Shown here: positions 1-64,000 of the stretch, piece after piece
How the letters are laid out: every line of letters begins with the position of its first letter
Position numbering within the stretch: position 1 is the first letter of the stretch
Assembly: GCA_965221065.1 (NCBI GenBank)
Contig: OZ244861.1
Span: 2,062,984 to 2,126,983 of the forward strand
Length of the DNA stretch: 64,000 nt
DNA from: Dehalococcoidia bacterium
GTDB taxonomy: Bacteria; Chloroflexota; Dehalococcoidia; Bin125
Direction: 5' to 3'
The notes under the pieces: generated by a model
Told to the model about the DNA's origin: nothing
Database searches by the model: none
What the model saw: only the letters and a program-made list of their open reading frames with translations
Program-made: the position numbers and the translations under genes

Positions 1-1
1 C

Positions 2-193
2 GGCAACGACGTGACCGAGGTGATCGACTGGGGCCGACGGCGTCTGGCCTATCCGATCAAGCAGTCGTTCGAAGGTCACTACCTCATCGCTCATTTCGAG
101 GGCGGCTCCGACGCCCGTCGCGATGACCTGGAGCAGTCGTTGCTGATTGATGAGCAGGTGCTGCGTCATCTGATTGTGCGCCGCGACCACTAG
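2..193 (+). CDS. rpsF: 30S ribosomal protein S6, C-terminal part (5' end lies outside the window)
   Basis: Translation ...[22 protein letters not shown]... matches the S6 signature; in-frame stop TAG at 191-193; followed by ssb and rpsR in the canonical order. Confidence 0.8.
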
Positions 194-225
194 CCTGCGG
201 AGACTTAACGTCGGGGAGTGAACTC

Positions 226-660
226 ATGGCGGGACTGAACAAAGTGATGTTGATCGGCAATCTGGGTGCCGATCCTGAGTTGAGATTCACGGCCAACGGC
301 GCCGCGGTCGCCAACTTCCGGATCGCATGCAGCCGGTCGTACACGGACCGAGACGGTCAGCGGCAGGAAGTGACCGAATGGGTGTCCATCGTCGCCTGGC
401 AACGCCTGGCGGAACTGGTGGGCCAGTACCTCAGCAAGGGCCGACCAGTGTATGTCGAGGGTCGATTGCAGACCCGGCAGTGGCAGGATCGCGAAGGCAA
501 CAACCGGTACACCACTGAGGTCGTTGCGAACGATATTCAGTTCCTCGGCGGTCGTGGTGGCGGTGGTGGCGGCGACTTCGATGGAGGCGGAGGCAACTGG
601 GACGATAGCCCGGGTGACATGGGCGGCGGCCCCGATGCGGGCGATTTGCCGTTTGAGTAA
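226..660 (+). CDS. ssb: single-stranded DNA-binding protein
   Basis: OB-fold N-terminus ([22 protein letters not shown]...), Gly-rich linker and acidic DLPFE tail; rpsF-ssb-rpsR synteny. Confidence 0.9.
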
Positions 661-714
661 GCAGATTCTGCGCGCGCCCGGTTGGCGTGTGACGAACAAC
701 ATCGTGGAGATTGA

Positions 715-1386
715 TTGATGACGACTGAATCCGAACCGAGCATTGAACCGGCGCCGGAGCCCGCACCGCGGATAACGCCGGCGCCTGAGTCGGGCGAACG
801 CCTGCCGCAGATGATCGAACGTACGCGACGTCGTGGGCGGCGCCGCCGCGCGCCGATCTTCACGCCGCAGGAGGTTGCGACCATCGACTACAAGGATGTC
901 GACCGCCTGAAGAAGCTGATTTCCGACCGCGGTCGGATCGAGCCACGGCGCAAGACGGGGTTGACGGCCAAGGACCAGCGCAAAGTCGCGCGGGAGATCA
1001 AGCGCGCGCGGCAAGTAGCGCTCCTGCCCTACACGGCTGAGCACATGCGCCAGACATCGCGCTTCCGCATGGTGACGAGGATGGCTCAGCGCGCGATGCG
1101 CGCCGAACTCGATGACGCTCCGCCGGAGGCTCCAGCCGAGGGCGGTGCCGAAGTGGATGCTCCGCCGGCCGAAGCTGCCCCACAGGCGGAAGCTGCGCCC
1201 CCGGTCGAGGCTGCCCCGCAGGCTGAAGCCGCACCGCCGGTCGAGGCCGCACCACCAGTCGAGGCTGCACCGCAGGCCGAGGTTGTACCCGATGGTGACG
1301 TAGCTGTTCAAGACGATGCCGCTGCAACAGAGGAGACGGCCCCGGTCAACGAAGCAGCTTCCGTGAGTGAGGAGTCCGACGCCTGA
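715..1386 (+). CDS. rpsR: 30S ribosomal protein S18 with N-terminal extension and ~130-aa C-terminal Ala/Pro/Glu-rich tandem-repeat tail
   Basis: Core [50 protein letters not shown] is canonical S18. The tail contains about 2.5 tandem copies of [12 protein letters not shown] (36-nt DNA repeat, about 1174-1284). High GC3 in frame. Stop TGA 1384-1386 overlaps the hom ATG. Confidence 0.8.
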
Positions 1387-2693
1387 TGCAGAAGTCGTTG
1401 GGGATTGGGTTGCTCGGACTCGGGGTCGTCGGACGAGGCGTCCTCGAGGCCCTGCAGGGCAATGCCCGGGCGTACGAGGCACGCTGCGGCCGCAGATTGG
1501 ATGTCCGCGCCGCCGCCGTTCGCAACGTGGCCGCGCGTGCCGATCTGGCGGCTGGAGGACTTTCGCTGTCCGATGACCCGTTCGCTGTGGTCGACCACGA
1601 CGACGTCGATGTCGTGGTGGAGTTGATGGGCGGCGAGACACCCGCGGCGGGCTGTATCGAGGCGGCGCTATCGGCCGGCAAGTCGGTAGTGACCGCCAAC
1701 AAGGAAGTGATGGCGAAGCATGGTCCGGCGCTGTTGGCGCTGGCCGAAGAGCGCGGAGTCGAACTCCGCTACGAGGCGAGCGTCGGAGGCGGAATCCCGA
1801 TCATCGGGGTCCTGCAACGAGATCTGCAGGCCAACGATGTGTCGTCAGTCAGAGCGATCATCAACGGTACGACCAACTACATGATCACCGAGATGTCGCA
1901 GGAGGGCAAAGCCTACGCCGAGGCGTTGTCCGAGGCGCAGCGCCTCGGGTACGCCGAGGCCGACCCCACCAACGATGTGGACGGCATCGACGCCGCCTTC
2001 AAGCTGGCGATCCTGGCGTCGTTGGCGTTTCACTCGCGAGTCGGACCGGACGATGTGCATTGCGAGGGAATCCGCTCGCTCGAGGCGCGCGACTTCGTCC
2101 ACGCCCGCGATCTGGGCTACGCCATCCGTATGCTGGCCACCGCTCGTCAGACTCCCGACGGGCTTGATCTCCGGGTGCATCCCACGCTGGTGCCGGTCTC
2201 CGATCCGATGGCTGCGGTCGAAGGTGTGCTGAACGCGGTGTCGGTCTCCGGAGACCTGATTGGTTCGGTGGTGCTGGAGGGTCCCGGCGCGGGCGCCGGC
2301 GCGACATCAAGCGCCGTGGTGGCGGACATTCTGGATGTCGGCAGCCGGCTCGCCTCGGGACAAGCGCCCCGACGCTTGCGACCCATCGACCCCTCCCCTC
2401 AACTCGTTCCGCTATCAAATCTCCGGGTGCGGACATATCTGCGGCTCGAAGTTCCCGATCGCGCGGGCGTACTGGCAGAATTGGGAGCGGTGTTCGCCGC
2501 CGAGGGCGTGAGCATCGCCTCCGTACTGCAGACGCCGCATCCGCAGCGCAGTCAGTCGGCTGACCTCATCGTCACGACTCACGTCTGCAGCGATGGCGCT
2601 CTACAGCGGGTGTTGGACGGCTTGGAGCTCTCGGATTCGGTGATCGAGCTGGGCGTGCGGCTTCGGATTGAGGATGGCTGTGACAACGACTGA
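1386..2693 (+). CDS. hom: homoserine dehydrogenase (with C-terminal ACT domain)
   Basis: GLLGLGVVGRG NAD-binding motif, conserved NKEV...GGGIPII... core, C-terminal ACT-like region; ATGA overlap with rpsR. Confidence 0.9.
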   Translation: MQKSLGIGLLGLGVVGRGVLEALQGNARAYEARCGRRLDVRAAAVRNVAARADLAAGGLSLSDDPFAVVDHDDVDVVVELMGGETPAAGCIEAALSAGKSVVTANKEVMAKHGPALLALAEERGVELRYEASVGGGIPIIGVLQRDLQANDVSSVRAIINGTTNYMITEMSQEGKAYAEALSEAQRLGYAEADPTNDVDGIDAAFKLAILASLAFHSRVGPDDVHCEGIRSLEARDFVHARDLGYAIRMLATARQTPDGLDLRVHPTLVPVSDPMAAVEGVLNAVSVSGDLIGSVVLEGPGAGAGATSSAVVADILDVGSRLASGQAPRRLRPIDPSPQLVPLSNLRVRTYLRLEVPDRAGVLAELGAVFAAEGVSIASVLQTPHPQRSQSADLIVTTHVCSDGALQRVLDGLELSDSVIELGVRLRIEDGCDND

Positions 2694-3690
2694 TCCGGTA
2701 GAGGGCGCTGATACTCGCTGGCTGCGGATAGAAGAATCGATCGCGGGGCTGCGCAGTCAGACCGCTGAGCTGGCGCAATCGCACGTGCGCGACGAACGAG
2801 AACTGAGCGCCCTCGATCAACGCCTACGGGAACTTGAAGGCCGGGCGCTGACATTGGCGGCTGAGGTTGGCGCATCGCTGAGGCAACTGGAAGAAGTGCA
2901 AGCCCTCCGCGAGCGGCTCGGGCGCTTCGGCGGCGAACTGGATGAGAGCCGAGAACTGTCGGAGACCTCGACCCGGCAGTTGCGCCAGGATCTCGATGTT
3001 CAGCGCGGGACGGCCAACGACGCCCTGCGCCGACTCCAGGCGAGCGAGAAGTCGCTGAACGACCTGCGCGAGCGCTTGAGCGTCTTCGACGAGGCGATTC
3101 GTCGGGTCAACGCCGAAGGCGGCGAACTGACGCATCGGTTGTCGCAGATCGAGAACAGCCAGGTCGCACTCGGCGCGCGGATTTCTGCCAATGCCGACGG
3201 ACTGCGCCGAGCCTCCGGCGAGAGCAGCGCGCTGGAAGGTCGGATCGACGCGCTCGAGCGTCAGTTGCACGGCGTGACCGAGCGGTTGGAGCTCTCCTAT
3301 CAGAGCCTGCGTCGTGTGCAAGAGACCGCCGAGCAATGGGAGGACTTGAAGAACAACGTCGACGCGTTGCGCGGCCGGATCGAGGAATCGTTGCAGGCGC
3401 TGGACGCGTCCCGAGCGATCGTGTCGTCCGTGCAACGGGGGTCGGAGGCGCTGGAGGAGCGGATCGACAATATCGAGCGGATGAGCGAGCAGCTGCGCGC
3501 CCGTGACGCTCGTCGTGAGCGTGCCGTCGCCTCGCTGGGCGACCGGATCGAGGGCGTGTCTGCGCTCACCGCGCAAGAACAGGAACGCTTCGTGGCCCTG
3601 CAGGAACAGGTCCGACGGAGACAGATCGAGGAGCTGGAGCAGGAAATCCGAGAGTTGAAGTCGTACCTGCGAGTTCGCAGCGATGGCTAG
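2674..3690 (+). CDS. hypothetical coiled-coil protein (~338 aa, almost entirely heptad-like Glu/Arg/Leu-rich)
   Basis: Long ORF with strong GC3 bias, occupying the slot between hom and thrC. No enzymatic motifs. Start at ATG 2674 (or TTG 2668) overlaps the hom 3' end by about 20 nt; its stop TAG 3688-3690 overlaps the thrC ATG 3683. Confidence 0.6.
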
Positions 3691-4774
3691 CAGCACGGTC
3701 AGGACCGGTACATGGGCCGGTGGCGGAGTGCTCGAGCGTTATGCCGACTGGCTGCCGCTGACCGAATCGACGCCCTGCGTCACGCTGGGCGAGGGCAGCA
3801 CGCCGCTGGTGCGCGCCGAGAGTCTCGAACGCGCGACCGGCGCGGACGAGGTTTGGCTGAAACTGGAGCTGTGCAACCCGACTGGCTCGTTCAAGGATCG
3901 CGGCATGGTGGTGGCGGTGGCGAAGGCGGTCGAGCAGGGGGCGACCGCCGTACTCTGTGCATCAACGGGCAACACCAGCGCCTCGGCAGCGGCCTACGCC
4001 TCACGTTGCGGGTTGCGGGCCTTCGTGCTGGTTCCCGAGGGTCGGATTGCGCAGGGCAAACTCGCCCAGGCCGCAGCGCACGGCGCGCGCGTGCTCGCGG
4101 TCGACGGCAACTTCGATGATGCGTTGCGGCTCGCGCAGGAACTGACTGCCCGGCTGCCGCTTGCGTTGGTGAACTCGGTCAATCCCTACCGGATCGAAGG
4201 TCAGAAAACTGCCGCGATGGAGATCGTCGACGCGCTGGGCGATGCGCCCGATCTGCATTGCATTCCGGTCGGCAACGCCGGCAATATCACCGCCTACTGG
4301 CACGGGTACTGCGAGTACTTCCACGCCGAGCGGGCCTCGCAACGGCCGGCCATGCTTGGCGTTCAGGCCGCGGGCGCGGCGCCGCTGGTGCGTGGACGGC
4401 CGGTGGCGCGCCCCGAGACGATCGCGACCGCGATCAGGATCGGCGCGCCCGCCTCATGGGATGGCGCCATCGAGGCGCGAGACGAGTCCGGTGGTTCGAT
4501 CATCGCGACGACCGACGAACAGATCCTCGATGCATATCGGACACTGGCGAGCGAGGAAGGCATCTTCTGCGAACCGGCCTCGGCGGCTTCAGTGGCGGGG
4601 CTTCTCACCCGGCACGGAGCCGGTTCTCTCGCGGGCCGACGCGTGGTCTGCACGATCACGGGACACGGATTGAAGGACCCGGAACGGGCGGTGGAGTCGA
4701 TTCGCGCTGACGTGGTGGAGATCGGCTCGAACTTCGACGAAGCGGCGGAGGCGATCGAGGAGGGGCTGCGATGA
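3683..4774 (+). CDS. thrC: threonine synthase
   Basis: PLP-lysine motif GSFKDRG, conserved ...AYWHGY... and overall length; hom-thrC context. Confidence 0.9.
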
Positions 4775-5346
4775 GCGGTCGAGTCGATCGCGCAAGGGCG
4801 GAAGCCGCCGTCCGAGACCTGCTGCTGGCGCTGGGCGAGGACCCGGATCGCGAAGGTCTGCGCGAAACGCCGCGCAGGGTGGTGGCGGCGTACGAGGAGA
4901 CGCTCGGCGGCCCGGACGTCAATATCCCGGAGCTGCTGTCGGTGGGCTTTGAAGAAGGCCACGACGAGATGGTCATCCTGCGCGATGTGCCCTTCTTCTC
5001 GATGTGCGAGCATCACCTGATGCCGTTCCATGGGATCGCCCATGTGGGCTACGTGCCCAATGGCCGCGTCGTTGGACTCTCCAAGCTGGCCCGCCTCGTC
5101 GATGCGATGGCTCGACGCCCGCAGTTGCAGGAACGGCTGACGGCGCAGATTGCCGACGTGCTGATGGACACGATTCAGCCGCAGGGCGCCGCGGTCGCCG
5201 TCGAAGCGGAGCATCTCTGCATGCAGATGCGCGGGATCAAGAAACCCGGCTCGCGCATGCTGACCTCGGCGATGCGCGGCAGTTTCCTTGAGCAGGAAGA
5301 GACGCGAGCAGAGTTCCTCTCGCTGGTTGGGACGCAGCGATTGTGA
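4771..5346 (+). CDS. folE: GTP cyclohydrolase I
   Basis: Motifs [22 protein letters not shown]; 191 aa; 4-nt overlap with thrC stop. Confidence 0.9.
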
Positions 5347-6338
5347 GTTTGGCTGTCGTCAGCGGCCAATACGCCGATCTGCGCGATCGCTGGAGCGCAC
5401 TCTGCCGCGCCGTCCCGGCGACGCCGTTCTCAACACCGGAGTTCGGCGAGGCGTGGTGGTCCGTGTTCGGCGAATCCGCTTGCGGCGAACTGGAGCTGGT
5501 TGGGCTGGAGAATGGAACCGGCGAGCTGGTGGGGTTGGCCCCGCTCAGGCGCTGCGAGACGCATTGGACGTTCGCCGGCGACCACGAGGTGTCGGACTAC
5601 CTCGGACCGGTGGCGCAGGCCGGCAAGGAGCGGGAGCTCGCCTCCGCTGTGCTGGATCGTCTTGAGGCGTCCGACGCGCAGACGGCGGAGTTCCGTGGGA
5701 TCGAACCCGGTTCGAACTGGGCGAGCCTCTTCGGAACTGCGGTCGAGCGCGGCTGGCGGGTTGACGTCGAGCAGGAAGCCGTGTGTCCGACAGTCGAGAT
5801 TGGCGGCGGCTGGGAGACATACCTGTCGAACCTGCGCCCGCGGGATCGGCGCGAGGTACGGCGAAAGCTGCGACCGCTGCGCCAGCTTCGCGGGGCTGTG
5901 GAGTTCAAATCCGTCGAGAGCCCGCAACAGGTGGCGGCCTGGATGCCTGAGTTCATGTCGATGATGGCCGACTCCCGCGGCGACAAGGCGGTGTTCCTGA
6001 CCGACGAGATGCGCTCCTTCTTCGAGCGCCTCAGCGCATCGCTGGCGGAAGCGGGTTGGTTGCGGCTGTATGTGATGTCGGTCTCGGGTGAGGCGGCGGC
6101 GATCGTGCTCTGCTTCGTCGCCCAGAATCAACTGCTGCTATACAACAGTGGCTACAGTCCCAAATTCCGTGACCTGTCGGCTGGATTGGCGTCCAAGGTG
6201 CTGTGCATCCGCGATGCGGTTGAGCGGGGGATGTCGAGCGTGAACTTCTTGCGTGGCGATGAGCCGTACAAGTATGAGTTGGGCGGTCGCGACGCCGTGG
6301 TCCGCCGCATCCAGCTCACCAGGGAGCTCGCAAGATGA
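5343..6338 (+). CDS. GNAT-superfamily acyltransferase of the CelD/BioF2/FemAB-like (Acetyltransf_6) type
   Basis: 331 aa; C-terminal [14 protein letters not shown] motif is typical of CelD/FemAB-like acyltransferases. GTG start at 5343 overlaps the folE stop; its stop overlaps the next gene's start. Confidence 0.55.
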
Positions 6339-7633
6339 TGCGACCTCGACGGCGCCTGGCCGTGATGTCGACGCACACCTCGCCGCTAGCCAAGGCGGGT
6401 ACGACCAAGGCCGGCGGCATGAACGTCTATGTGGCCGAGTTGTCACGCCAGCTTGTCGACCTGGGCTGGGAAGTCGACATCTTCACACGGCGCGACCACC
6501 CCGACGCGCCGTACGTCGAGGAGTTCGCGCCCGGTGCGCGGTTGTTTCAGGTCGATGCCGGCCCGCCGGTAGTGCTGCCGCCGATCGAAGTGGCCGCGCA
6601 TGTCTCGGAGTTCACCGAGGGCGTGGCCCGGATTGCGGCCGGACGCGACGATTACGACCTCGTCCATTCCCACTATTGGGTGGCGGGACTCAGTGGCATC
6701 GAGCTGTCGCGGCGCTGGCAATGTCCCCACGCGGTGATGTTCCACACCCTGGGCGCGGTCAAGCAGATGTTCCAACAGCCGGAGCCGCCGTTCCGCCTCG
6801 CCGGCGAGCGGCAGGTCGTGGCTTGCTCCGACGTGATCATCGGCGCGACATCCCACGAGCGGGCATTCCTGATTGGGCAGTACGAAGCGGACGCATCGCG
6901 TGTCCGCGTCGTCCCGTGCGGGATTGATCTGTCGCGCTTCCACCCGTCTGGTGTCGAGGAATCCCGGCGCAGGGTGGCGACCGCCTTCCCCGAGCTGGGC
7001 CTGTCCGAGGGCCCCGGCATCCTCTTCGTCGGACGACTCGAGGAGGCGAAGGGTGCCGACCTGCTGATTCAAGCGTTGCCGCTCATCAAGGCGCAATCCG
7101 ACCCGCTGCTCTGGATCGCCGGCGGCGACGAGCGTGACAATGGCGAGCGCGCGCGGCTGCGCGACCTCGCCGATGCCTGCGGCGTCGCCGAGCGCGTGCG
7201 ATTCGTCAACGCCGTCGACAGAGAGCAATTGCCCGACCTGTACCGGGCCGCGGCGGTCTGCGCCGTGCCGTCCGCCTACGAGTCGTTCGGTCTGGTGGCG
7301 GTCGAAGCGATGGCCTGCGGCACCCCGCCGGTGGCGACCAGGGTTGGTGGACTGGCAACCACGATCACGCACGGCAAGACCGGCCTGCTGGCGAACGATC
7401 GCCGACCCGAACACTTCGCCTCGGCAATCGAGCGCCTGCTCTCCGACGACACGCTGCGAAGTCGGATGGGCGTTGCCGCCGCGGCCGAGATGGCCGTGTT
7501 TTCCTGGAACAGCGTGGCTCGCAGTATTCTCGACGTGTACCAGGACCTGCTGAACGAGGCCGAGGTGGCAGGCTCGCAACGAGACTCCTGTTGCCCGGAT
7601 TCGGTGGAGTCCCTGTTGGTGGCGGCGAGTTAG
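6335..7633 (+). CDS. mshA: GT4 glycosyltransferase, MshA-like (D-inositol-3-phosphate N-acetylglucosaminyltransferase-like)
   Basis: N-terminus RRLAVMSTHTSPLAKAGTTKAGGMNVYVAELSRQLVDLGWEVDIFTR closely matches the MshA signature (SxHTSPL...GGMNVYV); GT4 C-terminal EX7E region present. Confidence 0.7.
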   Translation: MMRPRRRLAVMSTHTSPLAKAGTTKAGGMNVYVAELSRQLVDLGWEVDIFTRRDHPDAPYVEEFAPGARLFQVDAGPPVVLPPIEVAAHVSEFTEGVARIAAGRDDYDLVHSHYWVAGLSGIELSRRWQCPHAVMFHTLGAVKQMFQQPEPPFRLAGERQVVACSDVIIGATSHERAFLIGQYEADASRVRVVPCGIDLSRFHPSGVEESRRRVATAFPELGLSEGPGILFVGRLEEAKGADLLIQALPLIKAQSDPLLWIAGGDERDNGERARLRDLADACGVAERVRFVNAVDREQLPDLYRAAAVCAVPSAYESFGLVAVEAMACGTPPVATRVGGLATTITHGKTGLLANDRRPEHFASAIERLLSDDTLRSRMGVAAAAEMAVFSWNSVARSILDVYQDLLNEAEVAGSQRDSCCPDSVESLLVAAS

Positions 7634-7656
7634 GGAACTACGCCTCATCGAAGCAG

Positions 7657-8472
7657 ATGGGAGCCCAAATGCCGGACGCCGAGGCTCCTGCGGAGGCGCG
7701 CCGCGCCCTGGTCGTGATGGCCCATCCGGACGACATCGAATTCACCTGCGGCGGAACGGTCGCCCAGCTGTCGGATGACGGCTGGGACGTGACATTCTGT
7801 CTCGTCACGAGCGGAGACAAGGGCACCAAGGATCCGATGCTCGGGCCGGCCGATCTTGGCGCCCTGCGCGAGGCGGAGCAGGAAGCGGCTGCCTCGGAAC
7901 TGGGGATCAAGCGCTGCATCTTCTTGCGGGTCCCCGACGGCCACGTCGAAGACGGCTCCGAGTTTCGCGGACAGATGGTGCGCGTACTGCGCGAAGTCCG
8001 GCCCGAGCTGATGATCACCTGGGACGGCTATCGCGGGTTCAATCATCGCGACCACCGCACCGTCGGCATCGCGGCACTGGATGCGGTCTTTCCGCTCTCT
8101 CGCAATGCCAACTCGTACGCCGAGCAGGTTGCGACCGGCGTCGAACCGGTGCGAGTCAACACCGTCCTGCTCGCCGGGAGCAATGAGCCGAACTACTTCG
8201 TTGACGTGTCCGACCAGCTCGACCGTCGAATCGACGCCCTGCTGCGCCATGCCTCGCAGGTCCAGGCGCCGAATCGCGAGGAGATGGCGAAGCGGATGCG
8301 CAATCGCTCTGAGCAGGCCGCGCGGGCAGGCCGGATCCCCTGGTCGGAAGGATTCCGTCGACTGACCTTCGGCGAAGCCCGCGCCCCGCGTCGATCGGAT
8401 GCGCTCAAGGCAGAGGCCAAGGCGAGAGCAGACGCGGAATCATCGGAGCACTCGGAGACGAGCGATGGCTGA
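7657..8472 (+). CDS. PIG-L/LmbE-family N-acetylglucosaminyl deacetylase (MshB/BshB-like)
   Basis: AHPDDIEFTCGG motif and overall LmbE-like layout. Start ATG 7657, or ATG 7669, which is preceded by a GGGAG ribosome-binding site. Directly follows the MshA-like gene. Confidence 0.75.
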   Translation: MGAQMPDAEAPAEARRALVVMAHPDDIEFTCGGTVAQLSDDGWDVTFCLVTSGDKGTKDPMLGPADLGALREAEQEAAASELGIKRCIFLRVPDGHVEDGSEFRGQMVRVLREVRPELMITWDGYRGFNHRDHRTVGIAALDAVFPLSRNANSYAEQVATGVEPVRVNTVLLAGSNEPNYFVDVSDQLDRRIDALLRHASQVQAPNREEMAKRMRNRSEQAARAGRIPWSEGFRRLTFGEARAPRRSDALKAEAKARADAESSEHSETSDG

Positions 8473-9382
8473 GGGCGCGCTGTTCCTGCTCTGGGCGAGC
8501 TTTGTCGCCGCTGGCTGCGCCGCATTCGCATCGGTGGTCTACGCGCTCCAGCCGCGCCTCCGTATTGCCTGGTCACCCAGACGGGTCGAGGCGACTGAGC
8601 CTTCTCTGTCTGTGCCCGAACCTGCGCCGGTTCGCTCGCCGACGCTGGGCGGCATTGCCACGCTGAGCGTCTGGACCGCAGCCGCGCTGGGCGTCACGGG
8701 CTTGGTGATGCGCTCGATCGCGCTGAATCACGCGCCATACAGCAACCTGTTCGAGTTCTCGATGTCGTTCGGTGTGGCCATAGTCCTCCTCTATGCCATC
8801 TTCGAGTTGCGCGCTGGGACGAGACTGGCCGGAGCGTTCGTGCTTCCCGTCGCCTGCGGGCTGTACGGATCGGCGCTGGCGTTCCCCAGCGGCGGGCAGG
8901 AAGTGCTGGTCCCGGCGCTGCAGAGTCCAACCCTGTTGACGATCCACGTGGCGCTGATGATCCTCTCGTACGCGGTCCTGGCGGTCGCGTTCGGCGGCGC
9001 GCTGATGCACCTGGTGCAGGGATTCCCGGCGCGGGTCGCCGCGCGCGGCGGCCGCTACGACTGGTTGCCCTCGGCCGGGCGCTCCGACGAGTTGACCTAT
9101 CGCGCCGTGCTCGTCGGCTTCCCCCTGCTGGCAGCCGGCATCGCGCTGGGCGCGTTCTGGGCCAACGACGCTTGGGGCCGCTATTGGGGCTGGGATCCAA
9201 AGGAAACCGCCGCACTCGTGACCTGGCTGATCTTCGCGGTCTACATCCACGGTCGTGGACTGCGCCAACTGCGCGGAGCGCGGAGCGCCTGGATCGTGGT
9301 GTTGGGTTTCTTCGCCGTGATGTTCACCTATCTGGGTGTCAACCTCTGGATCTCCGGTCTGCACTCCTACGCCGGGGTCTGA
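8465..9382 (+). CDS. ccsA: cytochrome c-type biogenesis protein CcsA/ResC-like (heme-handling W-rich domain)
   Basis: Multi-TM protein with WGRYWGWDPKE (WWD-type heme-binding motif) and conserved His; ATG 8465 overlaps PIG-L stop (TGA 8470-8472). Confidence 0.75.
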   Translation: MAEGALFLLWASFVAAGCAAFASVVYALQPRLRIAWSPRRVEATEPSLSVPEPAPVRSPTLGGIATLSVWTAAALGVTGLVMRSIALNHAPYSNLFEFSMSFGVAIVLLYAIFELRAGTRLAGAFVLPVACGLYGSALAFPSGGQEVLVPALQSPTLLTIHVALMILSYAVLAVAFGGALMHLVQGFPARVAARGGRYDWLPSAGRSDELTYRAVLVGFPLLAAGIALGAFWANDAWGRYWGWDPKETAALVTWLIFAVYIHGRGLRQLRGARSAWIVVLGFFAVMFTYLGVNLWISGLHSYAGV

Positions 9383-9638
9383 CAGCCAGACAACACACGC
9401 AATTCGGGTGTCGGAGCGCTGGGATTCTTGCAGGGTTGGCTTGAGTTGGGATATCGTTGAGCTTCACGCGCCTGCCGCGGAGGCGGTCGGGCGTGGGAAG
9501 GGTCGAGGCCGACCTGAGGTTGATGACCGCCGGCGCACCGCCGGCCCGATCAGCCAGCGGCTTTGACCCTGTATTCGTGCCAATGCACCCGTGAGCGCAT
9601 AGGCTCGAAGCACGAGCGAGCGAGGAACGAGCAGCAGC

Positions 9639-10076
9639 GTGCCGACGATCAACCAGCTGGCCCGCAAGGGACGCAAGAAGTCCCGCAAGAAGGCGAAGGC
9701 GCCTGCCTTGCGCTTCCGCTACAACGCGTTGACCAGCCGCACCACCCAGGACAGCGGCTCTCCGCAAAAGCGCGGCGTCTGCACGGCGGTGCGCACAGTC
9801 ACGCCGAAGAAGCCCAACTCCGCCCTGCGCAAGGTCTGCCGGGTACGGCTAACCAACGGGATCGAAGTGACCGCTTACATCCCCGGCGAAGGTCACACGC
9901 TGCAGGAGCACTCGATCGTACTGGTGCGCGGCGGACGTGTCCGCGATTTGCCCGGCGTTCGTTATCAGGTCGTACGCGGAGCGCTCGATGCGCTTGGCGT
10001 CGCCGAGCGAAAGCGGGGCCGCTCCAAGTACGGAACTCGCAAGACTGCAGGATTGACAACAGCGACCACCCACTAG
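9639..10076 (+). CDS. rpsL: 30S ribosomal protein S12 (with ~14-aa internal insertion and C-terminal extension)
   Basis: [13 protein letters not shown]...[11 protein letters not shown](C)[37 protein letters not shown] canonical; GTG start. Confidence 0.9.
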
Positions 10077-10152
10077 CGGGTGGTCGCTTTAGTGTGGCGA
10101 GCCCCCTCGGCATCTGACGAGACGCGCTCGCGTTAGAGATGGATGAGACAAC

Positions 10153-10623
10153 GTGCCGCGACGACGACGGCCCGATCGACACGAAATCCGCCCCGACGCG
10201 GTCTACGGATCGCAGCGGGTGCAGATGGTCATCAACCGCCTCATGAGGAACGGCAAGAAGGGCACCGCCGAGCGCATCGTCTACCGCGCCCTCGACATCC
10301 TCGAGGAACGCGTGCGTCAGGACCCGCTCGAAGTCTTCGACCAGGCCTTGAACAACATCACGCCCGAGATGGAAGTGCGCCCGCGACGCGTTGGTGGCGC
10401 GACCTATCAGGTACCAGTCGAGATTCGCCACGACCGTCGCACCTCGCTCGGCATTCGCTGGCTCGTCACCGCGGCGCAGGGGCGCAAGGGCCGGCCCGCC
10501 CACCTCTCCCTCGCCGACGAGCTGCTCGACGCATACAGCAACAGTGGCGCCGCTGTGCGCCGCCGTGAAGAAACCCACCGGATGGCGGAAGCGAACCGCG
10601 CGTTCGCTCACTACCGCTGGTAG
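10153..10623 (+). CDS. rpsG: 30S ribosomal protein S7
   Basis: MPRRRRPDRHEIRPDAVYGSQ...VINRLMRNGKKGTAERIVY... canonical S7; GTG start. Confidence 0.9.
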   Translation: MPRRRRPDRHEIRPDAVYGSQRVQMVINRLMRNGKKGTAERIVYRALDILEERVRQDPLEVFDQALNNITPEMEVRPRRVGGATYQVPVEIRHDRRTSLGIRWLVTAAQGRKGRPAHLSLADELLDAYSNSGAAVRRREETHRMAEANRAFAHYRW

Positions 10624-10757
10624 CGCGACGCCGGACGAGCGATTGAAGGAACGCCCAACGAGAGCTGACCCCTGGCCCCAAGTTGCCGGTGCTCAACGTT
10701 GCGCGAAGCAGAGACCCGAAAGAACGACCAGAGAGCTGACCAGAGGACACGATCAAC

Positions 10758-12812
10758 ATGCCCGCTGACCCGCCCATCTCGTCGCTCAGGAATATCGGCG
10801 TCATTGCCCATATCGATGCCGGCAAGACCACCGTGACCGAACGGATCCTCTACTTCACCGGTCGCACCTACAAGATCGGCGAAGTGCACGAGGGTACCGC
10901 CGTGATGGACTTTATGGAGCAGGAGCGCGAGCGCGGCATCACGATCATGGCCGCGGCGACGTCTTGCGAGTGGAGTGACCACCGGATCAACATCATCGAT
11001 ACTCCGGGTCACGTCGACTTCACCGTCGAAGTGGAACGCTCGCTGCGAGTGCTGGATGGCGGCGTGGTCGTCTTCGACGCCGTCGCCGGGGTCGAGCCGC
11101 AGTCGGAGACGGTCTGGCGACAGGCCGACCGCTACGGTGTCCCCCGCATCTGCTTCGTCAACAAGATGGACCGGATCGGCGCCGACTACTGGCGCACCAT
11201 GGAGATGATTCGCGACCGCCTGGGCATGATGCCCGTGCCGCTGCAGATTCCGATTGGCTCCGAAGACCAGTTCCAGGGCGTAATCGATCTGATTCGCGAA
11301 CGCGCCTGGTTCTTCAGCTCCGACCGCGACGCCCCGCCGACCGAGGGTGACATTCCCGATGACTACGTCGCCGACGCCGGTCGCTGGCGCGAGACGATGA
11401 TCGAACGAATCGCCGAGTTCGACGAGCAGGTGATGATCTCGTACATCGAAGGGCACGAGCTCTCGGTCGACGAGATCGTCAAGGCAGTGAGGCGCGGAAC
11501 GGTCGGGAACTCGTTCACGCCGGTCTTCTGTGGATCGGCCCTAAAGAACGTCGGTGTCCAGCGCTTGCTGGACGGGATCGTCGACTACCTCCCGGCGCCG
11601 GATGAGGTACCGCCGGTCGAAGGCGTCGGTCACAACGGCCCCGAGATCCGCTTCGCCGATCGCGAAGAGCCGCTCACGGCACTCGCCTTCAAGATCGTCA
11701 CCGACCCCTACGTCGGCCGGATTGCCTACGTCCGCATCTATGCCGGCACGCTGAAGGCCGGCGATGGCGTCTACAACTCGTCTCGCGACGAGACCGAGCG
11801 CGTGGGGCGTCTGCTGCGCGTTCACGCGGATTCGCGCGAGGACATCGATCACGTGACCGCCGGCGACATCGCCGCGTTCGTCGGACCGAAACAGACCTTC
11901 ACCGGCGACACGCTCTGCGATCGCAACGCGCCCGTGTTGCTGGACCAGATCTCCTTCCCCGAGCCGGTCGTTTCGATTGCGATCGAGGCGAAGAGCGCCG
12001 ACGACCAGGATCGCCTCGGCGCTTCGCTGCGCAAGCTGGCCGAGGAAGACCCCACCTTCAAGGTCGAATACAACGACGAGACCGCTCAGACCGTGATTTC
12101 CGGGATGGGCGAGCTGCACCTGGAAGTGATTGCCGACCGACTGCGCCGCGAGTTCAACGTGATGTGCAACGTCGGTCGACCGCAGGTGTCGTATCGCGAA
12201 ACCATCCGTCGTACCTCCGAGGCGGAAGGCCGCTTTGTCCGCCAGACGGGCGGCCGGGGTCAGTTCGGGCACGTGATGCTGCGCGTCGAACCGAACACGC
12301 CCGGCGAGGGATTCGAGTTCGAGGACGAGACGGCCGGCGGTGTCGTGCCGCAGCAGTACATCAGCTCGGTGCGCAAGGGCGTTGAGGACGCCATGCGCTC
12401 CGGTGTGGTCGGCGGGTTCCCCGTCGTTGACGTCAAGGTGGCATTGACCGACGGGTCCTATCACCAGGTGGACTCGAGCGAGATGGCCTTCGCCACCGCC
12501 GCCTCGATCGGATTCCGCGAGGCGCTGCGCAAGGCGGCGCCGATCCAGCTGGAGCCGATGATGCGCGTGGAGATTTCCACGCCGCCGGAGTACTTCGGCG
12601 AGGTCGCCGGCGACCTCTCCAGCCGCCGCGGTTCGGTCGTCGGCACGGAAGAACGCGGCGCGGCCCAGATCATCCAGGCGCAGATGCCCCTGGCCAACCT
12701 GTTCGGATACACCACGGCGCTGCGCTCGATGACGCAGGGCCGAGCCACGGCGAGCATTGAGTTCGACCACTACGAGGAAGTCCCGCAGAGCGTGCTCGCG
12801 GAAGCCCGCTAG
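10758..12812 (+). CDS. fusA: elongation factor G
   Basis: [18 protein letters not shown]-domain motifs; 684 aa; str-operon position. Confidence 0.95.
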
Positions 12813-12875
12813 CCGCTCGCCAGTCAAACACACCAGACAGCAACATCGAAAGAACGACAGGCAGGAGAACCGAAG

Positions 12876-14078
<1,203 letters not shown>

Positions 14079-14117
14079 CGCCGAACCGGAAACGTTGCAG
14101 GGCGGAAAGACGGCAAT

Positions 14118-14426
14118 ATGGCTCGGCAGAAGATACGCATCCGACTCAAGGCGTACGACCATCGGGTTCTCGATGAGTCGGCTGCGCAGATTCTCGACAC
14201 CGCCGAGAAGACTGGCGCTGGTGTCGCCGGGCCGATTCCGCTGCCCACCGAGATTCGCAAGTACACGGTGATTCGCTCGCCGTTCGTTCACAAGGACGGA
14301 CGCGAACAGTTCGAGATCCGCACCCACAAGCGGATCATCGACATCATTGAACCCACCGGCCGAACCGTCGATTCCCTGATGCGGCTGCAGCTGTCGTCTG
14401 GCGTCGACGTCGAAATCAAGCTCTAA
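14118..14426 (+). CDS. rpsJ: 30S ribosomal protein S10
   Basis: [19 protein letters not shown]... canonical. Confidence 0.9.
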
Positions 14427-14428
14427 TC

Positions 14429-15079
14429 ATGGCCATACCCGGACTCCTCGGCAAGAAGTTGGGCATGGTCCAGGTGATCGACGAGGCCGGGACGGTCGTG
14501 GGCTGCACCGTGCTCGAGGTCGGCCCCTGTCCCGTCACACAAATCATGACCGAATCGCGCGACGGCTACTCCGCCGTCCAGGTCGGCTACGGAGAAGCGC
14601 CCGCCTGGCGGATCAGCAAGGCCGAGCGTGGGCACACCGGCAACAACGGCCCGCTCAAGCACCTCGCAGTGTTCCCCGTGGAGGCGGATGACGTGGCCGA
14701 CCTGGAAGTGGGCGCCGTCGTCAATGCGACCGAGGTGTTCTCGACCGGCGACCGCGTCGATGTGCAGGGCATTTCCAAGGGCAAGGGCTTCGCTGGAACC
14801 GTCAAGCGACACGGCTTCCGCGGCGGACCCCGGACCCATGGTCAGAGCGACCGGCACCGCGCGCCCGGCTCCGTCGGCGCGGGCACGACCCCGGGCCGCG
14901 TGCTCAAGGGCACTCGGATGGCGGGCCGGATGGGCGGCAAGACGACGACATCGATGAATCTTGAAGTGGTGAACGTCAACGCGGATCGGCATCTGGTCTT
15001 CGTCAAGGGATCGGTGCCCGGCGCGACCAACGGTCTGGTTCGCATCAGACAGACCAAGCGGCGAGGCGGCAAGCGATGA
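14429..15079 (+). CDS. rplC: 50S ribosomal protein L3
   Basis: GLLGKKLGMVQV...KGKGFAGTVKRHGF canonical. Confidence 0.9.
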   Translation: MAIPGLLGKKLGMVQVIDEAGTVVGCTVLEVGPCPVTQIMTESRDGYSAVQVGYGEAPAWRISKAERGHTGNNGPLKHLAVFPVEADDVADLEVGAVVNATEVFSTGDRVDVQGISKGKGFAGTVKRHGFRGGPRTHGQSDRHRAPGSVGAGTTPGRVLKGTRMAGRMGGKTTTSMNLEVVNVNADRHLVFVKGSVPGATNGLVRIRQTKRRGGKR

Positions 15080-15735
15080 AACTTCCGCTGATCGACGCAC
15101 AGGGCAACTCGGCTGGCGAGATTGACGCAGACGACTCGGTCTTCGGGATCGAGCCGAATCTCGCGGTCGTACATCAGGCCGTGACGGCCCAACGCGCGAA
15201 TGCGCGGCAGGGCAACGCCTCCACGCTCGATCGTTCCGCTATCCGCCAGGCGTCGAAGAAGACCGGTCGCCAGAAGGGTGGCGGTCGGGCTCGCATGGGG
15301 ACGCCGTCCTCGCCGACGCGAATCGGCGGCGCCGTGGCCCACGGACCACACCCGCGCTCCTACCGCAAGCGACTCCCGAAGCGGATGCGTCGGCTGGCGA
15401 TCCGCTCCATGCTCTCTCAGCGGGCCTCAGAGGGCGGTGTGGTCGTCGCCGCGTCTGATGTCGAATTCGAGCCCAAGGCCTCGGCCATGTCGAAACTCTG
15501 CTCCGCGCTCGGTGTCGAGCGCAAGGCCCTGCTGGTCTCCGATGGAGTGGATCAAGACCTGGTCCTCGGTACGCGCAATCTTCCCAACGTCCAGGCGATG
15601 CCCGCCCAGACCCTCAGCAGCTACCTGATTCTCACGCACGACCAGCTGATCATGACCGAAGCCGCCGTGCGTCGCTGCGAGGCGCTGTGGGCGGTCGAAG
15701 CGGACGGCAGCGGCGAGGAGGACGGCGATGCCTAA
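15076..15735 (+). CDS. rplD: 50S ribosomal protein L4
   Basis: Order and ...KKTGRQKGGGRAR.G...HGPHPRSY... motif; ATGA overlap with rplC. Confidence 0.9.
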   Translation: MKLPLIDAQGNSAGEIDADDSVFGIEPNLAVVHQAVTAQRANARQGNASTLDRSAIRQASKKTGRQKGGGRARMGTPSSPTRIGGAVAHGPHPRSYRKRLPKRMRRLAIRSMLSQRASEGGVVVAASDVEFEPKASAMSKLCSALGVERKALLVSDGVDQDLVLGTRNLPNVQAMPAQTLSSYLILTHDQLIMTEAAVRRCEALWAVEADGSGEEDGDA

Positions 15736-16027
15736 GGACATTCATCCGTTCGCAGTCGTGCGTCAACCGATCATCACGGAGAAATCGACCGAACTGGCCG
15801 AGCAGGGCAAGTACGTGTTCGAAGTTGACCCGCGCGCGAACAAGCTGCAGATTCGCGAAGCGATCGAGATCGCGTTCTCGGTCCAGGTGCGCAAGGTCAA
15901 CGTGATCAACGTGCGTGGCTCGACGCGGCGAATCGGTCGCGGGCGGCCGGGTCGCGAGCGTGACTGGAAGAAGGCGATCATCACGTTGGCCGAGGGCTAC
16001 GAGATTCGCCTGTTCGAGGGGGTCTGA
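15728..16027 (+). CDS. rplW: 50S ribosomal protein L23
   Basis: ...PIITEKST......VFEVD..ANK..IREAIE..F.V.V..VN... canonical. Confidence 0.9.
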
Positions 16028-16028
16028 C

Positions 16029-16865
16029 GTGCCGATCAAGAACTACAAGCCAACCTCCCCGGGACGCCGCAACTCCTCCGGACACACGTTCGAAGAGATC
16101 ACGAAGAAGAAGCCCGAGAAGAGTCTGCTCGCCCCGCTGAAGAAGAAGTCGGGCCGCAACAACAAGGGCCGCATCACCGTCCGCCACCGCGGCGGCGGCC
16201 ACAAGCGCCGTTACCGGATCATCGACTGGAAGCGCCGCGACCGCATCGGCATCGAAGGCCGAGTCGCGGCAATCGAGTACGACCCCAACCGCACCGCGCG
16301 GATCGCCCTGATCTTCTACACCGATGGAGAGAAGCGCTACATCATCGCGCCGAACGGGTTGCAGGTAGACGACCGCGTCATGTCGGGGCCCGATGCACCC
16401 ATCCGCGTCGGCAATGCCCTGCCCATGTCCGCGATCCCCAACGGCACGCAGGTGCACAACGTCGAACTGACCGAAGGTCGCGGGGCGCAGATGGTGCGCT
16501 CGGCCGGCGCCTCGGCGCAGATCATGGCCAAGGAAGGCAACTACGCCCTGCTGCGCTTGCCTTCGGGCGAGATGCGGCGCGTGCGTTCGGTCTGCTATGC
16601 CACGATCGGACAGGTCGGCAACGTCGAGCACTCCAACATCAAGCTCGGTAAAGCCGGTCGCAACCGGCATCGCGGTCGGCGACCGCAGGTGCGCGGCTCG
16701 GTCATGAACCCGGTCGACCACCCGCACGGTGGCGGCGAGGGCAAGGCGCCGATCGGTCTCCCCGGGCCGAAGTCCCCCTGGGGCTGGTACACGCTGGGCC
16801 GCCGTACGCGTGGCAAGAAGCAATCCGACAAGTACATCGTTCGCCGTCGCGGCCGACGGCGCTAA
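16029..16865 (+). CDS. rplB: 50S ribosomal protein L2
   Basis: GTG at 16029 gives [14 protein letters not shown]...; conserved ...[13 protein letters not shown]... motif. Confidence 0.9.
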
Positions 16866-16889
16866 GGCAGAGATCAGAGGGTTTGCGCG

Positions 16890-17174
16890 ATGTCTCGATC
16901 GACAAAAAAGGGTCCATACGTGGACCACAAGTTGATGCAAAAGGTGCAGCGTGTGCGTGCCTCGGGCGCGCGCACCGTGATCCAGACCTGGGCCCGGCCC
17001 TCGACGATCGTCCCCGAAATGGTCGGCTTGACGATCGCCGTGCACGACGGCCGGCGTCACGTGCCGGTCTTCGTGACCGAGAACATGGTCGGTCACAAAC
17101 TGGGCGAGTTCGCGCCCACGCGTACCTTCCGCGGCCACATCGGCCGCTCCGATCGCGGAACCCGGGTGCACTGA
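16890..17174 (+). CDS. rpsS: 30S ribosomal protein S19
   Basis: [19 protein letters not shown]... canonical. Confidence 0.9.
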
Positions 17175-17524
17175 TGCAAGTCCAGGCCAGCGCCAAGTTC
17201 GTTCGCACGTCACCGCGCAAGGTGCGCCTCGTGATGCAGGGCCTGCGCGGGATGCCGGTTGAGGATGCGCGGCTGCAGCTTCGCTTCACGCCCAAGCCAA
17301 TCGCCCGCGACGTGGCGAAGGTGCTCGATTCCGCCGTCGCCAACGCCGAGAACAACTACGGGCTCGACGCTCGCGACCTGCACATCAAAGAGATTCACGC
17401 CGGCGACGGTCGCACCCTCCGGCGCTTCCGCGCCAAGGCGCGCGGTCGCGTGGGCCGCATTCTCAAGCGCACCGCGCATATCACCGTCGTCGTGTCCGAC
17501 GGCCAGGACGCAGAGGACGGATAA
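17174..17524 (+). CDS. rplV: 50S ribosomal protein L22
   Basis: [20 protein letters not shown]...; ATG 17174 overlaps rpsS stop. Confidence 0.85.
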
Positions 17525-17528
17525 CCCC

Positions 17529-18238
<710 letters not shown>

Positions 18239-18239
<1 letters not shown>

Positions 18240-18658
18240 TGCTTCAGCCCAGACGAGTCAAGTGGCGCAAGCACCACCGCGGCCGACGCCGCGGCATGGC
18301 GCAGTCCGGCAACTCCGTTGCCTTCGGCGAGATTGGATTGCAATCGCTCGAGGCGGCCTGGATTGACGGTCGCCAGATCGAGGCCGCCCGCCGCGCGATC
18401 ACGCACTACGTCAAGCGTGGGGGCAAGGTCTGGATCCGCGTCTTCCCCGACAAGTCCGTGACCCAGAAGCCGGCCGAGACCCGGATGGGCAAGGGCAAGG
18501 GCGCGCCCGAGAAGTGGGTCGCCGTGGTCAAGCCCGGCCGTGTGATCTTCGAACTCGCGGGCGTGCCCGAGGCGGACGCGCGCGAGGCGCTGCGTCGCGC
18601 CAGCCACAAGCTGCCGGTTCGCACCCGCGTCGTCGTTCGCGAAGCCGAGGTGGTGTAA
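18239..18658 (+). CDS. rplP: 50S ribosomal protein L16
   Basis: [19 protein letters not shown]...; ATGA overlap with rpsC. Confidence 0.9.
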
Positions 18659-18660
18659 GC

Positions 18661-19020
18661 ATGCCGAATCCTCTGGCCGACGAAGCCCGCTCGATGACCG
18701 ATGTCGAGCTGGGCGAGGCGATCAACGAGGCCTACCGCGAGGTCTTCAATCTGCAATTCCAGATTGGCACGCGGCAGCTGCAGAATCCGATGGCCATGCG
18801 CCAGGCCAGGCGCCAGGTCGCGCGGCTGCGCACAATCCTGCGCGAGCGGCAGTTGGCCGAGGCCGCCGGCGCTCCGATCGAGCCGCTGGCCCGCGTGGTC
18901 GACACCGTTGAAGACGCCGTCGACGAGGCCGACGCACCCGACGAGGTCGACGAAGTCGAACACGACGAAGCAGACAACAATGTTGAGCCCGAAGACGGCT
19001 CGGCGAGCGAGGAAGAATAG
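18661..19020 (+). CDS. rpmC: 50S ribosomal protein L29 with ~50-aa acidic C-terminal extension
   Basis: ATG 18661; core MTDVELGEAINEAYREVFNLQFQIGTRQLQNP is L29; tail ...DEADAPDEVDEVEHDEADNNVEPEDGSASEEE. Confidence 0.8.
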   Translation: MPNPLADEARSMTDVELGEAINEAYREVFNLQFQIGTRQLQNPMAMRQARRQVARLRTILRERQLAEAAGAPIEPLARVVDTVEDAVDEADAPDEVDEVEHDEADNNVEPEDGSASEEE

Positions 19021-19023
19021 CCA

Positions 19024-19344
19024 ATGGCACGCAAACGACGTGTTGGAATCGCCGTCGCCGATGCGCGCCACAAGACCGTGTCGGTGCGCGTCGAGCGCAC
19101 GGTGCGCCACCCGCTCTACAAGAAGATCATGCGCCGTCGCAAGCGCTACCTGGTCCACGATGAGGGCAACGACTGCAGGATCGGCGACTCGGTCGTGATC
19201 GAGGAATGCCGTCCGCTGTCCAAGCGCAAGTCCTGGCGCGTGGTCGAGATCCTCGAACGGCGCGAGGTCGCCGACATTCAACCGCAGGAGATTGGCGCCC
19301 CGTCGCTCGACGAGGCATCCACGGATGGTGAGGATTCGGAGTGA
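19024..19344 (+). CDS. rpsQ: 30S ribosomal protein S17 (acidic C-terminal tail)
   Basis: ...[31 protein letters not shown]... canonical. Confidence 0.9.
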
Positions 19345-19712
19345 TCCAGCAGGAATCCTCGCTGCGCGTCGCCGACAACTCGGGCGCCCGGGTGATCAAG
19401 TGCATCCGCGTCCTCGGCGGCACCAAGCGCCGCTACGCCTCCGTTGGCGACACGATCGTGGCCACGGTCAAACAGGCCGATCCGGGCCGCGAGATCCGCG
19501 CCGGACAGGTCGTGCGAGCGGTCATCGTTCGCGTGGCCAAGCAGTACCGCCGCGTTGACGGCTCGTACATCCGCTTCGACGACAACGCGGCCGTGATCTT
19601 GGCCGCTGATGGACAAAACCCGACCGGCACCCGCATCCTCGGCCCGGTCGCGCGCGAGCTGCGCGAGCGCGACTTCATGCGCATCGTGTCGCTGGCTCCG
19701 GAGGTGGTCTAG
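19341..19712 (+). CDS. rplN: 50S ribosomal protein L14
   Basis: [17 protein letters not shown]...; GTGA overlap with rpsQ. Confidence 0.9.
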
Positions 19713-20027
19713 ATGCGTCGAGTGCAACGCGACGACCTCGTCGAGATTCGCGCCGGCAAGGATCGCGGACGGCGCGGCCAGGTTCGACAGGTAATCCCGA
19801 GGAATAACCGCGTCATCGTGACCGGGATCAACATGGTCAAACGCCACATGCAGCCCACCCAGATGGGCGCTCCGGCGGGGATCATCGAGCGCGAGGCGCC
19901 CCTGCACGAATCGAAAGTCGCAGTGGTCTGTCCGATCTGTGACCGACCGTCTCGCGTCGGATTCCGTGAGCGCGCCGACGGTGTCAAGACGCGAGTCTGC
20001 CGCAGGTGCGATGGGGATATCGACTGA
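19713..20027 (+). CDS. rplX: 50S ribosomal protein L24
   Basis: KOW motif ...VRAGKDRGRRGQV...; position in spc operon. Confidence 0.85.
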   Translation: MRRVQRDDLVEIRAGKDRGRRGQVRQVIPRNNRVIVTGINMVKRHMQPTQMGAPAGIIEREAPLHESKVAVVCPICDRPSRVGFRERADGVKTRVCRRCDGDID

Positions 20028-20605
20028 TGACAACCAATGGTTCAACCGCCCAGGCCCCGCGCCTGAAGCAGCGTTTCAACGACGAGATCGCTCCTCGACT
20101 GTTTGAGGAGTTCAGCTACGGCAACGTGATGCAGGTTCCGCGCGTAGTGAAAGTCGTAGTCAACTCCGGCGTGGGGGAGTCCCTGGGTCCGGGCGGCGCG
20201 GCGATCCTCGAAAATTGCGTCTCCGACATGACCACGATCTGCGGGCAGAAGCCCGTCGTCAACAAGGCCAGGAAGTCCATCGCGAACTTCAAGCTGCGCG
20301 AAGGCAACAATGTCGGCGTGTCCTGCACCCTGCGCGGCGCGCGGATGTGGGAGTTCCTCGACCGCACGATCAACGCGGCGCTGCCGCGTATCCGCGACTT
20401 CCAGGGCGTCTCGCGAACCGCCTTCGACGGACGTGGCAACTACTCGCTCGGCATCCGCGAGCAGATTGTCTACCCCGAGATCGACTACGGCAGCGTCGAC
20501 AAGGTTCGCGGGCTGCAGGTCAACATCATCACGACGGCTCGGACCGACGCAGAAGGCAGACGGTTGCTCGAACTGCTCGGGTTTCCCTTCGAGCGAAACC
20601 AGTGA
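20027..20605 (+). CDS. rplE: 50S ribosomal protein L5
   Basis: ATG 20027 (overlapping rplX stop) gives [23 protein letters not shown]...NVMQVPR..KVVVN.G canonical. Confidence 0.9.
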
Positions 20606-20677
20606 GCGAAATCAGTGGACGGACCCGGTGAGAGAAGACATGAACAGCAGGAACGGTGCTAGCAGGCAGGATTCGCA

Positions 20678-21082
20678 ATGCCAGTGACTGACCCCGTCGC
20701 CGACATGCTGACGCGCATTCGCAACGCGATTCACGCGGGTCATCCCCGCGTCGAAATCCCCGCGTCGAACATGAAGATTTCGATCGCCAATGTCTTGGCC
20801 GAGGAAGGCTTTATCCGTTCCTATCAGGTCAAGGATCGCGCCGGCCGCGCCGGCCGCGACCTCGATGTCGAGTTGCTCTACGACGAGGCCGGGGCGTCCG
20901 TCGTCACCGGTCTCAAGCGGGTCTCACGTCCCGGTCTGCGCGTCTATGTGCAAAAGCGCGAGATACCGCGGCCCTACGGCGGCCTGGGCGTGGCGATCCT
21001 CACAACGCCTCGCGGTGTCATGACCGGCGCGCAGGCGCGACGCGAGAACGTGGGCGGAGAAGTGCTGTGCTTCGTTTGGTAA
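20678..21082 (+). CDS. rpsH: 30S ribosomal protein S8
   Basis: MPVTDPVADMLTRIRNA... canonical. Confidence 0.9.
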   Translation: MPVTDPVADMLTRIRNAIHAGHPRVEIPASNMKISIANVLAEEGFIRSYQVKDRAGRAGRDLDVELLYDEAGASVVTGLKRVSRPGLRVYVQKREIPRPYGGLGVAILTTPRGVMTGAQARRENVGGEVLCFVW

Positions 21083-21113
21083 CGAACCAGGAGAACACGA
21101 TTGGAGCGGGACG

Positions 21114-21650
21114 ATGAGTCGAGTCGGCCGTCTGCCCGTGCCGCTGCCGGCCGGGGTCGATGTCAAGATCGAGCAGGGCCATGTCTCGGTCAAGGGACCG
21201 CGCGGTGAGCTGGATCAGCATGTTCACCCTGACCTGCATATCGCCTTGGGCGAGGGTGAGGTCGTGGTCACGCGACCCAGCGACCGCCGCGAGCACCGTT
21301 CCCAGCACGGACTGGCGCGAGCACTGATTCAGAACATGGTGACCGGCGTCTCTGAGGGCTGGTCCAAGACCCTGGAGATCCAGGGCACGGGTTACCGCGC
21401 CGAGATGGACGGCAACACGCTGGTCCTGCGCGTGGGCTACTCGCACCTGGTGCGCAAGGATCCGCCCGACGGGATTGAGTTTGCCGTCGAAGGCCAACTC
21501 GTTCACGTGCGCGGAGCGAACAAGCAGGTGGTCGGTCAGCAGGCAGCCGAGATTCGCGCAGTCCGCCCGCCCGAGCCCTACAAGGGCAAGGGCATTCGCT
21601 ACCGCGGCGAGTGGGTCCGACGTAAGCAGGGCAAGAGCGCCATCGCCTAG
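21114..21650 (+). CDS. rplF: 50S ribosomal protein L6
   Basis: [20 protein letters not shown]...[10 protein letters not shown] canonical. Confidence 0.9.
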
Positions 21651-21696
21651 GCCAGAGGCCTGGAACATAAGCGCATGTCGATCTGGAGAAGATGAG

Positions 21697-22083
21697 ATGA
21701 CGACGATTCGCCGCAAGCGGCGCACCACGCGGGCCGCGCGTCAGCGTCGGCATCTGCGAGTGCGCAAACGGGTACACGGGACCGCGCGGCGTCCACGACT
21801 CTGCGTCTTCCGCTCGGCCAGGCACATCTACGGTCAGATCATCGACGACGACGCCGGCGTCACCCTCGCCAGCGCGTCTGATCTGGGCTCGAACGCCGCT
21901 GCCACGACCGAGGAAGACGGGTCGGGCAAGCGCGCGAGCGCGAGAGCCGTCGGGCGACAGCTCGCACAGGTCGCGCGGGACGCCGGCATTTCGACCGTCG
22001 TCTTCGACCGCGCCGGATATCAATACCACGGACGCGTTCGCGCGCTGGCCGAGGCCGCGCGCGATGGCGGGCTCGTCTTCTAG
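21697..22083 (+). CDS. rplR: 50S ribosomal protein L18
   Basis: ATG 21697 with GGAGAAG ribosome-binding site; [25 protein letters not shown]...PRL.VFRS..HIYAQ canonical. Confidence 0.85.
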
Positions 22084-22113
22084 CAGCGCGGCCATCGGGA
22101 GCAGGAGCGAAGC

Positions 22114-22743
22114 ATGGTGCAGCAACGAGACGGCGGACGAGGGCGGGGCCGCCGCCGCGATCGCGACGAACCGCAGGACGACATCATCGAGAAGGTCGTC
22201 TCGGTCTCCCGCGTGGCCAAGGTAGTCAAGGGTGGACGGCGATTCTCGTTTACATCGGTGGTGGTCGTCGGCGACGGCAACGGCCGCGTCGGGATCGGCA
22301 TCGGACGCGCCAACGAAGTACCCGACGCAATTCGCAAGGGCTCAACCATCGCTCGACGCGAGATGATCAGCGTCCCGATTCGCAACGGCACCATCCCGCA
22401 CCCGATCACGGCCCGATTCTGCGCGTCGCAGGTGTTGCTCAAGCCCGCCGCTCCCGGAACCGGTGTGATCGCCGGTGGTGGTGCGCGTGCCGTGTTGGAA
22501 GCGGTCGGCCTGCGCAACGTGCTTACCAAGTCGCTCGGCTCCAACAACGTGGTCAACGTGGTCCAGGCCACGCGTCGCGCATTGATGGAGCTGCGCGACC
22601 CCGTCCAGGTACGCCGCGAGCGACTGCGTCTCGCGGGTCGGATTCCCGACGAGCCCGCGGCAGCCCCGACCGCCGCTGATGTCGAAACGGAAGCCGCAAA
22701 CGCAGTCGACGCCGAACTCGCCGCGGCCGGAACGAACGAGTAG
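22114..22743 (+). CDS. rpsE: 30S ribosomal protein S5 (with ~40-aa C-terminal extension)
   Basis: ...[32 protein letters not shown]... canonical. Confidence 0.9.
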
Positions 22744-22749
22744 CGGCGC

Positions 22750-22938
22750 ATGTCTCAGCTCAAGATCACCTACAGCAAATCGGCCATCGGTTATCGCTCC
22801 GACCAGGGCCACACCATCCGCTCGCTCGGCCTGCGCAAGCTGGGCCAGAGCACGGTCAAGGAAGACACACCGGACGTGCGCGGGATGATCAACAAGGTGT
22901 CCCACCTCGTCACCGTCACTGAAATCGAGGACGCCTAA
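22750..22938 (+). CDS. rpmD: 50S ribosomal protein L30
   Basis: MSQLKITYSKSAIGY...IRSLGLRKLGQS canonical. Confidence 0.85.
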   Translation: MSQLKITYSKSAIGYRSDQGHTIRSLGLRKLGQSTVKEDTPDVRGMINKVSHLVTVTEIEDA

Positions 22939-23429
22939 TGGTCCTGCGCTTGAACGATCTGAGCCCGCCTCCCGGCTCACGCAAACGGCGAAAGCGCGTC
23001 GGCCGGGGTAACGCTTCGGGCAAAGGCACCTACTCCGGACGCGGGCTCAAGGGCCAACTCTCACGTTCCGGCCGCGACTACAACTCCGTCTTCGAGGGCG
23101 GCGCGATGTCGATCATGCGCACGCTGCCCAGGCGAAAGGGCTTCAAAGCCCCGTTCCGCGTCGAAGCGCAGCCGATCAATGTGGTCGATCTGGAACGCCG
23201 ATTCGCAGACGGTGATACGGTCGATGCAGACGCGCTCGTAGCTGCGGGTCTGCTGCGGCGTGCGACCCAGCGGTTTAAGGTGCTGGCCGGCGGCGAACTC
23301 GCCAGCGCACTGCATCTGCGCGTCGAGCGAATCTCTCCGGCCGCCGAAGCGAAGATCGTTGCCGCGGGCGGCAGCGTCGAGGTCATCAATGCAGAGAACG
23401 CAGACAGCAGCGGGGCCGACGAGGCCTAA
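22938..23429 (+). CDS. rplO: 50S ribosomal protein L15
   Basis: ...RKRVGRGNASGKGTYSGRGLKGQ... canonical; ATGA overlap with rpmD. Confidence 0.9.
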   Translation: MVLRLNDLSPPPGSRKRRKRVGRGNASGKGTYSGRGLKGQLSRSGRDYNSVFEGGAMSIMRTLPRRKGFKAPFRVEAQPINVVDLERRFADGDTVDADALVAAGLLRRATQRFKVLAGGELASALHLRVERISPAAEAKIVAAGGSVEVINAENADSSGADEA

Positions 23430-25137
23430 GCTGCTGCAGGCGTTGGTCGACGCCTGGCGACAGCCGGACGTCCGCCAAAAGCTCGCGTTTACGCTCTCCA
23501 TGCTGGTCATCTTCCGGCTGGTGGCGCACGTCCCCATTCCCGATATCAACAAGACTCAGCTCGAGAACGCGCTCGACAACAACCCCGTTCTCGGCTTCCT
23601 CAACCTCTTCTCCGGCGGCGGACTCGACAACCTCTCGATCGTCGCCCTCGGCGTCTATCCCTACATCACCGCCTCGATCGTGATGAACCTGATGCAGCCA
23701 ATGGTCCCCAAGCTGCAGGCGCTGGCGCAGGAGGGCGAGTCGGGCCGCAACAAGATTCAGCTCTACACCTACTGGCTGGCCGTGCCGATGGCGTTGGTCC
23801 AGGGCTACGGCCAGTTGCTCCTCCTGGAGAACGCTCGCGCCATCACCGGGATCGGCTTCGGCGCCGACGAGTGGCTCCCCACGATCTCGGCCCTGGCCAC
23901 CATGACCGCCGGCACCATGTTCCTGATCTGGCTCGGCGAGCTCATCACCGAGAAGGGCGTCGGCAACGGCATCTCGCTGATCATCTTCGCCGGCATCGTC
24001 GCCAGTTTCCCCACGCTGTTCAACTCCGTGCGCCTGTCCGACATTGGCTGGTCGGGCATCGCCGTCGTGATCGCGATTGCGATCGCCTTGGTCGCGCTGA
24101 TCGTGTTCTTCCAGGAGGCGCAGCGGAGGATTCCCGTTCAATACGCCCGATCGGTCTTCAGAGGCGGGAGGATGTACCGCCAGAGCGGTCAGTCCTACAT
24201 TCCCCTGCGGGTCAACTCCGCGGGCATGATCCCGCTGATCTTCGCCTTCTCGATCATCATCTTCCCCTCGGTGCTGGCCGGTTGGATCACCGGTGCCGCG
24301 GGCGAAGAGGCGCAGACCCAGGTGGCGGTCGAAGTCCCCTTCACGCGTGAGGATGTGGACGAGCCCCTGGCCACGCTGTTCCCCGACCTCGACACGTCCG
24401 GCGAGTTCGTCGTCAACGAGGGCATCATCGAGTGGAACCGCGAGGACGACACGTTCCAGGACGTGCTCGACCGGGTTAACTCCAACTCCGACTCCAACGT
24501 CCTGACCCAGGTCGAGACCACCGCTGACCCCATCTCCGGAGAAACCCTGTACGCCTGGCGCATCGATGCCAACGAAATATCCGAGGACCCGATCCGTCTG
24601 GCCGACCGAGCGGGCAATTTCATCGCCGTCTCCGAGATCAAGACGCACGAGGATCCCGTCGACAATCCGTTGACCCCCGATATCGCCGAAGGCCAAACCC
24701 TGGGCGAACGCCCCGGCTGGATCATTCGAGCGGCGGATTGGGTCCAGTTGAATCTGTCGCCCGGACGACCCGCGTATTGGGCGCTCTCGTTCGTGCTGGT
24801 CGTCGGGTTCACCTTCTTCTACACCTTCGTGACCTTCCAGCAGCAAAACCTGGCCGAGAACCTGCAGAAACAGGGTGGCTTCATCCCCGGCATTCGGCCC
24901 GGTCGACCGACCCAGGACTACATCAATCGGGTGCTCGCGAGGATCACCTGGGCGGGAGCGCTGTTCCTCGGCTTTGTCGCGGTGGTACCGTTCCTCGCCA
25001 CGGAGTTCATTCCCGACTCGACGGCGCTCACGATCTCCTCGACGGGCTTGCTGATCGTCGTCGGAGTCGCGCTCGACACGATGCGTCAGATTGAAGCACA
25101 GCTCTTGATGCGCAATTACGAAGGGTTCATCCGCTAG
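23389..25137 (+). CDS. secY: preprotein translocase subunit SecY carrying a ~145-aa hydrophilic insertion in the TM7-TM8 periplasmic loop
   Basis: Conserved SecY blocks (YITASIVMNLM, GNGISLIIFAGIV, RIPVQYAR, GGFIPGIRPGRPT). Start ATG 23389 (41-nt overlap with rplO) or TTG 23443. The insertion is about 24295-24729 between ...FPSVLAGWITG and AADWVQLNLSPGRPAYW... It is acidic with no TM segment and in frame with high GC3. Confidence 0.85.
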   Translation: MQRTQTAAGPTRPKLLQALVDAWRQPDVRQKLAFTLSMLVIFRLVAHVPIPDINKTQLENALDNNPVLGFLNLFSGGGLDNLSIVALGVYPYITASIVMNLMQPMVPKLQALAQEGESGRNKIQLYTYWLAVPMALVQGYGQLLLLENARAITGIGFGADEWLPTISALATMTAGTMFLIWLGELITEKGVGNGISLIIFAGIVASFPTLFNSVRLSDIGWSGIAVVIAIAIALVALIVFFQEAQRRIPVQYARSVFRGGRMYRQSGQSYIPLRVNSAGMIPLIFAFSIIIFPSVLAGWITGAAGEEAQTQVAVEVPFTREDVDEPLATLFPDLDTSGEFVVNEGIIEWNREDDTFQDVLDRVNSNSDSNVLTQVETTADPISGETLYAWRIDANEISEDPIRLADRAGNFIAVSEIKTHEDPVDNPLTPDIAEGQTLGERPGWIIRAADWVQLNLSPGRPAYWALSFVLVVGFTFFYTFVTFQQQNLAENLQKQGGFIPGIRPGRPTQDYINRVLARITWAGALFLGFVAVVPFLATEFIPDSTALTISSTGLLIVVGVALDTMRQIEAQLLMRNYEGFIR

Positions 25138-25139
25138 CC

Positions 25140-25814
25140 ATGTCAGACACCGATGGCCGGACCATGTACGTCATCCTGCTCGGCCCGCCGGGAGCCGGCA
25201 AGGGCACCCAGGCGGTACAGACTGCCGAACGCACCGGATTGCTCCATCTCTCCACCGGCGACATGTTCCGCGAGAACCTGCGCAACGGCACCGAGCTCGG
25301 CAACCTGGCCAAGACCTACATGGACAAGGGCGAACTGGTCCCCGACGACGTAACCATCCGCATGCTGCTGGAGCGCATCGGTCGCGATGACGCGAGGGTC
25401 GGTTGCCTGTTCGACGGATTCCCGCGCACCGTCGAGCAGGCCAGAGCGCTGGATCTCGCGCTGAAGGAACAGGGCAACGAGATCGCGGTGACGGTGCTGA
25501 TCGACGTGTCGAATCAAGAGATCACACGTCGGCTCGGCGGCCGCGTGAGCTGCGCCGCCTGCGGCAGCGTGTTCCACAAGATCTTCAATCCGGTTGATCT
25601 TGACGACCCTTGCTGCGACACCATCGACATGATCCAGCGTGACGACGACAAACCCGAGGCGGTCGCCAACCGCCTGCAGGTCTACGCCGACCAGACGGAA
25701 CCGCTGGTGGCGTACTACACCGAGGCAGGCAAACTGAAGACGGTGAACGGCGAACAGCCTCCCGACGCCGTAGGCGTCGATTTGCTATCAGTGCTGCAGA
25801 CAGCGACCAACTAG
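25140..25814 (+). CDS. adk: adenylate kinase (long-lid type with Cys cluster)
   Basis: GPPGAGKGTQA P-loop, ...FDGFPRTV..., Cys-rich lid CAACG...CCDT. Confidence 0.9.
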   Translation: MSDTDGRTMYVILLGPPGAGKGTQAVQTAERTGLLHLSTGDMFRENLRNGTELGNLAKTYMDKGELVPDDVTIRMLLERIGRDDARVGCLFDGFPRTVEQARALDLALKEQGNEIAVTVLIDVSNQEITRRLGGRVSCAACGSVFHKIFNPVDLDDPCCDTIDMIQRDDDKPEAVANRLQVYADQTEPLVAYYTEAGKLKTVNGEQPPDAVGVDLLSVLQTATN

Positions 25815-25828
25815 AGTCGGACTACGAG

Positions 25829-26602
25829 ATGTCGACCACACGACAACCGCGCCAGGTGATTCTCAAGACCGCGGCCGAAATTGAACAAATGCGACCGGCC
25901 GGTCAGATGGTCGGAGAGACGCTGGACGAACTGCGGGAGATGGTCAAGCCGGGCCGTAAGCTGTCGGAGCTCGACCAGTACGTGATCGATAAATTCAAGC
26001 GCCTCAACGTGATTCCCACGTTCCTTGGCTACCAGGGCTTCCCGCACACGATCTGCGCGTCGGTCAACGAGGAGATCGTGCACGGATTCGCGACCGAGCG
26101 TCAGTTGGAAGATGGGGACATTCTCTCGATCGACCTGGGCGCGACCATCGATGGCTGGGTCGGCGATTCGGCGAGGACGTTTGCCGTCGGCAGCATCTCA
26201 GAGGAGGCGCAACGGCTGCTGGATGTCACCCGCGAGTCACTCATGGCGGGAATATCGGTCGCGCGCATCGGCGTCCGCAAGGGTGATATCGGCGCAGCGA
26301 TCCAGGAAGTGATAGAATCAGCGGGTTACGGAGTCGTCCGCGGCTACGTCGGGCATGGCGTGGGACGTGACATGCACGAACCACCGAGTATGCCCAACTA
26401 CGGTCGTCCCGGTTCCGGCATGACCATGCGTCGCGGAATGGTCGTCGCGCTCGAGCCCATGGCGACAGTCGGCGATCCGGCCACCGCCGTGTTGGACGAC
26501 GGCTGGACCGTCGTCACAGCCGATGGCAGCCTGTCGGCGCACTTCGAGCACACCGTCGCACTCCGAGAAGACGGACCGGCGGAAATCTTGACGCAGGCCT
26601 GA
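25829..26602 (+). CDS. map: methionine aminopeptidase type I
   Basis: Conserved metal-ligand context (D...D...H...E...E) and pita-bread fold blocks; spc/alpha operon position. Confidence 0.9.
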
Positions 26603-26639
26603 GACGGCACACGACGAGAGCGCAGACTACGGGGGTTCG

Positions 26640-26924
26640 GTGGCGAGAAATCGAAACAGCGGCGGTGGGCGGCGAGACCGGCGGACGCCGGCCCCCTCGC
26701 CTCCTCCCAAGCAGGACAAAATCGAAGTCGAGGGCGTGGTCAAGGAACTGCTGCCCAATGCCACCTTCAGGGTCGAGTTGCCCAACGGCCACGAGGTCCT
26801 CGCTCACCTGGCGGGCAAGATGCGGCAGCATCACATCCGCGTGCTCCGCGGCGACCGCGTGCTGGTCGAGTTGTCCGAGTACGACCTGACCCGCGGCCGC
26901 GTCGTCTATCGATTCAAGAGTTGA
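26640..26924 (+). CDS. infA: translation initiation factor IF-1 (with ~22-aa basic/Pro-rich N-terminal extension)
   Basis: ...[64 protein letters not shown] canonical S1-like IF-1; GTG start. Confidence 0.85.
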
Positions 26925-26993
26925 CGCGGACGGCAAACCGCAGAGATCGCACCTCCGGTCCGCTACCCGACCTGAGGCGAGAGGAACCGACGG

Positions 26994-27374
26994 ATGGCAA
27001 GAATCTCCGGTGTTGATGTTCCCGACAACAAGAAGGCTCCGTACGCGCTTCGATACATCTACGGGATCGGCGCCACACGCGCCCAGGAGATCATCGACAA
27101 AGCCAACATCGACCCCGAACAGCGCATCCGTGACCTCTCCGACACCGAGCTGTCGCGCATCCGCGAGGTCGTCGATCGCGACTACCTCGTCGAAGGTGAC
27201 CTGCGTCGAGTCGTGCGCGGCAACATCCAACGTCTGATCGACATCAACTGCTACCGCGGCCAGCGCCATCGACGCAACCTGCCGATGCACGGCCAGCGCA
27301 CTCGCACCAACGCCCGCACCAGGCGCGGCGCCAAGAAGACCGTCGCCGGTCGCCGACGAGCTGTCAAGCGTTAG
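26994..27374 (+). CDS. rpsM: 30S ribosomal protein S13
   Basis: [26 protein letters not shown] canonical. Confidence 0.9.
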
Positions 27375-27421
27375 CTCAACCGTGAAGATCACATTCGAGG
27401 GTCAGTACAGAGGGGAACGGG

Positions 27422-27823
27422 ATGGCCAGTAGTCAACGACGAGAACGAGCCCGACGCCGCCGCGAGCGCAAGAACGTGCCTCACGGTCGCGCCTACATCC
27501 AGTCGACCTACAACAACACGATCATCACTATGACCGACCTGGCCGGCAATCCGGTCGCCTGGGCCTCGGCAGGCAGTACCGCGGCGACCCGCGGTTCCCG
27601 CAAGGGCACGCCGTTCGCGGCCCAGCTCGCCGCCGAAGATGCCGCGCAAAAGGCGATGAGCCACGGCATGCGACAGGTCGATGTCTACGTCAAGGGCCCG
27701 GGCCAGGGCCGCGAGTCGGCCGTGCGTGCGTTGCAGGCCCAGGGTCTCACCCTGCTCTCCATCCGCGACGTCACTCCCATTCCTCACAACGGCTGCCGGC
27801 CGCGCAAGCGACGCCGCGTCTAG
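27422..27823 (+). CDS. rpsK: 30S ribosomal protein S11
   Basis: ...[31 protein letters not shown]... canonical. Confidence 0.9.
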
Positions 27824-27874
27824 GACCTTCATCACCACCCCTCGCGCTCCCGCGACCGACAGAGAGAACCGCCA

Positions 27875-28501
27875 ATGGCTCGATACACCGGACCCGTTTG
27901 CCGCATCTGCCGTCGTGCCGGCGAGAAGCTGATGCTCAAGGGCGAACGTTGCGTAGGCCCCAAGTGCGCCATCGAACGCCGCAACCAACCGCCCGGTCAG
28001 CGCTCCCCGCGCCGCCGCAAGATCTCCGACTACGGCGAGCAGGTCAAAGAGAAGCAGAAGGTGCGCAAGACCTACGGCGTGCTCGAGCGCCAGTTCCGCC
28101 GCATGTTCGCCGAGGCCAACCGCCGCCCCGGCGCAACCGGCGAGAACCTGCTGCAGATGCTCGAGCTGCGTTTCGACAATGTCGTCTACCGCCTTGGCAT
28201 CGCCGAGTCGCGTGCCCAGGCCCGCCAGCTCGTGCGTCACGGTCACATCACCTTGAACGGCAAGAAAGCCGATATCCCCTCGATCGAGATGCGCATCGGC
28301 GACACCATTGGCTGGACCGACCGCGGCCGCAAGACCAGGTTTTACGAAAACGCACGCACCTGGCAGGGTTCACGCGAAGTGCCCGGCTGGCTGCGGATCG
28401 ATCCGATTCAACTGGAAGGTGAACTCACTGCCGTACCCGCCCGTGAAGACCTAGACATGCGAGTCGACGAGAACGCCATCGTCGAGTACTACTCGCGATA
28501 A
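27875..28501 (+). CDS. rpsD: 30S ribosomal protein S4 (zinc-ribbon type)
   Basis: MARYTGPVCRICRR...C..KC Cys4 ribbon, S4 RNA-binding domain. Confidence 0.9.
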   Translation: MARYTGPVCRICRRAGEKLMLKGERCVGPKCAIERRNQPPGQRSPRRRKISDYGEQVKEKQKVRKTYGVLERQFRRMFAEANRRPGATGENLLQMLELRFDNVVYRLGIAESRAQARQLVRHGHITLNGKKADIPSIEMRIGDTIGWTDRGRKTRFYENARTWQGSREVPGWLRIDPIQLEGELTAVPAREDLDMRVDENAIVEYYSR

Positions 28502-28548
28502 GTCCGGCGAGCCACACCCCCCACAGTCCCAGGGAGGGACGCGACAAC

Positions 28549-29724
28549 GTGATCCTGGCTACCGAAACTCCCAAACTCTCGATCGAGGAAGAACGCGACG
28601 ACTACGTCCGCCTCGCGGTCGAGCCGCTCACGCGTGGGTTCGCGCACACCGAGGGCAATGCCCTCCGACGCGTGTTGCTCAGCGGGATCCGCGGCGCGGC
28701 GATCACCGCCGTGCGGATCGACCAGGTCCAGCACGAGTTCTCGACGATTCCCGAAATGAAAGAGGACACGACCGAGTTCCTGCTCAACCTGCGCGAGATC
28801 CGTATTCATGCGATCGCCGATCGACCCGCCGAGATGCACCTCAACGTGAACGGCTCCGGCCAGATCACGGCCGGCGACATCCAGGTCCCGGGCGACTACA
28901 AGATCGTCAATCCCGAACTCTATCTCGCGACACTGGACGGTGACACAGGCAAGCTCGACGTCGTCATGGACGTCGAGACCGGGTTCGGCTTCCGACCCTC
29001 CGAACAGAACAAGAACGGCGAGCACCTCCTCGGTGTGATTCCGCTCGATGCGGTCTTCACCCCGGTGCGCAAGGTGTCCTACGAGGTCTTGCCCGCCTCC
29101 GGCGGTCGAGGCAGTGACTACGAGCAGCTCCTGATCGAGGTCTGGACCGACGGCACCATTTCTGGTGTCGATGCAGTCCAGGCCGCCGCCCGCTCGTTAC
29201 GAACCGAGCTTGAACTGTTCGAGACGATGGGCCAACCCATCGCCGCACGGCAACTCCCGGCCCACGCCCGAGTCGGAGTGACCGCCGAACAGTACGACAT
29301 GCCGATCGAAGAACTGCAGCTTTCCGTTCGAGCGCACAACTGCCTCAAGCGCAGCGGATTGATGCTCGTCGGTCAGATTCTCGAGAAGAGCGACGACGAA
29401 CTGCTCACCTTGCGCAACTTCGGCGAAAAGTCGTACATCGAGCTGATCGACAAGCTGCTTGAGTTGAACCTGATCGACGACGATGACCCCCGCGTTCGCC
29501 GCGCCCGGGACGGCGTCTTCGCTCCCGCCAGCGAAGAGGTCCTCACGACCTTACCGCCCGCGCCCGAGGAAGCCGCGCCCGTGCCCTCATTGAGCTCGGC
29601 GCCGGCCGGAGACGCCGAAGCAGTCGGCGGCGGCGACGAGGATCCCGAGATCACCGGGTCGCTTGGAGCCGCCTTGCTCGAGGCCTTGCGCGAAGCCGGC
29701 AGCGGTGTCGAAGAGGAACGTTAG
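28549..29724 (+). CDS. rpoA: DNA-directed RNA polymerase alpha subunit (with ~60-aa acidic/Pro-rich C-terminal extension)
   Basis: N-terminal dimerisation domain and alpha-CTD (...[46 protein letters not shown]...); GTG start. Confidence 0.9.
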
Positions 29725-29771
29725 AAGCCAGCGGCCCGGCCGATAGCCGGGACTATTCGGAGGAGTGGACG

Positions 29772-30176
29772 ATGCGGCATCGAAAGAGCGGGCGCGGACT
29801 CAGCCGCAGCCGATCCCATCGTGCAGCCCTGGTTCGCAACCAGGTCACTGACTTGCTTCGTCACGAAGCGATCGTGACGACCGAAGCCAAAGCCAAGACG
29901 ATCCGCCCGGTCGCCGAGCGCATGATCACGTTGGGTAAGCGCGGCGATCTGCACGCCCGCCGGCAGGCTGGTGCGGTCCTCACAGACCGCAAGGTGCTGC
30001 GCACGCTCTTCGACGACATCGCCCCGCGCTTCTCCGAGCGCAACGGCGGATACACGCGCATCATCAAGCTCGGTCCGCGTCGCGGCGACGGCGCGCTGAT
30101 GGCGCACATCGAACTCGTCGAGCGGGCCGCTCCCGAGGTCGCTGAGGAAGCCGACGACGAGGCAGCGGAAGAATAG
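29772..30176 (+). CDS. rplQ: 50S ribosomal protein L17 (acidic C-terminal tail)
   Basis: [24 protein letters not shown]... canonical. Confidence 0.9.
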
Positions 30177-30205
30177 TCGCGGAAGCATGAGGGCGGACCA
30201 GGGCA

Positions 30206-31021
30206 ATGAGCCAGCGTTGGGCGCTCTTACTGCAATACGACGGCACGGAGTTCGCAGGGTCGCAATGGCAGCCGAACCAACCAACAGTCCAGGGTGCCCT
30301 GCAATCGGCGCTCGCCGAGCTCACCGGGACGACATCGCCAGTCACGTTCGCGGGCCGAACCGACGCCGGCGTCCACGCGCTGGGTCAGACCGCCTCCTTC
30401 GTCAGCGAGAAATCACCCGAGCAGATGCCGGCGCACCGCTGGGTGCGCGGCCTCAATCACTTCCTGCCGTCGAGCGTCGCGGTGCAAGCCGCAGAGCCGG
30501 TAGCGGACGACTTCGATCCGCGACGCGACGCGCGTTCGCGCGCATACCTCTACCGGATTCGCTTGGCGAATCAGCGTCAACCGCTGTGGCGGGCCACGGC
30601 CTGGATCGTCCCGCCTCCGTTCTGTCTCGAGACCGCGCAACGTGCGCTGCGGGAATTGGTCGGCAACCGCGATTTCGCGCCGTTCACTCCGCCGACCGAG
30701 GATCGTGCGACCCTGCGCACCCTGCGCGAAGCAACACTCCTGGCCGACGGCGACACGCTGGTCTTCCGCTTTCGCGCCGACTCCTTCCTGCATCACCAGG
30801 TGCGGCGCATGGTCGGCGCGGTCGTCGAGCTGGCGACCCACGGCCGCAGCCTCGACGAATTCCGACGATCGCTCGATCACGCGCTGCCGGGCTCGATGGG
30901 GCCGACCGCTCCCGCCTGCGGGCTGACCTTGTCCGAGGTCGAATACCTGCCCCCGCTGTTCGATCAACCTGTTCAATCAACCAACCAACCATCCTGCCAT
31001 CGGGATCGTGAGGGAGTGTGA
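30206..31021 (+). CDS. truA: tRNA pseudouridine(38-40) synthase
   Basis: ...YDGTEFAGSQ.Q..QPTVQ......GRTDAGVHALGQ... catalytic Asp motif. Confidence 0.85.
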   Translation: MSQRWALLLQYDGTEFAGSQWQPNQPTVQGALQSALAELTGTTSPVTFAGRTDAGVHALGQTASFVSEKSPEQMPAHRWVRGLNHFLPSSVAVQAAEPVADDFDPRRDARSRAYLYRIRLANQRQPLWRATAWIVPPPFCLETAQRALRELVGNRDFAPFTPPTEDRATLRTLREATLLADGDTLVFRFRADSFLHHQVRRMVGAVVELATHGRSLDEFRRSLDHALPGSMGPTAPACGLTLSEVEYLPPLFDQPVQSTNQPSCHRDREGV

Positions 31022-31024
31022 AGC

Positions 31025-31462
31025 ATGTCGACAACCGTTCTCGGAGCGCATCAGGTCCCCAAGGAGTGGCACGTGATCGACGCCGCCGACCGCCCGCTGG
31101 GACGCGTGGCGACCGAAATCGCGACGCTGCTGCGCGGCAAGCACAAGCCGGCGTTCCATCCGTCGCAAGACGTCGGCGATTACGTGGTCGTTGTCAATGC
31201 GAGCAAGGTCGCCGTCACCGGACGCAAGCTTGAGCAGAAGATCTACTACCGGCACTCGGGATACTTGGGCGGGCTCAAGGAGACCTCGCTCAAGGCGATG
31301 CTGGCCAAGCGACCCGAGCGCGTGATCGAGCACGCAGTCCGCGGAATGTTGCCCAAGAACCGGCTCGGACGCACGCAGTACCGACACCTCCGCGTCTACG
31401 CCGGTCCTGATCATCCGCACGCGGGCCAGCTGGCGGCAGTCGCCGCTGAGGGAGCGGAGTAA
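31025..31462 (+). CDS. rplM: 50S ribosomal protein L13
   Basis: ...[28 protein letters not shown] canonical. Confidence 0.9.
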
Positions 31463-31465
31463 CCG

Positions 31466-31867
31466 ATGACCACCACAGCAGGCCACTACTACTACGGACT
31501 CGGCCGCCGCAAGACATCGATTGCGCGGGTCAGGCTCTACCCCGGCAACGGACAGATCACGATCAACGGCAAGAACGCCGATGAACTGTTCACTCGCCCC
31601 GAGCAGCGCCGCCTCATCGAGGAGCCGCTGCGACACACCGGTATGCAAAACAGCTTCTCTGCGGTGGTCCGCTGCACCGGTGGCGGCATCAATGGTTGGG
31701 CTGGTGCGATCCGACTCGGCATCGCCCGCGCCCTGCTGGCCAGCGATGAGTCGTTGCGTCGACCGCTGCGCCAGGCCGGCATGCTGACCCGAGATCCGCG
31801 AGCCAAGGAACGCAAGAAGCCCGGTCTCAAGCGAGCTCGCAAGGCGCCCCAGTACACGAAGCGCTAA
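31466..31867 (+). CDS. rpsI: 30S ribosomal protein S9
   Basis: ...GRRKTSIARVRL.PG.G.ITINGK... and C-terminal ...KKPGLKRARKAPQYTKR. Confidence 0.9.
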   Translation: MTTTAGHYYYGLGRRKTSIARVRLYPGNGQITINGKNADELFTRPEQRRLIEEPLRHTGMQNSFSAVVRCTGGGINGWAGAIRLGIARALLASDESLRRPLRQAGMLTRDPRAKERKKPGLKRARKAPQYTKR

Positions 31868-31891
31868 GTCCCGAACCCTTGCCGATACGGT

Positions 31892-31910
31892 CCCCCGACT
31901 CGATCGGGGG
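31892..31910. terminator. candidate bidirectional intrinsic terminator hairpin between convergent rpsI (+) and metK (-)
   Basis: CCCCCGA-ctcga-TCGGGGG inverted repeat in the 70-nt convergent spacer; flanking T content modest. Confidence 0.4.
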
Positions 31911-31937
31911 CTCGTTCGACCTTCCCGGCCGGCAGCG

Positions 31938-35325
<3,388 letters not shown>

Positions 35326-35335
35326 GGCGGCAACG

Positions 35336-36274
35336 TTAACGGCTCTGCGGGAGCCGCGTCGACAGCCCCCGTTCATCGATTGTTATCTGGGGGACTCGTT
35401 CCCGAATCAGATCGGGCGTCGATCGCAGGATGCCGTTGATGCCGAAGGCCTCAATCGCGAACGATGCGCAGGCGCAGCCCCAGACCGCAGCCTCAATCAG
35501 GTCATGCCCGCGAGCCAGCGCGCTCAGCAGCGCGCCCGCGAATGTGTCCCCGGCGCCGGTCGGATCGGTGGCCCGGACGTTCGGCGCCGCGCCGATCGTC
35601 GTACGGCGGCCTCGCTCGAAGATCTCGACGCCCCGTGACGCCTTCTTGAGAATGAAGATCGACGGTCCCAACGCCTGGATCTCCCGCCAGGCAGCCGGCG
35701 CCAGTTCGGGGTCATCCTGATCACCGTTCCACTCGATCAGGTGCGCCGCCTCGAGCGTGTTGATCGAGACCAGGTCGGCCGCCCGGACCTGCTCGCGAAA
35801 CTCATCACGGCGCTCGGCCACCTCGCGCTCGATCGTGTCGATGGCCACCAGTTCCGGTGCCGCCATCTGCTCGATCGCGCGCCGGTTCTGCTCCGGGTTG
35901 CCGGCCGTCAGCAAGACAAAGCGGGCCTCCCGAATCGGCTCGGCCACGACGATCGGATGGGTGTCGTACACGCCCGCGCGCGTGTACAACGTCTCGCGGA
36001 AATCGCCGTCGGGCGAGTAGCGGCAACCCCAGCGAAAGTTGGGTCCCTTCGCGTGGACCACCCCGTCGAGCCGAACCCCCCGCTCAATCAGCGGCTCCAG
36101 GAGCGCCACGTCAAAGTCGTCACCGATTACGGAGATCGGAGCAACCTCGGCCAACAACGACGCCGCCAGACTCGCGTAGACGGCCGAGCCGCCGAGCAAC
36201 TGGTCGATGTCCCCCGCCTGGCTGTGAATCTCATCCAGCGCGATCGCCCCCACAACAGCCAGGTCGACGCTCAC
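35336..36274 (-). CDS. PfkB-family carbohydrate/nucleoside kinase (adenosine kinase-like from context)
   Basis: DPTGAGDTFAGALL PfkB signature 2 and N-terminal GG motif; lies between mtnP and ahcY. Confidence 0.7.
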   Translation of the reverse strand: MSVDLAVVGAIALDEIHSQAGDIDQLLGGSAVYASLAASLLAEVAPISVIGDDFDVALLEPLIERGVRLDGVVHAKGPNFRWGCRYSPDGDFRETLYTRAGVYDTHPIVVAEPIREARFVLLTAGNPEQNRRAIEQMAAPELVAIDTIEREVAERRDEFREQVRAADLVSINTLEAAHLIEWNGDQDDPELAPAAWREIQALGPSIFILKKASRGVEIFERGRRTTIGAAPNVRATDPTGAGDTFAGALLSALARGHDLIEAAVWGCACASFAIEAFGINGILRSTPDLIRERVPQITIDERGLSTRLPQSR

Positions 36275-37149
36275 GACAGTCGGCCCTCGATCAGCAGCGA
36301 GTAGCGCTCCAGGATCTCCTCGGAGACTCGCCGAGGGTCGGTCATGATCGCCCCGAACAGCGCGCCCTCAGCCGTCGACGTCCAGTCGGAGGGCAGATTG
36401 AGCGCCACGTCGGCGACGATCCGCTGAGCGGACTGCACGTTTTGCGCGACGATCTCCGCCACGGCGGCAGCGCTCACGTCAGCCTCCGACTCGTGCCAGA
36501 CGTCGTAATCCGTGGCCGTCGCCAGCATCGCGTAAGCGATCTCCGCCTCGCGAGCGAGTTTCGCTTCCGGCACGGCTGTCATGCCGATGATCGATGCGTC
36601 CCACGAGCGATACATGTGTGACTCCGCCCTCGTGCTGAACAGCGGACCCTCCATCGCGATGTACGCGCCGCCGGCGTGAACCGTCTGGCCGACGCGGCCG
36701 GCGCTGTCCACGAGTCGCGCGCTGAGGTCGGCACAGAACGGATCGGCGAAGCCGACGTGAACAACGATCCCGTCGCCGAAAAAGGTCGTTGGCCGACCGC
36801 CGCGCGTGCGATCGATGATCTGATCCGGAACGACCATGTGTCCCGGTACGATCTCCTGCTTGAGCGAACCGACTGCCGAGACGGCGAGGATGCCCTGAAC
36901 GCCAAGCGCTTTCAGCGCCCAGATGTTGGCGCGCACCGGGATCTCGTGCGGCATCAGCCGATGGCCGACACCGTGCCGCGGTAGGAATGCGACCCGCTTG
37001 CCGTGCAGCGAGCCAATCACGATCTCGTCGGAACTCGGTCCAAACGGAGTGTCCGGCTGCCAGCGCTCGACATCTTCCAGGCCCGGCATCTTGTAGAAGC
37101 CGGAACCGCCGATCACGGCCAGGAGAGCGGTGGGATGTTCGCTGGGCAT
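36271..37149 (-). CDS. mtnP: S-methyl-5'-thioadenosine phosphorylase
   Basis: ...VIGGSGFY......GKRVAFLPRHG.GHR..PHEIP.RANIWALKALGV... PNP/MTAP family blocks. Confidence 0.85.
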   Translation of the reverse strand: MPSEHPTALLAVIGGSGFYKMPGLEDVERWQPDTPFGPSSDEIVIGSLHGKRVAFLPRHGVGHRLMPHEIPVRANIWALKALGVQGILAVSAVGSLKQEIVPGHMVVPDQIIDRTRGGRPTTFFGDGIVVHVGFADPFCADLSARLVDSAGRVGQTVHAGGAYIAMEGPLFSTRAESHMYRSWDASIIGMTAVPEAKLAREAEIAYAMLATATDYDVWHESEADVSAAAVAEIVAQNVQSAQRIVADVALNLPSDWTSTAEGALFGAIMTDPRRVSEEILERYSLLIEGRLS

Positions 37150-37168
37150 ATGGCAACCCTCGCTGAGC

Positions 37169-37699
37169 TCAGTAGATGAGCATTGACTCGACGGAGTGCG
37201 GCTCCAGCCGGTCGCGCCCGTTTAGCGCTTCAAGTTCGATCAGGAAGGCAATCTTGGCGATCTCTGCCTGCGCGTGAACGACGAGCTGGATCGCGGCCTC
37301 GGCGGTGCCGCCGGTCGCGAGCAGATCGTCGACCAGGGCGATGCGCGATCCGGCCACGATCGCGTCCGAGTGCATCTCGATCGTCGCGGACCCGTACTCG
37401 AGGTCGTAGGAGCGCGAGATCGTGTCGGCCGGCAGCTTGCCCGCCTTGCGGATCGGGACAAACGGCAGGTTCAGACGTTGCGCGATCGGCGCACCGATGA
37501 TGAACCCGCGCGACTCGATCCCGACGATCGCGTCAGCGTCCCGGCAATGTTCGGTCACCCAGTCCAGCGCCTGCGCAAACGCCGTAGGTTCAGCCAGCAA
37601 TGGTGTGATGTCGCGGAACAGGATGCCCGGCTCCGGGAAGTCCGGTACGGCGCGAATGTACTGCGCCACCAGGTCGCTGGCGGTGGGCGTGTCGGTCAT
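37169..37699 (-). CDS. apt: adenine phosphoribosyltransferase
   Basis: PRPP-binding motif ...RIALVDDLLATGGTAEAA...; ~176 aa (start 37699 or 37714). Confidence 0.85.
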   Translation of the reverse strand: MTDTPTASDLVAQYIRAVPDFPEPGILFRDITPLLAEPTAFAQALDWVTEHCRDADAIVGIESRGFIIGAPIAQRLNLPFVPIRKAGKLPADTISRSYDLEYGSATIEMHSDAIVAGSRIALVDDLLATGGTAEAAIQLVVHAQAEIAKIAFLIELEALNGRDRLEPHSVESMLIY

Positions 37700-37809
37700 G
37701 GATTCAGCGTACAAGCGACCGCTGTCGTGAGTCGCCCTTCAGCATCTCCCCACATCCCCGTGCATCGCCGATTCGCTGATAGTCTGAGCCGAAGCGGTGC
37801 TGAGGCCGA

Positions 37810-38634
37810 GTGGAGTCCGTTTTGGACGATCCCCTGAACTGGACGGACGACGACCAGGAGCGGGCGCTGCGCGCCATTGCGCCTTGGTACGACCTCGATT
37901 TCGGTCCGCTCACCGACGACGTCGAGATGATTCTCGAACTCGGTTCCCATGCGGAACGGGTCCTCGAGCTGGGCGCGGGCAACGGACGAATCGCCGTGCC
38001 ACTGGCGGCGGCCGGCTGCCGTGTGACGGCGATCGATTCATCCGAAGCGATGCTTGCGGTCGGAGAAGCCCGTATGCGTGAAGCCGGCGTCGACGTAATC
38101 CGCAGCGACATGCGTGACCTGTCAATCGGCGGGGCATTCGACCTCGTCTGCTTCGGTCTATCGACCTTCCAGCATCTCCTCCGGCGCACCGATCAGCTGG
38201 CTGCCCTGCAAGCGGCCCGACGACACCTCGCCGACAACGGCCGGCTCTTGATCGACTGGACTGCGCCCCGTCCTGACGATCTGGATCCCACCCCGTCCAC
38301 CGTGCAGCTCGAGTGGCTGCGCGAGGCGTCGACGGGCGAGCTGGTCACCAAGAGCGCAGCGCAGGAGCTGGCGCTCTATCGCTCCTGCGGTAGCGCGCTC
38401 GACCGCGCCCTGGCGATCGCCTGGATCACCTATCAGTACGACGCAGTGAACGAATCGGGACTGCTGCGCCGCTCGCTCGCGCGCTTCCCCTTGCGCGTCA
38501 ACCTGACCGCAGCTGAGATGGCCGGACTGCTGAGTGAATCAGGTCTGACCCCGATTCAGTGGTTCGGATCGTGGCAGCTCGAAGAGGTAGGCGATGGGGA
38601 TCGGCTGATCGTCCTGGCGGAGGAGGCCGGATGA
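37810..38634 (+). CDS. class I SAM-dependent methyltransferase
   Basis: Motif I VLELGAGNGR; Rossmann-like layout; GTG start. Confidence 0.7.
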   Translation: MESVLDDPLNWTDDDQERALRAIAPWYDLDFGPLTDDVEMILELGSHAERVLELGAGNGRIAVPLAAAGCRVTAIDSSEAMLAVGEARMREAGVDVIRSDMRDLSIGGAFDLVCFGLSTFQHLLRRTDQLAALQAARRHLADNGRLLIDWTAPRPDDLDPTPSTVQLEWLREASTGELVTKSAAQELALYRSCGSALDRALAIAWITYQYDAVNESGLLRRSLARFPLRVNLTAAEMAGLLSESGLTPIQWFGSWQLEEVGDGDRLIVLAEEAG

Positions 38635-39911
38635 AGCTCTGGAAGTTCGTGCTCGGCTTCGCCGTCATCTCGTTCGCGGGCCTGGTCGTCGCGTGCGGAT
38701 CGAATCCGAGTGAGCATGTCCAGTCCAACGAGTACTTCCGCCCGGCAGCAGCGGATCAACAGCAGCAGGCGGCCGCCGATTCGCAGCAGGCGGACGACCA
38801 ACAGCAGCAGCGCCAGCGAACCCAGCGGCAAGAACAGGGCCAGGACGAACAGCAGGAGGCTGCATCCGAAAACCGGTCCGACCAGCAGTCCGACCAGGAC
38901 GAGGAATCCGCTGACCAGCCCGGTCAAGCGGGCGACGAAGCTCAGGCCGAGCAGGACGCAGCCCCGCTCGAGACGTCCGAAGACGTCGTCCGACGCTATG
39001 CCAGCCCGACCTACGGCTACTCGCTCGAGTTGATCTGCTCGCCCTTCTGCGATGCCAGCTCCACCGGCATCGACCGAGTTATGTTCCGCTCCGAGAGCGG
39101 ACGCGCGCTGATCAGCGTCGCGGTCTTTGAGGACGACGGAACCGAATCCGCGGAATTCCTCAGGTCCGCCCTCGCGCTCGGCGACAACGTCGAGTTCACC
39201 GAGTTCGAAGAGACCGCAACGATCACCGGTGAACCGGCCGAGCGATTCGGCTGGGAGGAAGACCGTCGTGCAACCGGTGGGTTCCACGTTCGCTGGCACG
39301 CGATGCTGATTCGTGTCGATGATCTGGCGATCGTGCTGCGCGCCGGCTCCGTCATGGAGGACTATGACGGCGTGGTCTTCGCGCTCGAGCGGGCGATCGA
39401 ATCGTTCATCCTGCCGCTCGAGATCGAAGGCCGCCCCGGACGCTACGAGCGATTCGACTTCACCATCTCGTACGACACCGCTGACTTCGCTCAGGAGTTC
39501 GGTCAACCGACCAATGCCCCGCCCAGCAACGAGGCGGGAATCTTCGTCCTGCAGACGACCACGGCGCTGAAGGCCGTCCTGACCTGGCAAGTGCTCGGCG
39601 AGGCCTTCTACGACGGCGACACCGCCATTTCGCAGTCGCTGCGAGACGCCCTCGGCATCGAGAACGTCTCCGGCTTCCGCGACGCAGCCAACGTGGATGG
39701 TACGCCCGCCCGCACCGGCGAGACCGAAACCCAGTTCGGCGAAGGCACAATGATGATTCGCTCATTCGCCTGGTACTGCCGAGACGGCGGTCGCGAGTTC
39801 GTACTCCACGTCCTCGACCCGGACGATCCGGAATCCGTAGCATTACCGTTGATTGAGAGCTTCCGCTGCACGACCGAGGGTGTCCAGGAAGCGGCCGAGG
39901 ACGCGGAATAG
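38631..39911 (+). CDS. putative lipoprotein with Gln/Asp/Glu-rich low-complexity linker and C-terminal globular domain
   Basis: MKLWKFVLGFAVISFAGLVVAC lipobox, then ~100 aa Q/D/E-rich, then ~280-aa domain; AGGAGG ribosome-binding site; ATGA overlap with methyltransferase. Confidence 0.6.
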   Translation: MKLWKFVLGFAVISFAGLVVACGSNPSEHVQSNEYFRPAAADQQQQAAADSQQADDQQQQRQRTQRQEQGQDEQQEAASENRSDQQSDQDEESADQPGQAGDEAQAEQDAAPLETSEDVVRRYASPTYGYSLELICSPFCDASSTGIDRVMFRSESGRALISVAVFEDDGTESAEFLRSALALGDNVEFTEFEETATITGEPAERFGWEEDRRATGGFHVRWHAMLIRVDDLAIVLRAGSVMEDYDGVVFALERAIESFILPLEIEGRPGRYERFDFTISYDTADFAQEFGQPTNAPPSNEAGIFVLQTTTALKAVLTWQVLGEAFYDGDTAISQSLRDALGIENVSGFRDAANVDGTPARTGETETQFGEGTMMIRSFAWYCRDGGREFVLHVLDPDDPESVALPLIESFRCTTEGVQEAAEDAE

Positions 39912-39924
39912 CGGAGCAAACTTG

Positions 39925-41028
39925 ATGCAGCGATCGGCGCAGCGAGGAACCAGCCCGCGACCGATCACCGTCGCCCTCGATGCGATGGGCGGAGACAACG
40001 CGCCCGCCACCATCGTTCGCGGCGCGCTCAGCGCGGCCCGAGATGTCGACGTGGATATCATCCTGGTCGGACGCGGCCGGGAGATCCGCAGCTTGCTGCC
40101 CGCAGCCCAACGCAATCTCAGGATTCACGAGGCCTCCGAAGCGATCGCCATGGACGCGCCGCCCACCGCGGTACGGCGGATGCGAGACTCCTCCATCATG
40201 GTCGGACTCGGCCTGCTCGCCGACGGCGAGGCCGACGCGTTCCTGTCCTTCGGCAATACAGGCGCAGTGATGGCCGGTTCGCTCTTCTCACTCGGCCGCG
40301 TGCCCGGAGTCGCGAGACCCGCGCTCGGCGCGCTCTTCCGAAACGGTCGCGGCACAACCTCGCTGCTGCTCGATGTCGGAGCGAACGTCGAAGCGCGGCC
40401 CCAGTACCTCTGCCAGTTCGCAACAATGGGCCGAGCCTACGTAGAACGCGTCCTCCGCCATCGCAATCCGAGCGTGGGCCTCTTGAACGTCGGTGAAGAG
40501 GAACTCAAGGGCACCAGCCTGCACCAGGAGACCTACCGCCTGCTCGAGCGCCAGGAACCGAACTTCGTCGGCAACATCGAGGCGAATCGGATGGTCGGCG
40601 GCGCAGCCGATGTGATCGTCTCGGACGGCTTCACCGGCAACGTTGCCGTCAAACTGACCGAGGGAGTGGCCGAACAACTCTTCGGCGAACTCAAACGCAG
40701 CATCCAGTCGAGCATGCTGCACATGGCCGGTGCATGGCTCATGCGCGGCGCGTTCCAGGGACTGCGAGCACACTGGGACTACGCCAAGGTCGGCTCCGCG
40801 CCCTTGTTCGGGATCGATGGAGCGGTACTGGTCGGCCACGGCCGCGCAAACGCCGAAGCGGTGGCCAGCGGGATCAAGTCGGCCCGCAGCGTCGTCGAAT
40901 CCGGCGTCGTCGACGCCATCCGCGACGCCGTCGCCGGAACCGCGCCGGTCGATGACGATTTCGATCCGTCGCCCCCCGAACGCAGCGACGGTCAGGTGAG
41001 CGACACTTGGCGCTACGAGCGCGGCTGA
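39925..41028 (+). CDS. plsX: phosphate acyltransferase PlsX
   Basis: ...ITVALDAMGGDNAP......FLSFGNTGAVMA...SDGFTGNVAVK... canonical PlsX blocks. Confidence 0.85.
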   Translation: MQRSAQRGTSPRPITVALDAMGGDNAPATIVRGALSAARDVDVDIILVGRGREIRSLLPAAQRNLRIHEASEAIAMDAPPTAVRRMRDSSIMVGLGLLADGEADAFLSFGNTGAVMAGSLFSLGRVPGVARPALGALFRNGRGTTSLLLDVGANVEARPQYLCQFATMGRAYVERVLRHRNPSVGLLNVGEEELKGTSLHQETYRLLERQEPNFVGNIEANRMVGGAADVIVSDGFTGNVAVKLTEGVAEQLFGELKRSIQSSMLHMAGAWLMRGAFQGLRAHWDYAKVGSAPLFGIDGAVLVGHGRANAEAVASGIKSARSVVESGVVDAIRDAVAGTAPVDDDFDPSPPERSDGQVSDTWRYERG

Positions 41029-41109
41029 ACCCCCACCTGAGCGCGGCGCGATGCGATACATTTGATGGGTTCCCCCCGGACATATGCGTACATCGCTTGG
41101 AGGACAGAG

Positions 41110-41436
41110 ATGGCAAAGCCCCAGGAAGTGACGGACGGCAGCTTCCAGGCAGACGTCAAGGACAACGACCTGCCGGTGCTCGTGGATTTCTGGGCGCCCT
41201 GGTGCGGTCCCTGCCGCATGGTTGCGCCGATCGTCGACGAACTCTCTGACGAATACGACGGCCGCGTCGCGTTCTACAAGCTGAACACCGACGAAAACCC
41301 GGGCATCGCCACCGAGTACGGGATCCGCAGCATCCCCACCCTGCTCGTCTTCAAGGACGGCGAAGTCGCCGGTCAGATCGTCGGCTTCCGCCCCAAGAGC
41401 GACCTCGCCAAGCGACTCGACGAAGTCCTCGCCTGA
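41110..41436 (+). CDS. trxA: thioredoxin
   Basis: WAPWCGPCRM active site; 108 aa from ATG 41110 with GGAGG ribosome-binding site. Confidence 0.9.
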   Translation: MAKPQEVTDGSFQADVKDNDLPVLVDFWAPWCGPCRMVAPIVDELSDEYDGRVAFYKLNTDENPGIATEYGIRSIPTLLVFKDGEVAGQIVGFRPKSDLAKRLDEVLA

Positions 41437-41559
41437 TCCGCGACGAACCCGCGATCCACACAACCACTCCCCCGAACGGGTCCGACCGCGCAACCAACAG
41501 CGCCGTCGGCCCCTTTCGCGTATCCTGCGCCCGTTACACCCCCACGAGAGGCGATTCAC

Positions 41560-42732
41560 ATGAAGGTCGGCGTTCACTTCAACTACCAGAACTACAGCGA
41601 CTGGGACCGATTCGAGGCCCAGGCCGTCTCCGACAAGCCGCAGGTCAGCGACCAGCAGGTCTACGAGGAGGAAATCCACCTCGGCGGACTCGTTGAACCG
41701 CTGGGCTTCGACTCCTACTGGTGTATCGACCACCACTTCTCGCCCTACATCATGACCTCGGGCGCGATGCAGAATCTGACCTACTTCGCCGGCAAGACCG
41801 AGCGCATCGACTTCGGCACCATGGTGATCGTCCTCCCCTGGTACGACCCCGTCGCCATCACCGAGCAGATCACCGTGCTCGACAACATGCTCCAGGGCCG
41901 CAAGCTCACCCTCGGCCTCGGTCGTGGCGCAGCCAAGCGCGAGTTTGAAGCCTTCCGTTCGCCGATGGGCGAGTCTCGCGACCGCTTCATGGAGTCGCTC
42001 GAAGTCGTGCGTAAGGGCCTGACCCAGGAATTCTTCTCCCACGAGGGCGACTTCTACACCATTCCGGAGACCACCATCCGCCCCCGCCCGCGCAACCCGC
42101 AGGCCCTGCTCGACTCGATGCGCGTCGCCTGGATTTCTCCCGAGACGCTCGAGATCGCCGCGAACGCCGGCCTCGGCATGCTCTTCACCAACTCGAAGAA
42201 GTGGGACGAGTACCAGGCCGATGTCAAGCGGTTCAACGAGATTCGCGTCTCCCAGGGCTGGGAGCCGAAGCAGCCCACCGTCGTCGCCAACGTCGCCTGC
42301 TTCGACACCGAGGAGGAAGCCTGGTCGGTCATGCTTGAGCACACCGGCAAGTTCCAGGAGAGCGTCGAGCGCCACTACCACTTCTCCGAATCGGCGCGCT
42401 TCGCCGCGACCAAGGGCTACAAGTACTACGCCGAGTTCGGCAAGACCAACGAGAAGACGACCCCTGAGCAGCGCGCCCAGTTCGCGGCCATGCCTCAGGC
42501 CTGGGGTACGCCCGACCAGGTCATCGAGAAGCTCAAGCACATCCAGCAGGTGACCGCCGCGGAAGAGCTGATCATGAACTTCCGCATCTCCGGCGGCATG
42601 CCCGCCGAGACCGCCGAGCGCAGCATGCGCCTCTTCGCCTCCGACGTGCTACCGGCGATCCATGAGCTCGAGGGCACCATGCCTGAGGAACTTTCGGGTC
42701 GCACCGCCGGTGAGCCAGTCCCGGCCGACTAG
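41560..42732 (+). CDS. LLM-class (luciferase-like) flavin/F420-dependent oxidoreductase
   Basis: TIM-barrel luciferase-like family pattern (MKVGVHF..., ...LGLGRG..., ~390 aa). Confidence 0.7.
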   Translation: MKVGVHFNYQNYSDWDRFEAQAVSDKPQVSDQQVYEEEIHLGGLVEPLGFDSYWCIDHHFSPYIMTSGAMQNLTYFAGKTERIDFGTMVIVLPWYDPVAITEQITVLDNMLQGRKLTLGLGRGAAKREFEAFRSPMGESRDRFMESLEVVRKGLTQEFFSHEGDFYTIPETTIRPRPRNPQALLDSMRVAWISPETLEIAANAGLGMLFTNSKKWDEYQADVKRFNEIRVSQGWEPKQPTVVANVACFDTEEEAWSVMLEHTGKFQESVERHYHFSESARFAATKGYKYYAEFGKTNEKTTPEQRAQFAAMPQAWGTPDQVIEKLKHIQQVTAAEELIMNFRISGGMPAETAERSMRLFASDVLPAIHELEGTMPEELSGRTAGEPVPAD

Positions 42733-42736
42733 CCAC

Positions 42737-43894
42737 ATGTCCGCAGTCGAGCTGCCAATCGACCTGCAAGGCACATGCGAACCGCGCTTCGGCGCGGTTC
42801 GCGCCGCGTTTGAGGCCAACTGGACCGACCACGACGAGGTCGGCGCATCGCTCTGCGTAATCGTCGGCGGAGAAACCGTCGTCGATCTCTGGGGCGGACA
42901 CGCCGACGCCGAGCGCGACCGCGCCTGGCAGCAAGACACGATCGCCAACGTCTACTCCTCGACCAAGGGCATCGCGGCCGCCGCCGCGGCGATCCTCGTC
43001 GATCGCGGTCAGCTCGATGTCGAGCGACCCGTCGTCGACTACTGGCCCGAGTTCGGCCAGTCTGGCCAGTCGGATAAGTCCGAGATCAAGGTCCGTCACC
43101 TGCTCACGCATGAGGCGGGCCTCGCCGGCGTCGACGAAGAACTGCCCGCCGGCGCCGTGCTCGACTGGGACCACATGATCGGCGCGCTCGAACGCCAGCC
43201 GCCAATGTGGACCCCCGGCGAAGCCATGGGCTACCACGCCATCACCTACGGCTGGCTGGTCGGAGAGGTAATCCGCCGGATCGACGGCCGCACCTGCGGC
43301 GAGTTCGTCCGCGACGAAATCGCCCGACCGCTCGGTGTCGACTTCTTCATCGGCCTGCCCGAGTCCGAAGATCCGCGCACCGCCGATCTCCTCCCCGCTC
43401 CCGGCGCCGCCCCGATCGGCGTCGGCACTCAGGACAACTTGGCCGCGCGGGCGCTCGGCCTCGCCGCGCCCCGACTCGCCGGCGCTGTCAACTCCCGCGC
43501 GTGGCGCGCCGCCGAACTGCCGGCCGCAAACGGCCACGGCAACGGCCGCTCGCTGGCCGCGATCTACTCCGCGCTCGCGCAGGGCGGCGCTGGGTTGCTC
43601 TCGAGTCAAGCAATCGACGCCTGCGCCGCAACCGAGCACGCCGCCCGCGAGGACATGGTCCTCGGATTCCTCGTCCGACGCTCCCTGGGCTTCATCCTCA
43701 GCACCGCAGGCGGGCGCTACGAGTGGGGACCCAATCCCCGCACGTTCGGACACTCCGGCGCAGGCGGATCGCTCGGCTTCGCCGACCCCGACGCCGAGAT
43801 CGGCTTCGGCTATGTGATGAATCAGATGTCGGCCGGCCTCGGCGCCGATCCGCGCTGGAAACCAATGATCGACGCGGTCTACTCGAGCCTCTAG
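42737..43894 (+). CDS. serine hydrolase of the beta-lactamase/esterase (class C-like, SxxK) family
   Basis: SSTK active-site motif, ~385 aa, YxN-like and HxG context. Confidence 0.65.
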   Translation: MSAVELPIDLQGTCEPRFGAVRAAFEANWTDHDEVGASLCVIVGGETVVDLWGGHADAERDRAWQQDTIANVYSSTKGIAAAAAAILVDRGQLDVERPVVDYWPEFGQSGQSDKSEIKVRHLLTHEAGLAGVDEELPAGAVLDWDHMIGALERQPPMWTPGEAMGYHAITYGWLVGEVIRRIDGRTCGEFVRDEIARPLGVDFFIGLPESEDPRTADLLPAPGAAPIGVGTQDNLAARALGLAAPRLAGAVNSRAWRAAELPAANGHGNGRSLAAIYSALAQGGAGLLSSQAIDACAATEHAAREDMVLGFLVRRSLGFILSTAGGRYEWGPNPRTFGHSGAGGSLGFADPDAEIGFGYVMNQMSAGLGADPRWKPMIDAVYSSL

Positions 43895-43904
43895 CGCTCG
43901 ACCT

Positions 43905-44759
43905 TCAGGCCGCGAGCTGCCGCCCTCCCTGGTTCAGGTATCCGCGCAACTCCGCCAGTACCTGCTCGCGCCGCCCCTCCGTCCAACCCATCTCCCTCGC
44001 GATCCTCAGCGCCGGTTGACGCGTGCCCGAGGCGAACGGCCCGGATGCTTCGTGAAACGTGTTGATGTGCACTCGGGAGACTCCGGTCTCAAGGATCCGC
44101 TCCGCGAACGCACCGGCGTCGTTCAACGGCAGCAGCGGCGACACGTTGATCCGCGTCTTGAAGCCCTCCCGCGACAACCGACTGATCGCCTCGAACCGAC
44201 GATCAATACTGGCGCATTGCGGTTCGAACAGCTTGCGCACCTCGTCTGAGTCGGTCGTGATGCTCATCGTGATGTTGAGGTGCTCGAACGTCTCGAACAG
44301 GTCGATGTCGCGCGTCACCAGCGGACTGCGCGACAGCACCGCCAGGCGCGCCCCGCGCTGAGCGAGGATCGGCAGCAGCGAACGAGTCAGCTCCAGTCGC
44401 GCTTCAATCGGCTGATACGGATCCGTCGCGCTGCTCATCAGCACCGTCCTGCCATGCAGGTTCTGCCGGGAGTTGCGCAGCTTGGCGATCGCATTCGTCT
44501 TAACCCGAACCCACTGTCCCCACCGCTCCCGCTGCTCCTCCTCCGCCACAAAGAACGCCGCATAGCAGTACGTGCAGGCGAACGTGCAGCCCTGGTAAGG
44601 ATTGATCACGAAATCCAGGTCGGCCAGCCGTCCCGTCGGCCGCGCAAGAATCGCCGATGAATCCACATAGATGACATCGGCAGTCCCCTGAGTTCGTGGT
44701 CTGGCAGGCGCGGGGTTCGGGTCAAAGAGAGATAGCTGCAACATGACAATAGAGTACAC
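43905..44759 (-). CDS. radical SAM protein of the SPL/COG1533 (DNA repair photolyase-like) family
   Basis: INPYQGCTFACTYCYA (Cx3Cx2C) and overall resemblance to SplB-like proteins; GTG 44759 or ATG 44744 start. Confidence 0.6.
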   Translation of the reverse strand: MYSIVMLQLSLFDPNPAPARPRTQGTADVIYVDSSAILARPTGRLADLDFVINPYQGCTFACTYCYAAFFVAEEEQRERWGQWVRVKTNAIAKLRNSRQNLHGRTVLMSSATDPYQPIEARLELTRSLLPILAQRGARLAVLSRSPLVTRDIDLFETFEHLNITMSITTDSDEVRKLFEPQCASIDRRFEAISRLSREGFKTRINVSPLLPLNDAGAFAERILETGVSRVHINTFHEASGPFASGTRQPALRIAREMGWTEGRREQVLAELRGYLNQGGRQLAA

Positions 44760-44955
44760 ATGTTCTCTATCTCAGTCAAGAACATATGTGTTTCGCCGTC
44801 CGCTCTTGAACTATGTACATGCCCCAACAAGGTCGGCCCCGCGAAGACGGGCCGGACAGCGCAGGCTGGGCCGGACAGCACCGAAATCGCGGTGGCGCCC
44901 CCGCCGACGCTCCGCTCTCCCATTCACCCTGGACCCCTGCAGGTCAGCCCATTCC

Positions 44956-45006
44956 CCTCTCCCCCCGCGCGAGCGGGGGAAGATGCCGCAGGCAGAGGGG
45001 GGCTCC
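44956..45006. repeat. GC-rich hairpin repeat, copy 1 (CCCCCCGCG-cgag-CGGGGG ... CAGAGGGGGGC)
   Basis: Shares the ...ctccccccgc[loop]gcgggggg...gcagaggggggc... core with the copies at 47056 and 47424. Confidence 0.5.
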
Positions 45007-45034
45007 CGCCAGATGTGAACCGCCAACGATGCAA

Positions 45035-45058
45035 CGACCCTCCCAAACGGGAGGGTCG
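45035..45058. terminator. candidate terminator hairpin downstream of the D-aminoacylase gene
   Basis: Perfect GACCCTCCC-aaac-GGGAGGGTC stem-loop about 27 nt past the minus-strand stop at 45085. Confidence 0.45.
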
Positions 45059-45084
45059 TCGAGCAAGGGGTGCCGCACGCGTGA

Positions 45085-46794
45085 CTACCGGGCGCCGCGA
45101 ATCAGCTGACCCGGTCGAGCACCCGTCTCCTCACCGTGCCGGCTGATCACTTCACCGCTCACGATCGTCGCCACGTACCCGCGCGACTTCTGGATCAGAC
45201 GCATTGCCTCGGTCGGCAGATCATGAACCGCCTGGGGCGGCTCCAACTGCAGGGCTTCGTAGTCAATCACGTTGACGTCGCCCTTCTTGCCAACCTCAAG
45301 CGTGCCTCGGTCGCCCAGGCCGTACAGCTCTGCCGTGTCATTGGTCATCCGCTTGACAACCCACTCCAGCGGCAGCTTCTCGCCGCGGCTGCGGTCGCGC
45401 GACCAGTGAGTCAACATGAACGTCGGCATTGAGGCGTCGCAGATCACGCCGCAGTGCGCGCCTCCGTCCGACAGTCCCATCGCCACGCGCGGGTGCATCA
45501 TCATCTCGCGCGTCGCGTCGAGGTTGTTGTGCGCGTAGTTGAACAGCGGCGCGAACAGCACATTCTCGCCGTCGCCCTCGCTCAGGAAGTCGTACGCGAA
45601 CTCCAGCGCCGTTTGACCGGCCGCCTCCGAGCGCGCCGCCACCGACTCCTCCGCGGTCGGCTCGTAGTTCGGCGGGTCGGTCATCGGGTAGAGCTTGTTC
45701 CACATCACAAAGCCGAGCGCCGCATCCGGTGCCTCGACTTCCGCGAGGATCTTCTCCTTGCGCTGCGGATCCCGCATCGCCTCCGCACGCTCAGCCCAGT
45801 CGAGCTCGTCCAGCTCGCGGTAGCTGGCCGAGTGGATGAACGGGTGCCGTCCGCGCAGCGTCAGCAGTATCGAGATTCCGCGCGCTGCGACCTGCGGGTA
45901 CAGCTCGGCGCCGTCCTCCAGCGCTTCGAGCGAGCGGTCGAGCGCATCGCGCCACGCCTCCGGCTCGTTGTCGAACTGGACCATGGCGAAGCTCACCGGC
46001 CGCTCGATCTCCGCCGAGAGCTTCCGCATCCAGGCGATCTCCAGCTCGGGCGTGTTGGCGTCGTCGCCGGTCACTCCGGCCGGAGCCACCTCGTAGATCC
46101 CGGTGCCGAGTTCTTTGAGCGCCTGACCGATCCCGAACAGCTCGTCCTCGGCGGCAAACGTGCCGGGCACCGGCTCGCCGTCGATGGCCCGGTGCGCCAG
46201 CGTCCGCGAGGTCGTGAAGCCGAGCGCGCCGGCCTGCAGACCTTCCTTGACGATCGACGCCATCTCTTGGATGTCTTCCGGGTTGGCGTCCTCATTGCGC
46301 GCCCCGCGGTCGCCCATCACATAGGCGCGAACGGCGCCGTGCGGCACCTGCGTGCCGATATCGATCGCCTTCGGCAGTGTGTCGAGGAAGTCGAGGTACT
46401 CGGGGAACGATTCCCAGCCCCACTGCATGCCCTCGGCCAGGGCCGACCCGGGGATGTCCTCCACCCCCTCCATCAGCCCGATCAGCCAGTCGCGTCGATT
46501 CGGCGCTGCCGGCGCAAACCCAACCCCGCAGTTGCCGAACACTACCGTCGTCACGCCGTGCCAGAACGACGGCGTCAGCAGCGGGTCCCACGTGATCTGC
46601 CCGTCGAAGTGGGTGTGAATGTCGACGAAGCCCGGTGTCACGAGCAGGCCGTCGGCGTCGATTTCCTCGCGCCCCAGGTCGTTCACTTCGCCAATGGCGG
46701 CCACAACGCCGTCGTCAATGGCAATATCGGCCTGCCGCGCCGCAGCGCCGGTGCCGTCCACAACGAGGCCGTTGCGAATCACAAGATCGTGCAT
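45085..46794 (-). CDS. N-acyl-D-amino-acid deacylase (D-aminoacylase) family amidohydrolase
   Basis: From ATG 46794 (AAGGAA ribosome-binding site): MHDLVIRNGLVVDGTG...GFVDIHTHFDG metal-binding motif; ~569 aa. The further 126 in-frame upstream codons are the Gly-rich translation of a C-rich repeat region and are unlikely to be coding. Confidence 0.75.
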   Translation of the reverse strand: MHDLVIRNGLVVDGTGAAARQADIAIDDGVVAAIGEVNDLGREEIDADGLLVTPGFVDIHTHFDGQITWDPLLTPSFWHGVTTVVFGNCGVGFAPAAPNRRDWLIGLMEGVEDIPGSALAEGMQWGWESFPEYLDFLDTLPKAIDIGTQVPHGAVRAYVMGDRGARNEDANPEDIQEMASIVKEGLQAGALGFTTSRTLAHRAIDGEPVPGTFAAEDELFGIGQALKELGTGIYEVAPAGVTGDDANTPELEIAWMRKLSAEIERPVSFAMVQFDNEPEAWRDALDRSLEALEDGAELYPQVAARGISILLTLRGRHPFIHSASYRELDELDWAERAEAMRDPQRKEKILAEVEAPDAALGFVMWNKLYPMTDPPNYEPTAEESVAARSEAAGQTALEFAYDFLSEGDGENVLFAPLFNYAHNNLDATREMMMHPRVAMGLSDGGAHCGVICDASMPTFMLTHWSRDRSRGEKLPLEWVVKRMTNDTAELYGLGDRGTLEVGKKGDVNVIDYEALQLEPPQAVHDLPTEAMRLIQKSRGYVATIVSGEVISRHGEETGARPGQLIRGAR

Positions 46795-46954
46795 GGTGGT
46801 TCCTTCAGATTGCGGGATACGAGTCGCGGTAGGCACAGTATGCCAGATCACGCAGCCCCCACTCCCGCTCCCACCCCCTCCACCAACACCGCCCCCCCCA
46901 CATCCCCCCGTACCCCCTCTCCCCCCACCGAAGCCGCCCTCGCCCAACTCAAAG

Positions 46955-46980
46955 TCGCCCCCGCGCAGGCGGGGGCCGCC
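46955..46980. repeat. GC-rich hairpin GCCCCCGC-gcag-GCGGGGGC
   Basis: Perfect 8-bp stem with GCAG loop; same stem/loop family as neighbouring repeats. Confidence 0.45.
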
Positions 46981-47055
46981 CCCTACGCCCACGTCCCCTC
47001 TTACTCCCTCTCCCTCTGGGAGAGGGCCGGGGTGAGGGTCCCTTCCCCCGCTCCC

Positions 47056-47109
47056 ATCTCCCCCCGCCGTCAGGCGGGGGGAGATGTCACGTAGTGACAG
47101 AGGGGGGCA
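47056..47109. repeat. composite hairpin repeat, copy 2: CATCTCCCCCCGCC-gtca-GGCGGGGGGAGATG + TGTCAC-gta-GTGACA + GAGGGGGGC
   Basis: Perfect 14-bp stem, second 6-bp palindrome, shared tail. Its minus-strand translation (PPLSLRDISPRL) recurs at copy 3. Confidence 0.6.
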
Positions 47110-47195
47110 CGCCACACCCCGAGGGCATCTCCCATCCGCCCCAAACCCCATACAATCAGAACATACGTACACCTACGAGATCAGGAGCCCCAACC

Positions 47196-47522
47196 ATGCC
47201 CAACCCCTACCACTTCCGAGCCCGCATCGACCGACTCTGGCGCCGAGCCAACAGCTCCCTCCCCGGCTACATCCGGCTCAAGGCCCTCGACACCGTCGCC
47301 CGAGAGCTCTACCGCCCCACCGACAAGGCCCGTCAAAACCTCAAGATGTACCTCGCCACCGACCCCTACGAAGTCGCCCGCCACAAACTCCGCCACCTCC
47401 ACGATGTCGCCCTCGCGCTCCCCTCTCCCCCCGCCGCAGGCGGGGGGAGATGTCTCGTAGAGACAGAGGGGGGCCTCCCACAGGACGAGCAACCACCTGA
47501 CGAAGACGACGACCCCCTGTAA
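47196..47522 (+). CDS. hypothetical small protein (~108 aa; about the last 30 aa are read through repeat copy 3)
   Basis: ATG 47196 with AGGAG ribosome-binding site 8 nt upstream; MPNPYHFRARIDRLWRRANSSLPGYIRLKALDTVARELYRPTDKARQNLKMYLATDPYEVARHKL...; no recognisable family. Confidence 0.4.
   Translation: MPNPYHFRARIDRLWRRANSSLPGYIRLKALDTVARELYRPTDKARQNLKMYLATDPYEVARHKLRHLHDVALALPSPPAAGGGRCLVETEGGLPQDEQPPDEDDDPL
47424..47480. repeat. composite hairpin repeat, copy 3: TCTCCCCCCGCC-gca-GGCGGGGGGAGA + TGTCTC-gta-GAGACA + GAGGGGGGC
   Basis: Direct-orientation near-copy of 47056-47109, lying inside the 3' end of the small ORF. Confidence 0.6.
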
Positions 47523-47574
47523 CCGCCAACCTCATCTCTTTTTTTCCCGCGCGTTTTTTCCTGACGGGGATACA
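47523..47574. terminator. T-rich tract (T7...CCCGCGCG...T6) between the convergent small ORF (+) and membrane-protein gene (-); possible bidirectional terminator
   Basis: T runs of this length are extremely unusual in a ~68% GC background; no strong upstream stem is seen, so the assignment is tentative. Confidence 0.3.
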
Positions 47575-47931
47575 TCATCCCCCGGCCACGTCGCGCCCCC
47601 GCTCGGGAGCAACGGCCAGGAAGGGGAAGAGAGCGATGAACGTGAGCAAGCTGGCCAGACCCCAGCGCACCGGACTTCTCCCCTTGACTGCCGCCAGCCA
47701 GGCCGCCAGCGCCGCGTAGCCAACCCAGAGCACACCCCAGGTCCAACCGACCGTATCGGCGAAATCGGCCGGCCCGTCCGCATCCGATGACACCTCGGCC
47801 GTCGAGTTGGAACCCGTCGAGGACTCGACGTAGTTGATCGCGACAACGATCAGAGGAATCCAGATGGCGTACAGCAGCAGCGCAATCGCCAACCGATCCC
47901 GCGGCCACAGCCGGCGACGCAGTCCGGACAC
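47575..47931 (-). CDS. hypothetical small membrane protein (2-3 predicted TM helices)
   Basis: Hydrophobic segments LAIALLLYAIWIPLIVVAINYV, WGVLWVGYAALAAWLAAV, LASLLTFIALFPFLAVA; immediately downstream of the SGL paralogs. Confidence 0.5.
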   Translation of the reverse strand: MSGLRRRLWPRDRLAIALLLYAIWIPLIVVAINYVESSTGSNSTAEVSSDADGPADFADTVGWTWGVLWVGYAALAAWLAAVKGRSPVRWGLASLLTFIALFPFLAVAPERGRDVAGG

Positions 47932-47935
47932 GCCG

Positions 47936-48889
47936 CTAGCGCTGGTGGACCAGGGGCTCGCCGGGGATAGGCGAACGGGCGTGCAGGACGTAGTCAGTGG
48001 TAATCGAACCGATGTAGAGGTCGCGCATGTCGTCGCCGCCCCAACTGACGTTGGTCGGGTTCTGCATGATCTCGCCGTCGAGGTCTTCGATCATCGTCAC
48101 CACCTCGAGCTGCGGTGTGATTGCAACGACCTTGTTCGACATCACCAGCGTCACCCAGAGATTGCCCTCCTGGTCGAAGCCGCAGCCGTCGGTCAGACCG
48201 AGCTCACCGCGCTCTTCGGGCGAGAGGGGCTGCATCGCGTCGGCAAGGGCGATCGACTTGCCCAGCTGCGGGCCGTAGACCTCGGACTCGCCGAGCGTGC
48301 CGTCGGCGTGGATCGGGAAGCGCAGTACATGGCAGCCGCTCGTGGAGCAGACGTAGGCGTTCTCTTCGCGCGGGTCGAGCGTGATTCCGTTGGGGAACTC
48401 GACCTCGGTGGCGAGCATGGTCAGCGAGCCGTCCGTCTCGATCCGGAAGAGGAGGCCGTCGGGACCGCCGGCGGCGAGCGCGGCGTCTCCCGTGCGCGAA
48501 GTCGAGTGCGTGACCCAGATGCGGCCCTGAGAATCGACGTGGGGATAGTTGGACATGACCAGCGGGATGCCGTCGATCTCATCGGCGAGGACTTCAACCT
48601 CGCCGGTGTCGACGTCGAGCCGCTGCACCGGGCCGCTCGCGCCGCCGCCGTCGAGTCCGCCGACGTTGGCGATGATGATCCGGCCTTCGAGGTCCATGTT
48701 GTTGCCGTTGGGCAACCCGCCCGCGTTGCCGACGCGGTTGAGCGTGCCATCGGGCAGGGCCTCGGCGGCTGCCGAGGCCTGGTCGGCCATCCAGACGCGG
48801 CCGTCGCGCGAGACGACGACATCCTCCGGTCGCTGGACGCCGACGCCGACTTTGCTGAGTTGGTCCTTGCGGATTGGTGTGAGGGGCAT
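47936..48889 (-). CDS. SMP-30/gluconolactonase/LRE-like (SGL) six-bladed beta-propeller protein, paralog A
   Basis: From M 48889: MPLTPIRKDQLSKVGVGVQRPEDVVVSRDGRVWMAD...; repeated ...DSQGRIWVT..., ...DQEGNLWVT... blade motifs typical of lactonase/strictosidine-synthase-like propellers. Confidence 0.6.
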   Translation of the reverse strand: MPLTPIRKDQLSKVGVGVQRPEDVVVSRDGRVWMADQASAAAEALPDGTLNRVGNAGGLPNGNNMDLEGRIIIANVGGLDGGGASGPVQRLDVDTGEVEVLADEIDGIPLVMSNYPHVDSQGRIWVTHSTSRTGDAALAAGGPDGLLFRIETDGSLTMLATEVEFPNGITLDPREENAYVCSTSGCHVLRFPIHADGTLGESEVYGPQLGKSIALADAMQPLSPEERGELGLTDGCGFDQEGNLWVTLVMSNKVVAITPQLEVVTMIEDLDGEIMQNPTNVSWGGDDMRDLYIGSITTDYVLHARSPIPGEPLVHQR

Positions 48890-49065
48890 GGTGGTTTCTA
48901 GGTTGCAGCCTGTCTCGTTGCGCAAACTCACGCGGCGAGAGTCTAGCTGACGGTGAGGAAGTCGGTTGTACTCGAGCAACGATTGCGCCGCACGCACTCC
49001 GCACAGCCCGGCGTGTGCGCCTGGCCGACGGGCCGTCCATGCCGAATGACCGACACGTATGGCCG

Positions 49066-50016
49066 TTAGCGCTGATGGACCAGCGGCTCCCCGGGAATCG
49101 GCGAGCGGGCGTGGACGACGTAGTTGCTTCGGATTGAGCCGATGTACAGGTCGCTCATGTCGTTGCCGCCCCAGCTGACGTTGGTGGGCGCCTGCATGAT
49201 CTCGCCCTCGAGGTCCTCGATCATCGTGACGACCTCGAACTGCGGCGTGATCGCGACGACCTTGTTCGACATCGGCAGCGTGACCCAGAGGTTGCCCTCC
49301 TGGTCGAAACCGCAGCCATCGGTCAGGCCCAGCTCGCCGCGCTGCTCAGCCGACAACGGGCGCATGGCGGCCAGGTCCGCGACCGTCTTGCCCAGTTGAG
49401 GTCCGTAGACCTCGCGCTCGCCGAGCGAGCCGTCCTCGTTGATCGGGAAGCGCAGCACGTGGCAACCCAAGGTCGAGCAGACGTAGGCGTTCTCTTCCTG
49501 TGGGTCGAGCGTGATGCCGTTGGCGAACAAGATGTCAGTCGCGAGCATCGTCAGCGAACCGTCGGTCTCGATGCGGAAGAGGAAGCCGTCAGGCTCGCCG
49601 GAGAACGCGTCGGCACCCGACTGCGACGTCGAGTGGGTCACCCAGATGCGCCCCTGCGAGTCGACGTGCGGGTAATTGGACGAGACCAGCGGGATCCCGT
49701 CGATCTGATCCGCCAGCACCTCAATCTCGCCGCTCTCCACATCAAGGCGCTGGACCGGACCTCTGCCGCCCGGCGTCTCGAGTCCGCCGACATTGGCGAT
49801 GACGATCCGGCCTTCGGCGTCCATGTTGATCCCGTTGGGCGTCCCGCCGGCATTGCCGACTCGGTTCAGCGTGCCATCGGGCAGCGCCTCGACGACGGCC
49901 GACTCGGGGTCGGCGAGCCAGACGCGTCCGTCTCGGGAGACGACGACATCTTCCGGTCGTTGCGCGCCAACGCCGACTTTGCTGAGTTGGTCCTTGCGGA
50001 TTGGGGTGAGGGGCAT
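49066..50016 (-). CDS. SMP-30/gluconolactonase/LRE-like (SGL) beta-propeller protein, paralog B (~80% identical to A)
   Basis: From M 50016: MPLTPIRKDQLSKVGVGAQRPEDVVVSRDGRVWLAD...; colinear with paralog A over its full length. Confidence 0.6.
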   Translation of the reverse strand: MPLTPIRKDQLSKVGVGAQRPEDVVVSRDGRVWLADPESAVVEALPDGTLNRVGNAGGTPNGINMDAEGRIVIANVGGLETPGGRGPVQRLDVESGEIEVLADQIDGIPLVSSNYPHVDSQGRIWVTHSTSQSGADAFSGEPDGFLFRIETDGSLTMLATDILFANGITLDPQEENAYVCSTLGCHVLRFPINEDGSLGEREVYGPQLGKTVADLAAMRPLSAEQRGELGLTDGCGFDQEGNLWVTLPMSNKVVAITPQFEVVTMIEDLEGEIMQAPTNVSWGGNDMSDLYIGSIRSNYVVHARSPIPGEPLVHQR

Positions 50017-50030
50017 GTGGTTGATCCTGT

Positions 50031-51557
50031 CTAGGAAACGACGTCGTCCCAGACGCCGACTTCGGGCCCGCGCCAGTCGTGCTCGACCCGCGGATTGTCG
50101 CCGAGCACCTGGATCGGTTTGGCGCCGGCGTCCCAGGCGGGGGCGTCGACGCCGGCACCGGCGGGGTTGCCGGTCTTGGCGAAGTTGAGCCACGTGTCCA
50201 TCGTCAACTCAGAGAACGCGTCGGCGACAGGTCCGCTTCCACAAAACTCGGGTGCCGCGTCGTGCGTCCCGAAGACGAAGGGCAGCTCGAGCGCATGGCA
50301 GGAACCCAGCGCCCCGTTCATGCCCGGAGACTTCCAGTCGAACAGGTAGGCATACGTCGGAGCACGCGAGGTCTGCGCGTCGGCGAGCCGGAGACCTGGG
50401 ACGCGCAGCATGATGTCTCCGATCGCGGCCACGAAGATCTCGTCGGCCGAGTCGTCCTCGCCACGCTCGCGCCTGGCTGCTCGATACGTGCCATAGGCCG
50501 ACTCCGGTTCCGGGTGCATCATCCCGAACATCGCGGTAGCCGCCTCGTCGGTCATCGGTTCCGTCGGTCCCGCCGCGAGCAGCAGCTTCATCTCTTCATC
50601 GAGCGATCCGACCAGCGTCGCCACGCCGTCGGCCGAGCCGTTGCGGATGTGGTCGATAGGCAGTTGCGAGAGAAACGCCCCATCGATCACAGGCTGGAAC
50701 GGCATCTGCGGTGTGGCCGATGCGCCGGCGTCCGCCATGTCGGCTGCGGATTCTGCGCTCGCGAGGGGGTCAACGGCGACCGACGCCGCCAGGATGTCGG
50801 AAGCGTCCGCCGCCATCAACGCGTCGACATCCTCCGGCTCCACGCCGAGCGCCGCGCAGAACTTGAACGCAGTGCCGTTGGTCTCCTCAACGCTGAGCGC
50901 ATTGTGCCCGGCGCCGCTCTGGGGGATCGCCTTCTGGAACAGCCCGGCCGCCTCCGGCGAGGCCATCAGCGAGGCGACGCTCATCCCGCCCGCCGACTCG
51001 CCGAAGATCGTCACGTTGCTAGGGTCGCCGCCGAAGTTGGCGATGTTCTGCTGCACCCACTTGAGCGCCGCGACCTGGTCGCGCATGCCGAAGTTGGTCT
51101 GGCCGAGCGCAGGTAGGTTCAGGAAGCCGAGCGCGCCGAGTCGGTAGTTGATCGTCACGATCACCACGTCGCCGCGGGAGGCGAGGTTGGCGCCGTCGTA
51201 GTAGTCCTCGCTGCCGGAGCCGATCGTGAACGCGCCCCCGTGGATCCAGACCATGACCGGCCGCGCGCCGTCCAGACCGGGCGTCCAGACGTTGAGGTAG
51301 AGGCAGTCCTCGCTCTGCGGCTGCGGCGGGTCGGAGACCGGCAGCAGAGCCTCCAGCATCTCGTTGGGCGCCTGGAGCGAGATCGGGCCGAACGACTTGG
51401 CCGCGCGAACGCCCTCCCAGGATTCGACTGGTTGCGGCGCTTTGAAGCGAAGCTCGCCAACCGGCGGCGCGGCGAATGGGACACCGCGGAACACGCAGAG
51501 TCCGTTCTCTTCCGATCCCTCGATCGTTCCGGCAGTGGTTTGCGCGATGGCGCTCAT
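50031..51557 (-). CDS. type-B carboxylesterase/lipase family protein
   Basis: GESAGG nucleophile elbow, ...VWIHGGAF... oxyanion motif; AAGGAGACG ribosome-binding site upstream. Confidence 0.8.
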   Translation of the reverse strand: MSAIAQTTAGTIEGSEENGLCVFRGVPFAAPPVGELRFKAPQPVESWEGVRAAKSFGPISLQAPNEMLEALLPVSDPPQPQSEDCLYLNVWTPGLDGARPVMVWIHGGAFTIGSGSEDYYDGANLASRGDVVIVTINYRLGALGFLNLPALGQTNFGMRDQVAALKWVQQNIANFGGDPSNVTIFGESAGGMSVASLMASPEAAGLFQKAIPQSGAGHNALSVEETNGTAFKFCAALGVEPEDVDALMAADASDILAASVAVDPLASAESAADMADAGASATPQMPFQPVIDGAFLSQLPIDHIRNGSADGVATLVGSLDEEMKLLLAAGPTEPMTDEAATAMFGMMHPEPESAYGTYRAARRERGEDDSADEIFVAAIGDIMLRVPGLRLADAQTSRAPTYAYLFDWKSPGMNGALGSCHALELPFVFGTHDAAPEFCGSGPVADAFSELTMDTWLNFAKTGNPAGAGVDAPAWDAGAKPIQVLGDNPRVEHDWRGPEVGVWDDVVS

Positions 51558-51608
51558 TGTTCGTCTCCTTCGTCGGTATTGAAACTAAGTGAGGCTACAT
51601 CTTTGGAG

Positions 51609-52298
51609 TCAGTCGTAGATGAAGTCGTCGGCGCCCGGACAGCGATCGATCAATACGCATTCGCCACACCTGGGTCGCTGCTTGTGACAAACCCGCCGAC
51701 CGTGGCGGATCAGCGTGACGTGGAAGTCGTAGTACTTGTCGGGCGGGAGCTGCGCCTCAAGCATGTCGTGCGCGGGAACCGCAGCAACCTTGGAGCCAAT
51801 CAGACCAAGCCGCTGGGCAACGCGGTGGACGTGAGTATCCACGGGCAGAGCCGGTCGACCGAGCGAGAACAGCAGCACGCAGGCGGCAGTCTTGGGTCCC
51901 ACGCCCGGCAGTTCGGTCAGCCACGCCTTCGCCTCATCGATCGGCATCTGCTCGAGCCGCGAGGCGTCCCAATCGCCCCCCAATCGATCCCGCAGCATGG
52001 CCAGCAACGCCTGCATTCTCGGCGCCTTGGTCCGCGCAAGACCGCCCGGGCGGATGGTCTCTTCCAACTCCTCGACCGGCGCTTCGAGTACGGCATCCCA
52101 GTCGGGATAGCGCTTCAGCAGTTGCTGAAAGGCCCGCCCGGAGTTGGTATCCGACGTGTTCTGCGAGAGCAGGGTCAGCACCAACTCAGTCACCGGATCA
52201 TTCGTCGCCCGCCAGGGCGTCAGCGGAGCCTCCCGGATCAACCGGTTGATAATCGCGGTCGGCCGCAGCGGTCTGGGAGTACTGCGTCGGCGAGGCAT
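51609..52298 (-). CDS. nth: endonuclease III (HhH-GPD with [4Fe-4S] cluster)
   Basis: ...LPGVGPKTAA... HhH motif and C-terminal Cx6Cx2Cx5C (CHKQRPRCGECVLIDRC). Confidence 0.8.
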   Translation of the reverse strand: MPRRRSTPRPLRPTAIINRLIREAPLTPWRATNDPVTELVLTLLSQNTSDTNSGRAFQQLLKRYPDWDAVLEAPVEELEETIRPGGLARTKAPRMQALLAMLRDRLGGDWDASRLEQMPIDEAKAWLTELPGVGPKTAACVLLFSLGRPALPVDTHVHRVAQRLGLIGSKVAAVPAHDMLEAQLPPDKYYDFHVTLIRHGRRVCHKQRPRCGECVLIDRCPGADDFIYD

Positions 52299-53464
52299 CA
52301 GGCACCTCCGCTCAGCGTGTGAGCTAGGCGCGCGTTGAACGGCAACACCGACAGCTCATCCGAATACGTGCTGTCGCCGCGCATGACGCGAAAGAACGCT
52401 CGCCAGAGGTAGTTGACGTGCTTCGAAGCCGTCAGCGCCAACCAGGGCCAGGTCGTGACGCACCAGTAGTAGAGCCGAGAAATGGTCCGGGCGGCGTCCA
52501 GTTCGGGCTGAATCTCGCGGTTGACCGACCTGGTGTACGCACCGGCAGGAGCGTCGGCGGTCAACACCGCCTGAGCGGCGAGGTTTGCGGAGTGGACGGC
52601 GTAAGCGATCCCCTCAGCCGTGAACTCGTCGGCCAGACCGGCGGCATCCCCGAGCAACAGCGCGCGCTCCGCGGCGACCGGTTCGACGATCGAGCGCCGA
52701 TACCGAATCGGGTGACCCTGCACATCGATCACGTCGGCCTCTTCGAGTCCGAGCCGGCGCAGGTAGCGGTCGGTCTGCTTGCGAATCGAGCGGCCTCGCC
52801 TGGGGGCGGCAACAACACCGACGGAGAGCTTGCCGTCCTTGGGGAACACCCAGCCGTAGCCCCATGGTCGGTAGCCGACATCAACGTTGGCGGCCTCATG
52901 CCAGTGCTCGAGCGCCGCAGTGGGCGCGGCCACTTCGACTTCGTATGCGGCGCTGCGAGTCGGTGCGGCGTCGATACCCAGCCAACGCGAGATCGGACCC
53001 GTGGCGCCGTCGGCCGCGAGGATGTACCGCGCGTTGACCGCTCCCGATGGAGTTTCGACCTCATAGGAGCCATCTGATTCTGAGATTGACTGAACCGAAG
53101 TCCCGTCACGCACAATTGCGCCAGAAGCGGCCGCGAGATCGGTCAGGAACTGGTCAAAGCGGTCGCGCATCACCATCCACGCAAGCGGCCACGCCGACGT
53201 CTTGCGAAACTGATGACACCCGAAACGCGAGACATCGATCGTGTCGACATAGCCCTCGCTGACCGGCGAGATGTCGAGGTCATCCAGGAGTTGCAGCGTT
53301 CTGGCCGGGACTCCACCGCCGCAGGCCTTGTAGCGGGGCAGCAATTGCTTCTCCAGCAGCAGGGTCGACGCGCCGGCGTCGCTCAGCCGTCGGGCGGCCG
53401 TCGCGCCGGCAGGGCCGGCACCAACCACTACCGCATCCCAAACCCGCTGGCCGTTCCTCGTCAT
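52298..53464 (-). CDS. FAD-dependent oxidoreductase, geranylgeranyl-reductase family
   Basis: N-terminal VVGAGPAGATAA dinucleotide motif, ...LLGDAAG... second motif; ~388 aa. Confidence 0.65.
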   Translation of the reverse strand: MTRNGQRVWDAVVVGAGPAGATAARRLSDAGASTLLLEKQLLPRYKACGGGVPARTLQLLDDLDISPVSEGYVDTIDVSRFGCHQFRKTSAWPLAWMVMRDRFDQFLTDLAAASGAIVRDGTSVQSISESDGSYEVETPSGAVNARYILAADGATGPISRWLGIDAAPTRSAAYEVEVAAPTAALEHWHEAANVDVGYRPWGYGWVFPKDGKLSVGVVAAPRRGRSIRKQTDRYLRRLGLEEADVIDVQGHPIRYRRSIVEPVAAERALLLGDAAGLADEFTAEGIAYAVHSANLAAQAVLTADAPAGAYTRSVNREIQPELDAARTISRLYYWCVTTWPWLALTASKHVNYLWRAFFRVMRGDSTYSDELSVLPFNARLAHTLSGGA

Positions 53465-53553
53465 GGTTGATCAGCGTATCGGGAGGGTTGTCTATACTTT
53501 GTGCGCCTGCGAGCAGGTCGCAGGCTGGTGTGCAGAGACCCGAGGAGCCAAGC

Positions 53554-54735
53554 ATGGACTATCAATTCACCGAAGCCGACAATGCGTTTCGCAGCGAGGT
53601 GGTCGACTTCATCGACAACAACTGGGTGCCGGCCTCCGGCCCGGAAGTCGAGGGCGATGACTCTCATTTCATAGCCGAGCGCGCCTTCGAGAAGCGGGCC
53701 GCGTCGAAGGGCTGGCTGACCATGGCCTGGCCTGAGGAATACGGCGGCCGTGGAGCCAGCCACATCCAGCAGATGATCTATCGCGAGGAAGCCGCCTATC
53801 GCGGCGCGCCCGGTTCGGGCGGTCAGGGCATTTCGATGGTCGGCCCCTGTCTGATGTTGCACGGCACCGAGGAGCAGCGTCAGGAGCACCTGCCGCGGAT
53901 CGCAAACGCCGAGTCCTACTGGGCCCAGGGCTTCTCCGAGCCCGGCAACGGCTCCGACCTCGCCGGCCTGCAGACCCGCGCCGTCCGCGACGGCGACGAC
54001 TTCGTGATCAACGGGCAGAAGATCTGGACATCGGGCGCGCACTACGCCGACTGGATCCACGTGCTCACCCGCACCGACCCCGAAGCACCCAAGCACCGGG
54101 GCATCTCCTACTTCCTGCTCGACATGAACACGCCGGGCATCGAGGTGCGGCCATTAATCAACATGCTTGGCGAACACGGCTTCAACGAGGTCTACTTCAC
54201 GGACGTGCGCGTCCCCGCGGCGAACATGATGGGCGAGTACAACCGCGGCTGGTACGTCGCCGCCACGTTGCTCGACTTCGAGCGCTCCGGCGTCGCATGG
54301 TCGGCGACCTCCCGCAAGAGCGTCGAGCTGATGTCCGAGTACGCGGCCGAGAAGCCGGGCCGGCGCGGCGGCGCCAAGCTGATCGACGATCCGGGCGTCC
54401 GCAACGGACTCGCCAACCTGATGATCGAGTCGGAGATTGCCAAACTGATCTCTTACCGGGTTGTCTGGATGCAGTCGCAAGAACTCGTCCCGAATCACGA
54501 GGCGTCAATGTCGAAGATGTTCGGCTCCGAGCTGGGCCAGCGCGTCTCTCGCTTCGGCGTCAACATGATGGGCCTGCACAGTCAGCGGATCGACCCCGAC
54601 GATCCCGACGCCCCGCTCGCCGCCCGAATCGGCCGCTCCTACATGTCGTCCGTCCCCAGCACGATCGCGGCCGGCACGTCCGAGATTCAGCGCAACATCA
54701 TCGCCACCCGAGGCCTGCAGCTTCCGAGGCAGTAG
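53554..54735 (+). CDS. acyl-CoA dehydrogenase family protein
   Basis: From ATG 53554: MDYQFTEADNAF...; ...WAQGFSEPGNGSDLAGLQTRA... and ...QKIWTSGA... ACAD blocks. Confidence 0.8.
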   Translation: MDYQFTEADNAFRSEVVDFIDNNWVPASGPEVEGDDSHFIAERAFEKRAASKGWLTMAWPEEYGGRGASHIQQMIYREEAAYRGAPGSGGQGISMVGPCLMLHGTEEQRQEHLPRIANAESYWAQGFSEPGNGSDLAGLQTRAVRDGDDFVINGQKIWTSGAHYADWIHVLTRTDPEAPKHRGISYFLLDMNTPGIEVRPLINMLGEHGFNEVYFTDVRVPAANMMGEYNRGWYVAATLLDFERSGVAWSATSRKSVELMSEYAAEKPGRRGGAKLIDDPGVRNGLANLMIESEIAKLISYRVVWMQSQELVPNHEASMSKMFGSELGQRVSRFGVNMMGLHSQRIDPDDPDAPLAARIGRSYMSSVPSTIAAGTSEIQRNIIATRGLQLPRQ

Positions 54736-54760
54736 TCTCGCGACGACCGGACAACATCAA

Positions 54761-54786
54761 GAAGCGGCCTCACCCGAGGCCGCTTC
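54761..54786. terminator. bidirectional terminator hairpin between convergent acyl-CoA dehydrogenase (+) and DinB-like gene (-)
   Basis: Perfect 11-bp stem GAAGCGGCCTC-accc-GAGGCCGCTTC followed by T-containing tail on both strands. Confidence 0.55.
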
Positions 54787-54812
54787 TGTGATCTCCGGCG
54801 TTCCGTGTGGAT

Positions 54813-55322
54813 CTACTCCGAGCGGGCTCCCCTGAGCAAATCGTTGACGTGCTCACGAACATGGCCGACCGCCACGCCCTCAAGAACGTCCAGCAGTGTG
54901 CCCTCAACCCCACCTGCTGACCGGGTCGGCTGCTTGAGCAGTTCCTCATCCGCTGCTCGGATGGCGTCGATCGTCTCCGCCCGATTGCGCCGGAACTCGG
55001 TCAACAGTTGCTCGACCGGCTGATCGTCTCGGCGCGCGACCTGCTTCGCGTTGTAGGCGTCCATGTCGAAACCGGCCCCGCCGCCCTGCGGGACGTCTTC
55101 CCCTCCGGCTCGCTGCTCGGCTCGTTCGATCAGGCGCGGATATGTCCACTCGATCGCGGCAATGTGGGCCAGCAACTGACGCGCATTCCAGCCCTGCTCG
55201 TAGACGCCGCGCTCGAACGCCTCATCGGGCAGTTGCGCGACCGCTTCCTGGAACTCCTCGCTGTCTTGTTGGAGTTCGGCAATTAGTTCTTCGCGGTTGG
55301 AAATCGTCATGCCTCGGGCCAT
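54813..55322 (-). CDS. DinB/YfiT-like (four-helix-bundle, MDMPI N-terminal-like) protein
   Basis: ~165 aa with conserved His context (...QLLAHIAAIEW..., ...GHVREH...); last gene of the hpnG-led operon. Confidence 0.45.
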   Translation of the reverse strand: MARGMTISNREELIAELQQDSEEFQEAVAQLPDEAFERGVYEQGWNARQLLAHIAAIEWTYPRLIERAEQRAGGEDVPQGGGAGFDMDAYNAKQVARRDDQPVEQLLTEFRRNRAETIDAIRAADEELLKQPTRSAGGVEGTLLDVLEGVAVGHVREHVNDLLRGARSE

Positions 55323-56179
55323 TCCGCTTGCGTGAGTTCGATAGAGGCCTGCCAGAGCGCGTCTGCGGCCGAAGCGTCCGCGCCGTGTTGGTTCAGCTGC
55401 TGAATCTTGTGCCGGTGGAAGTAGGCGCCGGCATCATTTCGCTTGTCTGCGTCGCTCACCACATCGACAACCGGCGCCGCGCCCTTCTCGGCGCTGAGCA
55501 GAAACGGTTGGACCATGCGCCAGCCCACTCGCATCGGCCCGCGCAAGTCTCCATCGGCCCCAAGTTGAGTGCGGACCCCACCGGGGTGTACGGCGAACGA
55601 TGCGAGTCCCCCCGCGTGATATCGCCGATGCAGCCCGCGCGTGAAGAGGACATTGGCCAGCTTGGAGATCGAGTACGGCTTGGAACCACCCCCGTTGCGT
55701 TCGAGCTGGAGATCGTCGAGCGGCATCGCGCCGGCACGCTTGTAGAGCGCGGAGGAGACGTTGACGATTCGCGCGTCTTCCGATTCCATCAGCCGCGAGA
55801 ACAACAAGGACGTGAGCAGGAAGTGGCCGAAATGGTTGACCTGCATCGTCGTCTCAAGCCCGTCCTCCGTCAGGCTGCGGCTATTCAGGTTGACGCCGGC
55901 ATTGTTGACGAGGACGTCGAGATGCTCGGTCCGCTCGAGCAGTTCAGCCGCCGCCCGTCGCACCGACGTGAATGAGGCGAGGTCGAGGTCGAGCAGTTCA
56001 ACGGCGATCGAGCCACTGTCGTTCTGGATCTGGGAGACGGCGGCCTGTCCTCGCTCGACCGAACGGGCCGCCGCGAACACGTGCCAGCCGCGCCGCGCCA
56101 GCTCGGTGGCGGCGGCTTGGCCGATGCCGCTGTTGGCTCCGGTGATCAATGCGACAGCCGGTTTGGCTTGGTTGTTCAT
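55307..56179 (-). CDS. short-chain dehydrogenase/reductase (SDR), paralog 1
   Basis: ITGANSGIGQAAA Rossmann motif, NNAG, YxxxK context; ~290 aa. Confidence 0.8.
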   Translation of the reverse strand: MNNQAKPAVALITGANSGIGQAAATELARRGWHVFAAARSVERGQAAVSQIQNDSGSIAVELLDLDLASFTSVRRAAAELLERTEHLDVLVNNAGVNLNSRSLTEDGLETTMQVNHFGHFLLTSLLFSRLMESEDARIVNVSSALYKRAGAMPLDDLQLERNGGGSKPYSISKLANVLFTRGLHRRYHAGGLASFAVHPGGVRTQLGADGDLRGPMRVGWRMVQPFLLSAEKGAAPVVDVVSDADKRNDAGAYFHRHKIQQLNQHGADASAADALWQASIELTQAEWPEA

Positions 56180-56263
56180 CCGTCAAGTGTAAGAAACCCC
56201 TTGAGAGCGCCCGCTGCCAGGCGCCGCACTCGGGCCGTTGCGGCTCACGCTCATGGCCGGGAG

Positions 56264-57130
56264 TTAGGACAGGCTCCACTCCGCTCCGGTGATTTCGTTG
56301 CTTGCGTCCCAGAGGCGCTCGGCGGCCTGGCGGTCGCTGGCTTGCGGTTGCTGCTGCGTGCGGGTGTGGCGGTCGAAGTACTCGCCGGCGTCTGCGCGTC
56401 TCGCCCGGTCGGTGACGAGCTCGACGACCGGCGCCGCCCCCTGCTCGGGACTTCGAAGCAGTGGTCGCGCGACGCGGAGCGCCGCGCGCATGGGAGCAGG
56501 GAAGTTCCGCATGAAACTGGTCGCCACGACGCCGGGATGGACGGAAAAGGCGGCCAGTCCACGGTCGTGCGTGCGTTGATGCAGCTCGTTGGTGAACAGG
56601 ATGTTGGCCAGCTTGGTCGCGCAGTAGGGCCGGATTCCGCCCCAATAGTGCTCGAAGTTGAGGTCGTCCAGCGGCATCGCCTCAACGCGCTCGTAGACGC
56701 GCGAGCTGACGTTGACGACGCGTGCATCGTCCGACTCGAGCAGCGTCGGCAGCAGCAGCGAGGTGAGCAGGACGTGCGAGAAGTGATTCGTCTGCATCAT
56801 CGTCTCGAGGCCGTCGCGGGTGACCCGTCGCTCGTTGAGGGTCAGACCAGCGTTGTTGACCAGCACGTCGAGCCGCTCAGTACGCCCCAACAGTTCATCG
56901 GCTGCGCGTCGGACGGAGGCAAACGAGCCAAGATCCAGTTCCAGCAGTTCAACGGCGATCGAACCACTGTCCTTCTGGATCTGGGAGACGGCGGCCTGTC
57001 CTCGCTCGACCGAACGGGCGGCGGCGAACACGTGCCAGCCGCGCCGCGCCAGCTCGGTGGCGGCGGCTTGGCCGATGCCGCTGTTGGCTCCGGTGATCAG
57101 TACCACGGGCGGGGTTGATTGAGTACTCAT
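56264..57130 (-). CDS. short-chain dehydrogenase/reductase (SDR), paralog 2 (tandem duplicate)
   Basis: The N-terminal ~60 aa are nearly identical to paralog 1 (ITGANSGIGQAAATELARRGWHVFAAARSVERGQAAVSQIQ). ATG 57130 is preceded by a GGGAGG ribosome-binding site. Confidence 0.8.
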   Translation of the reverse strand: MSTQSTPPVVLITGANSGIGQAAATELARRGWHVFAAARSVERGQAAVSQIQKDSGSIAVELLELDLGSFASVRRAADELLGRTERLDVLVNNAGLTLNERRVTRDGLETMMQTNHFSHVLLTSLLLPTLLESDDARVVNVSSRVYERVEAMPLDDLNFEHYWGGIRPYCATKLANILFTNELHQRTHDRGLAAFSVHPGVVATSFMRNFPAPMRAALRVARPLLRSPEQGAAPVVELVTDRARRADAGEYFDRHTRTQQQPQASDRQAAERLWDASNEITGAEWSLS

Positions 57131-58128
57131 CGATCCTCCCTGTGAAACCACGCCACTGCGTCGCTGAACGTGGCGTCCAGATCGGTCTGTGGCATCTGCA
57201 GGACTTCAATGGCTTTGCGGCAATCGAAGTACTGCCGTTGGCGAGCTAGCCTGACACCGGCAATGGTCGCCCGTGGCTGATGTCCGGTCAAAGCGCTGAT
57301 CAGGAATTCGTCGACGACTGCAGCCGCGAGCGCGACGGTTGACGGGATTGCAACCCGGGGCTGCGGCGAGCCACCGAACACCGCGGCACGTTCGATGATC
57401 TGGCGCAGCGTCAGATTGCCTCGCTGGTGGCCGAGGATGTAGCGCTCGCCCACGTGCCCCATCATGGCCGCCTTGACATGCCCAACCGCAACGTCCGAGA
57501 CGTGCACGATGTTCAGCCCCGCCGTTCGGATGTAGGCCGGCATCGACCCACTCGCCGCATCTCGTATCAGCCGACCAGTGGGGGTGGGTTTCGGATCGAG
57601 CGGTCCGATTGGAGCGGTCGGCAGCACGCAGACGGCGGGCAGGGACTCGGCTTCGACCAGGTCGTGGACGAGTCGCTCGCTCAGAATCTTGGTTTCTTCA
57701 TAGGGTCCCGGAGCGTGTTCGACGGTGGCCCATTGCGACTCATCCGCCGGACGCGCCGGATCGCGCGGTGGGCCGACCGCGGCCACCGACGATGTGTGCA
57801 CGATCCGGTCGACCTGCGCCCGAAGCGCGGCCAACATCAGCGCTCGTGTGCCGTCGACGTTGGCGCGATAGGCGTCGCGACGCGCCCGCCGGCTCAGGTC
57901 GTACCGCGCCGCGACGTTGAATAGAGTGTCGACTCCGCCGACGGCCTCCGCCAGTGAACCCGAGTCGGTCAGGTCGCCGTAGACCATCTCGACGTCGAGG
58001 CCGTTCAGGCTGCGCTGGTCGCTGCCCGGACGAACCATCGCCCGGACCTCCACGCCAGCGTCGAGCGCTGCGCGCACCACGTGAGCCCCGATGAAGCCGT
58101 TGGCTCCGGTGACCAGGGCGCGTTTCAC
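57127..58128 (-). CDS. hpnA: NAD-dependent epimerase/dehydratase, hopanoid-associated sugar epimerase HpnA-like
   Basis: VTGANGFIGAHVVRAL..GVEVRAMVRPGSD...L.GL.VE.V.GDL.D resembles HpnA (TIGR03466-type) N-terminus; GTG start; lies adjacent to hpnG and near hpnH. Confidence 0.6.
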   Translation of the reverse strand: MKRALVTGANGFIGAHVVRAALDAGVEVRAMVRPGSDQRSLNGLDVEMVYGDLTDSGSLAEAVGGVDTLFNVAARYDLSRRARRDAYRANVDGTRALMLAALRAQVDRIVHTSSVAAVGPPRDPARPADESQWATVEHAPGPYEETKILSERLVHDLVEAESLPAVCVLPTAPIGPLDPKPTPTGRLIRDAASGSMPAYIRTAGLNIVHVSDVAVGHVKAAMMGHVGERYILGHQRGNLTLRQIIERAAVFGGSPQPRVAIPSTVALAAAVVDEFLISALTGHQPRATIAGVRLARQRQYFDCRKAIEVLQMPQTDLDATFSDAVAWFHREDR

Positions 58129-58148
58129 TGCGACTCAGCGGTCGTTGT

Positions 58149-58856
58149 CTAGTTGACCTGAACAGGCGCGAGGGCGGGAATCAACACAGTCAGCGCTCGC
58201 TCCAGCTCTTGCAACGCCGCGCGTCGTTGCAGACCTAACCCTGCCAGCTCGCGCAGCAGTTTCGGCCGCCGAATCGCGCCGAGCGCAATATCCATCGCGG
58301 TGGGCACGTCCCGCCGCCACTGACCGAACTCCACCGGAATGTCGTCGTCCAGCGCGTCGAGTACGACCCGGAGGGCGATAAAGGGCACGCTGGCCGAGGC
58401 GCACAACTCCGCCCACTCGCTGTCTTCCATCTGCACAATCTGTGCGCCCGACTCTGCCGCCGCCAGCTTCTCGGGGCGCGTGAACAGGACGCGAGGGGTG
58501 GTGATGCTGATTGCCGGGCGCCAGTAGAAATCGGCCTCGTTGAGTGTCCGCGATGCGCGCCGATAGAGCGGGCCGTCCAGTTCCCACCTGGCTTCGTCCG
58601 CCTGTCGCACAATCTGCTGCGGCAGCGTTAAGGCCGGACGCCGCATGTCGTTGGTCAGCCCTCCGGCTACCCCCACGCTCAGGATCGCGGTGATCTCGTC
58701 CGGATCGGTCGTTTCCAGCACCTGTTGGGCGGTATCTCGCGCCCGCTCCGGCCCGATGCCGCTCGTGATCAGGCGTGTACGCCCGCGGCCGGCGATGGCT
58801 GCACCGCCACGAGCGGTTTGCGCCTCCCAGGGCAGTGCCGTAGCGACGATCAGCAT
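58149..58856 (-). CDS. hpnG: PNP/MTAN-family nucleosidase, hopanoid-associated phosphorylase HpnG-like
   Basis: PNP_UDP_1 blocks (...LITSGIGPERA..., ...SVGVAGGL..., ...IVQMEDSEWAEL...); first gene of the operon containing hpnA. Confidence 0.55.
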   Translation of the reverse strand: MLIVATALPWEAQTARGGAAIAGRGRTRLITSGIGPERARDTAQQVLETTDPDEITAILSVGVAGGLTNDMRRPALTLPQQIVRQADEARWELDGPLYRRASRTLNEADFYWRPAISITTPRVLFTRPEKLAAAESGAQIVQMEDSEWAELCASASVPFIALRVVLDALDDDIPVEFGQWRRDVPTAMDIALGAIRRPKLLRELAGLGLQRRAALQELERALTVLIPALAPVQVN

Positions 58857-58947
58857 GAACAGAGTGTTGCATACATTCGCCGTTTGGTCGCAGTCGTAGA
58901 CTGTCTGAATCAGCCAGTGCCCCGGTGAACCCCTGAGAGTGCAGACG

Positions 58948-59733
58948 ATGTACGAAACGCTCCTCTACGACCTGGAAGACGGCATTTGCACCATCACGCT
59001 GAATCGGCCCGAGTCGCTCAACGCACTCAATGGGACGATGCTGACCGAGCTGCCCCTGGCCTGTGAGCAGGCCGCCGCTGACAACGACGTCCGTGTCGTG
59101 ATCCTGACCGGCGCCGGGCGCTTGTTTTGCGCAGGGGGCGACCTCAAGGACACCGGGCGCGGCGATGTCCGCAACCTTGAGCAGAGCATCTACAACCTGA
59201 CTCATTCGGAGCGCACATCGATCCTGCTGCACCAGATGCCCAAGCCGACCATCGCCGCGATCAACGGCGGCGCAGCCGGCGCGGGCTGCTCGATCACCCT
59301 CGCCTGCGATCTGCGCTACATGTCGACCACGGCGTATCTCTACACCGCCTTCCTCAAGGTCGGATTCTCAGGCGACTTCGGCGGCACCTGGACGCTGCCG
59401 CGACTGGTGGGCATGGGCAAGGCGCGCGAGATGTACCTGCTGCCCGACCGTGTGCACCCGGAAGAGGCGCTGTCGCTCGGTCTGGCCAACGGCGTCTACG
59501 ACCCGGAAGAGCTGATGCCCAACGTCCTGCAGGTCGCGGCGCAGTTGCGCGACTCGCATCCCGGCGCGATCGCGCAGATCAAGAACAACCTCAACGACGC
59601 CTTCACGATTCCTCTCTCCGAAGCTGTTCGGCGCGAGGCGGACCGGATGCGCCGCGTGGGCGAGAGTGAGGATTCGATCGAGGCACGACGGGCGTTCGTT
59701 GAGAAACGGCGTCCCGTGTTCAAGGGCAGGTGA
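58948..59733 (+). CDS. enoyl-CoA hydratase/isomerase (crotonase) family protein
   Basis: ...ITLNRPESLNAL..., ...AAINGGAAGAGCSITLACDLRY... oxyanion-hole motifs; alt GTG start 58939. Confidence 0.8.
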   Translation: MYETLLYDLEDGICTITLNRPESLNALNGTMLTELPLACEQAAADNDVRVVILTGAGRLFCAGGDLKDTGRGDVRNLEQSIYNLTHSERTSILLHQMPKPTIAAINGGAAGAGCSITLACDLRYMSTTAYLYTAFLKVGFSGDFGGTWTLPRLVGMGKAREMYLLPDRVHPEEALSLGLANGVYDPEELMPNVLQVAAQLRDSHPGAIAQIKNNLNDAFTIPLSEAVRREADRMRRVGESEDSIEARRAFVEKRRPVFKGR

Positions 59734-59776
59734 GTTGAACGGCCCGCAAGGGCCGACAGTCGGAGAGAGGTGCGCG

Positions 59777-60544
59777 ATGTTGCGAATGCGGCAGATCTGC
59801 CTGGTGGCTGAGGATCTGGACATGATCGAGGCGCACCTGCGAGGCGTCTTCGGGCTGGAGGTCTGTCACCGCGACCCCGGCGTGGGCCGGTTCGGCCTGC
59901 ACAACTTCCTCATGCCGATCGGCAACTCGTTCCTCGAAGTCGTCTCACCGATGATGCCCGGCACCGCCGGCGGGCGCTACCTGCGACGGCGCGGAGGCGA
60001 CGGCGGCTACATGGTCATCATGCAGTGCAGCGACATTGCCGCGAGACGCGAGCACGTTGCCAACCTCAGCATCCGCTTGATCACGGACTCTGGCAACGAT
60101 CAGACCGACGGGATCCAGCTCCACCCCAAGGATGTCCCCGGAGCGATCGCGGAGTTGCGCTGGAACACCGGCGACGACCAGCTCGACGGTCCCTGGAATC
60201 CCGCCGGCGACCACTGGCTGCCGGCCAAGCGTGAGCACGTGATCACCGCGATGACAGCGGCGGAGCTACAGAGCGACGACCCATCGGCAATGGCGGCTCG
60301 CTGGTCGGAAGTGCTGGAAGTCCCGACCGGCTCAGATGATGACGGTCACCCGACCGTCGCGCTGGATGACGCGACGCTTCGGTTCGTGGAGGCGTCGGAC
60401 GGCCGGGGAGAAGGTCTGGGCGGCCTCGAAGTGGCGACGATCGATCGAGGGCACGTCGTTTCGACGGCGCGCCATCATGACCTTGAGGTGTCGGAGGACG
60501 AGTCGGTCGTGATGCTCTGCGGCGTCCGCTTCAAGCTCGTCTAG
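59777..60544 (+). CDS. VOC-family (glyoxalase/bleomycin-resistance/dioxygenase fold) protein
   Basis: ATG 59777 with GGAGAGAGG ribosome-binding site; paired beta-alpha-beta-beta-beta modules (...ICLVAEDLD...HLRGVFGLEV...). Confidence 0.5.
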   Translation: MLRMRQICLVAEDLDMIEAHLRGVFGLEVCHRDPGVGRFGLHNFLMPIGNSFLEVVSPMMPGTAGGRYLRRRGGDGGYMVIMQCSDIAARREHVANLSIRLITDSGNDQTDGIQLHPKDVPGAIAELRWNTGDDQLDGPWNPAGDHWLPAKREHVITAMTAAELQSDDPSAMAARWSEVLEVPTGSDDDGHPTVALDDATLRFVEASDGRGEGLGGLEVATIDRGHVVSTARHHDLEVSEDESVVMLCGVRFKLV

Positions 60545-61548
60545 CGGATCGAACCAACGAAGCTACGCAGGCCGGCCTTGAGGTTGGTCGTGGCGTCGAT
60601 CACCGCCGACGCCTCGTAGCCGGAGTGAACCATGCAGTCGACGCACTTCGGGTTGCCCGAGGCGACGCCGTAGTTCTCCCATTCCGTCTCTTCGATCAGT
60701 TCCCTGAAGCTGTCAGCGTAGCCCTCATCCATCAAGTAACAGGGCTTCTGCCAGCCGAACACGGTGTACGTCGGGTTACCCCAGGGTGTGCAGTCGTACT
60801 CAATCTCCCCTTTGAGGAAGTCAAGGAACAGCTCGGAGTGGTTGAACTTCCAGTGCCTGGGCGGATCGTCGAGGATGTCGCGGAACAGTTCCTTGGTCTG
60901 GTTGCGAGCCAGGAAATGCTCCTGGTCCGGAGCCTTCTCGTAGGGGTAACCCGGCGAGATCATCAGCCCGTCGACGCCAATCTCCATCAGCTTGTCGAAC
61001 ATCATCCGGATCCGGTCGGGCTTGGCGCCCAGGAAGAAGGTGCTGTTCGTCGTCACCCGGAAGCCGCGCTCCTTGGCCGCCTCGATCGCGCGGATCGCGA
61101 CATCCCAGATGCCGTCCCGACAAACTGAGTCGTCGTGGTCCTGCTCGTACCCGTCGACATGGACAGAGAACGTCAGGTAGGGATCGGGCTCGAAGTCCTG
61201 CAGCTTCCGCTCGAGCAGGATCGCATTGGTGCACAGATAAACGAACTTCTTGCGCTCGGTGAATCCCTTGGCGATCTCGACGATGTCCTTGTGGATCAAC
61301 GGCTCGCCGCCGGCGATCGCAACGACCGGAGCGCCGCACTCTTCGACGGCGTCCCAGCACTGCTGCGGCGAAAGACGCCGGCGCAGGATGTCCGTCGGAT
61401 GTTGGATCTTGCCGCAACCGGCGCATTCGAGATTGCACTGCAGCAGCGGCTCGAGCATCAGCACGAGCGGGTAGCGCTCCGTCCGGCGAAGCTGCTGTCC
61501 AACGACGTACTTGCCAACCTGGATGGTCTGTCGTAACGGTGTGGCCAT
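60541..61548 (-). CDS. hpnH: adenosyl-hopene transferase, hopanoid-biosynthesis radical SAM protein HpnH
   Basis: Near-colinear with known HpnH: RYPLVLMLEPLLQCNLECAGCGKIQHP (CxxxCxxC), ...FVYLCTNA..., ...MISPGYPYEKAPDQEHFL..., ...KPCYLM..., ...KCVDCMVHSGYE... Confidence 0.75.
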   Translation of the reverse strand: MATPLRQTIQVGKYVVGQQLRRTERYPLVLMLEPLLQCNLECAGCGKIQHPTDILRRRLSPQQCWDAVEECGAPVVAIAGGEPLIHKDIVEIAKGFTERKKFVYLCTNAILLERKLQDFEPDPYLTFSVHVDGYEQDHDDSVCRDGIWDVAIRAIEAAKERGFRVTTNSTFFLGAKPDRIRMMFDKLMEIGVDGLMISPGYPYEKAPDQEHFLARNQTKELFRDILDDPPRHWKFNHSELFLDFLKGEIEYDCTPWGNPTYTVFGWQKPCYLMDEGYADSFRELIEETEWENYGVASGNPKCVDCMVHSGYEASAVIDATTNLKAGLRSFVGSIR

Positions 61549-61656
61549 CAGTTGTCCACTCTATCTGGCGAGAGATTCGCTGTTCCTGCGAAGGCGCCTA
61601 TCCCGACCTGGCGGCGCTTCGTATGCGTCGCGCAGGATTCTTGCACCTGCTGCAGT

Positions 61657-62259
61657 TTACAAGAGCTCGATCGCGCGACGATACGCCTCGGGCGTGTTGA
61701 GGTTGAGCGTCACCAGCGGATCGTTCATCTCCAAGAAGATAGTGCGATCCGCGTGCCGGCGTCTGATTTGTCGAAGACCTTCCTCGCGTTCCGTTACATG
61801 TTGCAGTTCGGGAAGGAGTTGGGCGCGAAACACTGGTGGATGTCCGTTTCGTCCCGCGCGCCTCGGCACGGCGATCAACGCATCCGTGGACAACACCAGC
61901 TCCTTGGCCAGCCGGGTGACCACCTCCGCTCTGGTCGGCTGATCCACCGACACGACCGCGACGGCGTCGACGGCGGGCGGAACGGCGCGTGCTCCGGCCC
62001 TGATCGACGAGGCGCGTCCGCGGCGCCACTGCTGGTTGGTCGTAATCTGCACCTCGGCGCGACCCGCTATGGCCTGGCGAACGCGGGTGGCGTGTGCGCC
62101 CAGCACGACGATCACCGGGCGGCACTGCGCCTCGAGCAACGTCTCGACCTGCGCGGCCACCAGCGTTTGGCCCTGCCAGTCAAGCAGCTGCTTGGGTTCG
62201 CCCATGCGCGTGGATTCACCGGCGGCGAGCAGAATGGCGGCTGGCATGCGGTTGGGCAT
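61657..62259 (-). CDS. MobA-like NTP transferase (molybdenum cofactor cytidylyltransferase MocA-like)
   Basis: AAILLAAGESTRMG nucleotide-binding motif; ~200 aa. Confidence 0.65.
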   Translation of the reverse strand: MPNRMPAAILLAAGESTRMGEPKQLLDWQGQTLVAAQVETLLEAQCRPVIVVLGAHATRVRQAIAGRAEVQITTNQQWRRGRASSIRAGARAVPPAVDAVAVVSVDQPTRAEVVTRLAKELVLSTDALIAVPRRAGRNGHPPVFRAQLLPELQHVTEREEGLRQIRRRHADRTIFLEMNDPLVTLNLNTPEAYRRAIELL

Positions 62260-62866
62260 CTTGTAAACGGTCGCGTAGGCGTCGGAACAGTCGTCGTACC
62301 GCGTCCTCGATCTGATTGACAGCGACGCCGTCGGTGAGGTCGCCGACGCCGTAGGGCTGTGCCTCCGAGCGAGCGGTCTGTGCGGCGAGATCGATGATGC
62401 GGTCGTTCAAGGTGCGGCCGCGCACGACAGACTCTATCTGTCGCGCCCGGATGGGGTACGGCGCGATGCCGACCAGCATCACTGCCGCATCGCCGTTGAG
62501 CGAAAGCCGGGCAGCTGCGCTGTAGGCGCGATCCGACTTGGCGGCGGCCATCGCGGAGTGCGCTCCGAGCGGCATCCTGGGGATCCGAAGCTCGACGGCC
62601 GGCGGAGCGCCTTCGCGCCCGTCGACATCGACGCCCCCGTCGCCCAGCAGGCGTTCGTCAACGCGCTCCGTCCCGCCATCCGTGAGGGCGAGTTGCGCAT
62701 CCAGCACGATCAGCGCGGCGGCCAGGGCATTGTGTCGCGGATCCTCGAGGCAGATGCGGATCGTCGACACAGAATCGCCGATCGGAAACCAGTCGTTGAG
62801 TGCGTTCTCGCCCTTGGCCTGCAGATCGAGCACTGTCTGGTGCAGCGGAAACCGACGTTCGTTCAC
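62216..62866 (-). CDS. divergent CoxM/XdhB-like (molybdopterin-dehydrogenase FAD-binding subunit-like) protein, lacking canonical GGN/AGGTDL motifs
   Basis: C-terminal ...LVGIAPYPIRARQIESVVRGRTL...EAQPYGVGDLTDGVA resembles the CO_deh_flav_C domain. The N-terminus is degenerate. GTG 62866 forms a GTGA overlap with the IscU-like stop (alt M 62944). Overlaps the MocA-like 5' end. Confidence 0.35.
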   Translation of the reverse strand: MNERRFPLHQTVLDLQAKGENALNDWFPIGDSVSTIRICLEDPRHNALAAALIVLDAQLALTDGGTERVDERLLGDGGVDVDGREGAPPAVELRIPRMPLGAHSAMAAAKSDRAYSAAARLSLNGDAAVMLVGIAPYPIRARQIESVVRGRTLNDRIIDLAAQTARSEAQPYGVGDLTDGVAVNQIEDAVRRLFRRLRDRLQDAQPHASRHSARRR

Positions 62867-63267
62867 GCGGAGCGGCCAACGGGGGTTGAGTCGGAATAGT
62901 TCGCCAGCGCCTTCTTCAGCGCCGCTGCGGCGAGCACTGAGCAATGGACTTTCGCCTTGGGCAAGCCGCCAACCGCATCGACAAAGTCCTGCCGCTTGAG
63001 TTGCGCCGCCTCTTCGACCGGCATCCCTGTGAGCACCACAGTCGCCATGCTGCTGGTCGCGATCGCGGCGGGACAGCCGCGAGTCTGGAAGCGGGCTTCG
63101 GCGATCGCATCGTTCTCAATCCGAAGCATCAGCTTCATGTGGTCGCCGCAGACCGGGTTGCGATCTTCACCGACAGCGTTGGCGTCGCTGAGCTCACCGG
63201 CGTTGCGCGGGTGTTGGAAGTGGTCCACAACAATGTCGCTGTAGGCGTGCAGGTCTGCGATTGGCAT
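62863..63267 (-). CDS. IscU/NifU-like Fe-S cluster assembly scaffold protein
   Basis: NPVCGDHMKLMLRIE...RFQTRGCPAAIATSSMATVVLTGM...KVHCSVLAAAALKKALANY: the three conserved Cys of U-type scaffolds. Confidence 0.75.
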   Translation of the reverse strand: MPIADLHAYSDIVVDHFQHPRNAGELSDANAVGEDRNPVCGDHMKLMLRIENDAIAEARFQTRGCPAAIATSSMATVVLTGMPVEEAAQLKRQDFVDAVGGLPKAKVHCSVLAAAALKKALANYSDSTPVGRSA

Positions 63268-63276
63268 GGACTCAGT

Positions 63277-64000
63277 CTAATCAGGCGGGCGACCAGGACT
63301 GCTCTGAGCCAGGTCGATCAGCAGCCTCGCGATGACGCGCAATGAACGGCTTCGATCGTTCGGATTGAACCACTCGCGCACGCTGTGCTGATTGTCGGAG
63401 CTGCCGCCCCAGCTCATCGCGATGCCCGGAACGCCGGCCGCGATGGCAGCGTTGGCGTCGGTCGAAGCGGCGATCAGGCGCGGGTGAAACGTCTCAGCCT
63501 CCAGCGCGCGAACAGCAGCCTGGACAAGATCGGACTCAATCGGCGTAACCCCGGCCGGCCGATCGCCGATCTGGGTGACGAGCGGTTCCTCGGCGCCTGC
63601 CCTACGGCGTCGCAGCTCCTTCTGGTGGCCGAAACGGATGATCTCCCGCAAGTCGCTGTCGAGTTGCTCGAGTTGCGAGTGAGACTCGCTGCGCAGATCG
63701 ATGTCCATCTGCGCGAGCTCGGGTATGGCGTTGACCGTCTCTCCGCCCCGAACCACGCCGACGTTATACGTCGTGCGCGGACTGCGCGGAGTGCGGATGT
63801 CACCCAGACGATCAGCGGCTGCGGCGAGCGCGAAGGCAGGGTTGTACCGACCAAAATGAGCCCAGCTATGACCGCCGCTGCTGCGGTACTGCACGTTGTA
63901 GCGGCGTGACCCGATGCCGCGATGTACGATCGCCGCGGGGTCCGAGTGGTCGATGGTGATGAAGGCTCGTGCCGAACGGCCCAACTCGGAGTCGAAGAAG
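63277..64000 (-). CDS. M20-family metallopeptidase/deacylase (ArgE/DapE-like), C-terminal part; 5' end beyond window
   Basis: M20 dimerisation-domain blocks (...YNVGVVRGGETVNAIPE...DIDLRSES...) and C-terminal catalytic-domain segment; ORF runs off the window edge. Confidence 0.55.
   Translation of the reverse strand, partial: FFDSELGRSARAFITIDHSDPAAIVHRGIGSRRYNVQYRSSGGHSWAHFGRYNPAFALAAAADRLGDIRTPRSPRTTYNVGVVRGGETVNAIPELAQMDIDLRSESHSQLEQLDSDLREIIRFGHQKELRRRRAGAEEPLVTQIGDRPAGVTPIESDLVQAAVRALEAETFHPRLIAASTDANAAIAAGVPGIAMSWGGSSDNQHSVREWFNPNDRSRSLRVIARLLIDLAQSSPGRPPD

Follow-up and report, generated by a model that had tools for sequence, protein, structure and literature searches.

The gene that lies between the homoserine dehydrogenase (hom) and threonine synthase (thrC) genes in this genome, here denoted X, is a genuine protein-coding gene of a family that is described in no database. 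It is a taxonomically restricted, strongly conserved gene of one lineage of Dehalococcoidia (Chloroflexota), where it was inserted into the ancestral hom-thrC junction and has been kept since. The reading that we favor, at about an even chance, is that the X protein is a lineage-restricted, non-enzymatic structural or scaffold rod of fixed length that rides on a protected housekeeping operon. The relevant features are located as follows in the window, that is, the whole stretch of 64,000 nucleotides that was analyzed:

1386..2693, plus strand: hom, homoserine dehydrogenase, 435 aa, with an ACT domain (Pfam and NCBIfam)
2670..2673, plus strand: GAGG, putative Shine-Dalgarno-like site, as read from the sequence
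2674..3690, plus strand: gene X, encoding a 338-aa acidic coiled-coil protein (open reading frame, dN/dS, homologous clusters, predicted helix, periodicity)
2674..2693, plus strand: overlap of hom and X, 20 nt from ATG 2674
2821..2838, plus strand: R50-L-R-E-L-E55, in-register Arg(g)-h-x-x-h-Glu(e) motif of X
2824..3696, minus strand: antisense ORF, 290 aa, a non-coding by-product by dN/dS in its own frame
3175..3210, plus strand: central near-invariant motif ARISANxxxLRR of X, residues 168-179, with Asn173 at heptad position d
3205..3225, plus strand: possible hinge of X, residues 178-184, a helix break predicted by AlphaFold2 only with a diverse alignment
3589..3672, plus strand: near-invariant C-terminal signature of X, F306...R333, 28 residues
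3683..3690, plus strand: overlap of the X stop and the thrC start, ATGGCTAG
3683..4774, plus strand: thrC, threonine synthase, 363 aa (Pfam PALP and TIGR00260)

The hom product matches the Pfam families Homoserine_dh, NAD_binding_3 and ACT as well as the NCBIfam model NF004976 (484 bits, cutoff 205), and the thrC product matches TIGR00260 (296 bits, cutoff 167) in addition to PALP. The open frame of X spans 2668/2674..3690 on the plus strand, and translation could start at TTG 2668, ATG 2674 or GTG 2680, yielding proteins of 340, 338 or 336 aa, respectively. The first-pass annotation had X overlapping the 3' end of hom by about 20 nt and its stop codon overlapping the thrC start codon, and both overlaps are there: the hom stop codon TGA occupies 2691-2693, within X by 20 nt from the ATG or by 14 nt from the GTG, and the X stop codon TAG (3688-3690) ends an 8-nt overlap that begins with the thrC ATG (3683-3685). 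The only Shine-Dalgarno-like site, GAGG, lies 6 nt before GTG 2680 and abuts ATG 2674, and 336 aa, which matches the GTG start, is the modal length in the X family; GTG 2680 may be the true start. This arrangement suggests that X is translationally coupled to its neighbors in hom-thrC.

The codon bias of X, previously judged to be excellent, is consistent with a coding function: the plus frame has the best codon-usage score (0.364 compared to 0.234 in the codon-aligned antisense frame), and the GC3 of 0.767 is similar to that of the neighboring genes (0.73-0.83). The antisense ORF, which the first-pass annotation had considered as a rival coding frame, loses this contest because Nei-Gojobori estimates against eight relatives give a dN/dS of 0.05-0.16 for the sense frame but 0.9-2.4 for the antisense one. 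An ORF of this kind commonly arises opposite a GC-rich gene without TTA, CTA and TCA codons; here, it terminates where X uses CTA for Leu51. Nevertheless, the length of 290 aa could be taken to indicate that the antisense frame is real and that X is no functional gene but an accident of GC-rich DNA; alternatively, X could represent part of a 'chromosome segregation ATPase' of the SMC type, the name assigned by JGI to several members of the X family, given the 60-bit match of X to TIGR02168. Purifying selection, however, is seen in the sense frame only, and full-length homologs of X reach down to ~20% identity; the match to the SMC models (TIGR02168/COG1196) is far below the cutoff of 567 bits and limited to arm positions 689-945 of 1181, and X is too short for ATPase heads or a hinge. 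The SMC profile score and the dN/dS values have already refuted these explanations, leaving them a negligible probability. The 'chromosome segregation ATPase' label is spurious, stemming from a sub-threshold arm match in proteins that have neither Walker A/B head halves nor a hinge, and the current annotations that carry it are wrong. Synonymous sites vary uniformly along X, including the segment under the C-terminal motif, where amino-acid identity is 0.62-0.78 and synonymous variation keeps a normal level of 0.46-0.48; selection thus constrains the protein rather than RNA or a ribosome-binding site, and an RNA-level cause for the conserved 3' end of X is ruled out. A few over-long ORF calls in the synonymous-variation and junction comparisons are artifacts of the first-ATG heuristic. 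Rfam and tRNA searches of the window yielded no matches.

The X family includes 76 clusters detected in a single-sequence search and at least 144 detected in a profile search, almost all with lengths of 335-343 aa and with nearly no internal indels even at ~20% identity. All named sources of X homologs are metagenome-assembled genomes (MAGs) of Dehalococcoidia/Chloroflexota, and the same is true of all 53 GTDB species representatives with X that were identified in a genome-collection scan using alignment A1, which misses distant X subfamilies. X diverges much faster than hom and thrC, with, for example, 31% identity compared to 55% and 72%, respectively. Internal repeats are weak (residues 116-145 versus 186-215, hhalign probability 74%), and no paralog of X was found in the window. 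The search of viral contigs detected no relatives of X, and a phage or mobile origin was accordingly rejected. A 341-aa unannotated gene located upstream in locus L004 turned out to be unrelated to X, and an apparent hom-X fusion (P0077, 607 aa) is an assembly frameshift with out-of-frame junk at both junctions.

The premise that hom and thrC are normally tightly linked holds for the loci that lack X: among 80 metagenome loci with a thrC of 53-69% identity, X is present in 4, and in most of the 76 without it, hom is directly upstream of thrC. Sister lineages possess the same block, ssb-rpsR-hom-thrC-folE-GNAT-GT4, with hom adjoining thrC, and much of this neighborhood, again without X, is present in L067, L071, L073 and L129. 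Whether relatives conserve a gene at the position of X, a check proposed in the first-pass annotation, has a clear answer: X immediately precedes thrC in 70 of the 70 X-containing loci examined, with hom upstream in nearly all of them, and the hom-X-thrC order was seen in every one of the 62 loci gathered by the time of the GTDB scan. The X-thrC pair is kept in the more distant members despite differing flanks: hom is absent at the site in L065 and L068, the downstream genes are replaced in L065 and L066, and the X/thrC overlap gives way to a gap of 4 nt in L065 and 25 nt in L066. Across relatives, the hom/X junction ranges between a 170-nt gap and an overlap of roughly 20 nt, and the X/thrC junction recurs in the form ATGnnTRR in most, with overlaps of 17-29 nt in a distant group; insertions were seen at other junctions of the gene block but in no case at X|thrC. 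The operon in the window consists of seven overlapping genes chained by stop/start, rpsR-hom-X-thrC-folE-GNAT-GT4, and no promoter-like or terminator-like site was found within hom-X-thrC. In locus L089, from an AT-rich genome, a possible positional analog is located between hom and thrC.

The initial description of the X protein as rich in Glu, Arg, Leu and Gln, with heptad-like periodicity throughout and no catalytic motif, is supported. Arg accounts for 14.8% of the residues, Glu for 13.9%, Leu for 13%, Ala for 10.7% and Gln for 7.1%, and Lys is nearly absent. AlphaFold2 predicts a single helix spanning residues 9-336 (mean pLDDT 87), and the hydrophobicity spectrum averaged over the family has its maximum at exactly 3.50 residues and keeps its phase over the full length, as befits an all-coiled-coil, non-catalytic protein. 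The sequence accommodates 46-47 heptads with only four register breaks; L, I and V account for ~61% of the a positions, and L, V and I for ~53% of the d positions (63% with Ala). The mean charge product between g and e' (i+5) is -0.176, compared to about 0 for the other i/i+5 classes, and no antiparallel g-g' or e-e' charge complementarity was found at any offset; as judged from the residue pattern, such g-to-e' complementarity is what parallel coiled coils in register usually show. The cues to the oligomeric state include the Leu-rich d positions, which are dimer-like, and the Asn at d and the R-h-x-x-h-E motifs, which are trimer-like. No hydrophobic N-terminal segment was found in X. The family is acidic throughout, with pI values of 4.9-5.7 and net charges between -8 and -20, and nucleic-acid binding through the RRR patch is therefore unlikely to be a general property of X.

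Among the conserved motifs, R50 and E55 of the R-h-x-x-h-E motif (defined in PMC3653964) are invariant in the 30 sequences of alignment A1. The central motif aligns, in a PDB profile search, with the RITANTKAI repeats of the P22 tail needle gp26; across the adjacent possible hinge, the heptad register is continuous. The C-terminal signature is the most conserved part of the family, and this conservation extends to all helix faces.

Searches with the whole X protein, its relatives and the isolated C-terminal motif against Pfam, NCBIfam, PADLOC and PDB sequence profiles produced coiled-coil noise that, with one exception, fell below threshold. The exception is the SpiroCoCo/LA_3659 model NF047516 (41.1 bits, cutoff 36), while the score for NF047514 stays below the cutoff of 75; because a relative, P0070, scores 13.8 bits and another, P0076, has no match, this membership was rejected as compositional. 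The score against Pfam Tropomyosin (PF00261) is 22.3 bits (E 1e-4), under the gathering threshold of 38.6 bits; precomputed PF00261 matches of many X relatives are only faint, and PDB tropomyosin chains give E values of 0.007-0.02. EzrA (PF06160) reaches 18.9 bits compared to the threshold of 39.6, and X has no hydrophobic N-terminal stretch that could act as the transmembrane anchor of EzrA, which also has a spectrin-like repeat arch. The PADLOC models JetC, LmuB and DruC produce only weak arm-region matches of 14-27 bits; given these scores and the housekeeping context, an identity as an anti-phage defense coiled-coil ATPase was rejected. A literature search yielded nothing relevant on coiled-coil genes within hom-thrC operons or on the cytoskeleton of Chloroflexi.

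The structural function proposed for X is our best guess from this architecture. Most likely, two or three copies of the X helix associate, parallel and in register, into a rod of ~48-49 nm. The most likely role of such a rod is that of a structural or scaffolding element of constant length, comparable to a cytoskeleton in role and to tropomyosin in build; the 28-residue motif at the C terminus and the central ARISANxxxLRR motif would provide contacts to partners or to the rod's own ends. X probably shares a transcript with its neighbors, and ribosomes that complete X might re-initiate on thrC at the overlapping stop/start. The position of the gene would then amount to piggy-backing on a protected housekeeping operon rather than reflect a role in threonine chemistry, and the composition of the operon, which consists of overlapping housekeeping genes and is not a pure threonine operon, favors such hitch-hiking, which the first-pass annotation had raised alongside a regulator or assembly factor.

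A physical link of X to ThrC or Hom is nevertheless possible. X could be a dedicated partner of ThrC, and perhaps of Hom, acting in tethering, assembly or regulation, perhaps as the scaffold of a metabolon or as an assembly factor in stoichiometric amounts, with the translational coupling fixing the X:ThrC ratio. The survival of the X-thrC adjacency upon loss of hom, of the overlap and of the downstream genes keeps a ThrC-linked role alive, and the lack of observed insertions at X|thrC and the L089 gene, if indeed an analog again wedged between hom and thrC, point in the same direction; over such deep divergence, the adjacency could be equally compatible with either role. However, selection on an operon protects every gene within it from rearrangement, irrespective of role, so that a fixed position is expected of a structural protein as well. 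Furthermore, the operon brings together unrelated functions (S18, Hom, X, ThrC, FolE, GNAT and a glycosyltransferase), the outgroups manage with the same enzymes and no X, the sequence of X changes much faster than that of either enzyme gene, and the literature search yielded no purely coiled-coil protein that partners ThrC or Hom; we know of none. We assign a dedicated ThrC partner a minor but real chance; if X does bind ThrC or Hom, it would represent a new type of enzyme scaffold. It seems improbable that X, as a gene born in or captured into the hom-thrC operon of its lineage, encodes a ~49 nm rod that organizes ThrC, and perhaps Hom, into a metabolic assembly scaffolded by coiled coils, or a lineage-specific cytoskeletal ruler with a dosage tied to ThrC through translational coupling, although either would be an enzyme-scaffold or cytoskeleton arrangement undescribed in bacteria.

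Other alternatives concern the fold. In a long helical hairpin or an antiparallel dimer, similar to an SMC arm or a chemoreceptor signaling domain, the central motif would lie near the tip and the termini at the base, and the strict length of a family almost free of indels would be explained since each indel would need a matching one. Compatible with this fold are the AlphaFold2 model obtained with the diverse alignment A4 (helix 8-177, low-confidence break 178-184, helix 185-337), the location of the invariant motif at the midpoint of X and the mirrored conservation correlation, which peaks at i+j ~311 (r = 0.64). Yet the heptad register is unbroken through residues 141-218, the register breaks are not mirrored, the charges are of the parallel g-e' type, and the broken-helix model, with a pTM of 0.26, is no better than the straight one. 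Mean-field DCA, underpowered at Meff 74, gave no anti-diagonal signal near i+j = 357, and a Foldseek comparison of the diverse-alignment model with the PDB, a kind of search to which a lone helix offers no information, returned no matches. We consider the hairpin distinctly improbable. The very high Glu and Arg content and the lone helix predicted by AlphaFold2 would also fit a stable single α-helix of the ER/K type, that is, a monomeric spring or spacer. Single α-helices of this type, which show an i/i+4 Glu-Arg/Lys pattern, are not known to carry a hydrophobic heptad seam, however, whereas X has a strong, phase-coherent 3.5-residue a/d seam; Lys is nearly absent, and X has no domains on either side that a spacer could hold apart, making this a very improbable explanation.

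The Dehalococcoidia of the X-bearing type are abundant in sponges and in the ocean but are uncultured, and to our knowledge, their cell biology is essentially unknown. The undescribed, strongly constrained X family marks one deep lineage, and its fixed length, near-invariant terminal motif and location in an operon that is needed constitutively make X a good candidate for a core part of the cell structure. The gene also illustrates cleanly how a lineage-specific insertion can become locked into a universal biosynthetic operon.

The favored structural rod can be compared with several known coiled-coil systems. The arms of SMC, Rad50, JetC and LmuB are similar to X in composition and periodicity, hence the sub-threshold NCBIfam and PADLOC matches, but X lacks the ATPase head, the hinge and the zinc hook, and its scores are 10-20 times below the cutoffs; moreover, SMC arms are antiparallel, whereas the charge pattern of X suggests a parallel coil. 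With the trimeric fibers, namely, P22 gp26, trimeric autotransporter stalks and LINE-1 ORF1p, X shares I-x-x-N(d)-x-x-x-L and several Arg(g)-h-x-x-h-Glu(e) motifs (for background on R-h-x-x-h-E and Asn-at-d trimeric motifs, see PMC3653964 and PMC13580157). However, X contains a single Asn-at-d layer and Leu-dominated d positions, lacks a signal peptide, an anchor and head domains, and the PDB E values are marginal (0.0025-0.09). Bacterial coiled-coil-rich or intermediate-filament-like scaffolds of the crescentin, FilP, Scy and DivIVA type are, like X, cytoplasmic, non-enzymatic, mostly coiled coil with few heptad discontinuities, lineage-restricted and fast-evolving; their lengths vary between species, whereas that of X is invariant, and no sequence similarity to them and no DivIVA or other Pfam domain was detected in X. 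X differs from tropomyosin in being bacterial and without a known filament partner, and in that the roughly 39.5-residue actin-binding periodicity of tropomyosin is not demonstrated in it. The continuous 3.5-residue period, the parallel-type g-e' charges and the conserved length of X would suit a tropomyosin-like parallel coil of two strands. The likeness to tropomyosin is one of build and not of homology, the scores being explained by composition: in both, the build is that of an unbroken, acidic coiled-coil rod of fixed length with conserved ends, with 46-47 heptads in X and 40 in tropomyosin.

The open reading frame between the genes for homoserine dehydrogenase (hom) and threonine synthase (thrC), here denoted X, is a genuine gene and encodes a conserved non-catalytic coiled-coil protein. 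The names of the two flanking genes are correct because the scores of the respective NCBIfam models exceed the cutoffs. In the window sequence, X belongs to a chain of seven overlapping, co-directional genes (1386..7633), with the following features and junctions:

1386, + strand: rpsR/hom junction, overlap
1386..2693, + strand: hom, TGA at 2691-2693 (NF004976, 484 bits vs cutoff 205)
2668 (TTG) or 2674 (ATG) to 3690, + strand: open frame of X
2670-2673, + strand: Shine-Dalgarno-like GAGG, 6 nt upstream of GTG 2680
2674-2693, + strand: hom/X junction, overlap
3683, + strand: ATG of thrC (TIGR00260, 296 bits vs cutoff 167)
3683-3690, + strand: X/thrC junction, overlap
4771-4774, + strand: thrC/folE junction, overlap
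5343-5346, + strand: folE/GNAT junction, overlap
6335-6338, + strand: GNAT/GT4 junction, overlap

The hom TGA lies 20 nt inside X, and the X stop codon TAG (3688-3690) falls within the first thrC codons, yielding the overlap ATGGCTAG; both overlaps, read directly from the window sequence, are as the first-pass annotation described them. The true start of X may be GTG 2680, given that the GAGG is the sole Shine-Dalgarno-like sequence and that the resulting 336 aa is the modal length of the family. The chain appears to form one coupled translation string of ribosomal, amino-acid, folate and glycoside genes. A search of the window sequence inside hom-X-thrC found no promoter-like or terminator-like sites; X would be co-transcribed with its neighbors and coupled to thrC by termination-reinitiation.

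The GC content of X by codon position (0.74/0.45/0.77) follows the pattern of the neighboring genes, and the codon-usage score is best in its own frame. Nei-Gojobori comparisons with eight relatives (59-96% protein identity) give dN/dS values of 0.05-0.16 for X read in its own frame vs 0.9-2.4 for that of the antisense ORF 2824..3696 (-), which had been named beforehand as a possible refutation of X and is thus ruled out as a real gene. This ORF, one end of which coincides with a CTA codon in X (Leu51), is of the kind that commonly shadows GC-rich genes. Most genes in the window (60-70% GC) are shadowed by long antisense ORFs, e.g. 205..1641 (-), 2824..3696 (-) and 6443..7648 (-). Beneath the conserved C-terminal motif of X (residues 306-333), synonymous variation matches that in the rest of the gene (0.46-0.48); therefore, the constraint acts on the protein, and a thrC ribosome-binding site or RNA structure is rejected as its cause.

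The X proteins are acidic (pI 4.9-5.7, net charge -8 to -20) and rich in Arg, Glu, Leu, Ala and Gln, with Lys and Pro almost absent. With a 30-sequence alignment, AlphaFold2 predicts a single helix spanning residues 9-336 (pLDDT 87). Averaged over the family, the hydrophobicity spectrum peaks globally at exactly 3.50 residues, with the whole chain in phase, and the hydrophobic seam excludes a single alpha-helix. The assigned register comprises ~46 heptads and is interrupted four times, near residues 75, 106, 219 and 316; a positions are ~61% L/I/V and d positions ~53% L/V/I (63% with Ala), while g positions are enriched in Arg (29%) and e positions in Glu (22%). Because the mean g-to-e'(i+5) charge product is -0.176, with other i/i+5 classes near zero, and no antiparallel g-g'/e-e' complementarity was found at any offset tested, the charge pattern reads as that typical of coiled coils whose strands run parallel and in register. 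With the textbook helix rise of ~0.148 nm per residue, the 328 helical residues would span about 48-49 nm as a rod, if straight; X is accordingly pictured as a putative parallel homo-oligomer forming a rod of ~49 nm. The central motif ARISANxxxLRR (residues 168-179) has its invariant Asn at heptad position d, and the segment F306-R333 is conserved on every helix face; the two motifs could mediate binding of a partner or end-to-end binding. In-register Arg(g)-h-x-x-h-Glu(e) motifs occur at R50-E55 (invariant in the 30-sequence alignment) and at R155, R190 and R263. Such motifs and an Asn-at-d layer have been described for three-stranded coils (PMC3653964, PMC13580157), and these common features account for the weak PDB matches of X to P22 gp26, reovirus sigma-1, EibD, UspA1 and LINE-1 ORF1p. 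Leu predominates at d, which is more suggestive of a dimer.

Given a more diverse alignment of 25 sequences, AlphaFold2 breaks the helix at 178-184 (pLDDT below 50). The pTM of this model stays at 0.26, so that the relative placement of the two halves is undefined. A hairpin is disfavored by four results: the heptad register is continuous across 141-218, the charges show the parallel pattern, the register breaks lack mirror symmetry, and mean-field DCA of 186 sequences, underpowered at Meff 74, gives no anti-diagonal signal near i+j = 357. A Foldseek search of this second model against the PDB yielded no match. Across residues 1-338 (2674..3687), smoothed conservation values at positions i and 311-i are correlated (r = 0.64, borderline allowing for the scan), and the strongest single DCA pair is 121-189 (sum 310). 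None of the structural models tested explains the mirrored conservation at i+j ~311, which may be due to chance.

A single-sequence search retrieved 76 protein clusters (320-341 aa, 33-91% identity), an exhaustive phmmer search over 1.84 billion cluster representatives only 24 proteins, essentially the X family, and a profile search at least 144 clusters, nearly all 335-343 aa; internal gaps are almost absent down to ~20% identity. No relatives were found in viral contigs. The coiled-coil gene reported inside hom-thrC is confirmed. X represents a previously undescribed coiled-coil family of invariant length, a marker of one Dehalococcoidia lineage. Some sources name its members "hypothetical protein", and JGI labels several, including P0039, P0098, P0120, P0130 and P0133 (335-348 aa), "chromosome segregation ATPase/protein". 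That label is spurious, an artefact of arm composition, since these proteins lack an ATPase head and no curated threshold is reproducibly reached: NCBIfam SMC arms score 60 bits vs a cutoff of 567, every Pfam match of X (TMF_TATA_bd, DUF7310, Tropomyosin, EzrA and others) is below cutoff, and PADLOC matches only JetC/LmuB/DruC arm regions. The NCBIfam match to LA_3659 is not reproduced by relatives, and a family search with the isolated C-terminal motif yielded no match. Protein P0077 (607 aa), an apparent hom-X fusion, is an assembly frameshift and not a natural fusion, with junk read out of frame both where the two parts join and at the end.

A pattern scan across GTDB, with each species represented by one genome, detected 53 loci, many from sponge metagenomes and all titled Dehalococcoidia, Chloroflexota or Chloroflexi MAGs. 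The order was hom-X-thrC in all 62 loci compared, usually within rpsF-ssb-rpsR-hom-X-thrC-folE-GNAT-GT4(-PIG-L-ccsA-rpsL-rpsG). X is specific to one Dehalococcoidia lineage and holds a fixed place upstream of thrC, with an ATGnnTRR-type stop/start overlap in most loci (17-29 nt in a distant group); between hom and X, anything from a gap of 170 nt to an overlap of ~20 nt is seen. X diverges much faster than its neighbors (e.g. 31% identity where hom has 55% and thrC 72%). In more distant subfamilies (22-30% identity), the pair X-thrC persists in changed surroundings: a SurA-like/PPIase gene is inserted before hom in locus L063, L066 reads rpsR-SurA-hom-X-thrC-glyoxalase (X/thrC gap 25 nt), and L065 (7933..11098) and L068 (228..3343) have a SurA-like gene followed by X and thrC, with no hom at the site. 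The gene preceding X in the latter two is SurA_N-like, membrane-anchored and of chaperone type.

A metagenome scan with the ThrC profile yielded 80 loci (53-69% ThrC identity), and hmmsearch detected an X-family ORF in four of these. In most of the other 76, thrC immediately follows hom. The block ssb-rpsR-hom-thrC-folE-GNAT-GT4, lacking X, is retained by L067 and L071, and parts of it, again lacking X, by L073 and L129. Since outgroup loci retain the block without X, the gene is a lineage-specific insertion into an ancestral hom-thrC junction. On the AT-rich contig L089, an acidic, all-helical 334-aa ORF (2467..3471) lies between hom and thrC, overlaps both, and has the C-terminus RKRFEENERELRLAK, which resembles the X C-terminal motif; given that its match to the X profile is collinear but not significant (E 0.039), it is treated only as a possible, very divergent member.

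The other genes of the operon are diverse. The rpsR product (715..1386, 223 aa) carries the S18 domain at residues 55-104 followed by a ~120-aa Ala/Pro/Glu/Gln-rich tail, partly encoded by an 18/36-nt tandem repeat (1158..1282); S18 genes in relatives span 131-268 aa, so tail length varies. At 5343..7633, an Acetyltransf_6/FemAB-like GNAT precedes an MshA-like GT4 glycosyltransferase (353 bits vs TIGR03449, below the cutoff of 462.5), followed in relatives (L003, L004, L006) by a PIG-L deacetylase; GNAT-GT4-PIG-L is suggestive of a mycothiol/bacillithiol-type or GlcNAc-glycoside pathway in Chloroflexota. Searches of the 64-kb window for tRNA genes, and for Rfam families at the gathering threshold, found none.

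We favor a structural or scaffold role for X because the operon is functionally mixed, because Hom and ThrC work without X in the outgroups, and because a selected operon shields any gene from rearrangement, so that position does not discriminate. The absence of X from these outgroups also counts against the main rival, a scaffold or assembly factor associated with ThrC/Hom, which we consider unlikely but retain because X stays next to thrC even where hom, the overlap or the downstream genes have been lost or replaced. Among known systems, the presumed structural protein is closest in build to tropomyosin, likewise an acidic rod with conserved ends, unbroken and fixed in length, and closest in biological kind to the lineage-restricted, coiled-coil-rich scaffolds of bacteria; neither likeness implies homology.

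Follow-up and report, generated by a model that had tools for sequence, protein, structure and literature searches.

A predicted FliD-head-like domain inserted into the TM7-TM8 loop of SecY in a clade of uncultured Dehalococcoidia

The housekeeping SecY encoded in the window, the whole 64,000-nucleotide stretch of Dehalococcoidia DNA analysed here, has an extended exoplasmic TM7-TM8 loop (P4): the inserted segment (aa 303-447, 24295-24729, plus strand) is matched neither in SecYs of solved structure nor in the nearest relatives. The carriers form a monophyletic group of uncultured Dehalococcoidia that includes the sponge MAG 'bin125', and comparisons across this group show a single gain in the clade ancestor followed by vertical inheritance under purifying selection. 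What the ancestor gained is a ~110-residue domain with the fold of a FliD head, as judged from predicted structure, together with a conserved ~25-residue linker. No earlier description was found of a folded outer-domain addition to the very conserved SecY channel, and the literature searched yielded no relevant report of an inserted domain in SecY P4 or of a connection between SecY and FliD.

The secY gene (23389-25137, plus strand; 582 codons plus the stop) matches the SecY models of both Pfam and NCBIfam. The match to Pfam PF00344 (336.2 bits against a cut-off of 32.2, E 2.5e-100) is split over two stretches, and the NCBIfam equivalog TIGR00967 aligns colinearly over its entire length (model 1-414 of 414) with 354.8 bits against a cut-off of 253.6. 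The models of the accessory SecY2 stay well below their cut-offs (TIGR02920, 152 bits vs. 249.6; NF009082, 157.6 bits vs. 353). The gene starts with an ATG at 23389 inside the 3' end of its upstream neighbour rplO (L15; 22938-23429, plus strand; Pfam Ribosomal_L27A), giving an overlap of 41 nt. Public gene calls choose the same start, the resulting N terminus MQR(T/A)QTA is kept in 40 species-representative loci, and the open frame of locus L034 starts exactly at that ATG. The canonical downstream neighbours adk (25140-25814, plus strand; Pfam ADK) and map (25829-26602, plus strand; Pfam Peptidase_M24) follow in the operon order S5-L30-L15-SecY-Adk-Map, and the rplO-secY order is unchanged in L043-L046. 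The spc-operon context, the passed TIGR00967 model and the failed SecY2 models identify the window SecY as the housekeeping copy. The AF2 helices and the hydropathy peaks agree with TM1-TM10 in canonical SecY order. An antisense ORF (23386-24846, 486 aa) has no family match and is a shadow of secY of the kind usual at high GC. No flagellar gene was found among the 31 window ORFs scanned against Pfam, and the gene calls flanking secY in L043-L046 are ribosomal-operon genes.

The N-terminal part of SecY (TM1-TM7, aa 1-302; 23389-24294, plus strand) stops at the lateral-gate helix TM7 (...FPSVLAGWITG), where the AF2 helices reach aa 302 in agreement with hydropathy. The C-terminal part (TM8-TM10, aa 448-582, and the stop codon) occupies 24730-25137 on the same strand. 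Alignment to Geobacillus SecY (5eul_Y) places query aa 21-299 on chain residues 7-284 and aa 451-582 on residues 293-424, leaving 151 query residues opposite 8 in the solved chain. The stretch from LAGW to WVQLN measures 160 aa in the window SecY vs. 23-24 aa in the nearest insert-less Dehalococcoidia SecYs, which are 443-454 aa long with a TM7-TM8 loop of the same 23-24 aa. Relative to these SecYs the net gain is ~137 aa; the extra residues number ~137-143 in all. The Pfam, TIGR00967 and 5eul_Y alignments agree on the colinear in-frame insertion that a first-pass annotation had described in this loop. Its coordinates and its estimate of ~145 aa also hold, as 24295-24729 translates into aa 303-447, open throughout, with the junctions ...TG/AAGEE and ...IIR/AADW. 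The open frame alone is weak proof, because this stretch (64% GC) is likewise free of stop codons in two antisense frames; it is the conservation of the insert and the selection on it that establish it as real. The GC3 of the insert (0.85) is close to that of the SecY core (0.88) and of adk (0.83), indicating a host-like composition. The segment was correctly read as hydrophilic, acidic and free of a membrane-spanning helix: it has 34 D/E and 9 K/R residues (net charge -25), and its highest 19-residue Kyte-Doolittle hydropathy is 0.45, indicating that it contains no TM helix. The earlier rejection of an intein is likewise borne out. Pfam gives no Hint match in SecY or 36 inserts and no other domain for the segment, Cys is absent from the insert of the window SecY and from 36/36 inserts, the junctions lack Cys/Ser/Thr and HN-Cys/Ser/Thr, and the fold is FliD-like. 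From canonical SecY topology and the positive-inside rule, we place the insert on the outer (exoplasmic) face, where TM7, the lateral-gate helix, and TM8 would directly anchor the acidic domain close to the plug and the exit of the channel.

At least five contigs from different NCBI and ENA assemblies encode an identical 582-aa SecY. The insert is present in 41 GTDB species-representative Dehalococcoidia genomes, chromosomes of 2.3-3.6 Mb among them, and 40/41 of these loci hold a full-length, intact secY of 581-584 aa, the other (L032) ending at a contig edge. Among the matches listed, 97 of the 120 SecY protein clusters carry the insert. The first-pass annotation had allowed for an assembly artefact or an already annotated SecY subfamily feature; the segment is found in many independent assemblies, relatives share it, and neither Pfam nor NCBIfam models it as a feature of SecY. 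In a word-indexed protein search, a full-length SecY query was needed to reveal the clade; when the query was just the insert or its alignment, nothing but frameshifted SecY fragments came back. The public gene calls P0001-P0005 are frameshifted SecY fragments.

Structure prediction yields the independent folded module that had been suspected earlier. The alpha/beta core of the insert (aa 310-419; 24316-24645, plus strand) is predicted to consist of five main strands and three short helices. The predicted structure has the FliD D2-D3 head-domain fold, with 8-18% identity to FliD in structural alignments, and a viral fold library gave nothing better than FliD. Neither FliD_N nor FliD_C of Pfam matches SecY or the 36 inserts. 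Structure comparison also finds the FliD-like fold on the exposed surfaces of flagellins and phage sheaths.

At the sequence level, the insert contains a Flagellin_IN-like segment (aa 338-418; 24400-24642, plus strand) with the pattern G-F-x-VN ... D(T/S)F-x-D(V/L)L-x-R(I/V)N ... ANVLT ... I-x-L-x-D-x-x-GNFI. The insert profile matches the repeats of the protein P0130 in hhalign (probability 91.7%, E 7.6e-7), and phmmer with the insert against 1.84 billion proteins found P0130 at E 1.2e-4. Three of the four P0130 repeats scanned score above the gathering score of Pfam PF07196 (23.9-33.9 bits vs. 22.7), making the link from the insert to Flagellin_IN a transitive one via a single protein. Direct matches to PF07196 are absent from the 36 inserts at E up to 10. 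Pfam searches with the query insert and the 36 homologous inserts gave scattered matches only, at E 0.04 or weaker, and NCBIfam gave none for the insert. Against PDB sequences, the only match of the insert profile was a non-significant one to an IgA-Fc-receptor (E 0.11), the P0130 repeat profile reached FliD at a non-significant E of 4.7, and P0130 itself had no match. A 2042-aa fn3/subtilase protein (P0129) aligned with insert aa 61-97 in nine weak stretches (E 1.3e-6), which were taken as repetitive beta-strand or compositional similarity.

Neighbour-joining on the SecY core places all 93 insert-bearing sequences whose core is near-complete in one clade, apart from the 24 insert-less sequences nearest to them. 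The insert is kept in 93/93, with cores within the clade as low as 64% identity, and no degraded or shortened versions were seen among the insert-bearing SecYs. Over 586 pairs, the insert has a median dN/dS of 0.086 and the core one of 0.025. Values for the insert are 0.03-0.1 among closer relatives (insert identity to that of the window of at least 79%) and 0.2-0.44 in more divergent pairs. Across the 36 inserts, which are 38-66% identical to the query insert, 14 columns are invariant; the most distant insert pairs share 36% identity. Lineage-specific sub-insertions, such as extra VYDTEATGFNLAV-type segments, occur within the insert. The most conserved part is not the exposed domain but the C-terminal linker to TM8 (aa 425-447, DNPLTPDIAEGQTLGERPGWIIR; 24661-24729, plus strand), in which T429, E434, G435, Q436, G439 and R447 are invariant in the 36 inserts; its pLDDT is low in both structure models. 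Examined for co-adaptation of the outer face of the channel, the SecY core has 26 of its 33 clade-specific substitutions in the outer half, only a marginal enrichment (Fisher p of 0.045 relative to all variable positions, 0.25 relative to control splits within the clade). The Bin125 lineage is named after the MAG 'bin125' (L018 here), which comes from the sponge Aplysina aerophoba (PMC5649159). The isolate names of other carriers look sponge-derived, and the clade is widespread and appears to be largely sponge-associated.

The reading that we prefer, with slightly better than even confidence, is that the insert is an accessory module that is part of SecY itself and works at its lateral gate and outer exit, a function that we infer. 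In such a module, the domain would contact polypeptides that leave the pore or the lateral gate unfolded, or would dock a partner that does so. In this way it may affect gating, backsliding or hand-over, and the linker with its invariant EGQ would couple it to the body of the channel. It is possible, and in our estimate rather unlikely, that the domain forms a permanent cap or ratchet over the Sec exit, which would bind unfolded chains, stop backsliding and aid folding or release. The FliD head, a chaperone at a channel exit, would then have been re-used on the general secretion channel, perhaps in place of SecDF/PpiD-type helpers in these wall-less symbionts, and the EGQ linker would relay the sensing of substrate to the plug or the lateral gate.

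Other functions for the domain are less probable than an accessory module. As an anchor to the envelope or host matrix, it would have no role in translocation and would bind S-layer, glycan or sponge-matrix polymers, positioning or immobilising SecYEG or acting as an adhesin. FliD caps confer adherence and heparin binding in some bacteria (PMC7316729), and the FliD-like fold decorates exposed flagellin and phage-sheath surfaces. At least one carrier dwells in a sponge (L018, PMC5649159), with sponge-like isolate names among the others, and SAR202 sponge-symbiont genomes lack peptidoglycan-synthesis genes (PMC6306507), so that the membrane surface would be less shielded in such cells. However, a 12-kDa domain whose loop lies close to the membrane extends no more than a few nanometres, and an adhesin on an essential, low-copy translocon offers no obvious advantage. 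The dN/dS of 0.03-0.1 among closer relatives suits a conserved internal partner better than a surface facing host or phage, and the linker is more conserved than the exposed domain. An anchoring role is considered improbable.

The FliD-like fold match also raises a doubtful, still less probable role in oligomerisation, in which the domain would join several SecYEG units on the outside into defined assemblies, much as FliD heads assemble into tetra-, penta- or hexameric rings. Isolated FliD D2-D3 heads crystallise in rings of 4-6 subunits (PMC7316729, PMC5072837). However, the ring interfaces of FliD are plastic and rely on D0/D1 (PMC7316729), two domains that the insert does not have, and a single SecY copy is reported to suffice for translocation in E. 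coli (PMC3432775).

An equally slim chance is given to a tolerated passenger with no function of its own, which a permissive loop would have acquired by accident and which would be retained only because its loss would disturb SecY folding. Yeast Sec61 survives a deletion of loop 7 that, with the lumenal ends of TMD7 and TMD8, removes 66 residues (PMC3897919), indicating that the loop is structurally permissive, and the sub-insertions within the insert fit such tolerance. However, purifying selection on the insert is only ~3-fold weaker than on the SecY core, and the invariant residues include the linear EGQ motif. The retention of the insert in every clade sequence, with such divergent cores, and the lack of decayed forms also speak against a passenger. 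An artefact or selfish element (mis-assembly, intein, mobile insertion or a decaying extra secY copy), to which only the few frameshifted and fragmentary public gene calls lend any colour, is refuted by intact genes of host-like codon composition in many independent assemblies, by the absence of Hint and endonuclease domains and of Cys, and by the canonical operon, the passed equivalog model and the low dN/dS of the core, leaving it a negligible probability.

SecY/Sec61 is among the most conserved membrane proteins in biology, and the outer loops of bacterial SecYs are short. Pulling, prevention of backsliding and chaperone hand-over on the trans side have been thought to need separate proteins. 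The clade described here is a natural lineage in which a conserved and selected domain, folded by prediction, is fused to the lateral-gate helix on the trans side, offering a ready-made test of what a trans-side module does for translocation. Because the insert is simple to delete or transplant, E. coli and proteoliposomes would allow a direct test of the proposed accessory module. The find would take the FliD-head/Flagellin_IN fold beyond its known uses in flagella and phage tails, and the insert provides a clean molecular marker for this Dehalococcoidia clade.

Sec61 loop 7, PpiD, SecDF P1, YidC P1 and FliD work at positions comparable to the one proposed for the insert. The YidC P1 domain, the SecDF P1 head and PpiD/YfgM are folded outer-side modules located at the exit or the lateral gate of SecY or close to them, and YidC P1 resembles the SecY insert in that only some lineages have added it to an insertase that is itself conserved universally. 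However, these modules are separate polypeptides or insertions elsewhere with other folds, and we know of none that belongs to SecY itself. The closest sequence relative of the insert outside SecY, P0130 (958 aa), also has a non-flagellar gene neighbourhood; in contrast to the insert, P0130-type Flagellin_IN proteins are large, built of tandem repeats, probably secreted and not embedded in the membrane. FliD (HAP2) covers the opening through which the flagellar export channel releases its cargo, and there it assists unfolded flagellin in folding into position (PMC5072837, PMC7316729). The insert differs in lacking the D0/D1 coiled-coil legs, in its length of only ~145 residues and in its non-flagellar gene context, and it is a single copy within a membrane protein, whereas FliD is a free pentamer. 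Loop 7 of Sec61 alpha contains a mini-helix and does not form an independent folded domain; it lacks a FliD-like fold and shares no homology with the insert. However, it is the equivalent TM7-TM8 loop of the same channel family, located on the trans side on the lateral-gate TM7 and forming the sole sizeable trans-side element of Sec61. In the ER lumen, this loop contacts BiP and is needed for the transport of soluble proteins (PMC3897919).

HMMER matches of the window SecY to every solved SecY are broken into two halves. In Geobacillus SecY, residues 7-284 pair with aa 21-299 of the query and residues 293-424 with aa 451-582, which leaves 151 query residues between the halves versus 8 in the solved protein. 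Alignment of the query with its nearest 120 SecYs among 5.8 billion clustered proteins showed that the stretch from LAGW to WVQLN has 155-168 aa in 97 sequences (query counted) and 17-24 aa, mostly 23-24, in the 24 nearest insert-less SecYs (437-454 aa, Dehalococcoidia). The first-pass annotation had placed an acidic insertion in the TM7-TM8 loop (P4) at 24295-24729 (+), aa 303-447, and these boundaries are accurate. Acidic residues in the insert outnumber basic ones by 34 to 9; the net charge averages -21 across its family, and the peak 19-residue hydropathy is just 0.45. Its codon-position GC (0.66/0.40/0.85) is like that of the SecY core and adk, and no discontinuity is visible in the GC profile. 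An antisense ORF of 486 aa at 23386-24846 (-), which has no family match, spans most of secY including the insert; it is the kind of shadow ORF typical of genes with 64% GC. With antisense frames likewise open, the open frame of the insert is weak evidence by itself.

The ORF at 23260-25137 (+) holds the 582-codon secY with its ATG start at 23389. The start MQR[T/A]QTA... is kept in 40 related genomes, in one of which the open frame opens precisely at this ATG, and public gene calls choose the same start. The gene order L5-S8-L6-L18-S5-L30-L15-SecY-Adk-Map-IF1-S13-S11-S4-RpoA is canonical. The protein matches the Pfam SecY family (E 2.5e-100). With the SecY equivalog model of NCBIfam it aligns colinearly over model positions 1-414 and reaches 354.8 bits, where 253.6 are required, and it scores far under the cut-offs of the NCBIfam SecY2 models. 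Thus, the window secY encodes the housekeeping channel. Over 41 nt (23389-23429), the beginning of secY overlaps the 3' end of rplO (L15); four further assemblies show the same overlap in their public gene calls, which suggests translational coupling. Ribosomal protein S5 (209 aa, 22114-22743 (+)) carries an Arg/Gly/Asp-rich N-terminal extension and an Ala/Glu-rich C-terminal tail, both outside its two Pfam domains.

An assembly artefact is ruled out by intact genes in related genomes and by the identical 582-aa protein, which at least five contigs encode; one NCBI and three ENA assemblies account for four of these. To judge by its name, one ENA contig (ctg357463_5x_l) may stem from a long-read assembly. 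Relatives, which the first-pass annotation had proposed to check, share the insertion: in a scan of one genome per GTDB species, 41 Dehalococcoidia/Chloroflexota MAGs carried it, and many of these are chromosomes of 2.3-3.6 Mb. The gene is full-length and intact (581-584 aa) at 40 of the 41 loci; in the remaining one, L032, it is cut at the contig end. An intein, already discounted in the first-pass annotation, is likewise excluded: no Hint, endonuclease or any other Pfam domain was found in the query or 36 inserts, cysteine is absent from all 36, and the junctions are unlike splice junctions. Short-query protein searches returned no full-length SecYs, only frameshifted fragments of the secY region (121-259 aa, cf. 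24283-24741; public proteins P0001-P0005 and P0131) from several ENA metagenome assemblies, which probably reflect indel errors in long-read data and not pseudogenes. In another public insert-bearing SecY (P0102, 779 aa, JGI), the called protein begins with ~350 additional residues rich in Gly, Ala and Glu; rather than a fusion, this most likely reflects an ORF called too long on a short contig of high GC.

In a neighbour-joining tree of the SecY core columns alone, the 93 insert-bearing SecYs form one clade with all 24 insert-less neighbours outside it, consistent with a single gain that was then inherited vertically. Divergence within the clade is deep, with identities between its most distant members down to 64% in the core and 36% in the insert. 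The median dN/dS over 586 genome pairs (Nei-Gojobori) is 0.086 for the insert vs. 0.025 for the core, so the insert encodes protein under strong constraint, only ~3-fold weaker than for SecY itself. Across 36 diverse inserts, 14 columns never vary (P317, G338, N343, N364, V371, I402, D406, G409, T429, E434, G435, Q436, G439 and R447), and conservation is densest in the C-terminal linker D-x-P-L-T-P-D-x-x-E-G-Q-T-x-G-E-R-P. In the alignment of inserts (A2), some sub-lineages have small secondary insertions around aa 410-425, e.g. ...VYDTEATGFNLAV... or ...PLPVNLLGVPVV..., directly ahead of the conserved DDPLT linker, and the public protein P0059 has QALLDEAGEP inside the insert; the linker motif is unchanged. 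At 33 core positions the insert-bearing clade has a fixed residue of its own. Of these positions, 26 are in outer loops or outer helix halves, compared with an outer share of 48% for all core positions (p 2e-4), 63% for variable positions (p 0.045) and 60-65% for control splits within the clade (p 0.25). This is only suggestive of co-adaptation of the outer face.

Structure prediction, also proposed at first pass, modelled the insert with high pLDDT and a FliD-like fold. It is the most confident part of SecY in AlphaFold2 (74-sequence alignment; pLDDT 84-90 over ~aa 310-400), and the insert-only model (36 sequences) reaches pLDDT 78-97 over aa 310-419, with the last 25-30 residues, the conserved linker, below 55. 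The element order is strand, two short helices, hairpin, helix, long hairpin, strand and helix. Foldseek independently ranked FliD structures on top (probability ~1.0), and a viral structure library gave nothing nearer. An exhaustive HMMER search with the insert alone against 1.84 billion representatives returned SecY fragments and just two other proteins. One, P0130 (958 aa), has five tandem repeats GSFxVNGxxIxVxxDDTxxxVLxRINxSxAGVTAS; three of the four scanned clear the gathering score of the Pfam 'Flagellin hook IN motif' (PF07196), and hhalign aligned the insert profile with them over aa 338-418 (probability 91.7%, E 7.6e-7). P0130 appears to be the closest non-SecY relative of the insert. 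It is non-flagellar, on a 13.4-kb contig of JGI sample 3300041965 beside an ankyrin-repeat, an HXXSHH-domain and a CarboxypepD_reg protein. From the FliD ranking and the match to the repeats, the insert is predicted to belong, as a divergent member, to the FliD-head / IN-motif domain class. It is no FliD itself: it has neither the D0/D1 legs nor the flagellar context of FliD, and no direct match to PF07196. Pfam and NCBIfam hold no model of the segment, and full-text literature searches yielded no description of a SecY insertion in Chloroflexi, a SecY periplasmic-loop insertion domain or a SecY-FliD link. With the insert, a known protein takes on a new domain architecture, apparently confined to one clade of uncultured bacteria; our confidence in this structural and evolutionary description is high.

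Every carrier is an uncultured member of the Dehalococcoidia. Elsewhere in the 64-kb window, no Sec or flagellar components were found, and the remainder is ordinary metabolism. A radical-SAM protein with a DUF3463 domain (60541-61548 (-)), an architecture known from the hopanoid enzyme HpnH, a luciferase-like monooxygenase (41560-42732 (+)) and two adjoining SMP-30/gluconolactonase-like genes (47936-50193 (-)) are ordinary content unconnected with the insert. The contig at locus L018, MPNM01000001, belongs to 'bin125', which was recovered from the sponge Aplysina aerophoba (PMC5649159), and a Chloroflexota re-classification includes a Dehalococcoidia lineage labelled 'Bin125' (PMC10608941). 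Sponge origin is verified for bin125; the remaining carriers, judged by isolate name (RHO*, IRC*, SB066x, PNGco, UUID-named chromosomes), look like sponge-metagenome bins. In the study of Bayer et al. (PMC6306507), flagellar genes are absent from six sponge Chloroflexi genomes and peptidoglycan-synthesis genes from the SAR202 members of that set; this may not apply to the Bin125 lineage.

Rival, less probable readings make the insert an anchor to the envelope or host matrix, a module for oligomerisation or, set against the constraint on its sequence, a functionless passenger. In the established topology, the SecY N-terminus is cytoplasmic and the P4 loop exoplasmic. This topology, the acidic charge and the low hydropathy fit a translocated, outer-face domain. 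Tethered a few residues from the lateral-gate helix TM7 and returning to TM8 via the invariant linker, the insert is predicted to lie at the channel mouth on the trans side. A role in translocation would be the most economical reading in view of three precedents, from which we tentatively favour, at rather less than an even chance, a built-in exit-site module of SecY. Such a module would contact emerging chains or dock a partner, and the EGQ linker, the conserved segment back to TM8, would convey feedback to gating. In bacteria, separate modules at the same spot are PpiD, the SecDF P1 head and YidC P1. The P4 loop corresponds to Sec61 loop 7, the sole sizeable lumenal element, which touches BiP and is needed for soluble-protein transport (PMC3897919). 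FliD, the structural relative of the insert, sits at the exit of another narrow export conduit and chaperones unfolded flagellin (PMC5072837, PMC7316729).

Follow-up and report, generated by a model that had tools for sequence, protein, structure and literature searches.

Organization of the locus

The window, by which we mean the whole 64-kb stretch of DNA that was analysed, carries four C5GC..GCG5 hairpins, all of them between positions 44962 and 47446, against none in shuffled sequence. An earlier note had assigned all four to a single motif; three do form one family of structured elements, with covariance model scores of 62.5, 83 and 83 bits, whereas the hairpin at 46958-46975 belongs to another family. 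The features of this region are listed below.

44951..45008, plus strand: element copy 1, short-hairpin-2 subtype (covariance model 62.5 bits, E=1e-13)
45085..46794, minus strand: amidohydrolase of 569 aa, earlier called a D-aminoacylase (Pfam Amidohydro_3, E=1.5e-50)
46914..46936, plus strand: 5' half of a truncated element (CCCCTCTCCCCCCACCGAAGCCG) in a C-rich tract, repeat family D2
46945..46980, plus strand: hairpin of a different repeat family (CTCAAAGTCGCCCCCGCGCAGGCGGGGGCC; covariance model 10.9 bits, E about 1)
46998..47043, plus strand: copy of a third repeat family (CCCTCTCCCTCTGGGAGAGGGCCGGGGTGAGGG), read from the sequence
47050..47113, plus strand: element copy 2, long subtype, hairpin 2 TGTCAC-GTA-GTGACA (covariance model 83.2 bits)
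47151..47170, plus strand: promoter-like TACAAT (47151-47156), then AGAACATACGTAC (47158-47170), both of putative function
47196..47522, plus strand: small ORF of 108 aa (100% match to P0001, plus 109 other clusters)
47417..47479, plus strand: element copy 3, long subtype, hairpin 2 TGTCTC-GTA-GAGACA (covariance model 82.9 bits)
47523..47610, plus strand: 3' part of the small-ORF unit, conserved among paralogous units and containing two T-runs (genome GC 66%)

Copy 1 lies 77-134 nt past the stop of the minus-strand amidohydrolase gene and antisense to it, and consists of TCTCCCCCCGC-GCGA-GCGGGGGAAGA, then TGCC-GCA-GGCA, then GAGGGGGGC, with a predicted fold of -34 kcal/mol. It had been described as degenerate (44962-44985), but its second palindrome, TGCC-gca-GGCA, gives it the full architecture, and it is a member of the short-hairpin subtype. 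Copy 2 occupies the divergent spacer, with the small ORF's promoter-like TACAAT about 40 nt downstream; the 14-bp stem of this copy (47055-47068/47073-47086) is perfect and its fold reaches -45.5 kcal/mol (z -5.6 relative to shuffles). Copy 3, with a 12-bp stem and a 3-nt loop as read from the sequence, folds at -46.1 kcal/mol (z -4.6 relative to shuffles). Copies 2 and 3 repeat directly at a distance of 366 nt, with 81% identity across 63 nt, and share an exact 36-nt block (GGCGGGGGGAGATGTCNCGTAGNGACAGAGGGGGGC, at 47073-47108 and 47439-47474) that did not arise in shuffles; the tail GAGGGGGGC follows all three copies, as had been noticed before.

Other parts of the earlier description of this repeat pair have to be revised. 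The repeat at copy 3 is real, although the positions given for it were off by a few bases, and the two direct repeats do not flank the small ORF, since copy 3 lies inside it (47196-47522), in its 3' third, in sense orientation and in frame, where it encodes the peptide ...LPSPPAAGGGRCLVETEGGL.... The repeat peptides had been ascribed to spurious ORFs, yet copy 3, read on the plus strand, contributes to a protein that is real and conserved, and annotators should be warned that "spurious repeat peptides" in such genomes can belong to real proteins. Nor do the copies look like scars of insertion bracketing an accessory gene: the amidohydrolase is a mere neighbour, outside the element system, and the copies cluster at the small-ORF unit. 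A covariance model scan of the remaining 61 kb, with filters off, found no further copies; the window total is thus three, all in 2.6 kb, a concentration that we counted against the mobile-element reading reached below.

Three further repeats precede copy 2. The hairpin at 46955-46980 (CCCCCGC-GCAG-GCGGGGG), formerly listed as a copy of the motif, scores only 10.9 bits and translates in frame as LKVAPAQAGA; 22 of 129 small-ORF homologues have the corresponding peptide of the 46945..46980 DNA, LKVAPA(K/Q)AGA, in their linkers. The 46998..47043 repeat, translated as LPLPLGEG(W/R)GEG, is found in the linkers of 63 of the same 129, and copies resembling it are present at loci L068, L090 and L012. 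The half-element at 46914..46936 has an 87% identical copy at 47420-47442.

Element anatomy and covariation

Across the family, the element measures about 55-64 nt and combines a C6/G6 hairpin of 10-14 bp with a second one that is short and covarying; its GAGGGGGG tail would allow a single strand to close into a three-way junction. A putative outer stem (CCCCTC/GAGGGG) encloses hairpin 1, TCCCCCC(GCC)-loop-(GGC)GGGGGGA, which is followed by a GA spacer and by hairpin 2 in either a long (TGTCNC-GTA-GNGACA) or a short (TGCC-GAA-GGCA) subtype. The element begins with TTCCC... and ends with ...GAGGGGGGCACGCC, the terminal inverted repeat being only 6 nt long. No GTAG or CGTC tag was seen at the element ends, GTAG occurring solely inside hairpin 2 of the long subtype.

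In the family alignment, 95.9% of cells are paired, compared with 57-68% when the partners are slid. Compensatory changes occur in hairpin 2, where pair 38-48 is UA in 41 sequences and CG in 34, and pair 40-46 is AU in 17, CG in 17, UA in 5 and GC in 2. This covariation alters the encoded residues (RCLVETEGG, RCPVGTEGG, RCHVVTEGG); because the compensatory changes replace amino acids but keep the stem, selection acts on pairing and not on the peptide. The outer-stem helix is less secure, since C-to-U changes fall on one side only, opposite an invariant G. A search of Rfam 15 at a permissive threshold returned no family match, the best score being 20 bits against gathering thresholds of 35-105.

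Dispersal, genomic placement and orientation

A pattern search with hairpin 1 recovered at least 115 stretches and, among the matches listed, the full three-part element occurs only in Chloroflexota/Dehalococcoidia MAG loci. With the covariance model, about 100 further copies score 48 bits or more, at 48 loci from about 12 related Chloroflexota/Dehalococcoidia assemblies (MAGs); matches outside this lineage reach at most 45 bits, and a blastn search of a plasmid collection with the window element gave no match. The motif is thus not confined to this site, and the earlier suggestion of a REP/MITE-like family of small palindromic elements is borne out by this dispersal and by a bias towards gene ends. 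Of 82 copies, only 9 lie deep in called ORFs, at a depth beyond 150 nt, where 60% would be expected (P=3e-20), so that coding regions are far from equally occupied. Many copies are only 1-60 nt away from the end of a gene or occupy very short spacers that separate convergent genes; they take either orientation relative to genes, and also occur between divergent genes.

The copies are arranged as singlets, inverted doublets and clusters. In the inverted doublets, long and short subtypes stand tail to tail around a conserved spacer, CACGCCCGACGTCGCGCGCACGGAG (L050, L094, L103, L114 and L085). One orthologous convergent-gene spacer contains no copy in L067, one in L068 and three (-> <- ->) in L050, and such presence and absence at orthologous sites shows that copies have spread inside individual genomes as well as from one genome to another.

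With the elements masked, the top strand coincides with the C-rich strand in 25 of the 27 loci whose |GC skew| is at least 0.03, and for 48 of 54 elements (P=6e-6). Strand composition predicts element orientation far better than gene direction does, and in L116 the GC skew is independent of gene orientation. Under the assumption that GC skew stands for replication direction, this strand-orientation rule suggests a replication-linked mechanism that involves single-stranded DNA.

The small protein and its translated repeats

The small ORF, preceded by a ribosome-binding site (AGGAG, 47184-47188), encodes a member of an unannotated protein family that is real and conserved, and each genome holds at least 5-8 paralogs of it. 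The N-domain (residues 1-73) is basic and consists of four helices, residues ~74-100 are a disordered linker that is partly element-encoded, and the C-terminus is an acidic tip, DEDDDPL (EDDDPL/W as the conserved family form); in the AlphaFold model, pLDDT exceeds 90 over residues 1-70 and falls under 50 over residues 80-108. Searches assigned the protein to no Pfam, NCBIfam, PDB or PHROG family, and structure searches returned no nucleic-acid-binding relative.

The linkers of this family are mosaics of at least four palindromic repeat families, in which the reading frame and the acidic C-terminus are kept. The in-frame arrangement of copy 3 recurs in homologues, with the C-terminal tip conserved after the element. 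The element described here is present in the linkers of about 20% of family members, the others carrying unrelated repeat families or none, and linker content varies even between proteins that are 90% identical, a pattern more in keeping with insertions that are tolerated than with a cis element that is needed. In-frame copies are also found elsewhere: a TatD gene carries the element as a ~32-aa insert that is spanned by one continuous TatD_DNase Pfam match, with 1-3 tandem units at the same loop among TatD orthologues, and a phage terminase-like gene carries it in frame as well. Selfish DNA can thus supply and diversify disordered segments of proteins.

Upstream of the small ORF, AGAACATACGTAC contains a GAAC-N4-GTAC dyad that resembles the GAAC-N4-GTTC LexA box, the Chloroflexi LexA motif being taken from the literature (PMC4951493). 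An AGAAC-N4-GT(A/T/C)C dyad, variable in its right half-site, occupies the same place upstream of 11 paralogues or orthologues, and that of L038 is perfect (GAACAAACGTTC). Within 418 kb, 8 of 15 LexA-like sites precede a gene of the small-ORF family; across the window, the count of LexA boxes is not above chance. From this candidate LexA box, the family is possibly under SOS control, which flags it as an uncharacterised group of interest. At the other end of the unit, the 47523..47610 region gave no canonical terminator on scanning, and the flanks beyond it differ among paralogous units. Elements may pile up at the small-ORF unit because its sense strand is unusually rich in C.

A probable mobile palindromic element and its alternatives

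The element is REP/REPIN-like selfish DNA. We consider it probable, with some room for doubt, that the hairpins of the window are three copies of a non-autonomous palindromic mobile element of ~55-64 nt that is native to an uncultured Chloroflexota lineage (Dehalococcoidia in the records), in which a structured REP-like family and at least three companion families are now documented. Copies accumulate where they are tolerated, in short gene-end spacers and in clusters of other repeats, and disordered protein segments accept them when the inserted length preserves the reading frame. The window illustrates each of these placements: copy 1 occupies the spacer at the 3' end of the amidohydrolase gene, copy 2 belongs to a stack, made up of three different repeat families, that precedes the promoter of the small gene, and copy 3 is translated within the small protein's disordered linker.

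Because orientation follows strand composition and pairing rather than peptide is conserved, we infer that the elements are mobilised as single-stranded DNA hairpins in a replication-linked process, like that of IS200/IS605 and REP/RAYT. IS200/IS605 transposases are described as recognising element-end hairpins on the lagging-strand template, and REPs as similar structures (PMC6006769). A regular-expression motif scan of the ~1 Mb of loci and the window, a weak test confined to these sequences, gave no match to a RAYT/IS200-type gene. All-against-all clustering of ORFs in 353 kb of element flanks revealed no enriched transposase-like family, the enriched clusters being the small ORF, CoA-transferases and a terminase-like cluster. 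Flank profiles and one clean pair of empty and filled sites showed no target-site duplication or defined target.

The elements could instead be RNA structures under host selection (3'-end stabilisers, bidirectional terminators or attenuators, for example), kept for a role in transcripts and not for mobility; we regard this as unlikely. It would accommodate the very stable folds, the abundance of copies next to gene ends and in convergent-gene spacers, and the tolerance of U.G-type changes on the top strand only, as well as a weak excess of sense orientation (28 vs 14, Fisher P=0.04), which depends on crude GC3-based gene calls and is not relied on. It does not readily account for copies that run with or against the adjacent genes or lie in divergent spacers, for the better prediction of orientation by strand composition than by gene direction, for a copy number of 0 to 3 at one orthologous site, or for copies in frame in coding regions, and no Rfam family matches. 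The earlier idea that the stems act as terminators fares no better, as a consensus scan flagged none of the three window copies and each is followed by GAGGGGGGC rather than by a T-run.

It is more doubtful still that the elements and the small ORF are one functional system, in which the protein binds the hairpins, or a hairpin in the mRNA or upstream regulates the gene, and that their clustering has this cause. In its favour, 8 of 48 loci fetched for the hairpin alone carry a small-ORF unit that contains the triggering hairpin or has it no more than ~150 nt away, and the window, L090, L045 and L095 each have an upstream copy at a comparable spacing from the promoter. A basic helical domain with an acidic tail and the conserved LexA-box-like dyad upstream would also suit such a system. 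Most copies, however, are distant from any small ORF, the element is found in only about a fifth of the family's linkers, linker content differs between proteins of 90% identity, and the structure searches offered no nucleic-acid-binding relative. A purely local duplication, or a repeat module under selection at the protein level for the peptide it encodes, is refuted here and retains almost no probability: the window copies do lie close together and PSPPAGGGRC..TEGG does recur in proteins, but the family is dispersed across many genomes, most copies are intergenic and in both orientations, and compensatory changes preserve the stem at the expense of the amino acids.

Comparison with known repeat systems

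The mobile element proposed here shares with REPs and REPINs its short GC-rich palindromes, high local copy number and location mainly at gene ends, its occurrence as singlets, inverted doublets (REPIN/BIME) and clusters, occasional in-frame intragenic copies, and a strand-specific orientation bias compatible with a single-stranded-DNA mechanism. Di Nocera et al. 2013 (PMC3733652) reported that REPs can lie inside coding regions and that Chloroflexi have GTAG REPs. Unlike REPs, which are single stem-loops of 20-40 nt, the element has two hairpins in a three-way junction over ~55-64 nt and is without a terminal GTAG or CGTC tag, and no RAYT (Y1/HUH transposase) was found in the ~1 Mb of loci or the 353 kb of flanks. 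Like MITEs, it is small, non-autonomous, structured and multi-copy, and MITEs can fuse in frame with host ORFs (PMC10969869); unlike them, it has a terminal inverted repeat of only 6 nt, no target-site duplication seen and no parent insertion sequence identified.

The in-frame copies in the small-ORF linker, TatD and the terminase-like gene recall Rickettsia palindromic elements (RPEs), which lie in frame in protein-coding genes without destroying them (review PMC10969869). RPEs are alphaproteobacterial and ~100-150 bp long, and nearly half of those first described lie in ORFs, whereas the present element is ~60 nt and mostly intergenic, and one multi-copy gene is a hot spot for several repeat families. 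With a linker that is a patchwork of four such families, it provides a clean case of translated palindromic repeats outside Rickettsia.

Other classes were tried and rejected: a CRISPR array for irregular spacing, a riboswitch or small RNA for the lack of an Rfam family, the two orientations and the copies inside coding regions, and an intrinsic terminator for the scan result (0/3 window copies) and the GAGGGGGGC tail in place of a T-run. A literature search by raw sequence strings returned nothing relevant.

Unannotated two-hairpin repeats on Rhizobiaceae replicons, ATCTCCCCCC-TTGN-GGGGGAGATG-NCC-GGCA-GGN-CAGAGGGGGGC, have a layout and conserved blocks near-identical to those of the Chloroflexota element; RIME and the S. 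meliloti "REP" sequences are candidate names for them. They differ in a shorter hairpin 1 that is without the GCC/GGC extension, in the GGCA loop of hairpin 2 and in the phylum. It is tempting, though decidedly speculative and improbable in our estimate, to suppose that the basic 4-helix protein, with its DNA-damage (LexA-box-like) control and SSB-like acidic tip, acts on these single-stranded hairpins at replication forks while the elements build and remodel its linker, and that the Rhizobiaceae layout marks a cross-phylum superfamily served by non-RAYT machinery. The Chloroflexota covariance model, over its own full length, detects the Rhizobiaceae repeats at 25-39 bits; they are numerous, often form inverted pairs, and their hairpin 2 covaries as well (TCC/GGA, CCC/GGG and GCC/GGC).

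Hairpin elements in the window

Four hairpins of the form C5GC..GCG5 occur in the 64-kb window, all within 44962–47446, and none is found in shuffled sequences. The earlier note had placed all four in one family. A covariance model derived from 76 members of the family and applied to the whole window with filters off returned exactly three, all on the plus strand; the hairpin at 46958–46975 had been mis-assigned and is rejected as a member (10.9 bits, E about 1). In other respects the hairpins noted are confirmed as real.

Members of the element family in the window (covariance-model scores)
44951–45008, plus strand, element copy 1, 62.5 bits
47050–47113, plus strand, element copy 2, 83.2 bits
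47417–47479, plus strand, element copy 3, 82.9 bits

Copies 2 and 3 form a pair of direct repeats with a spacing of 366 nt and share a 36-nt block, GGCGGGGGGAGATGTCNCGTAGNGACAGAGGGGGGC, that occurs exactly twice in the window (at 47073 and 47439); their folding energies are -45.5 and -46.1 kcal/mol (z = -5.6 and -4.6 against shuffles), respectively. Copy 1 contains the same three parts (hairpin 1, hairpin 2 and a tail) with a shorter second hairpin, TGCC-gca-GGCA. The hairpin region has no match in Rfam. A perfect 11-bp hairpin, ACGACCCTCCC-AAAC-GGGAGGGTCGT, located 26–51 nt past the amidohydrolase stop codon (45034–45059), is unrelated to the family and is probably that gene’s own 3' hairpin. 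Two tandem paralogous SMP-30/gluconolactonase-like genes lie at 47932–50193, with 78–87% DNA identity over about 1.1 kb.

Architecture and pairing of the element

The long subtype has the consensus TTCCC CTC TCCCCCCGCC-loop-GGCGGGGGGA GA TGTCNC-GTA-GNGACA GAGGGGGG CACGCC, and in the short subtype hairpin 2 is TGCC-GAA-GGCA. Threaded onto a three-way junction, the family has 95.9% of its cells paired, compared with 57–68% when the partners are slid. Compensatory changes are seen in hairpin 2, both at pair 38–48 (UA in 41 sequences, CG in 34) and at pair 40–46 (AU 17, CG 17, UA 5, GC 2), and they alter the encoded residues (RCLVETEGG, RCPVGTEGG, RCHVVTEGG); thus, it is DNA or RNA pairing that is conserved, not the peptide. 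The outer stem varies solely by C-to-U changes opposite an invariant G, a pattern compatible with top-strand pairing but not proof of it. In some copies, a 24-nt palindromic element, AGCCTGCCCCGCACTTGATGCGGG (translated ACPALDAG), is nested in hairpin 2. The same mini-palindrome is also nested inside the GEGWGEG repeat, and its insertion adds 8 codons and always keeps the reading frame.

Loci with the nested 24-nt mini-palindrome (L-numbers are fetched database loci)
L083, 1289–1375
L070, 2299–2385
L048, 6099–6185
L017, 1686–1768
L117, 5553–5636

Dispersal, location and orientation

The element is not confined to the window. A single scan of representative genomes with the pattern CTCCCCCCGCC-N3-4-GGCGGGGGGAG gave at least 115 stretches; among the matches listed, hairpin 1 by itself is present in many phyla, while the complete set of parts (hairpin 1, GA, hairpin 2, GAGGGGGG tail) occurs only in MAGs labelled Chloroflexi, Chloroflexota or Dehalococcoidia, with one exception, a 3.4-kb contig binned as Gemmatimonadetes that is probably mis-binned. 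The covariance model finds about 100 matches of at least 48 bits across 48 Chloroflexota-lineage loci in about 12 assemblies, and matches outside this lineage score 45 bits or less. Several isolate names in the element-bearing assemblies resemble what we take to be sponge-metagenome bins.

Copies are scarce in gene interiors: the midpoint lies deeper than 150 nt within a called ORF in 9 of 82 copies versus 60% expected (P = 3e-20), and many copies sit 1–60 nt from gene ends. Long and short subtypes are frequently arranged as inverted doublets, tail to tail across a conserved spacer, as in REPINs. One orthologous convergent-gene spacer is empty in L067 (about 9 nt), consists of 30 nt of unrelated sequence in L052, and carries one element in L068 and three (-> <- ->) in L050. 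The REP/MITE-like reading of the earlier note is borne out by this dispersal, gene-end bias, doublet formation and site polymorphism, and the intergenic bias that it had proposed to look for is present. No RAYT-like motif was detected in about 1 Mb of loci, and no transposase family was enriched in 353 kb around the elements; both are weak tests, limited to the fetched loci and the element flanks.

Orientation follows DNA strand composition. After masking of every element plus 300 nt to each side, 27 loci have |GC skew| of 0.03 or more, and in 25 of them the top strand of the element lies on the C-rich strand (48/54 elements; P = 6e-6). Element orientation is weakly associated with that of genes (P = 0.04). 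The window agrees with this rule, with a skew of -0.11 at 40–48 kb and all three copies on the plus strand. Strand asymmetry is very strong in L116 (ena:ERZ25084387:ctg36555c, 3186921–3199280), at about +/-0.2 GC skew regardless of gene orientation; coding-strand skew there is +0.14 to +0.27 for plus-strand genes and -0.13 to -0.26 for minus-strand genes. Since this skew is independent of gene direction, we infer that the skew is replication-associated. Single-stranded-DNA transposition of IS200/IS605 on one replication template yields such polarity, and REPs are regarded as related substrates (PMC6006769).

A small protein family with a repeat-derived linker

The earlier note had copies 2 and 3 flanking a small ORF, and the family possibly marking insertion scars around an accessory gene. 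The scar reading is not supported. Copy 3 does not flank the ORF (47196–47522, with an AGGAG ribosome-binding site) but lies inside it, and the most interesting point, missed at first reading, is that it is translated as part of a small protein that is conserved and present in multiple copies (MPNPYHFRARIDRLWRR...HLHDVALA-LPSPPAAGGGRCLVETEGG-LPQDEQPPDEDDDPL). Homologues are present in 8 loci fetched solely for the hairpin, which lies within or adjoining them. A search with the N-terminal 74 residues gave 110 clusters, all named ones from Chloroflexi or Chloroflexota, including one 100% identical to the query on a 3,136,402-bp contig. That contig carries at least 5 paralogues and a 3,327,587-bp contig at least 8, flanked by unrelated housekeeping genes; homology among these loci extends over about 500 bp only (about -55 to about +90 around the ORF).

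Given the family alignment, AlphaFold predicts a confident 4-helix domain (residues 1–70, pLDDT >90) and a disordered tail (residues 80–108, pLDDT <50), and sequence-family and structure searches found no family or fold relative. An acidic C-terminal tip (e.g., EDDDPL, EDDDPW) is present in 116 of 129 family sequences. Several repeat families contribute to the linker.

Linker segments among 129 family sequences
LPLGEGWGEG (repeat at window 46998–47043), 63
Element, about 25–28
Nested ACPALDAG, 25
VAPAKAGA (repeat at window 46945–46980), 22
No recognisable repeat, about 20

Linker content varies between proteins whose N-domains are about 90% identical (P0001, the window protein, has a full element; its relative P0005 has LPSPPAA only, then LKVAPAKAGA), which argues that the linker is a fast-changing mosaic of palindromic repeats that are translated and have passed a filter for reading frame. 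The two other palindromic families, at 46945–46980 and 46998–47043, form a stack with copy 2 on the upstream side of the small ORF; translated in frame, they give LKVAPAQAGA and LPLGEGRGEG, the commonest linker segments in the family.

Genic copies are in sense orientation in every case. In a TatD hydrolase (L031), the element lies within a loop of one continuous Pfam TatD_DNase match (residues 8–291, 253-position profile), and at this site TatD orthologues have tandem element-derived units, numbering 1, 2, 2 and 3 in the four genomes represented. A terminase-large-subunit-like gene holds a copy in two genomes. Five loci (L017, L046, L101, L020, L048) share a conserved gene encoding about 150 aa (MINRLSPPEGPP...NGPAYVQLGATKALARL...) preceded by AGAACACCCGTAC and, in L046, directly upstream of a terminase-like gene; a short segment of its product resembles the PGYIRLKAL helix of the small protein, and it may be a phage-derived relative.

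Composition and upstream motifs of the small gene

On its sense strand, the small ORF is extremely rich in C and poor in G (window 47196–47405 and homologous units). GC skew at third positions ranges from -0.63 to -0.81 in 11 of 11 units (the window, L007, L038, L045, L070, L083, L090, L095, L108, L116 and L117) versus -0.10 +/- 0.22 for background ORFs of the same loci. Elements may accumulate here in sense orientation because of this C-rich strand together with the strand rule. The conserved 3' region of the unit (47523–47610) has two T-runs of 6–8 in a 66% GC genome and is not a canonical terminator.

Upstream of 11 units, a TACAAT-like hexamer is followed by AGAAC-N4-GT(A/T/C)C (GAACAAACGTTC in L038), and of the 15 sites of this kind in 418 kb, 8 lie upstream of a member of this gene family; another precedes a radical-SAM gene, possibly SplB-like, at 43905–44759. 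Chloroflexi LexA has been reported on GAAC-N4-GTTC variants (PMC4951493), and the dyad is a candidate LexA-type site. GAAC-N4-GTAC dyads at 44745–44800 (upstream of the radical-SAM gene) and 47158–47170 (upstream of the small ORF), which resemble the LexA/Cheo box, are the sole GAAC-N4-GTWC sites in the 64 kb, a count of LexA-box-like dyads not above chance.

Comparison with known repeats

The element resembles REPs and REPINs in its extragenic location, doublets, polymorphic sites and occasional in-frame copies (PMC3733652), but it is larger, is built of two hairpins and carries neither a GTAG nor a CGTC tag at its end, and no RAYT was detected in the loci scanned. In-frame translation is shared with the Rickettsia RPEs (PMC10969869). 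A very similar two-hairpin layout, ATCTCCCCCC-TTGN-GGGGGAGATG-NCC-GGCA-GGN-CAGAGGGGGGC, was seen in four viral-catalogue contigs and matches 150 Rhizobiaceae plasmids, at up to 36 places per record; the Chloroflexota model aligns to it at full length with 25–39 bits, a resemblance that may be due either to shared ancestry or to convergence. These look-alikes (L118–L122, that is, the viral-catalogue contigs and Rhizobium etli plasmid NC_021908.1, 83989–84046) are unannotated, their hairpin 2 covaries, and one example lies between hutH and hutG.

Follow-up and report, generated by a model that had tools for sequence, protein, structure and literature searches.

Hopanoid side-chain genes joined with NADPH-type SDRs and a DinB-like protein in a Dehalococcoidia lineage

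The window analysed here, a 64,000-nucleotide stretch of a Dehalococcoidia contig, carries hpnH, an hpnG-like gene, an hpnA-like gene, two SDR genes and a DinB-like gene on its minus strand, where the original prediction had placed them. Together with the genes and features between and beside them, they are arranged as follows.

60541..61548, minus strand: hpnH, radical-SAM adenosylhopane synthase, 335 aa (TIGR03470, 518.5 bits; Radical_SAM and DUF3463)
59777..60544, plus strand: Glyoxalase_3/VOC-fold protein, 255 aa (PF13468, 28.9 bits), convergent with hpnH with a 4-nt overlap
58939..59733, plus strand: enoyl-CoA hydratase/isomerase family protein (ECH_1, 205 bits), divergent from hpnG
58149..58856, minus strand: hpnG-like adenosylhopane nucleosidase, 235 aa, gene 1 of the operon (best NCBIfam TIGR03468)
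57127..58128, minus strand: hpnA, hopanoid-associated extended-SDR 'sugar epimerase', 333 aa (TIGR03466, 360 bits)
56264..57130, minus strand: SDR2, classical NADP(H)-type SDR, derived 'type 2' paralogue, 288 aa (adh_short, 126 bits)
56943..57099, minus strand: gene-conversion tract in SDR2 (partner tract in SDR1, 55992-56148)
55307..56179, minus strand: SDR1, classical NADP(H)-type SDR, ancestral-like 'type 1' paralogue, 290 aa (adh_short, 128 bits)
54813..55310, minus strand: DinB/YfiT-fold putative metalloprotein, 165 aa (DinB_2, MDMPI_N and DUF1706 matches)
54761..54786, minus strand: hairpin terminator of the operon, common to the convergent acyl-CoA dehydrogenase gene (11-bp GC stem)

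The hpnG, hpnA, SDR2, SDR1 and DinB genes form one tightly packed minus-strand unit. Only 20 nt separate hpnG from hpnA, the refined ATG of SDR2 at 57130 overlaps the hpnA TGA (ATGA), SDR2 and SDR1 are spaced by 84 nt, and the refined DinB ATG at 55310 overlaps the SDR1 TGA in an ATGA through which DinB is predicted to be translationally coupled to SDR1. The unit ends in a strong hairpin in which the 11-bp GC stem is followed by UUGAUGUUGU (80-nt segment, MFE -41.5 kcal/mol, z = -5.1), and a search for terminator-like sites on the minus strand inside 54813-58856 found none. The operon begins 1,684 bp from hpnH, matching the predicted 1.7 kb, and this interval is filled by the opposite-strand enoyl-CoA hydratase and Glyoxalase_3 genes, both found at the same position in all clade loci. 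The Glyoxalase_3 protein also has a weak methylmalonyl-CoA-epimerase-like match, and a geranylgeranyl-reductase-family gene lies 1.3 kb away. All genes are under purifying selection (dN/dS 0.03-0.29).

Assignment of HpnH was borne out at equivalog level, with TIGR03470 matched over profile positions 1-318 of 318 at more than twice the cut-off of 225 bits, accompanied by PF04055 (73.5 bits) and a C-terminal DUF3463 domain (PF11946, 192.5 bits). The protein carries the motif QCNLECAGCGKIQHP and the radical-SAM CNLECAGC cluster, whose residues C38-N-L-E-C42-A-G-C45 do not vary among nine sequences. Its identity across the clade is 83-93 %, its dN/dS is 0.05-0.08, and the NCBI name for members of its cluster is HpnH. 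The HpnG-like protein, predicted to be a PNP/MTAN-family nucleosidase, does have that fold (PF01048, 43.3 bits). TIGR03468 HpnG is the family it fits best: the score of 89.8 bits falls short of the 187.1 cut-off but leads the next family by 35 bits. Clade orthologues score 100-106 bits, and because the HpnG of L088, a canonical Dehalococcoidia hpnH-hpnG-x-shc cluster, reaches only 116 bits, the cut-off is one that Chloroflexota HpnGs generally fail to reach. The invariant M143-E144 and R163..D167 correspond in the alignment to the MTAN ME and RxxSD motifs, and E11, SxGxAGG (S60-G62-A64-G65), E144 and D167 do not vary across nine sequences, L088 among them. By best family and these residues, the window protein is a divergent HpnG predicted to retain MTAN-type catalysis. 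HpnA, predicted as an HpnA-like epimerase/dehydratase, scores 360.0 bits to TIGR03466, 8 bits short of the 367.65 cut-off, and its orthologues in L092 (390.3 bits) and L087 (370.5 bits) pass; the next family, SdmB, scores 205 bits against a cut-off of 600. The protein is 41-48 % identical to products of hpnA genes adjoining shc/hpnH in metagenome loci. In the window, as in the eight related contigs spanning both genes (L082-L084, L086, L087, L091-L093), hpnG adjoins hpnA and lies 1.7-4 kb from hpnH. Collectively, an equivalog-level HpnH, HpnA orthologues above cut-off and HpnG as best family identify the region, at the level of sequence, as a hopanoid side-chain gene set.

The two SDRs are indeed tandem copies, as predicted, but not recent ones. 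They share 65 % protein and 69 % DNA identity, their silent sites are near saturation, and in the SDR tree they fall in separate, old paralogue clades, SDR2 in the type-2 clade; a recent duplication is thereby ruled out. SDR2 is 87 % identical to the single SDR of L082. The exception to this divergence between the two copies is a 157-nt tract (CDS nt 32-188) in which 153 of 157 nt are identical (97.5 %) and third-codon-position identity is 0.90, compared with 0.22-0.55 outside it, a pattern indicating homogenisation by gene conversion. The best-scoring SDR family, PRK06197 (NF004846), is not reached by either copy (SDR1 202.1, SDR2 223.3 bits; cut-off 268). Residues T13-G14...G18-G20 (TGxxxGxG) and N92-N93-A94-G95 (NNAG), and the intact N-S-Y-K tetrad N115, S143, Y169 and K173, are invariant in sets of 19 and of 47 sequences that include both window copies. 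R39, a basic residue after strand beta-2, is likewise invariant.

An AF2 model of SDR1 (pLDDT 92.5) has as best folds LPOR (TM 0.83; 6L1H, 7JK9, 6R48; 26-30 % identity) and 3RD5, an uncharacterised Mycobacterium paratuberculosis SDR that matches the clade SDR profile over its full length at 183 bits. Both belong to the same classical SDR branch as the window proteins, and the alignment brings together their Gly motifs, 'A(A/C)R' NADPH arginines and Tyr/Lys pairs. SDR1 R39 coincides with the arginine in LPOR's 'ACR' motif (MACR segment; structure solved with NADPH), and Y169/K173 on the LPOR catalytic pair. We take the 'ACR' arginine to contact the NADPH 2'-phosphate. By these features the SDR is predicted to be an NADPH-dependent carbonyl reductase. 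Neither LPOR nor 3RD5 gives anything transferable on its substrate. The NADPH-dependent LPORs, the closest solved folds, act on a lipophilic, membrane-associated substrate. Identity as LPOR itself was rejected, given TIGR01289 scores of 108-113 bits against a cut-off of 331 and an alignment lacking the LPOR insertion before the catalytic Tyr.

The DinB-like protein predicted to close the operon matches DinB_2 (PF12867; 43.5 bits, gathering 24.8), MDMPI_N (PF11716; 42.2 bits, gathering 24.2) and DUF1706 (28.9 bits). It shares the four-helix DinB-fold signature of YfiT/BstA and mycothiol-dependent DinB enzymes (PF12867, PF11716, PF04978; 1RXQ), including a histidine in helix 2 and, close to the C-terminus, an HxxxH; H49, H150 and H154 are invariant in eight orthologues, and the H49 region aligns with the metal-binding His region of YfiT. 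With this His triad the protein is a putative metalloprotein. Its match to 1RXQ is weak (21.5 bits), all NCBIfam equivalog cut-offs lie above its scores, and a single-sequence AF2 model (pLDDT 46.9) was too poor for use.

Within the clade we compared nine related Chloroflexota contigs (L082-L087, L091-L093), of which L085 ends inside hpnA. All nine retain the order hpnG-hpnA-(0-2 toxin-antitoxin pairs)-SDR-DinB, DinB coming after the SDR each time, with SDR identity falling from 87 to 45 %; the genes immediately flanking the block are variably present. The proposed co-occurrence holds in part: one SDR, not the pair, is conserved downstream of hpnG-hpnA in every relative, so the prediction does not fall on this point, and no such association was seen outside the clade among the loci sampled. 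Overlap of the hpnA stop with the SDR start is found for SDRs of either paralogue type (window, L082, L092). In five relatives the hpnA|SDR junction itself is occupied by toxin-antitoxin genes, and L083-L087 and L091 have toxin-antitoxin insertions or a pseudogene remnant there; the junction thus tolerates disruption. Gaps are only 3-50 nt even where such genes are inserted. The SDR and DinB genes, overlapping by 4 nt in most loci, are the most tightly and most consistently coupled pair. The whole ~20 kb neighbourhood (YjbQ ... NifU ... hpnH ... ACAD ... HhH-GPD ... SGL ... amidohydrolase) is syntenic in the same contigs. Conserved operon order is for this reason weak evidence of coupling, and the adjacency may be inherited, not selected.

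Outside the clade, the surroundings of hpnH, hpnG, hpnA and shc yielded no SDR or DinB homologue in any of 80 metagenomic hpnH loci (of which 21 carry shc, 13 hpnG and 13 hpnA) or in the L088 cluster. The closest outgroup SDR (48 %) lies in an unrelated context between a phosphotriesterase and a peptidase, and SDR relatives of 35-42 % identity are no less common in Deinococcus, Hymenobacter and Bacillus, three genera in which SHC is rare or absent, than in hopanoid producers. Profile searches recovered the DinB protein in clade loci only. Among loci sampled, the hpnG-hpnA context is the only one to hold the SDR subfamily and the DinB protein, and no SDR-DinB pair without hpnG-hpnA was seen.

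Canonical hpn clusters (the Zymomonas, Rhodopseudomonas and Burkholderia islands and the acidobacterial 'cluster C' hpnA-hpnG-ug1; PMC5462960) share with the window homologues of hpnH, hpnG and hpnA, the adjacency of hpnG and hpnA on one strand, and the same predicted chemistry from adenosylhopane to ribosylhopane. Unlike them, the window has hpnH split from hpnG by two opposite-strand genes, a very divergent hpnG, no shc or hpnCDE within reach, and an LPOR/3RD5-like SDR and a DinB-fold gene downstream of hpnA. L088, from the same phylum, has the order hpnC-hpnD-hpnE-x-YjbQ-ispA-hpnH-hpnG-epimerase-shc, and resembles the window in its series of hpnH, hpnG and an NAD epimerase-family gene and in the YjbQ upstream of hpnH. 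However, the place taken by SDR-SDR-DinB in the window is occupied in L088 by shc, next after the epimerase gene, the L088 HpnH is only 43 % identical to that of the window, and the gene in the epimerase position is no TIGR03466 HpnA (98 bits). In this lineage hpnG-hpnA, with hpnH nearby, is joined with an NADPH-type SDR and a putative DinB-like metalloprotein. To our knowledge, no earlier description pairs a DinB-superfamily protein with an SDR and hpn genes.

Reviews up to 2025-2026 list the enzyme turning ribosylhopane to bacteriohopanetetrol (BHT) as unassigned, in agreement with the original prediction, and the step as possibly non-enzymatic (PMC12583986, PMC13459092). BHT-forming activity is known only from a cell-free system, according to the citation of Bodlenner et al. 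2015 in PMC12583986. A survey of Alphaproteobacteria devoted to the question turned up no candidate in the vicinity of hpn clusters (PMC12583986). Since B. cenocepacia reportedly does not require hpnA for BHT, and some BHT producers have no hpnA (PMC5462960), there is room for another reductase.

Our best explanation, held tentatively, is that the region encodes the C35 side-chain part of the hopanoid (bacteriohopanepolyol) pathway, with hpnG-hpnA extended by an SDR, duplicated here, and DinB. HpnH enzymes attach a 5'-deoxyadenosyl radical onto diploptene; by family membership the window protein would make adenosylhopane in this way. HpnG, with its MTAN-type Glu/Glu/Asp kept, would cleave adenine to yield ribosylhopane, and the SDR with NADPH might then reduce the C-35 aldehyde of open-chain ribosylhopane to BHT. 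HpnA and the DinB-like protein would act on the same side chain. Either SDR paralogue is probably sufficient because relatives keep just one. That the SDR works in hopanoid side-chain metabolism at all we consider slightly favoured; that it catalyses the ribosylhopane-to-BHT step, for which neighbourhood and chemistry make it a candidate, is possible but falls short of probable. The proposal of both SDRs as candidate ribosylhopane reductases survives for one conserved SDR with NADPH-type features, not for the pair and not outside the clade. If true, it would mean clade-specific recruitment, not a universal BHT-forming enzyme, and in that role, at most clade-specific, the SDR is a reasonable and testable candidate, plausible if on the doubtful side.

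Quite possibly, though again not probably, SDR-DinB is instead a self-contained passenger module, for example for carbonyl or quinone detoxification with a thiol-transferase-like DinB, lying downstream of hpnG-hpnA by inherited synteny; BHT, if made, would then be formed by HpnA or a housekeeping aldehyde reductase, as must hold in other bacteria. The tightness of SDR-DinB coupling beside a disrupted hpnA|SDR junction, the synteny of the entire neighbourhood and the restriction of SDR/DinB near hpn genes to this one lineage among those sampled are what such a module predicts, the DinB fold is best known from thiol-S-transferases, and BHT producers elsewhere manage without such an SDR gene (PMC12583986, PMC5462960). 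Yet stop/start overlaps in three lineages, and gaps of a few tens of nucleotides at most despite insertions, argue for one transcription unit, the block persists while flanking genes turn over, and the sampled loci place SDR-DinB nowhere without hpnG-hpnA.

The same lineage might lack shc altogether, its HpnH/HpnG/HpnA-like proteins and SDR-DinB adenosylating and processing another terminal-alkene isoprenoid, which we regard as very unlikely. As predicted, the window is free of shc (tblastn with A. acidocaldarius SHC as query, itself checked against PDB 1GSZ, gave no match, and the large ORFs belong to other families), and the ~20 kb surrounding the cluster in nine relatives likewise yielded none. 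Nor is shc linked to the ~30 HpnH genes that are closest outside the clade; the nearby geranylgeranyl-reductase-family gene is a further point for this reading. Two SHC homologue searches returned many Chloroflexota SHCs among the best 120 matches listed, none attributable to a clade contig, a miss that is uninformative because it covers the best 120 hits and the queries come from a lineage with HpnH just 43 % identical to that of the window. Against a different substrate, HpnH matches its equivalog model at 518 bits and is under strong constraint, hopanoid genes are often dispersed (PMC5462960), and surveyed genomes have hpnG, hpnA and related genes only alongside SHC and HpnH (10.1101/2025.07.29.667474, PMC12583986). 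Rather unlikely, too, is that the SDR, with DinB and/or HpnA, tailors the HpnG product differently and yields a clade-specific bacteriohopanepolyol, by converting the ribosylhopane lactol to ribonylhopane (lactone) or by epimerising or oxidising a side-chain hydroxyl. The operon linkage serves this reading as well as BHT formation, SDRs commonly oxidise sugar lactols, and two SDR-superfamily enzymes in one operon, HpnA and a classical SDR, point to more than a single redox step. DUF1706/ClbS-type hydrolases are among the matches of the DinB protein, but we know of no precedent for a role of DinB-fold proteins in lactone hydrolysis. In R. palustris mutants and Nitrosomonas, the literature has considered ribonylhopane as a side product or an intermediate (PMC4263297). 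Arg39, however, aligned with the NADPH-site arginine of LPOR, favours NADPH and hence reduction in vivo.

The genes named in the original prediction, hpnH, an hpnG-like gene, hpnA, two SDRs and a DinB gene, are all present at 54813-61548 on the minus strand, as judged by family scores, within a 64-kb window of 62.5-68% G+C. The region is a hopanoid side-chain gene set, and the stretch from hpnG to DinB is a compact five-gene unit, arranged as follows.

60541-61548, minus strand: hpnH; TIGR03470, 518.5 bits versus a cut-off of 225; Radical_SAM and DUF3463; motif CNLECAGC
between hpnH and hpnG, plus strand: genes for an enoyl-CoA hydratase and a Glyoxalase_3 protein
58149-58856, minus strand: MTAN/PNP-fold hpnG-like gene; best family HpnG (TIGR03468), 89.8 bits versus a cut-off of 187.1
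57127-58128, minus strand: hpnA; TIGR03466, 360 bits versus 367.65
56264-57130, minus strand: SDR2, a classical SDR
55307-56179, minus strand: SDR1, a classical SDR
54813-55310, minus strand: gene for a DinB_2/MDMPI_N protein
54761-54786, 3' of the DinB gene: hairpin with an 11-bp GC stem and a U-rich tail; z = -5.1

Spacing within the unit is tight: 20 nt separate hpnG and hpnA, 84 nt separate SDR2 and SDR1, and ATGA stop/start overlaps join hpnA to SDR2 and SDR1 to DinB. A consensus scan revealed no terminator-like sites on the minus strand within the operon. At 60541-60544, hpnH shares 4 nt of its 3' end with that of the convergent Glyoxalase_3 gene, and the scan found no terminator-like site between these two genes.

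HpnH assignment is unambiguous. HpnA of the window scores 7.6 bits under the family cut-off, which its orthologues in two related contigs (L092 and L087) exceed. HpnG falls well under its cut-off, as does HpnG of a canonical Dehalococcoidia hopanoid cluster (L088; 116 bits). Invariant HpnG residues (Glu11, SxGxAGG, Met-Glu144 and Arg163..Asp167) align with MTAN catalytic and ribose-binding residues, a correspondence that favours a putative hydrolytic nucleosidase.

The predicted lack of squalene-hopene cyclase (SHC) was borne out: no shc gene was found in the 64-kb window using the A. acidocaldarius sequence, which matches PDB 1GSZ at 1495 bits, as query. Large minus-strand ORFs of 750 aa (40288-42540) and 928 aa (11541-14327) were ruled out as shc and are without a Pfam match. 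Both overlap plus-strand ORFs and are probably shadow ORFs, typical for high-G+C DNA. SHC is found in Chloroflexota, at lower frequency (10.1101/2025.07.29.667474).

The SDRs of this operon had been proposed as candidates for the reductase that converts ribosylhopane to bacteriohopanetetrol (BHT). Most extended hopanoids derive from BHT, as do the C35 geohopanes that serve as biomarkers, and to our knowledge the enzyme forming BHT from ribosylhopane has been missing ever since the pathway was first outlined. A 2025 survey notes that this enzyme is still to be established and reports no obvious candidates near alphaproteobacterial hpn clusters (PMC12583986), and in a 2026 review the step is drawn as one that may not need an enzyme (PMC13459092). 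The long-suspected hpnA is reported to be non-essential in B. cenocepacia and is missing from some BHT producers (PMC5462960). None of the searched papers that mention ribosylhopane names a reductase.

Both SDRs are of the classical type with a complete N-S-Y-K tetrad, and neither has a transmembrane segment. Membership in PRK06197 was rejected on score (202 and 223 bits versus a cut-off of 268), as was identity with light-dependent protochlorophyllide oxidoreductase (LPOR), the score being under the LPOR cut-off. Among solved structures, the uncharacterised 3RD5 comes nearest in sequence, with 183 bits to the clade profile. An AF2 prediction of high confidence (pLDDT 92.5) most resembles NADPH-dependent LPORs (TM 0.83), and Arg39 lines up with the arginine in the 'ACR' motif of LPOR, a residue that contacts the NADPH 2'-phosphate. 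The SDR carries NADPH-reductase features. Loop ~201-225, modelled with low confidence, is the predicted substrate lid and differs between the paralogues. The DinB protein contains the invariant His/HxxxH residues of its superfamily; its likeness to YfiT is weak, and a single-sequence AF2 model was too poor for use (pLDDT 46.9).

SDR1 and SDR2 had been described as recently duplicated. The pair is instead an old duplication bearing a recent patch of gene conversion over the cofactor-binding N-terminus, which rules out recent origin. The paralogues are 65% identical as proteins and 69% as genes, with third-codon-position identity of 0.22-0.55 over most of the coding sequence. The exception is a 157-nt tract spanning the NADP-binding N-terminus (coding nt 32-188; 55992-56148 in SDR1 and 56943-57099 in SDR2), where 153/157 nt are identical and third-position identity reaches 0.90. 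An old split is also seen in a neighbour-joining tree of 118 homologues: SDR2 falls within a derived clade ('type 2'), and SDR1 groups with the 'type 1' sequences, a clade similar to the deeper branches and marked by a 2-residue GxDGD insertion.

We compared the locus with nine related Chloroflexota contigs of 11 kb to 3.65 Mb, several of them circular, whose SDRs are 87 to 45% identical to SDR2. Genes hpnG-hpnA-SDR-DinB lie on one strand in all nine, the shortest (L085) ending inside hpnA, and hpnH is upstream, past the same two plus-strand genes, in 8/8 contigs reaching that far. Expected conservation of the SDR pair with hpnG and hpnA held in part: one SDR is kept in the nine contigs, and the second is not, each relative having a single copy. 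Evidently, a single SDR suffices. That copy is type 2 in L082, the type-1 'GxDGD' form in L084, L086, L087 and L091, and on a separate deep branch in L092. In L083, a type 2 SDR is accompanied by an internal remnant of a second copy, a 96-residue ORF (L083:9714-10004) between hpnA and the intact SDR that matches only SDR residues ~73-149; this is a second copy in decay, in another lineage.

The overlap of the hpnA stop and SDR start recurs in L082 and L092. In five other contigs, toxin-antitoxin genes of the HigB(Gp49)/HigA(HI1420) type, or what is left of them, sit exactly at the hpnA-SDR junction, with just a few nt to the flanking genes.

L084:9339-9994, toxin-antitoxin insert
L085:419-1074, toxin-antitoxin insert
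L086:9770-9997, toxin-antitoxin insert
L087:9688-10050, toxin-antitoxin insert
L091:8639-9997, toxin-antitoxin insert (two pairs)

Within the operon, this junction resembles a hot-spot for repeated insertion. SDR and DinB genes overlap or almost abut in every relative. Flanks vary, with questin-oxidase-like, SDH-protease, transposase and small ORFs gained or lost between the DinB and acyl-CoA dehydrogenase genes and between the hpnH and glyoxalase genes. With dS close to saturation, dN/dS was 0.05-0.08 for HpnH, 0.10-0.29 for HpnG, 0.13-0.18 for HpnA, 0.17-0.28 for SDR and 0.05-0.10 for DinB; every gene of the set is under purifying selection.

Outside the clade, the closest SDR (P0114, 48% identity) is encoded between phosphotriesterase and peptidase_S9-like genes, with neither an hpn nor a DinB gene at the locus. 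A search of genome contigs with the SDR alignment, whose patterns amounted to generic SDR motifs, served as a negative control and gave 80 loci with relatives of 25-42% identity (42% being the best among the matches listed). Their hosts include hopanoid producers (Streptomyces, Acidobacteriaceae) and non-producers (Deinococcus, Hymenobacter, Bacillus), and among the matches listed none of the 80 loci has an HpnH, HpnG or DinB homologue nearby. Conversely, among 80 metagenome loci from JGI chosen by their hpnH (55-65% identical to that of the window), shc is present in 21, hpnG in 13 and hpnA in 13; tblastn and profile searches detected an SDR or DinB homologue in 0/80. The roughly 30 closest non-clade HpnH relatives (JGI metagenome contigs L094-L124; 59-65% identity) are encoded by 'orphan' hpnH genes, whose surroundings, covered to at most 10 kb, mostly lack shc, hpnG and hpnA.

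The canonical cluster of L088, a 2.42-Mb Dehalococcoidia contig, is complete at L088:2268-11953 (hpnC-hpnD-hpnE-x-YjbQ-ispA [polyprenyl synthase]-hpnH-hpnG-epimerase-shc). It shares with the window's clade a YjbQ gene upstream of hpnH, but shc occupies the place of SDR-DinB. Its HpnH is 43% identical to that of the window, and the gene at the epimerase position is not a TIGR03466 HpnA (98 bits). Across these comparisons, the SDR-DinB extension is specific to one Chloroflexota lineage. The clade SDR cannot be the general BHT-forming enzyme.

That the SDR takes some part in side-chain metabolism is slightly favoured. In the more specific role, that of ribosylhopane reductase, it would act on the HpnG product and reduce the C-35 aldehyde of open-chain ribosylhopane, which is possible but somewhat doubtful. 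The fuller proposal is tentative and rather unlikely: one or both LPOR/3RD5-like SDRs would be dedicated to reducing ribosylhopane with NADPH, after recruitment into the hpnG-hpnA operon of a single Chloroflexota lineage, and the coupled DinB-fold putative metalloprotein would be a previously undescribed accessory enzyme in the maturation of the hopanoid side chain, one that might present the ribose ring or open it. The reductase hypothesis is reasonable and directly testable, its basis being gene neighbourhood within a single syntenic lineage.

The ~20 kb neighbourhood from YjbQ to amidohydrolase is wholly syntenic in clade contigs, so adjacency by itself argues only weakly for functional coupling, and an SDR-DinB module that is an unrelated passenger is a serious possibility, if short of an even one; set beside this, a deep clade keeps DinB and one SDR downstream of hpnG-hpnA throughout. 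A different tailoring reaction, for instance epimerisation or oxidation of the lactol to ribonylhopane, would equally place an SDR beside hpnG and is unlikely for a protein with reductase features. A non-hopanoid substrate, conceivable if shc is truly absent, is very improbable next to an unambiguous HpnH.

Should a ribosylhopane reductase be confirmed here, it would be the first enzyme of any organism shown to form BHT. A reductase gene joined to hpnG-hpnA offers a concrete protein for testing. Activity would indicate that the step can be enzyme-specific, provide a handle for locating analogous reductases elsewhere and add an uncultured group of Chloroflexota to the organisms with hopanoid biosynthesis; failure would give weight to non-dedicated reductases as agents of the step.

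Additional genes of the window were observed. A geranylgeranyl-reductase-family flavoprotein (52298-53464, minus strand; TIGR02032, 210 bits, above the cut-off of 158.8), another isoprenoid-related gene by the hpn genes, is encoded 1.3 kb past the operon and kept in several relatives, with fragments in L082. A SecY gene (23260-25137, plus strand; PF00344, 336 bits) may mark a ribosomal-protein region, and a carboxylesterase gene (508 aa) lies at 50031-51557. Two tandem SMP-30/gluconolactonase (SGL) paralogues occur at 47936-48997 and 49066-50193 on the minus strand; relatives have one SGL gene.
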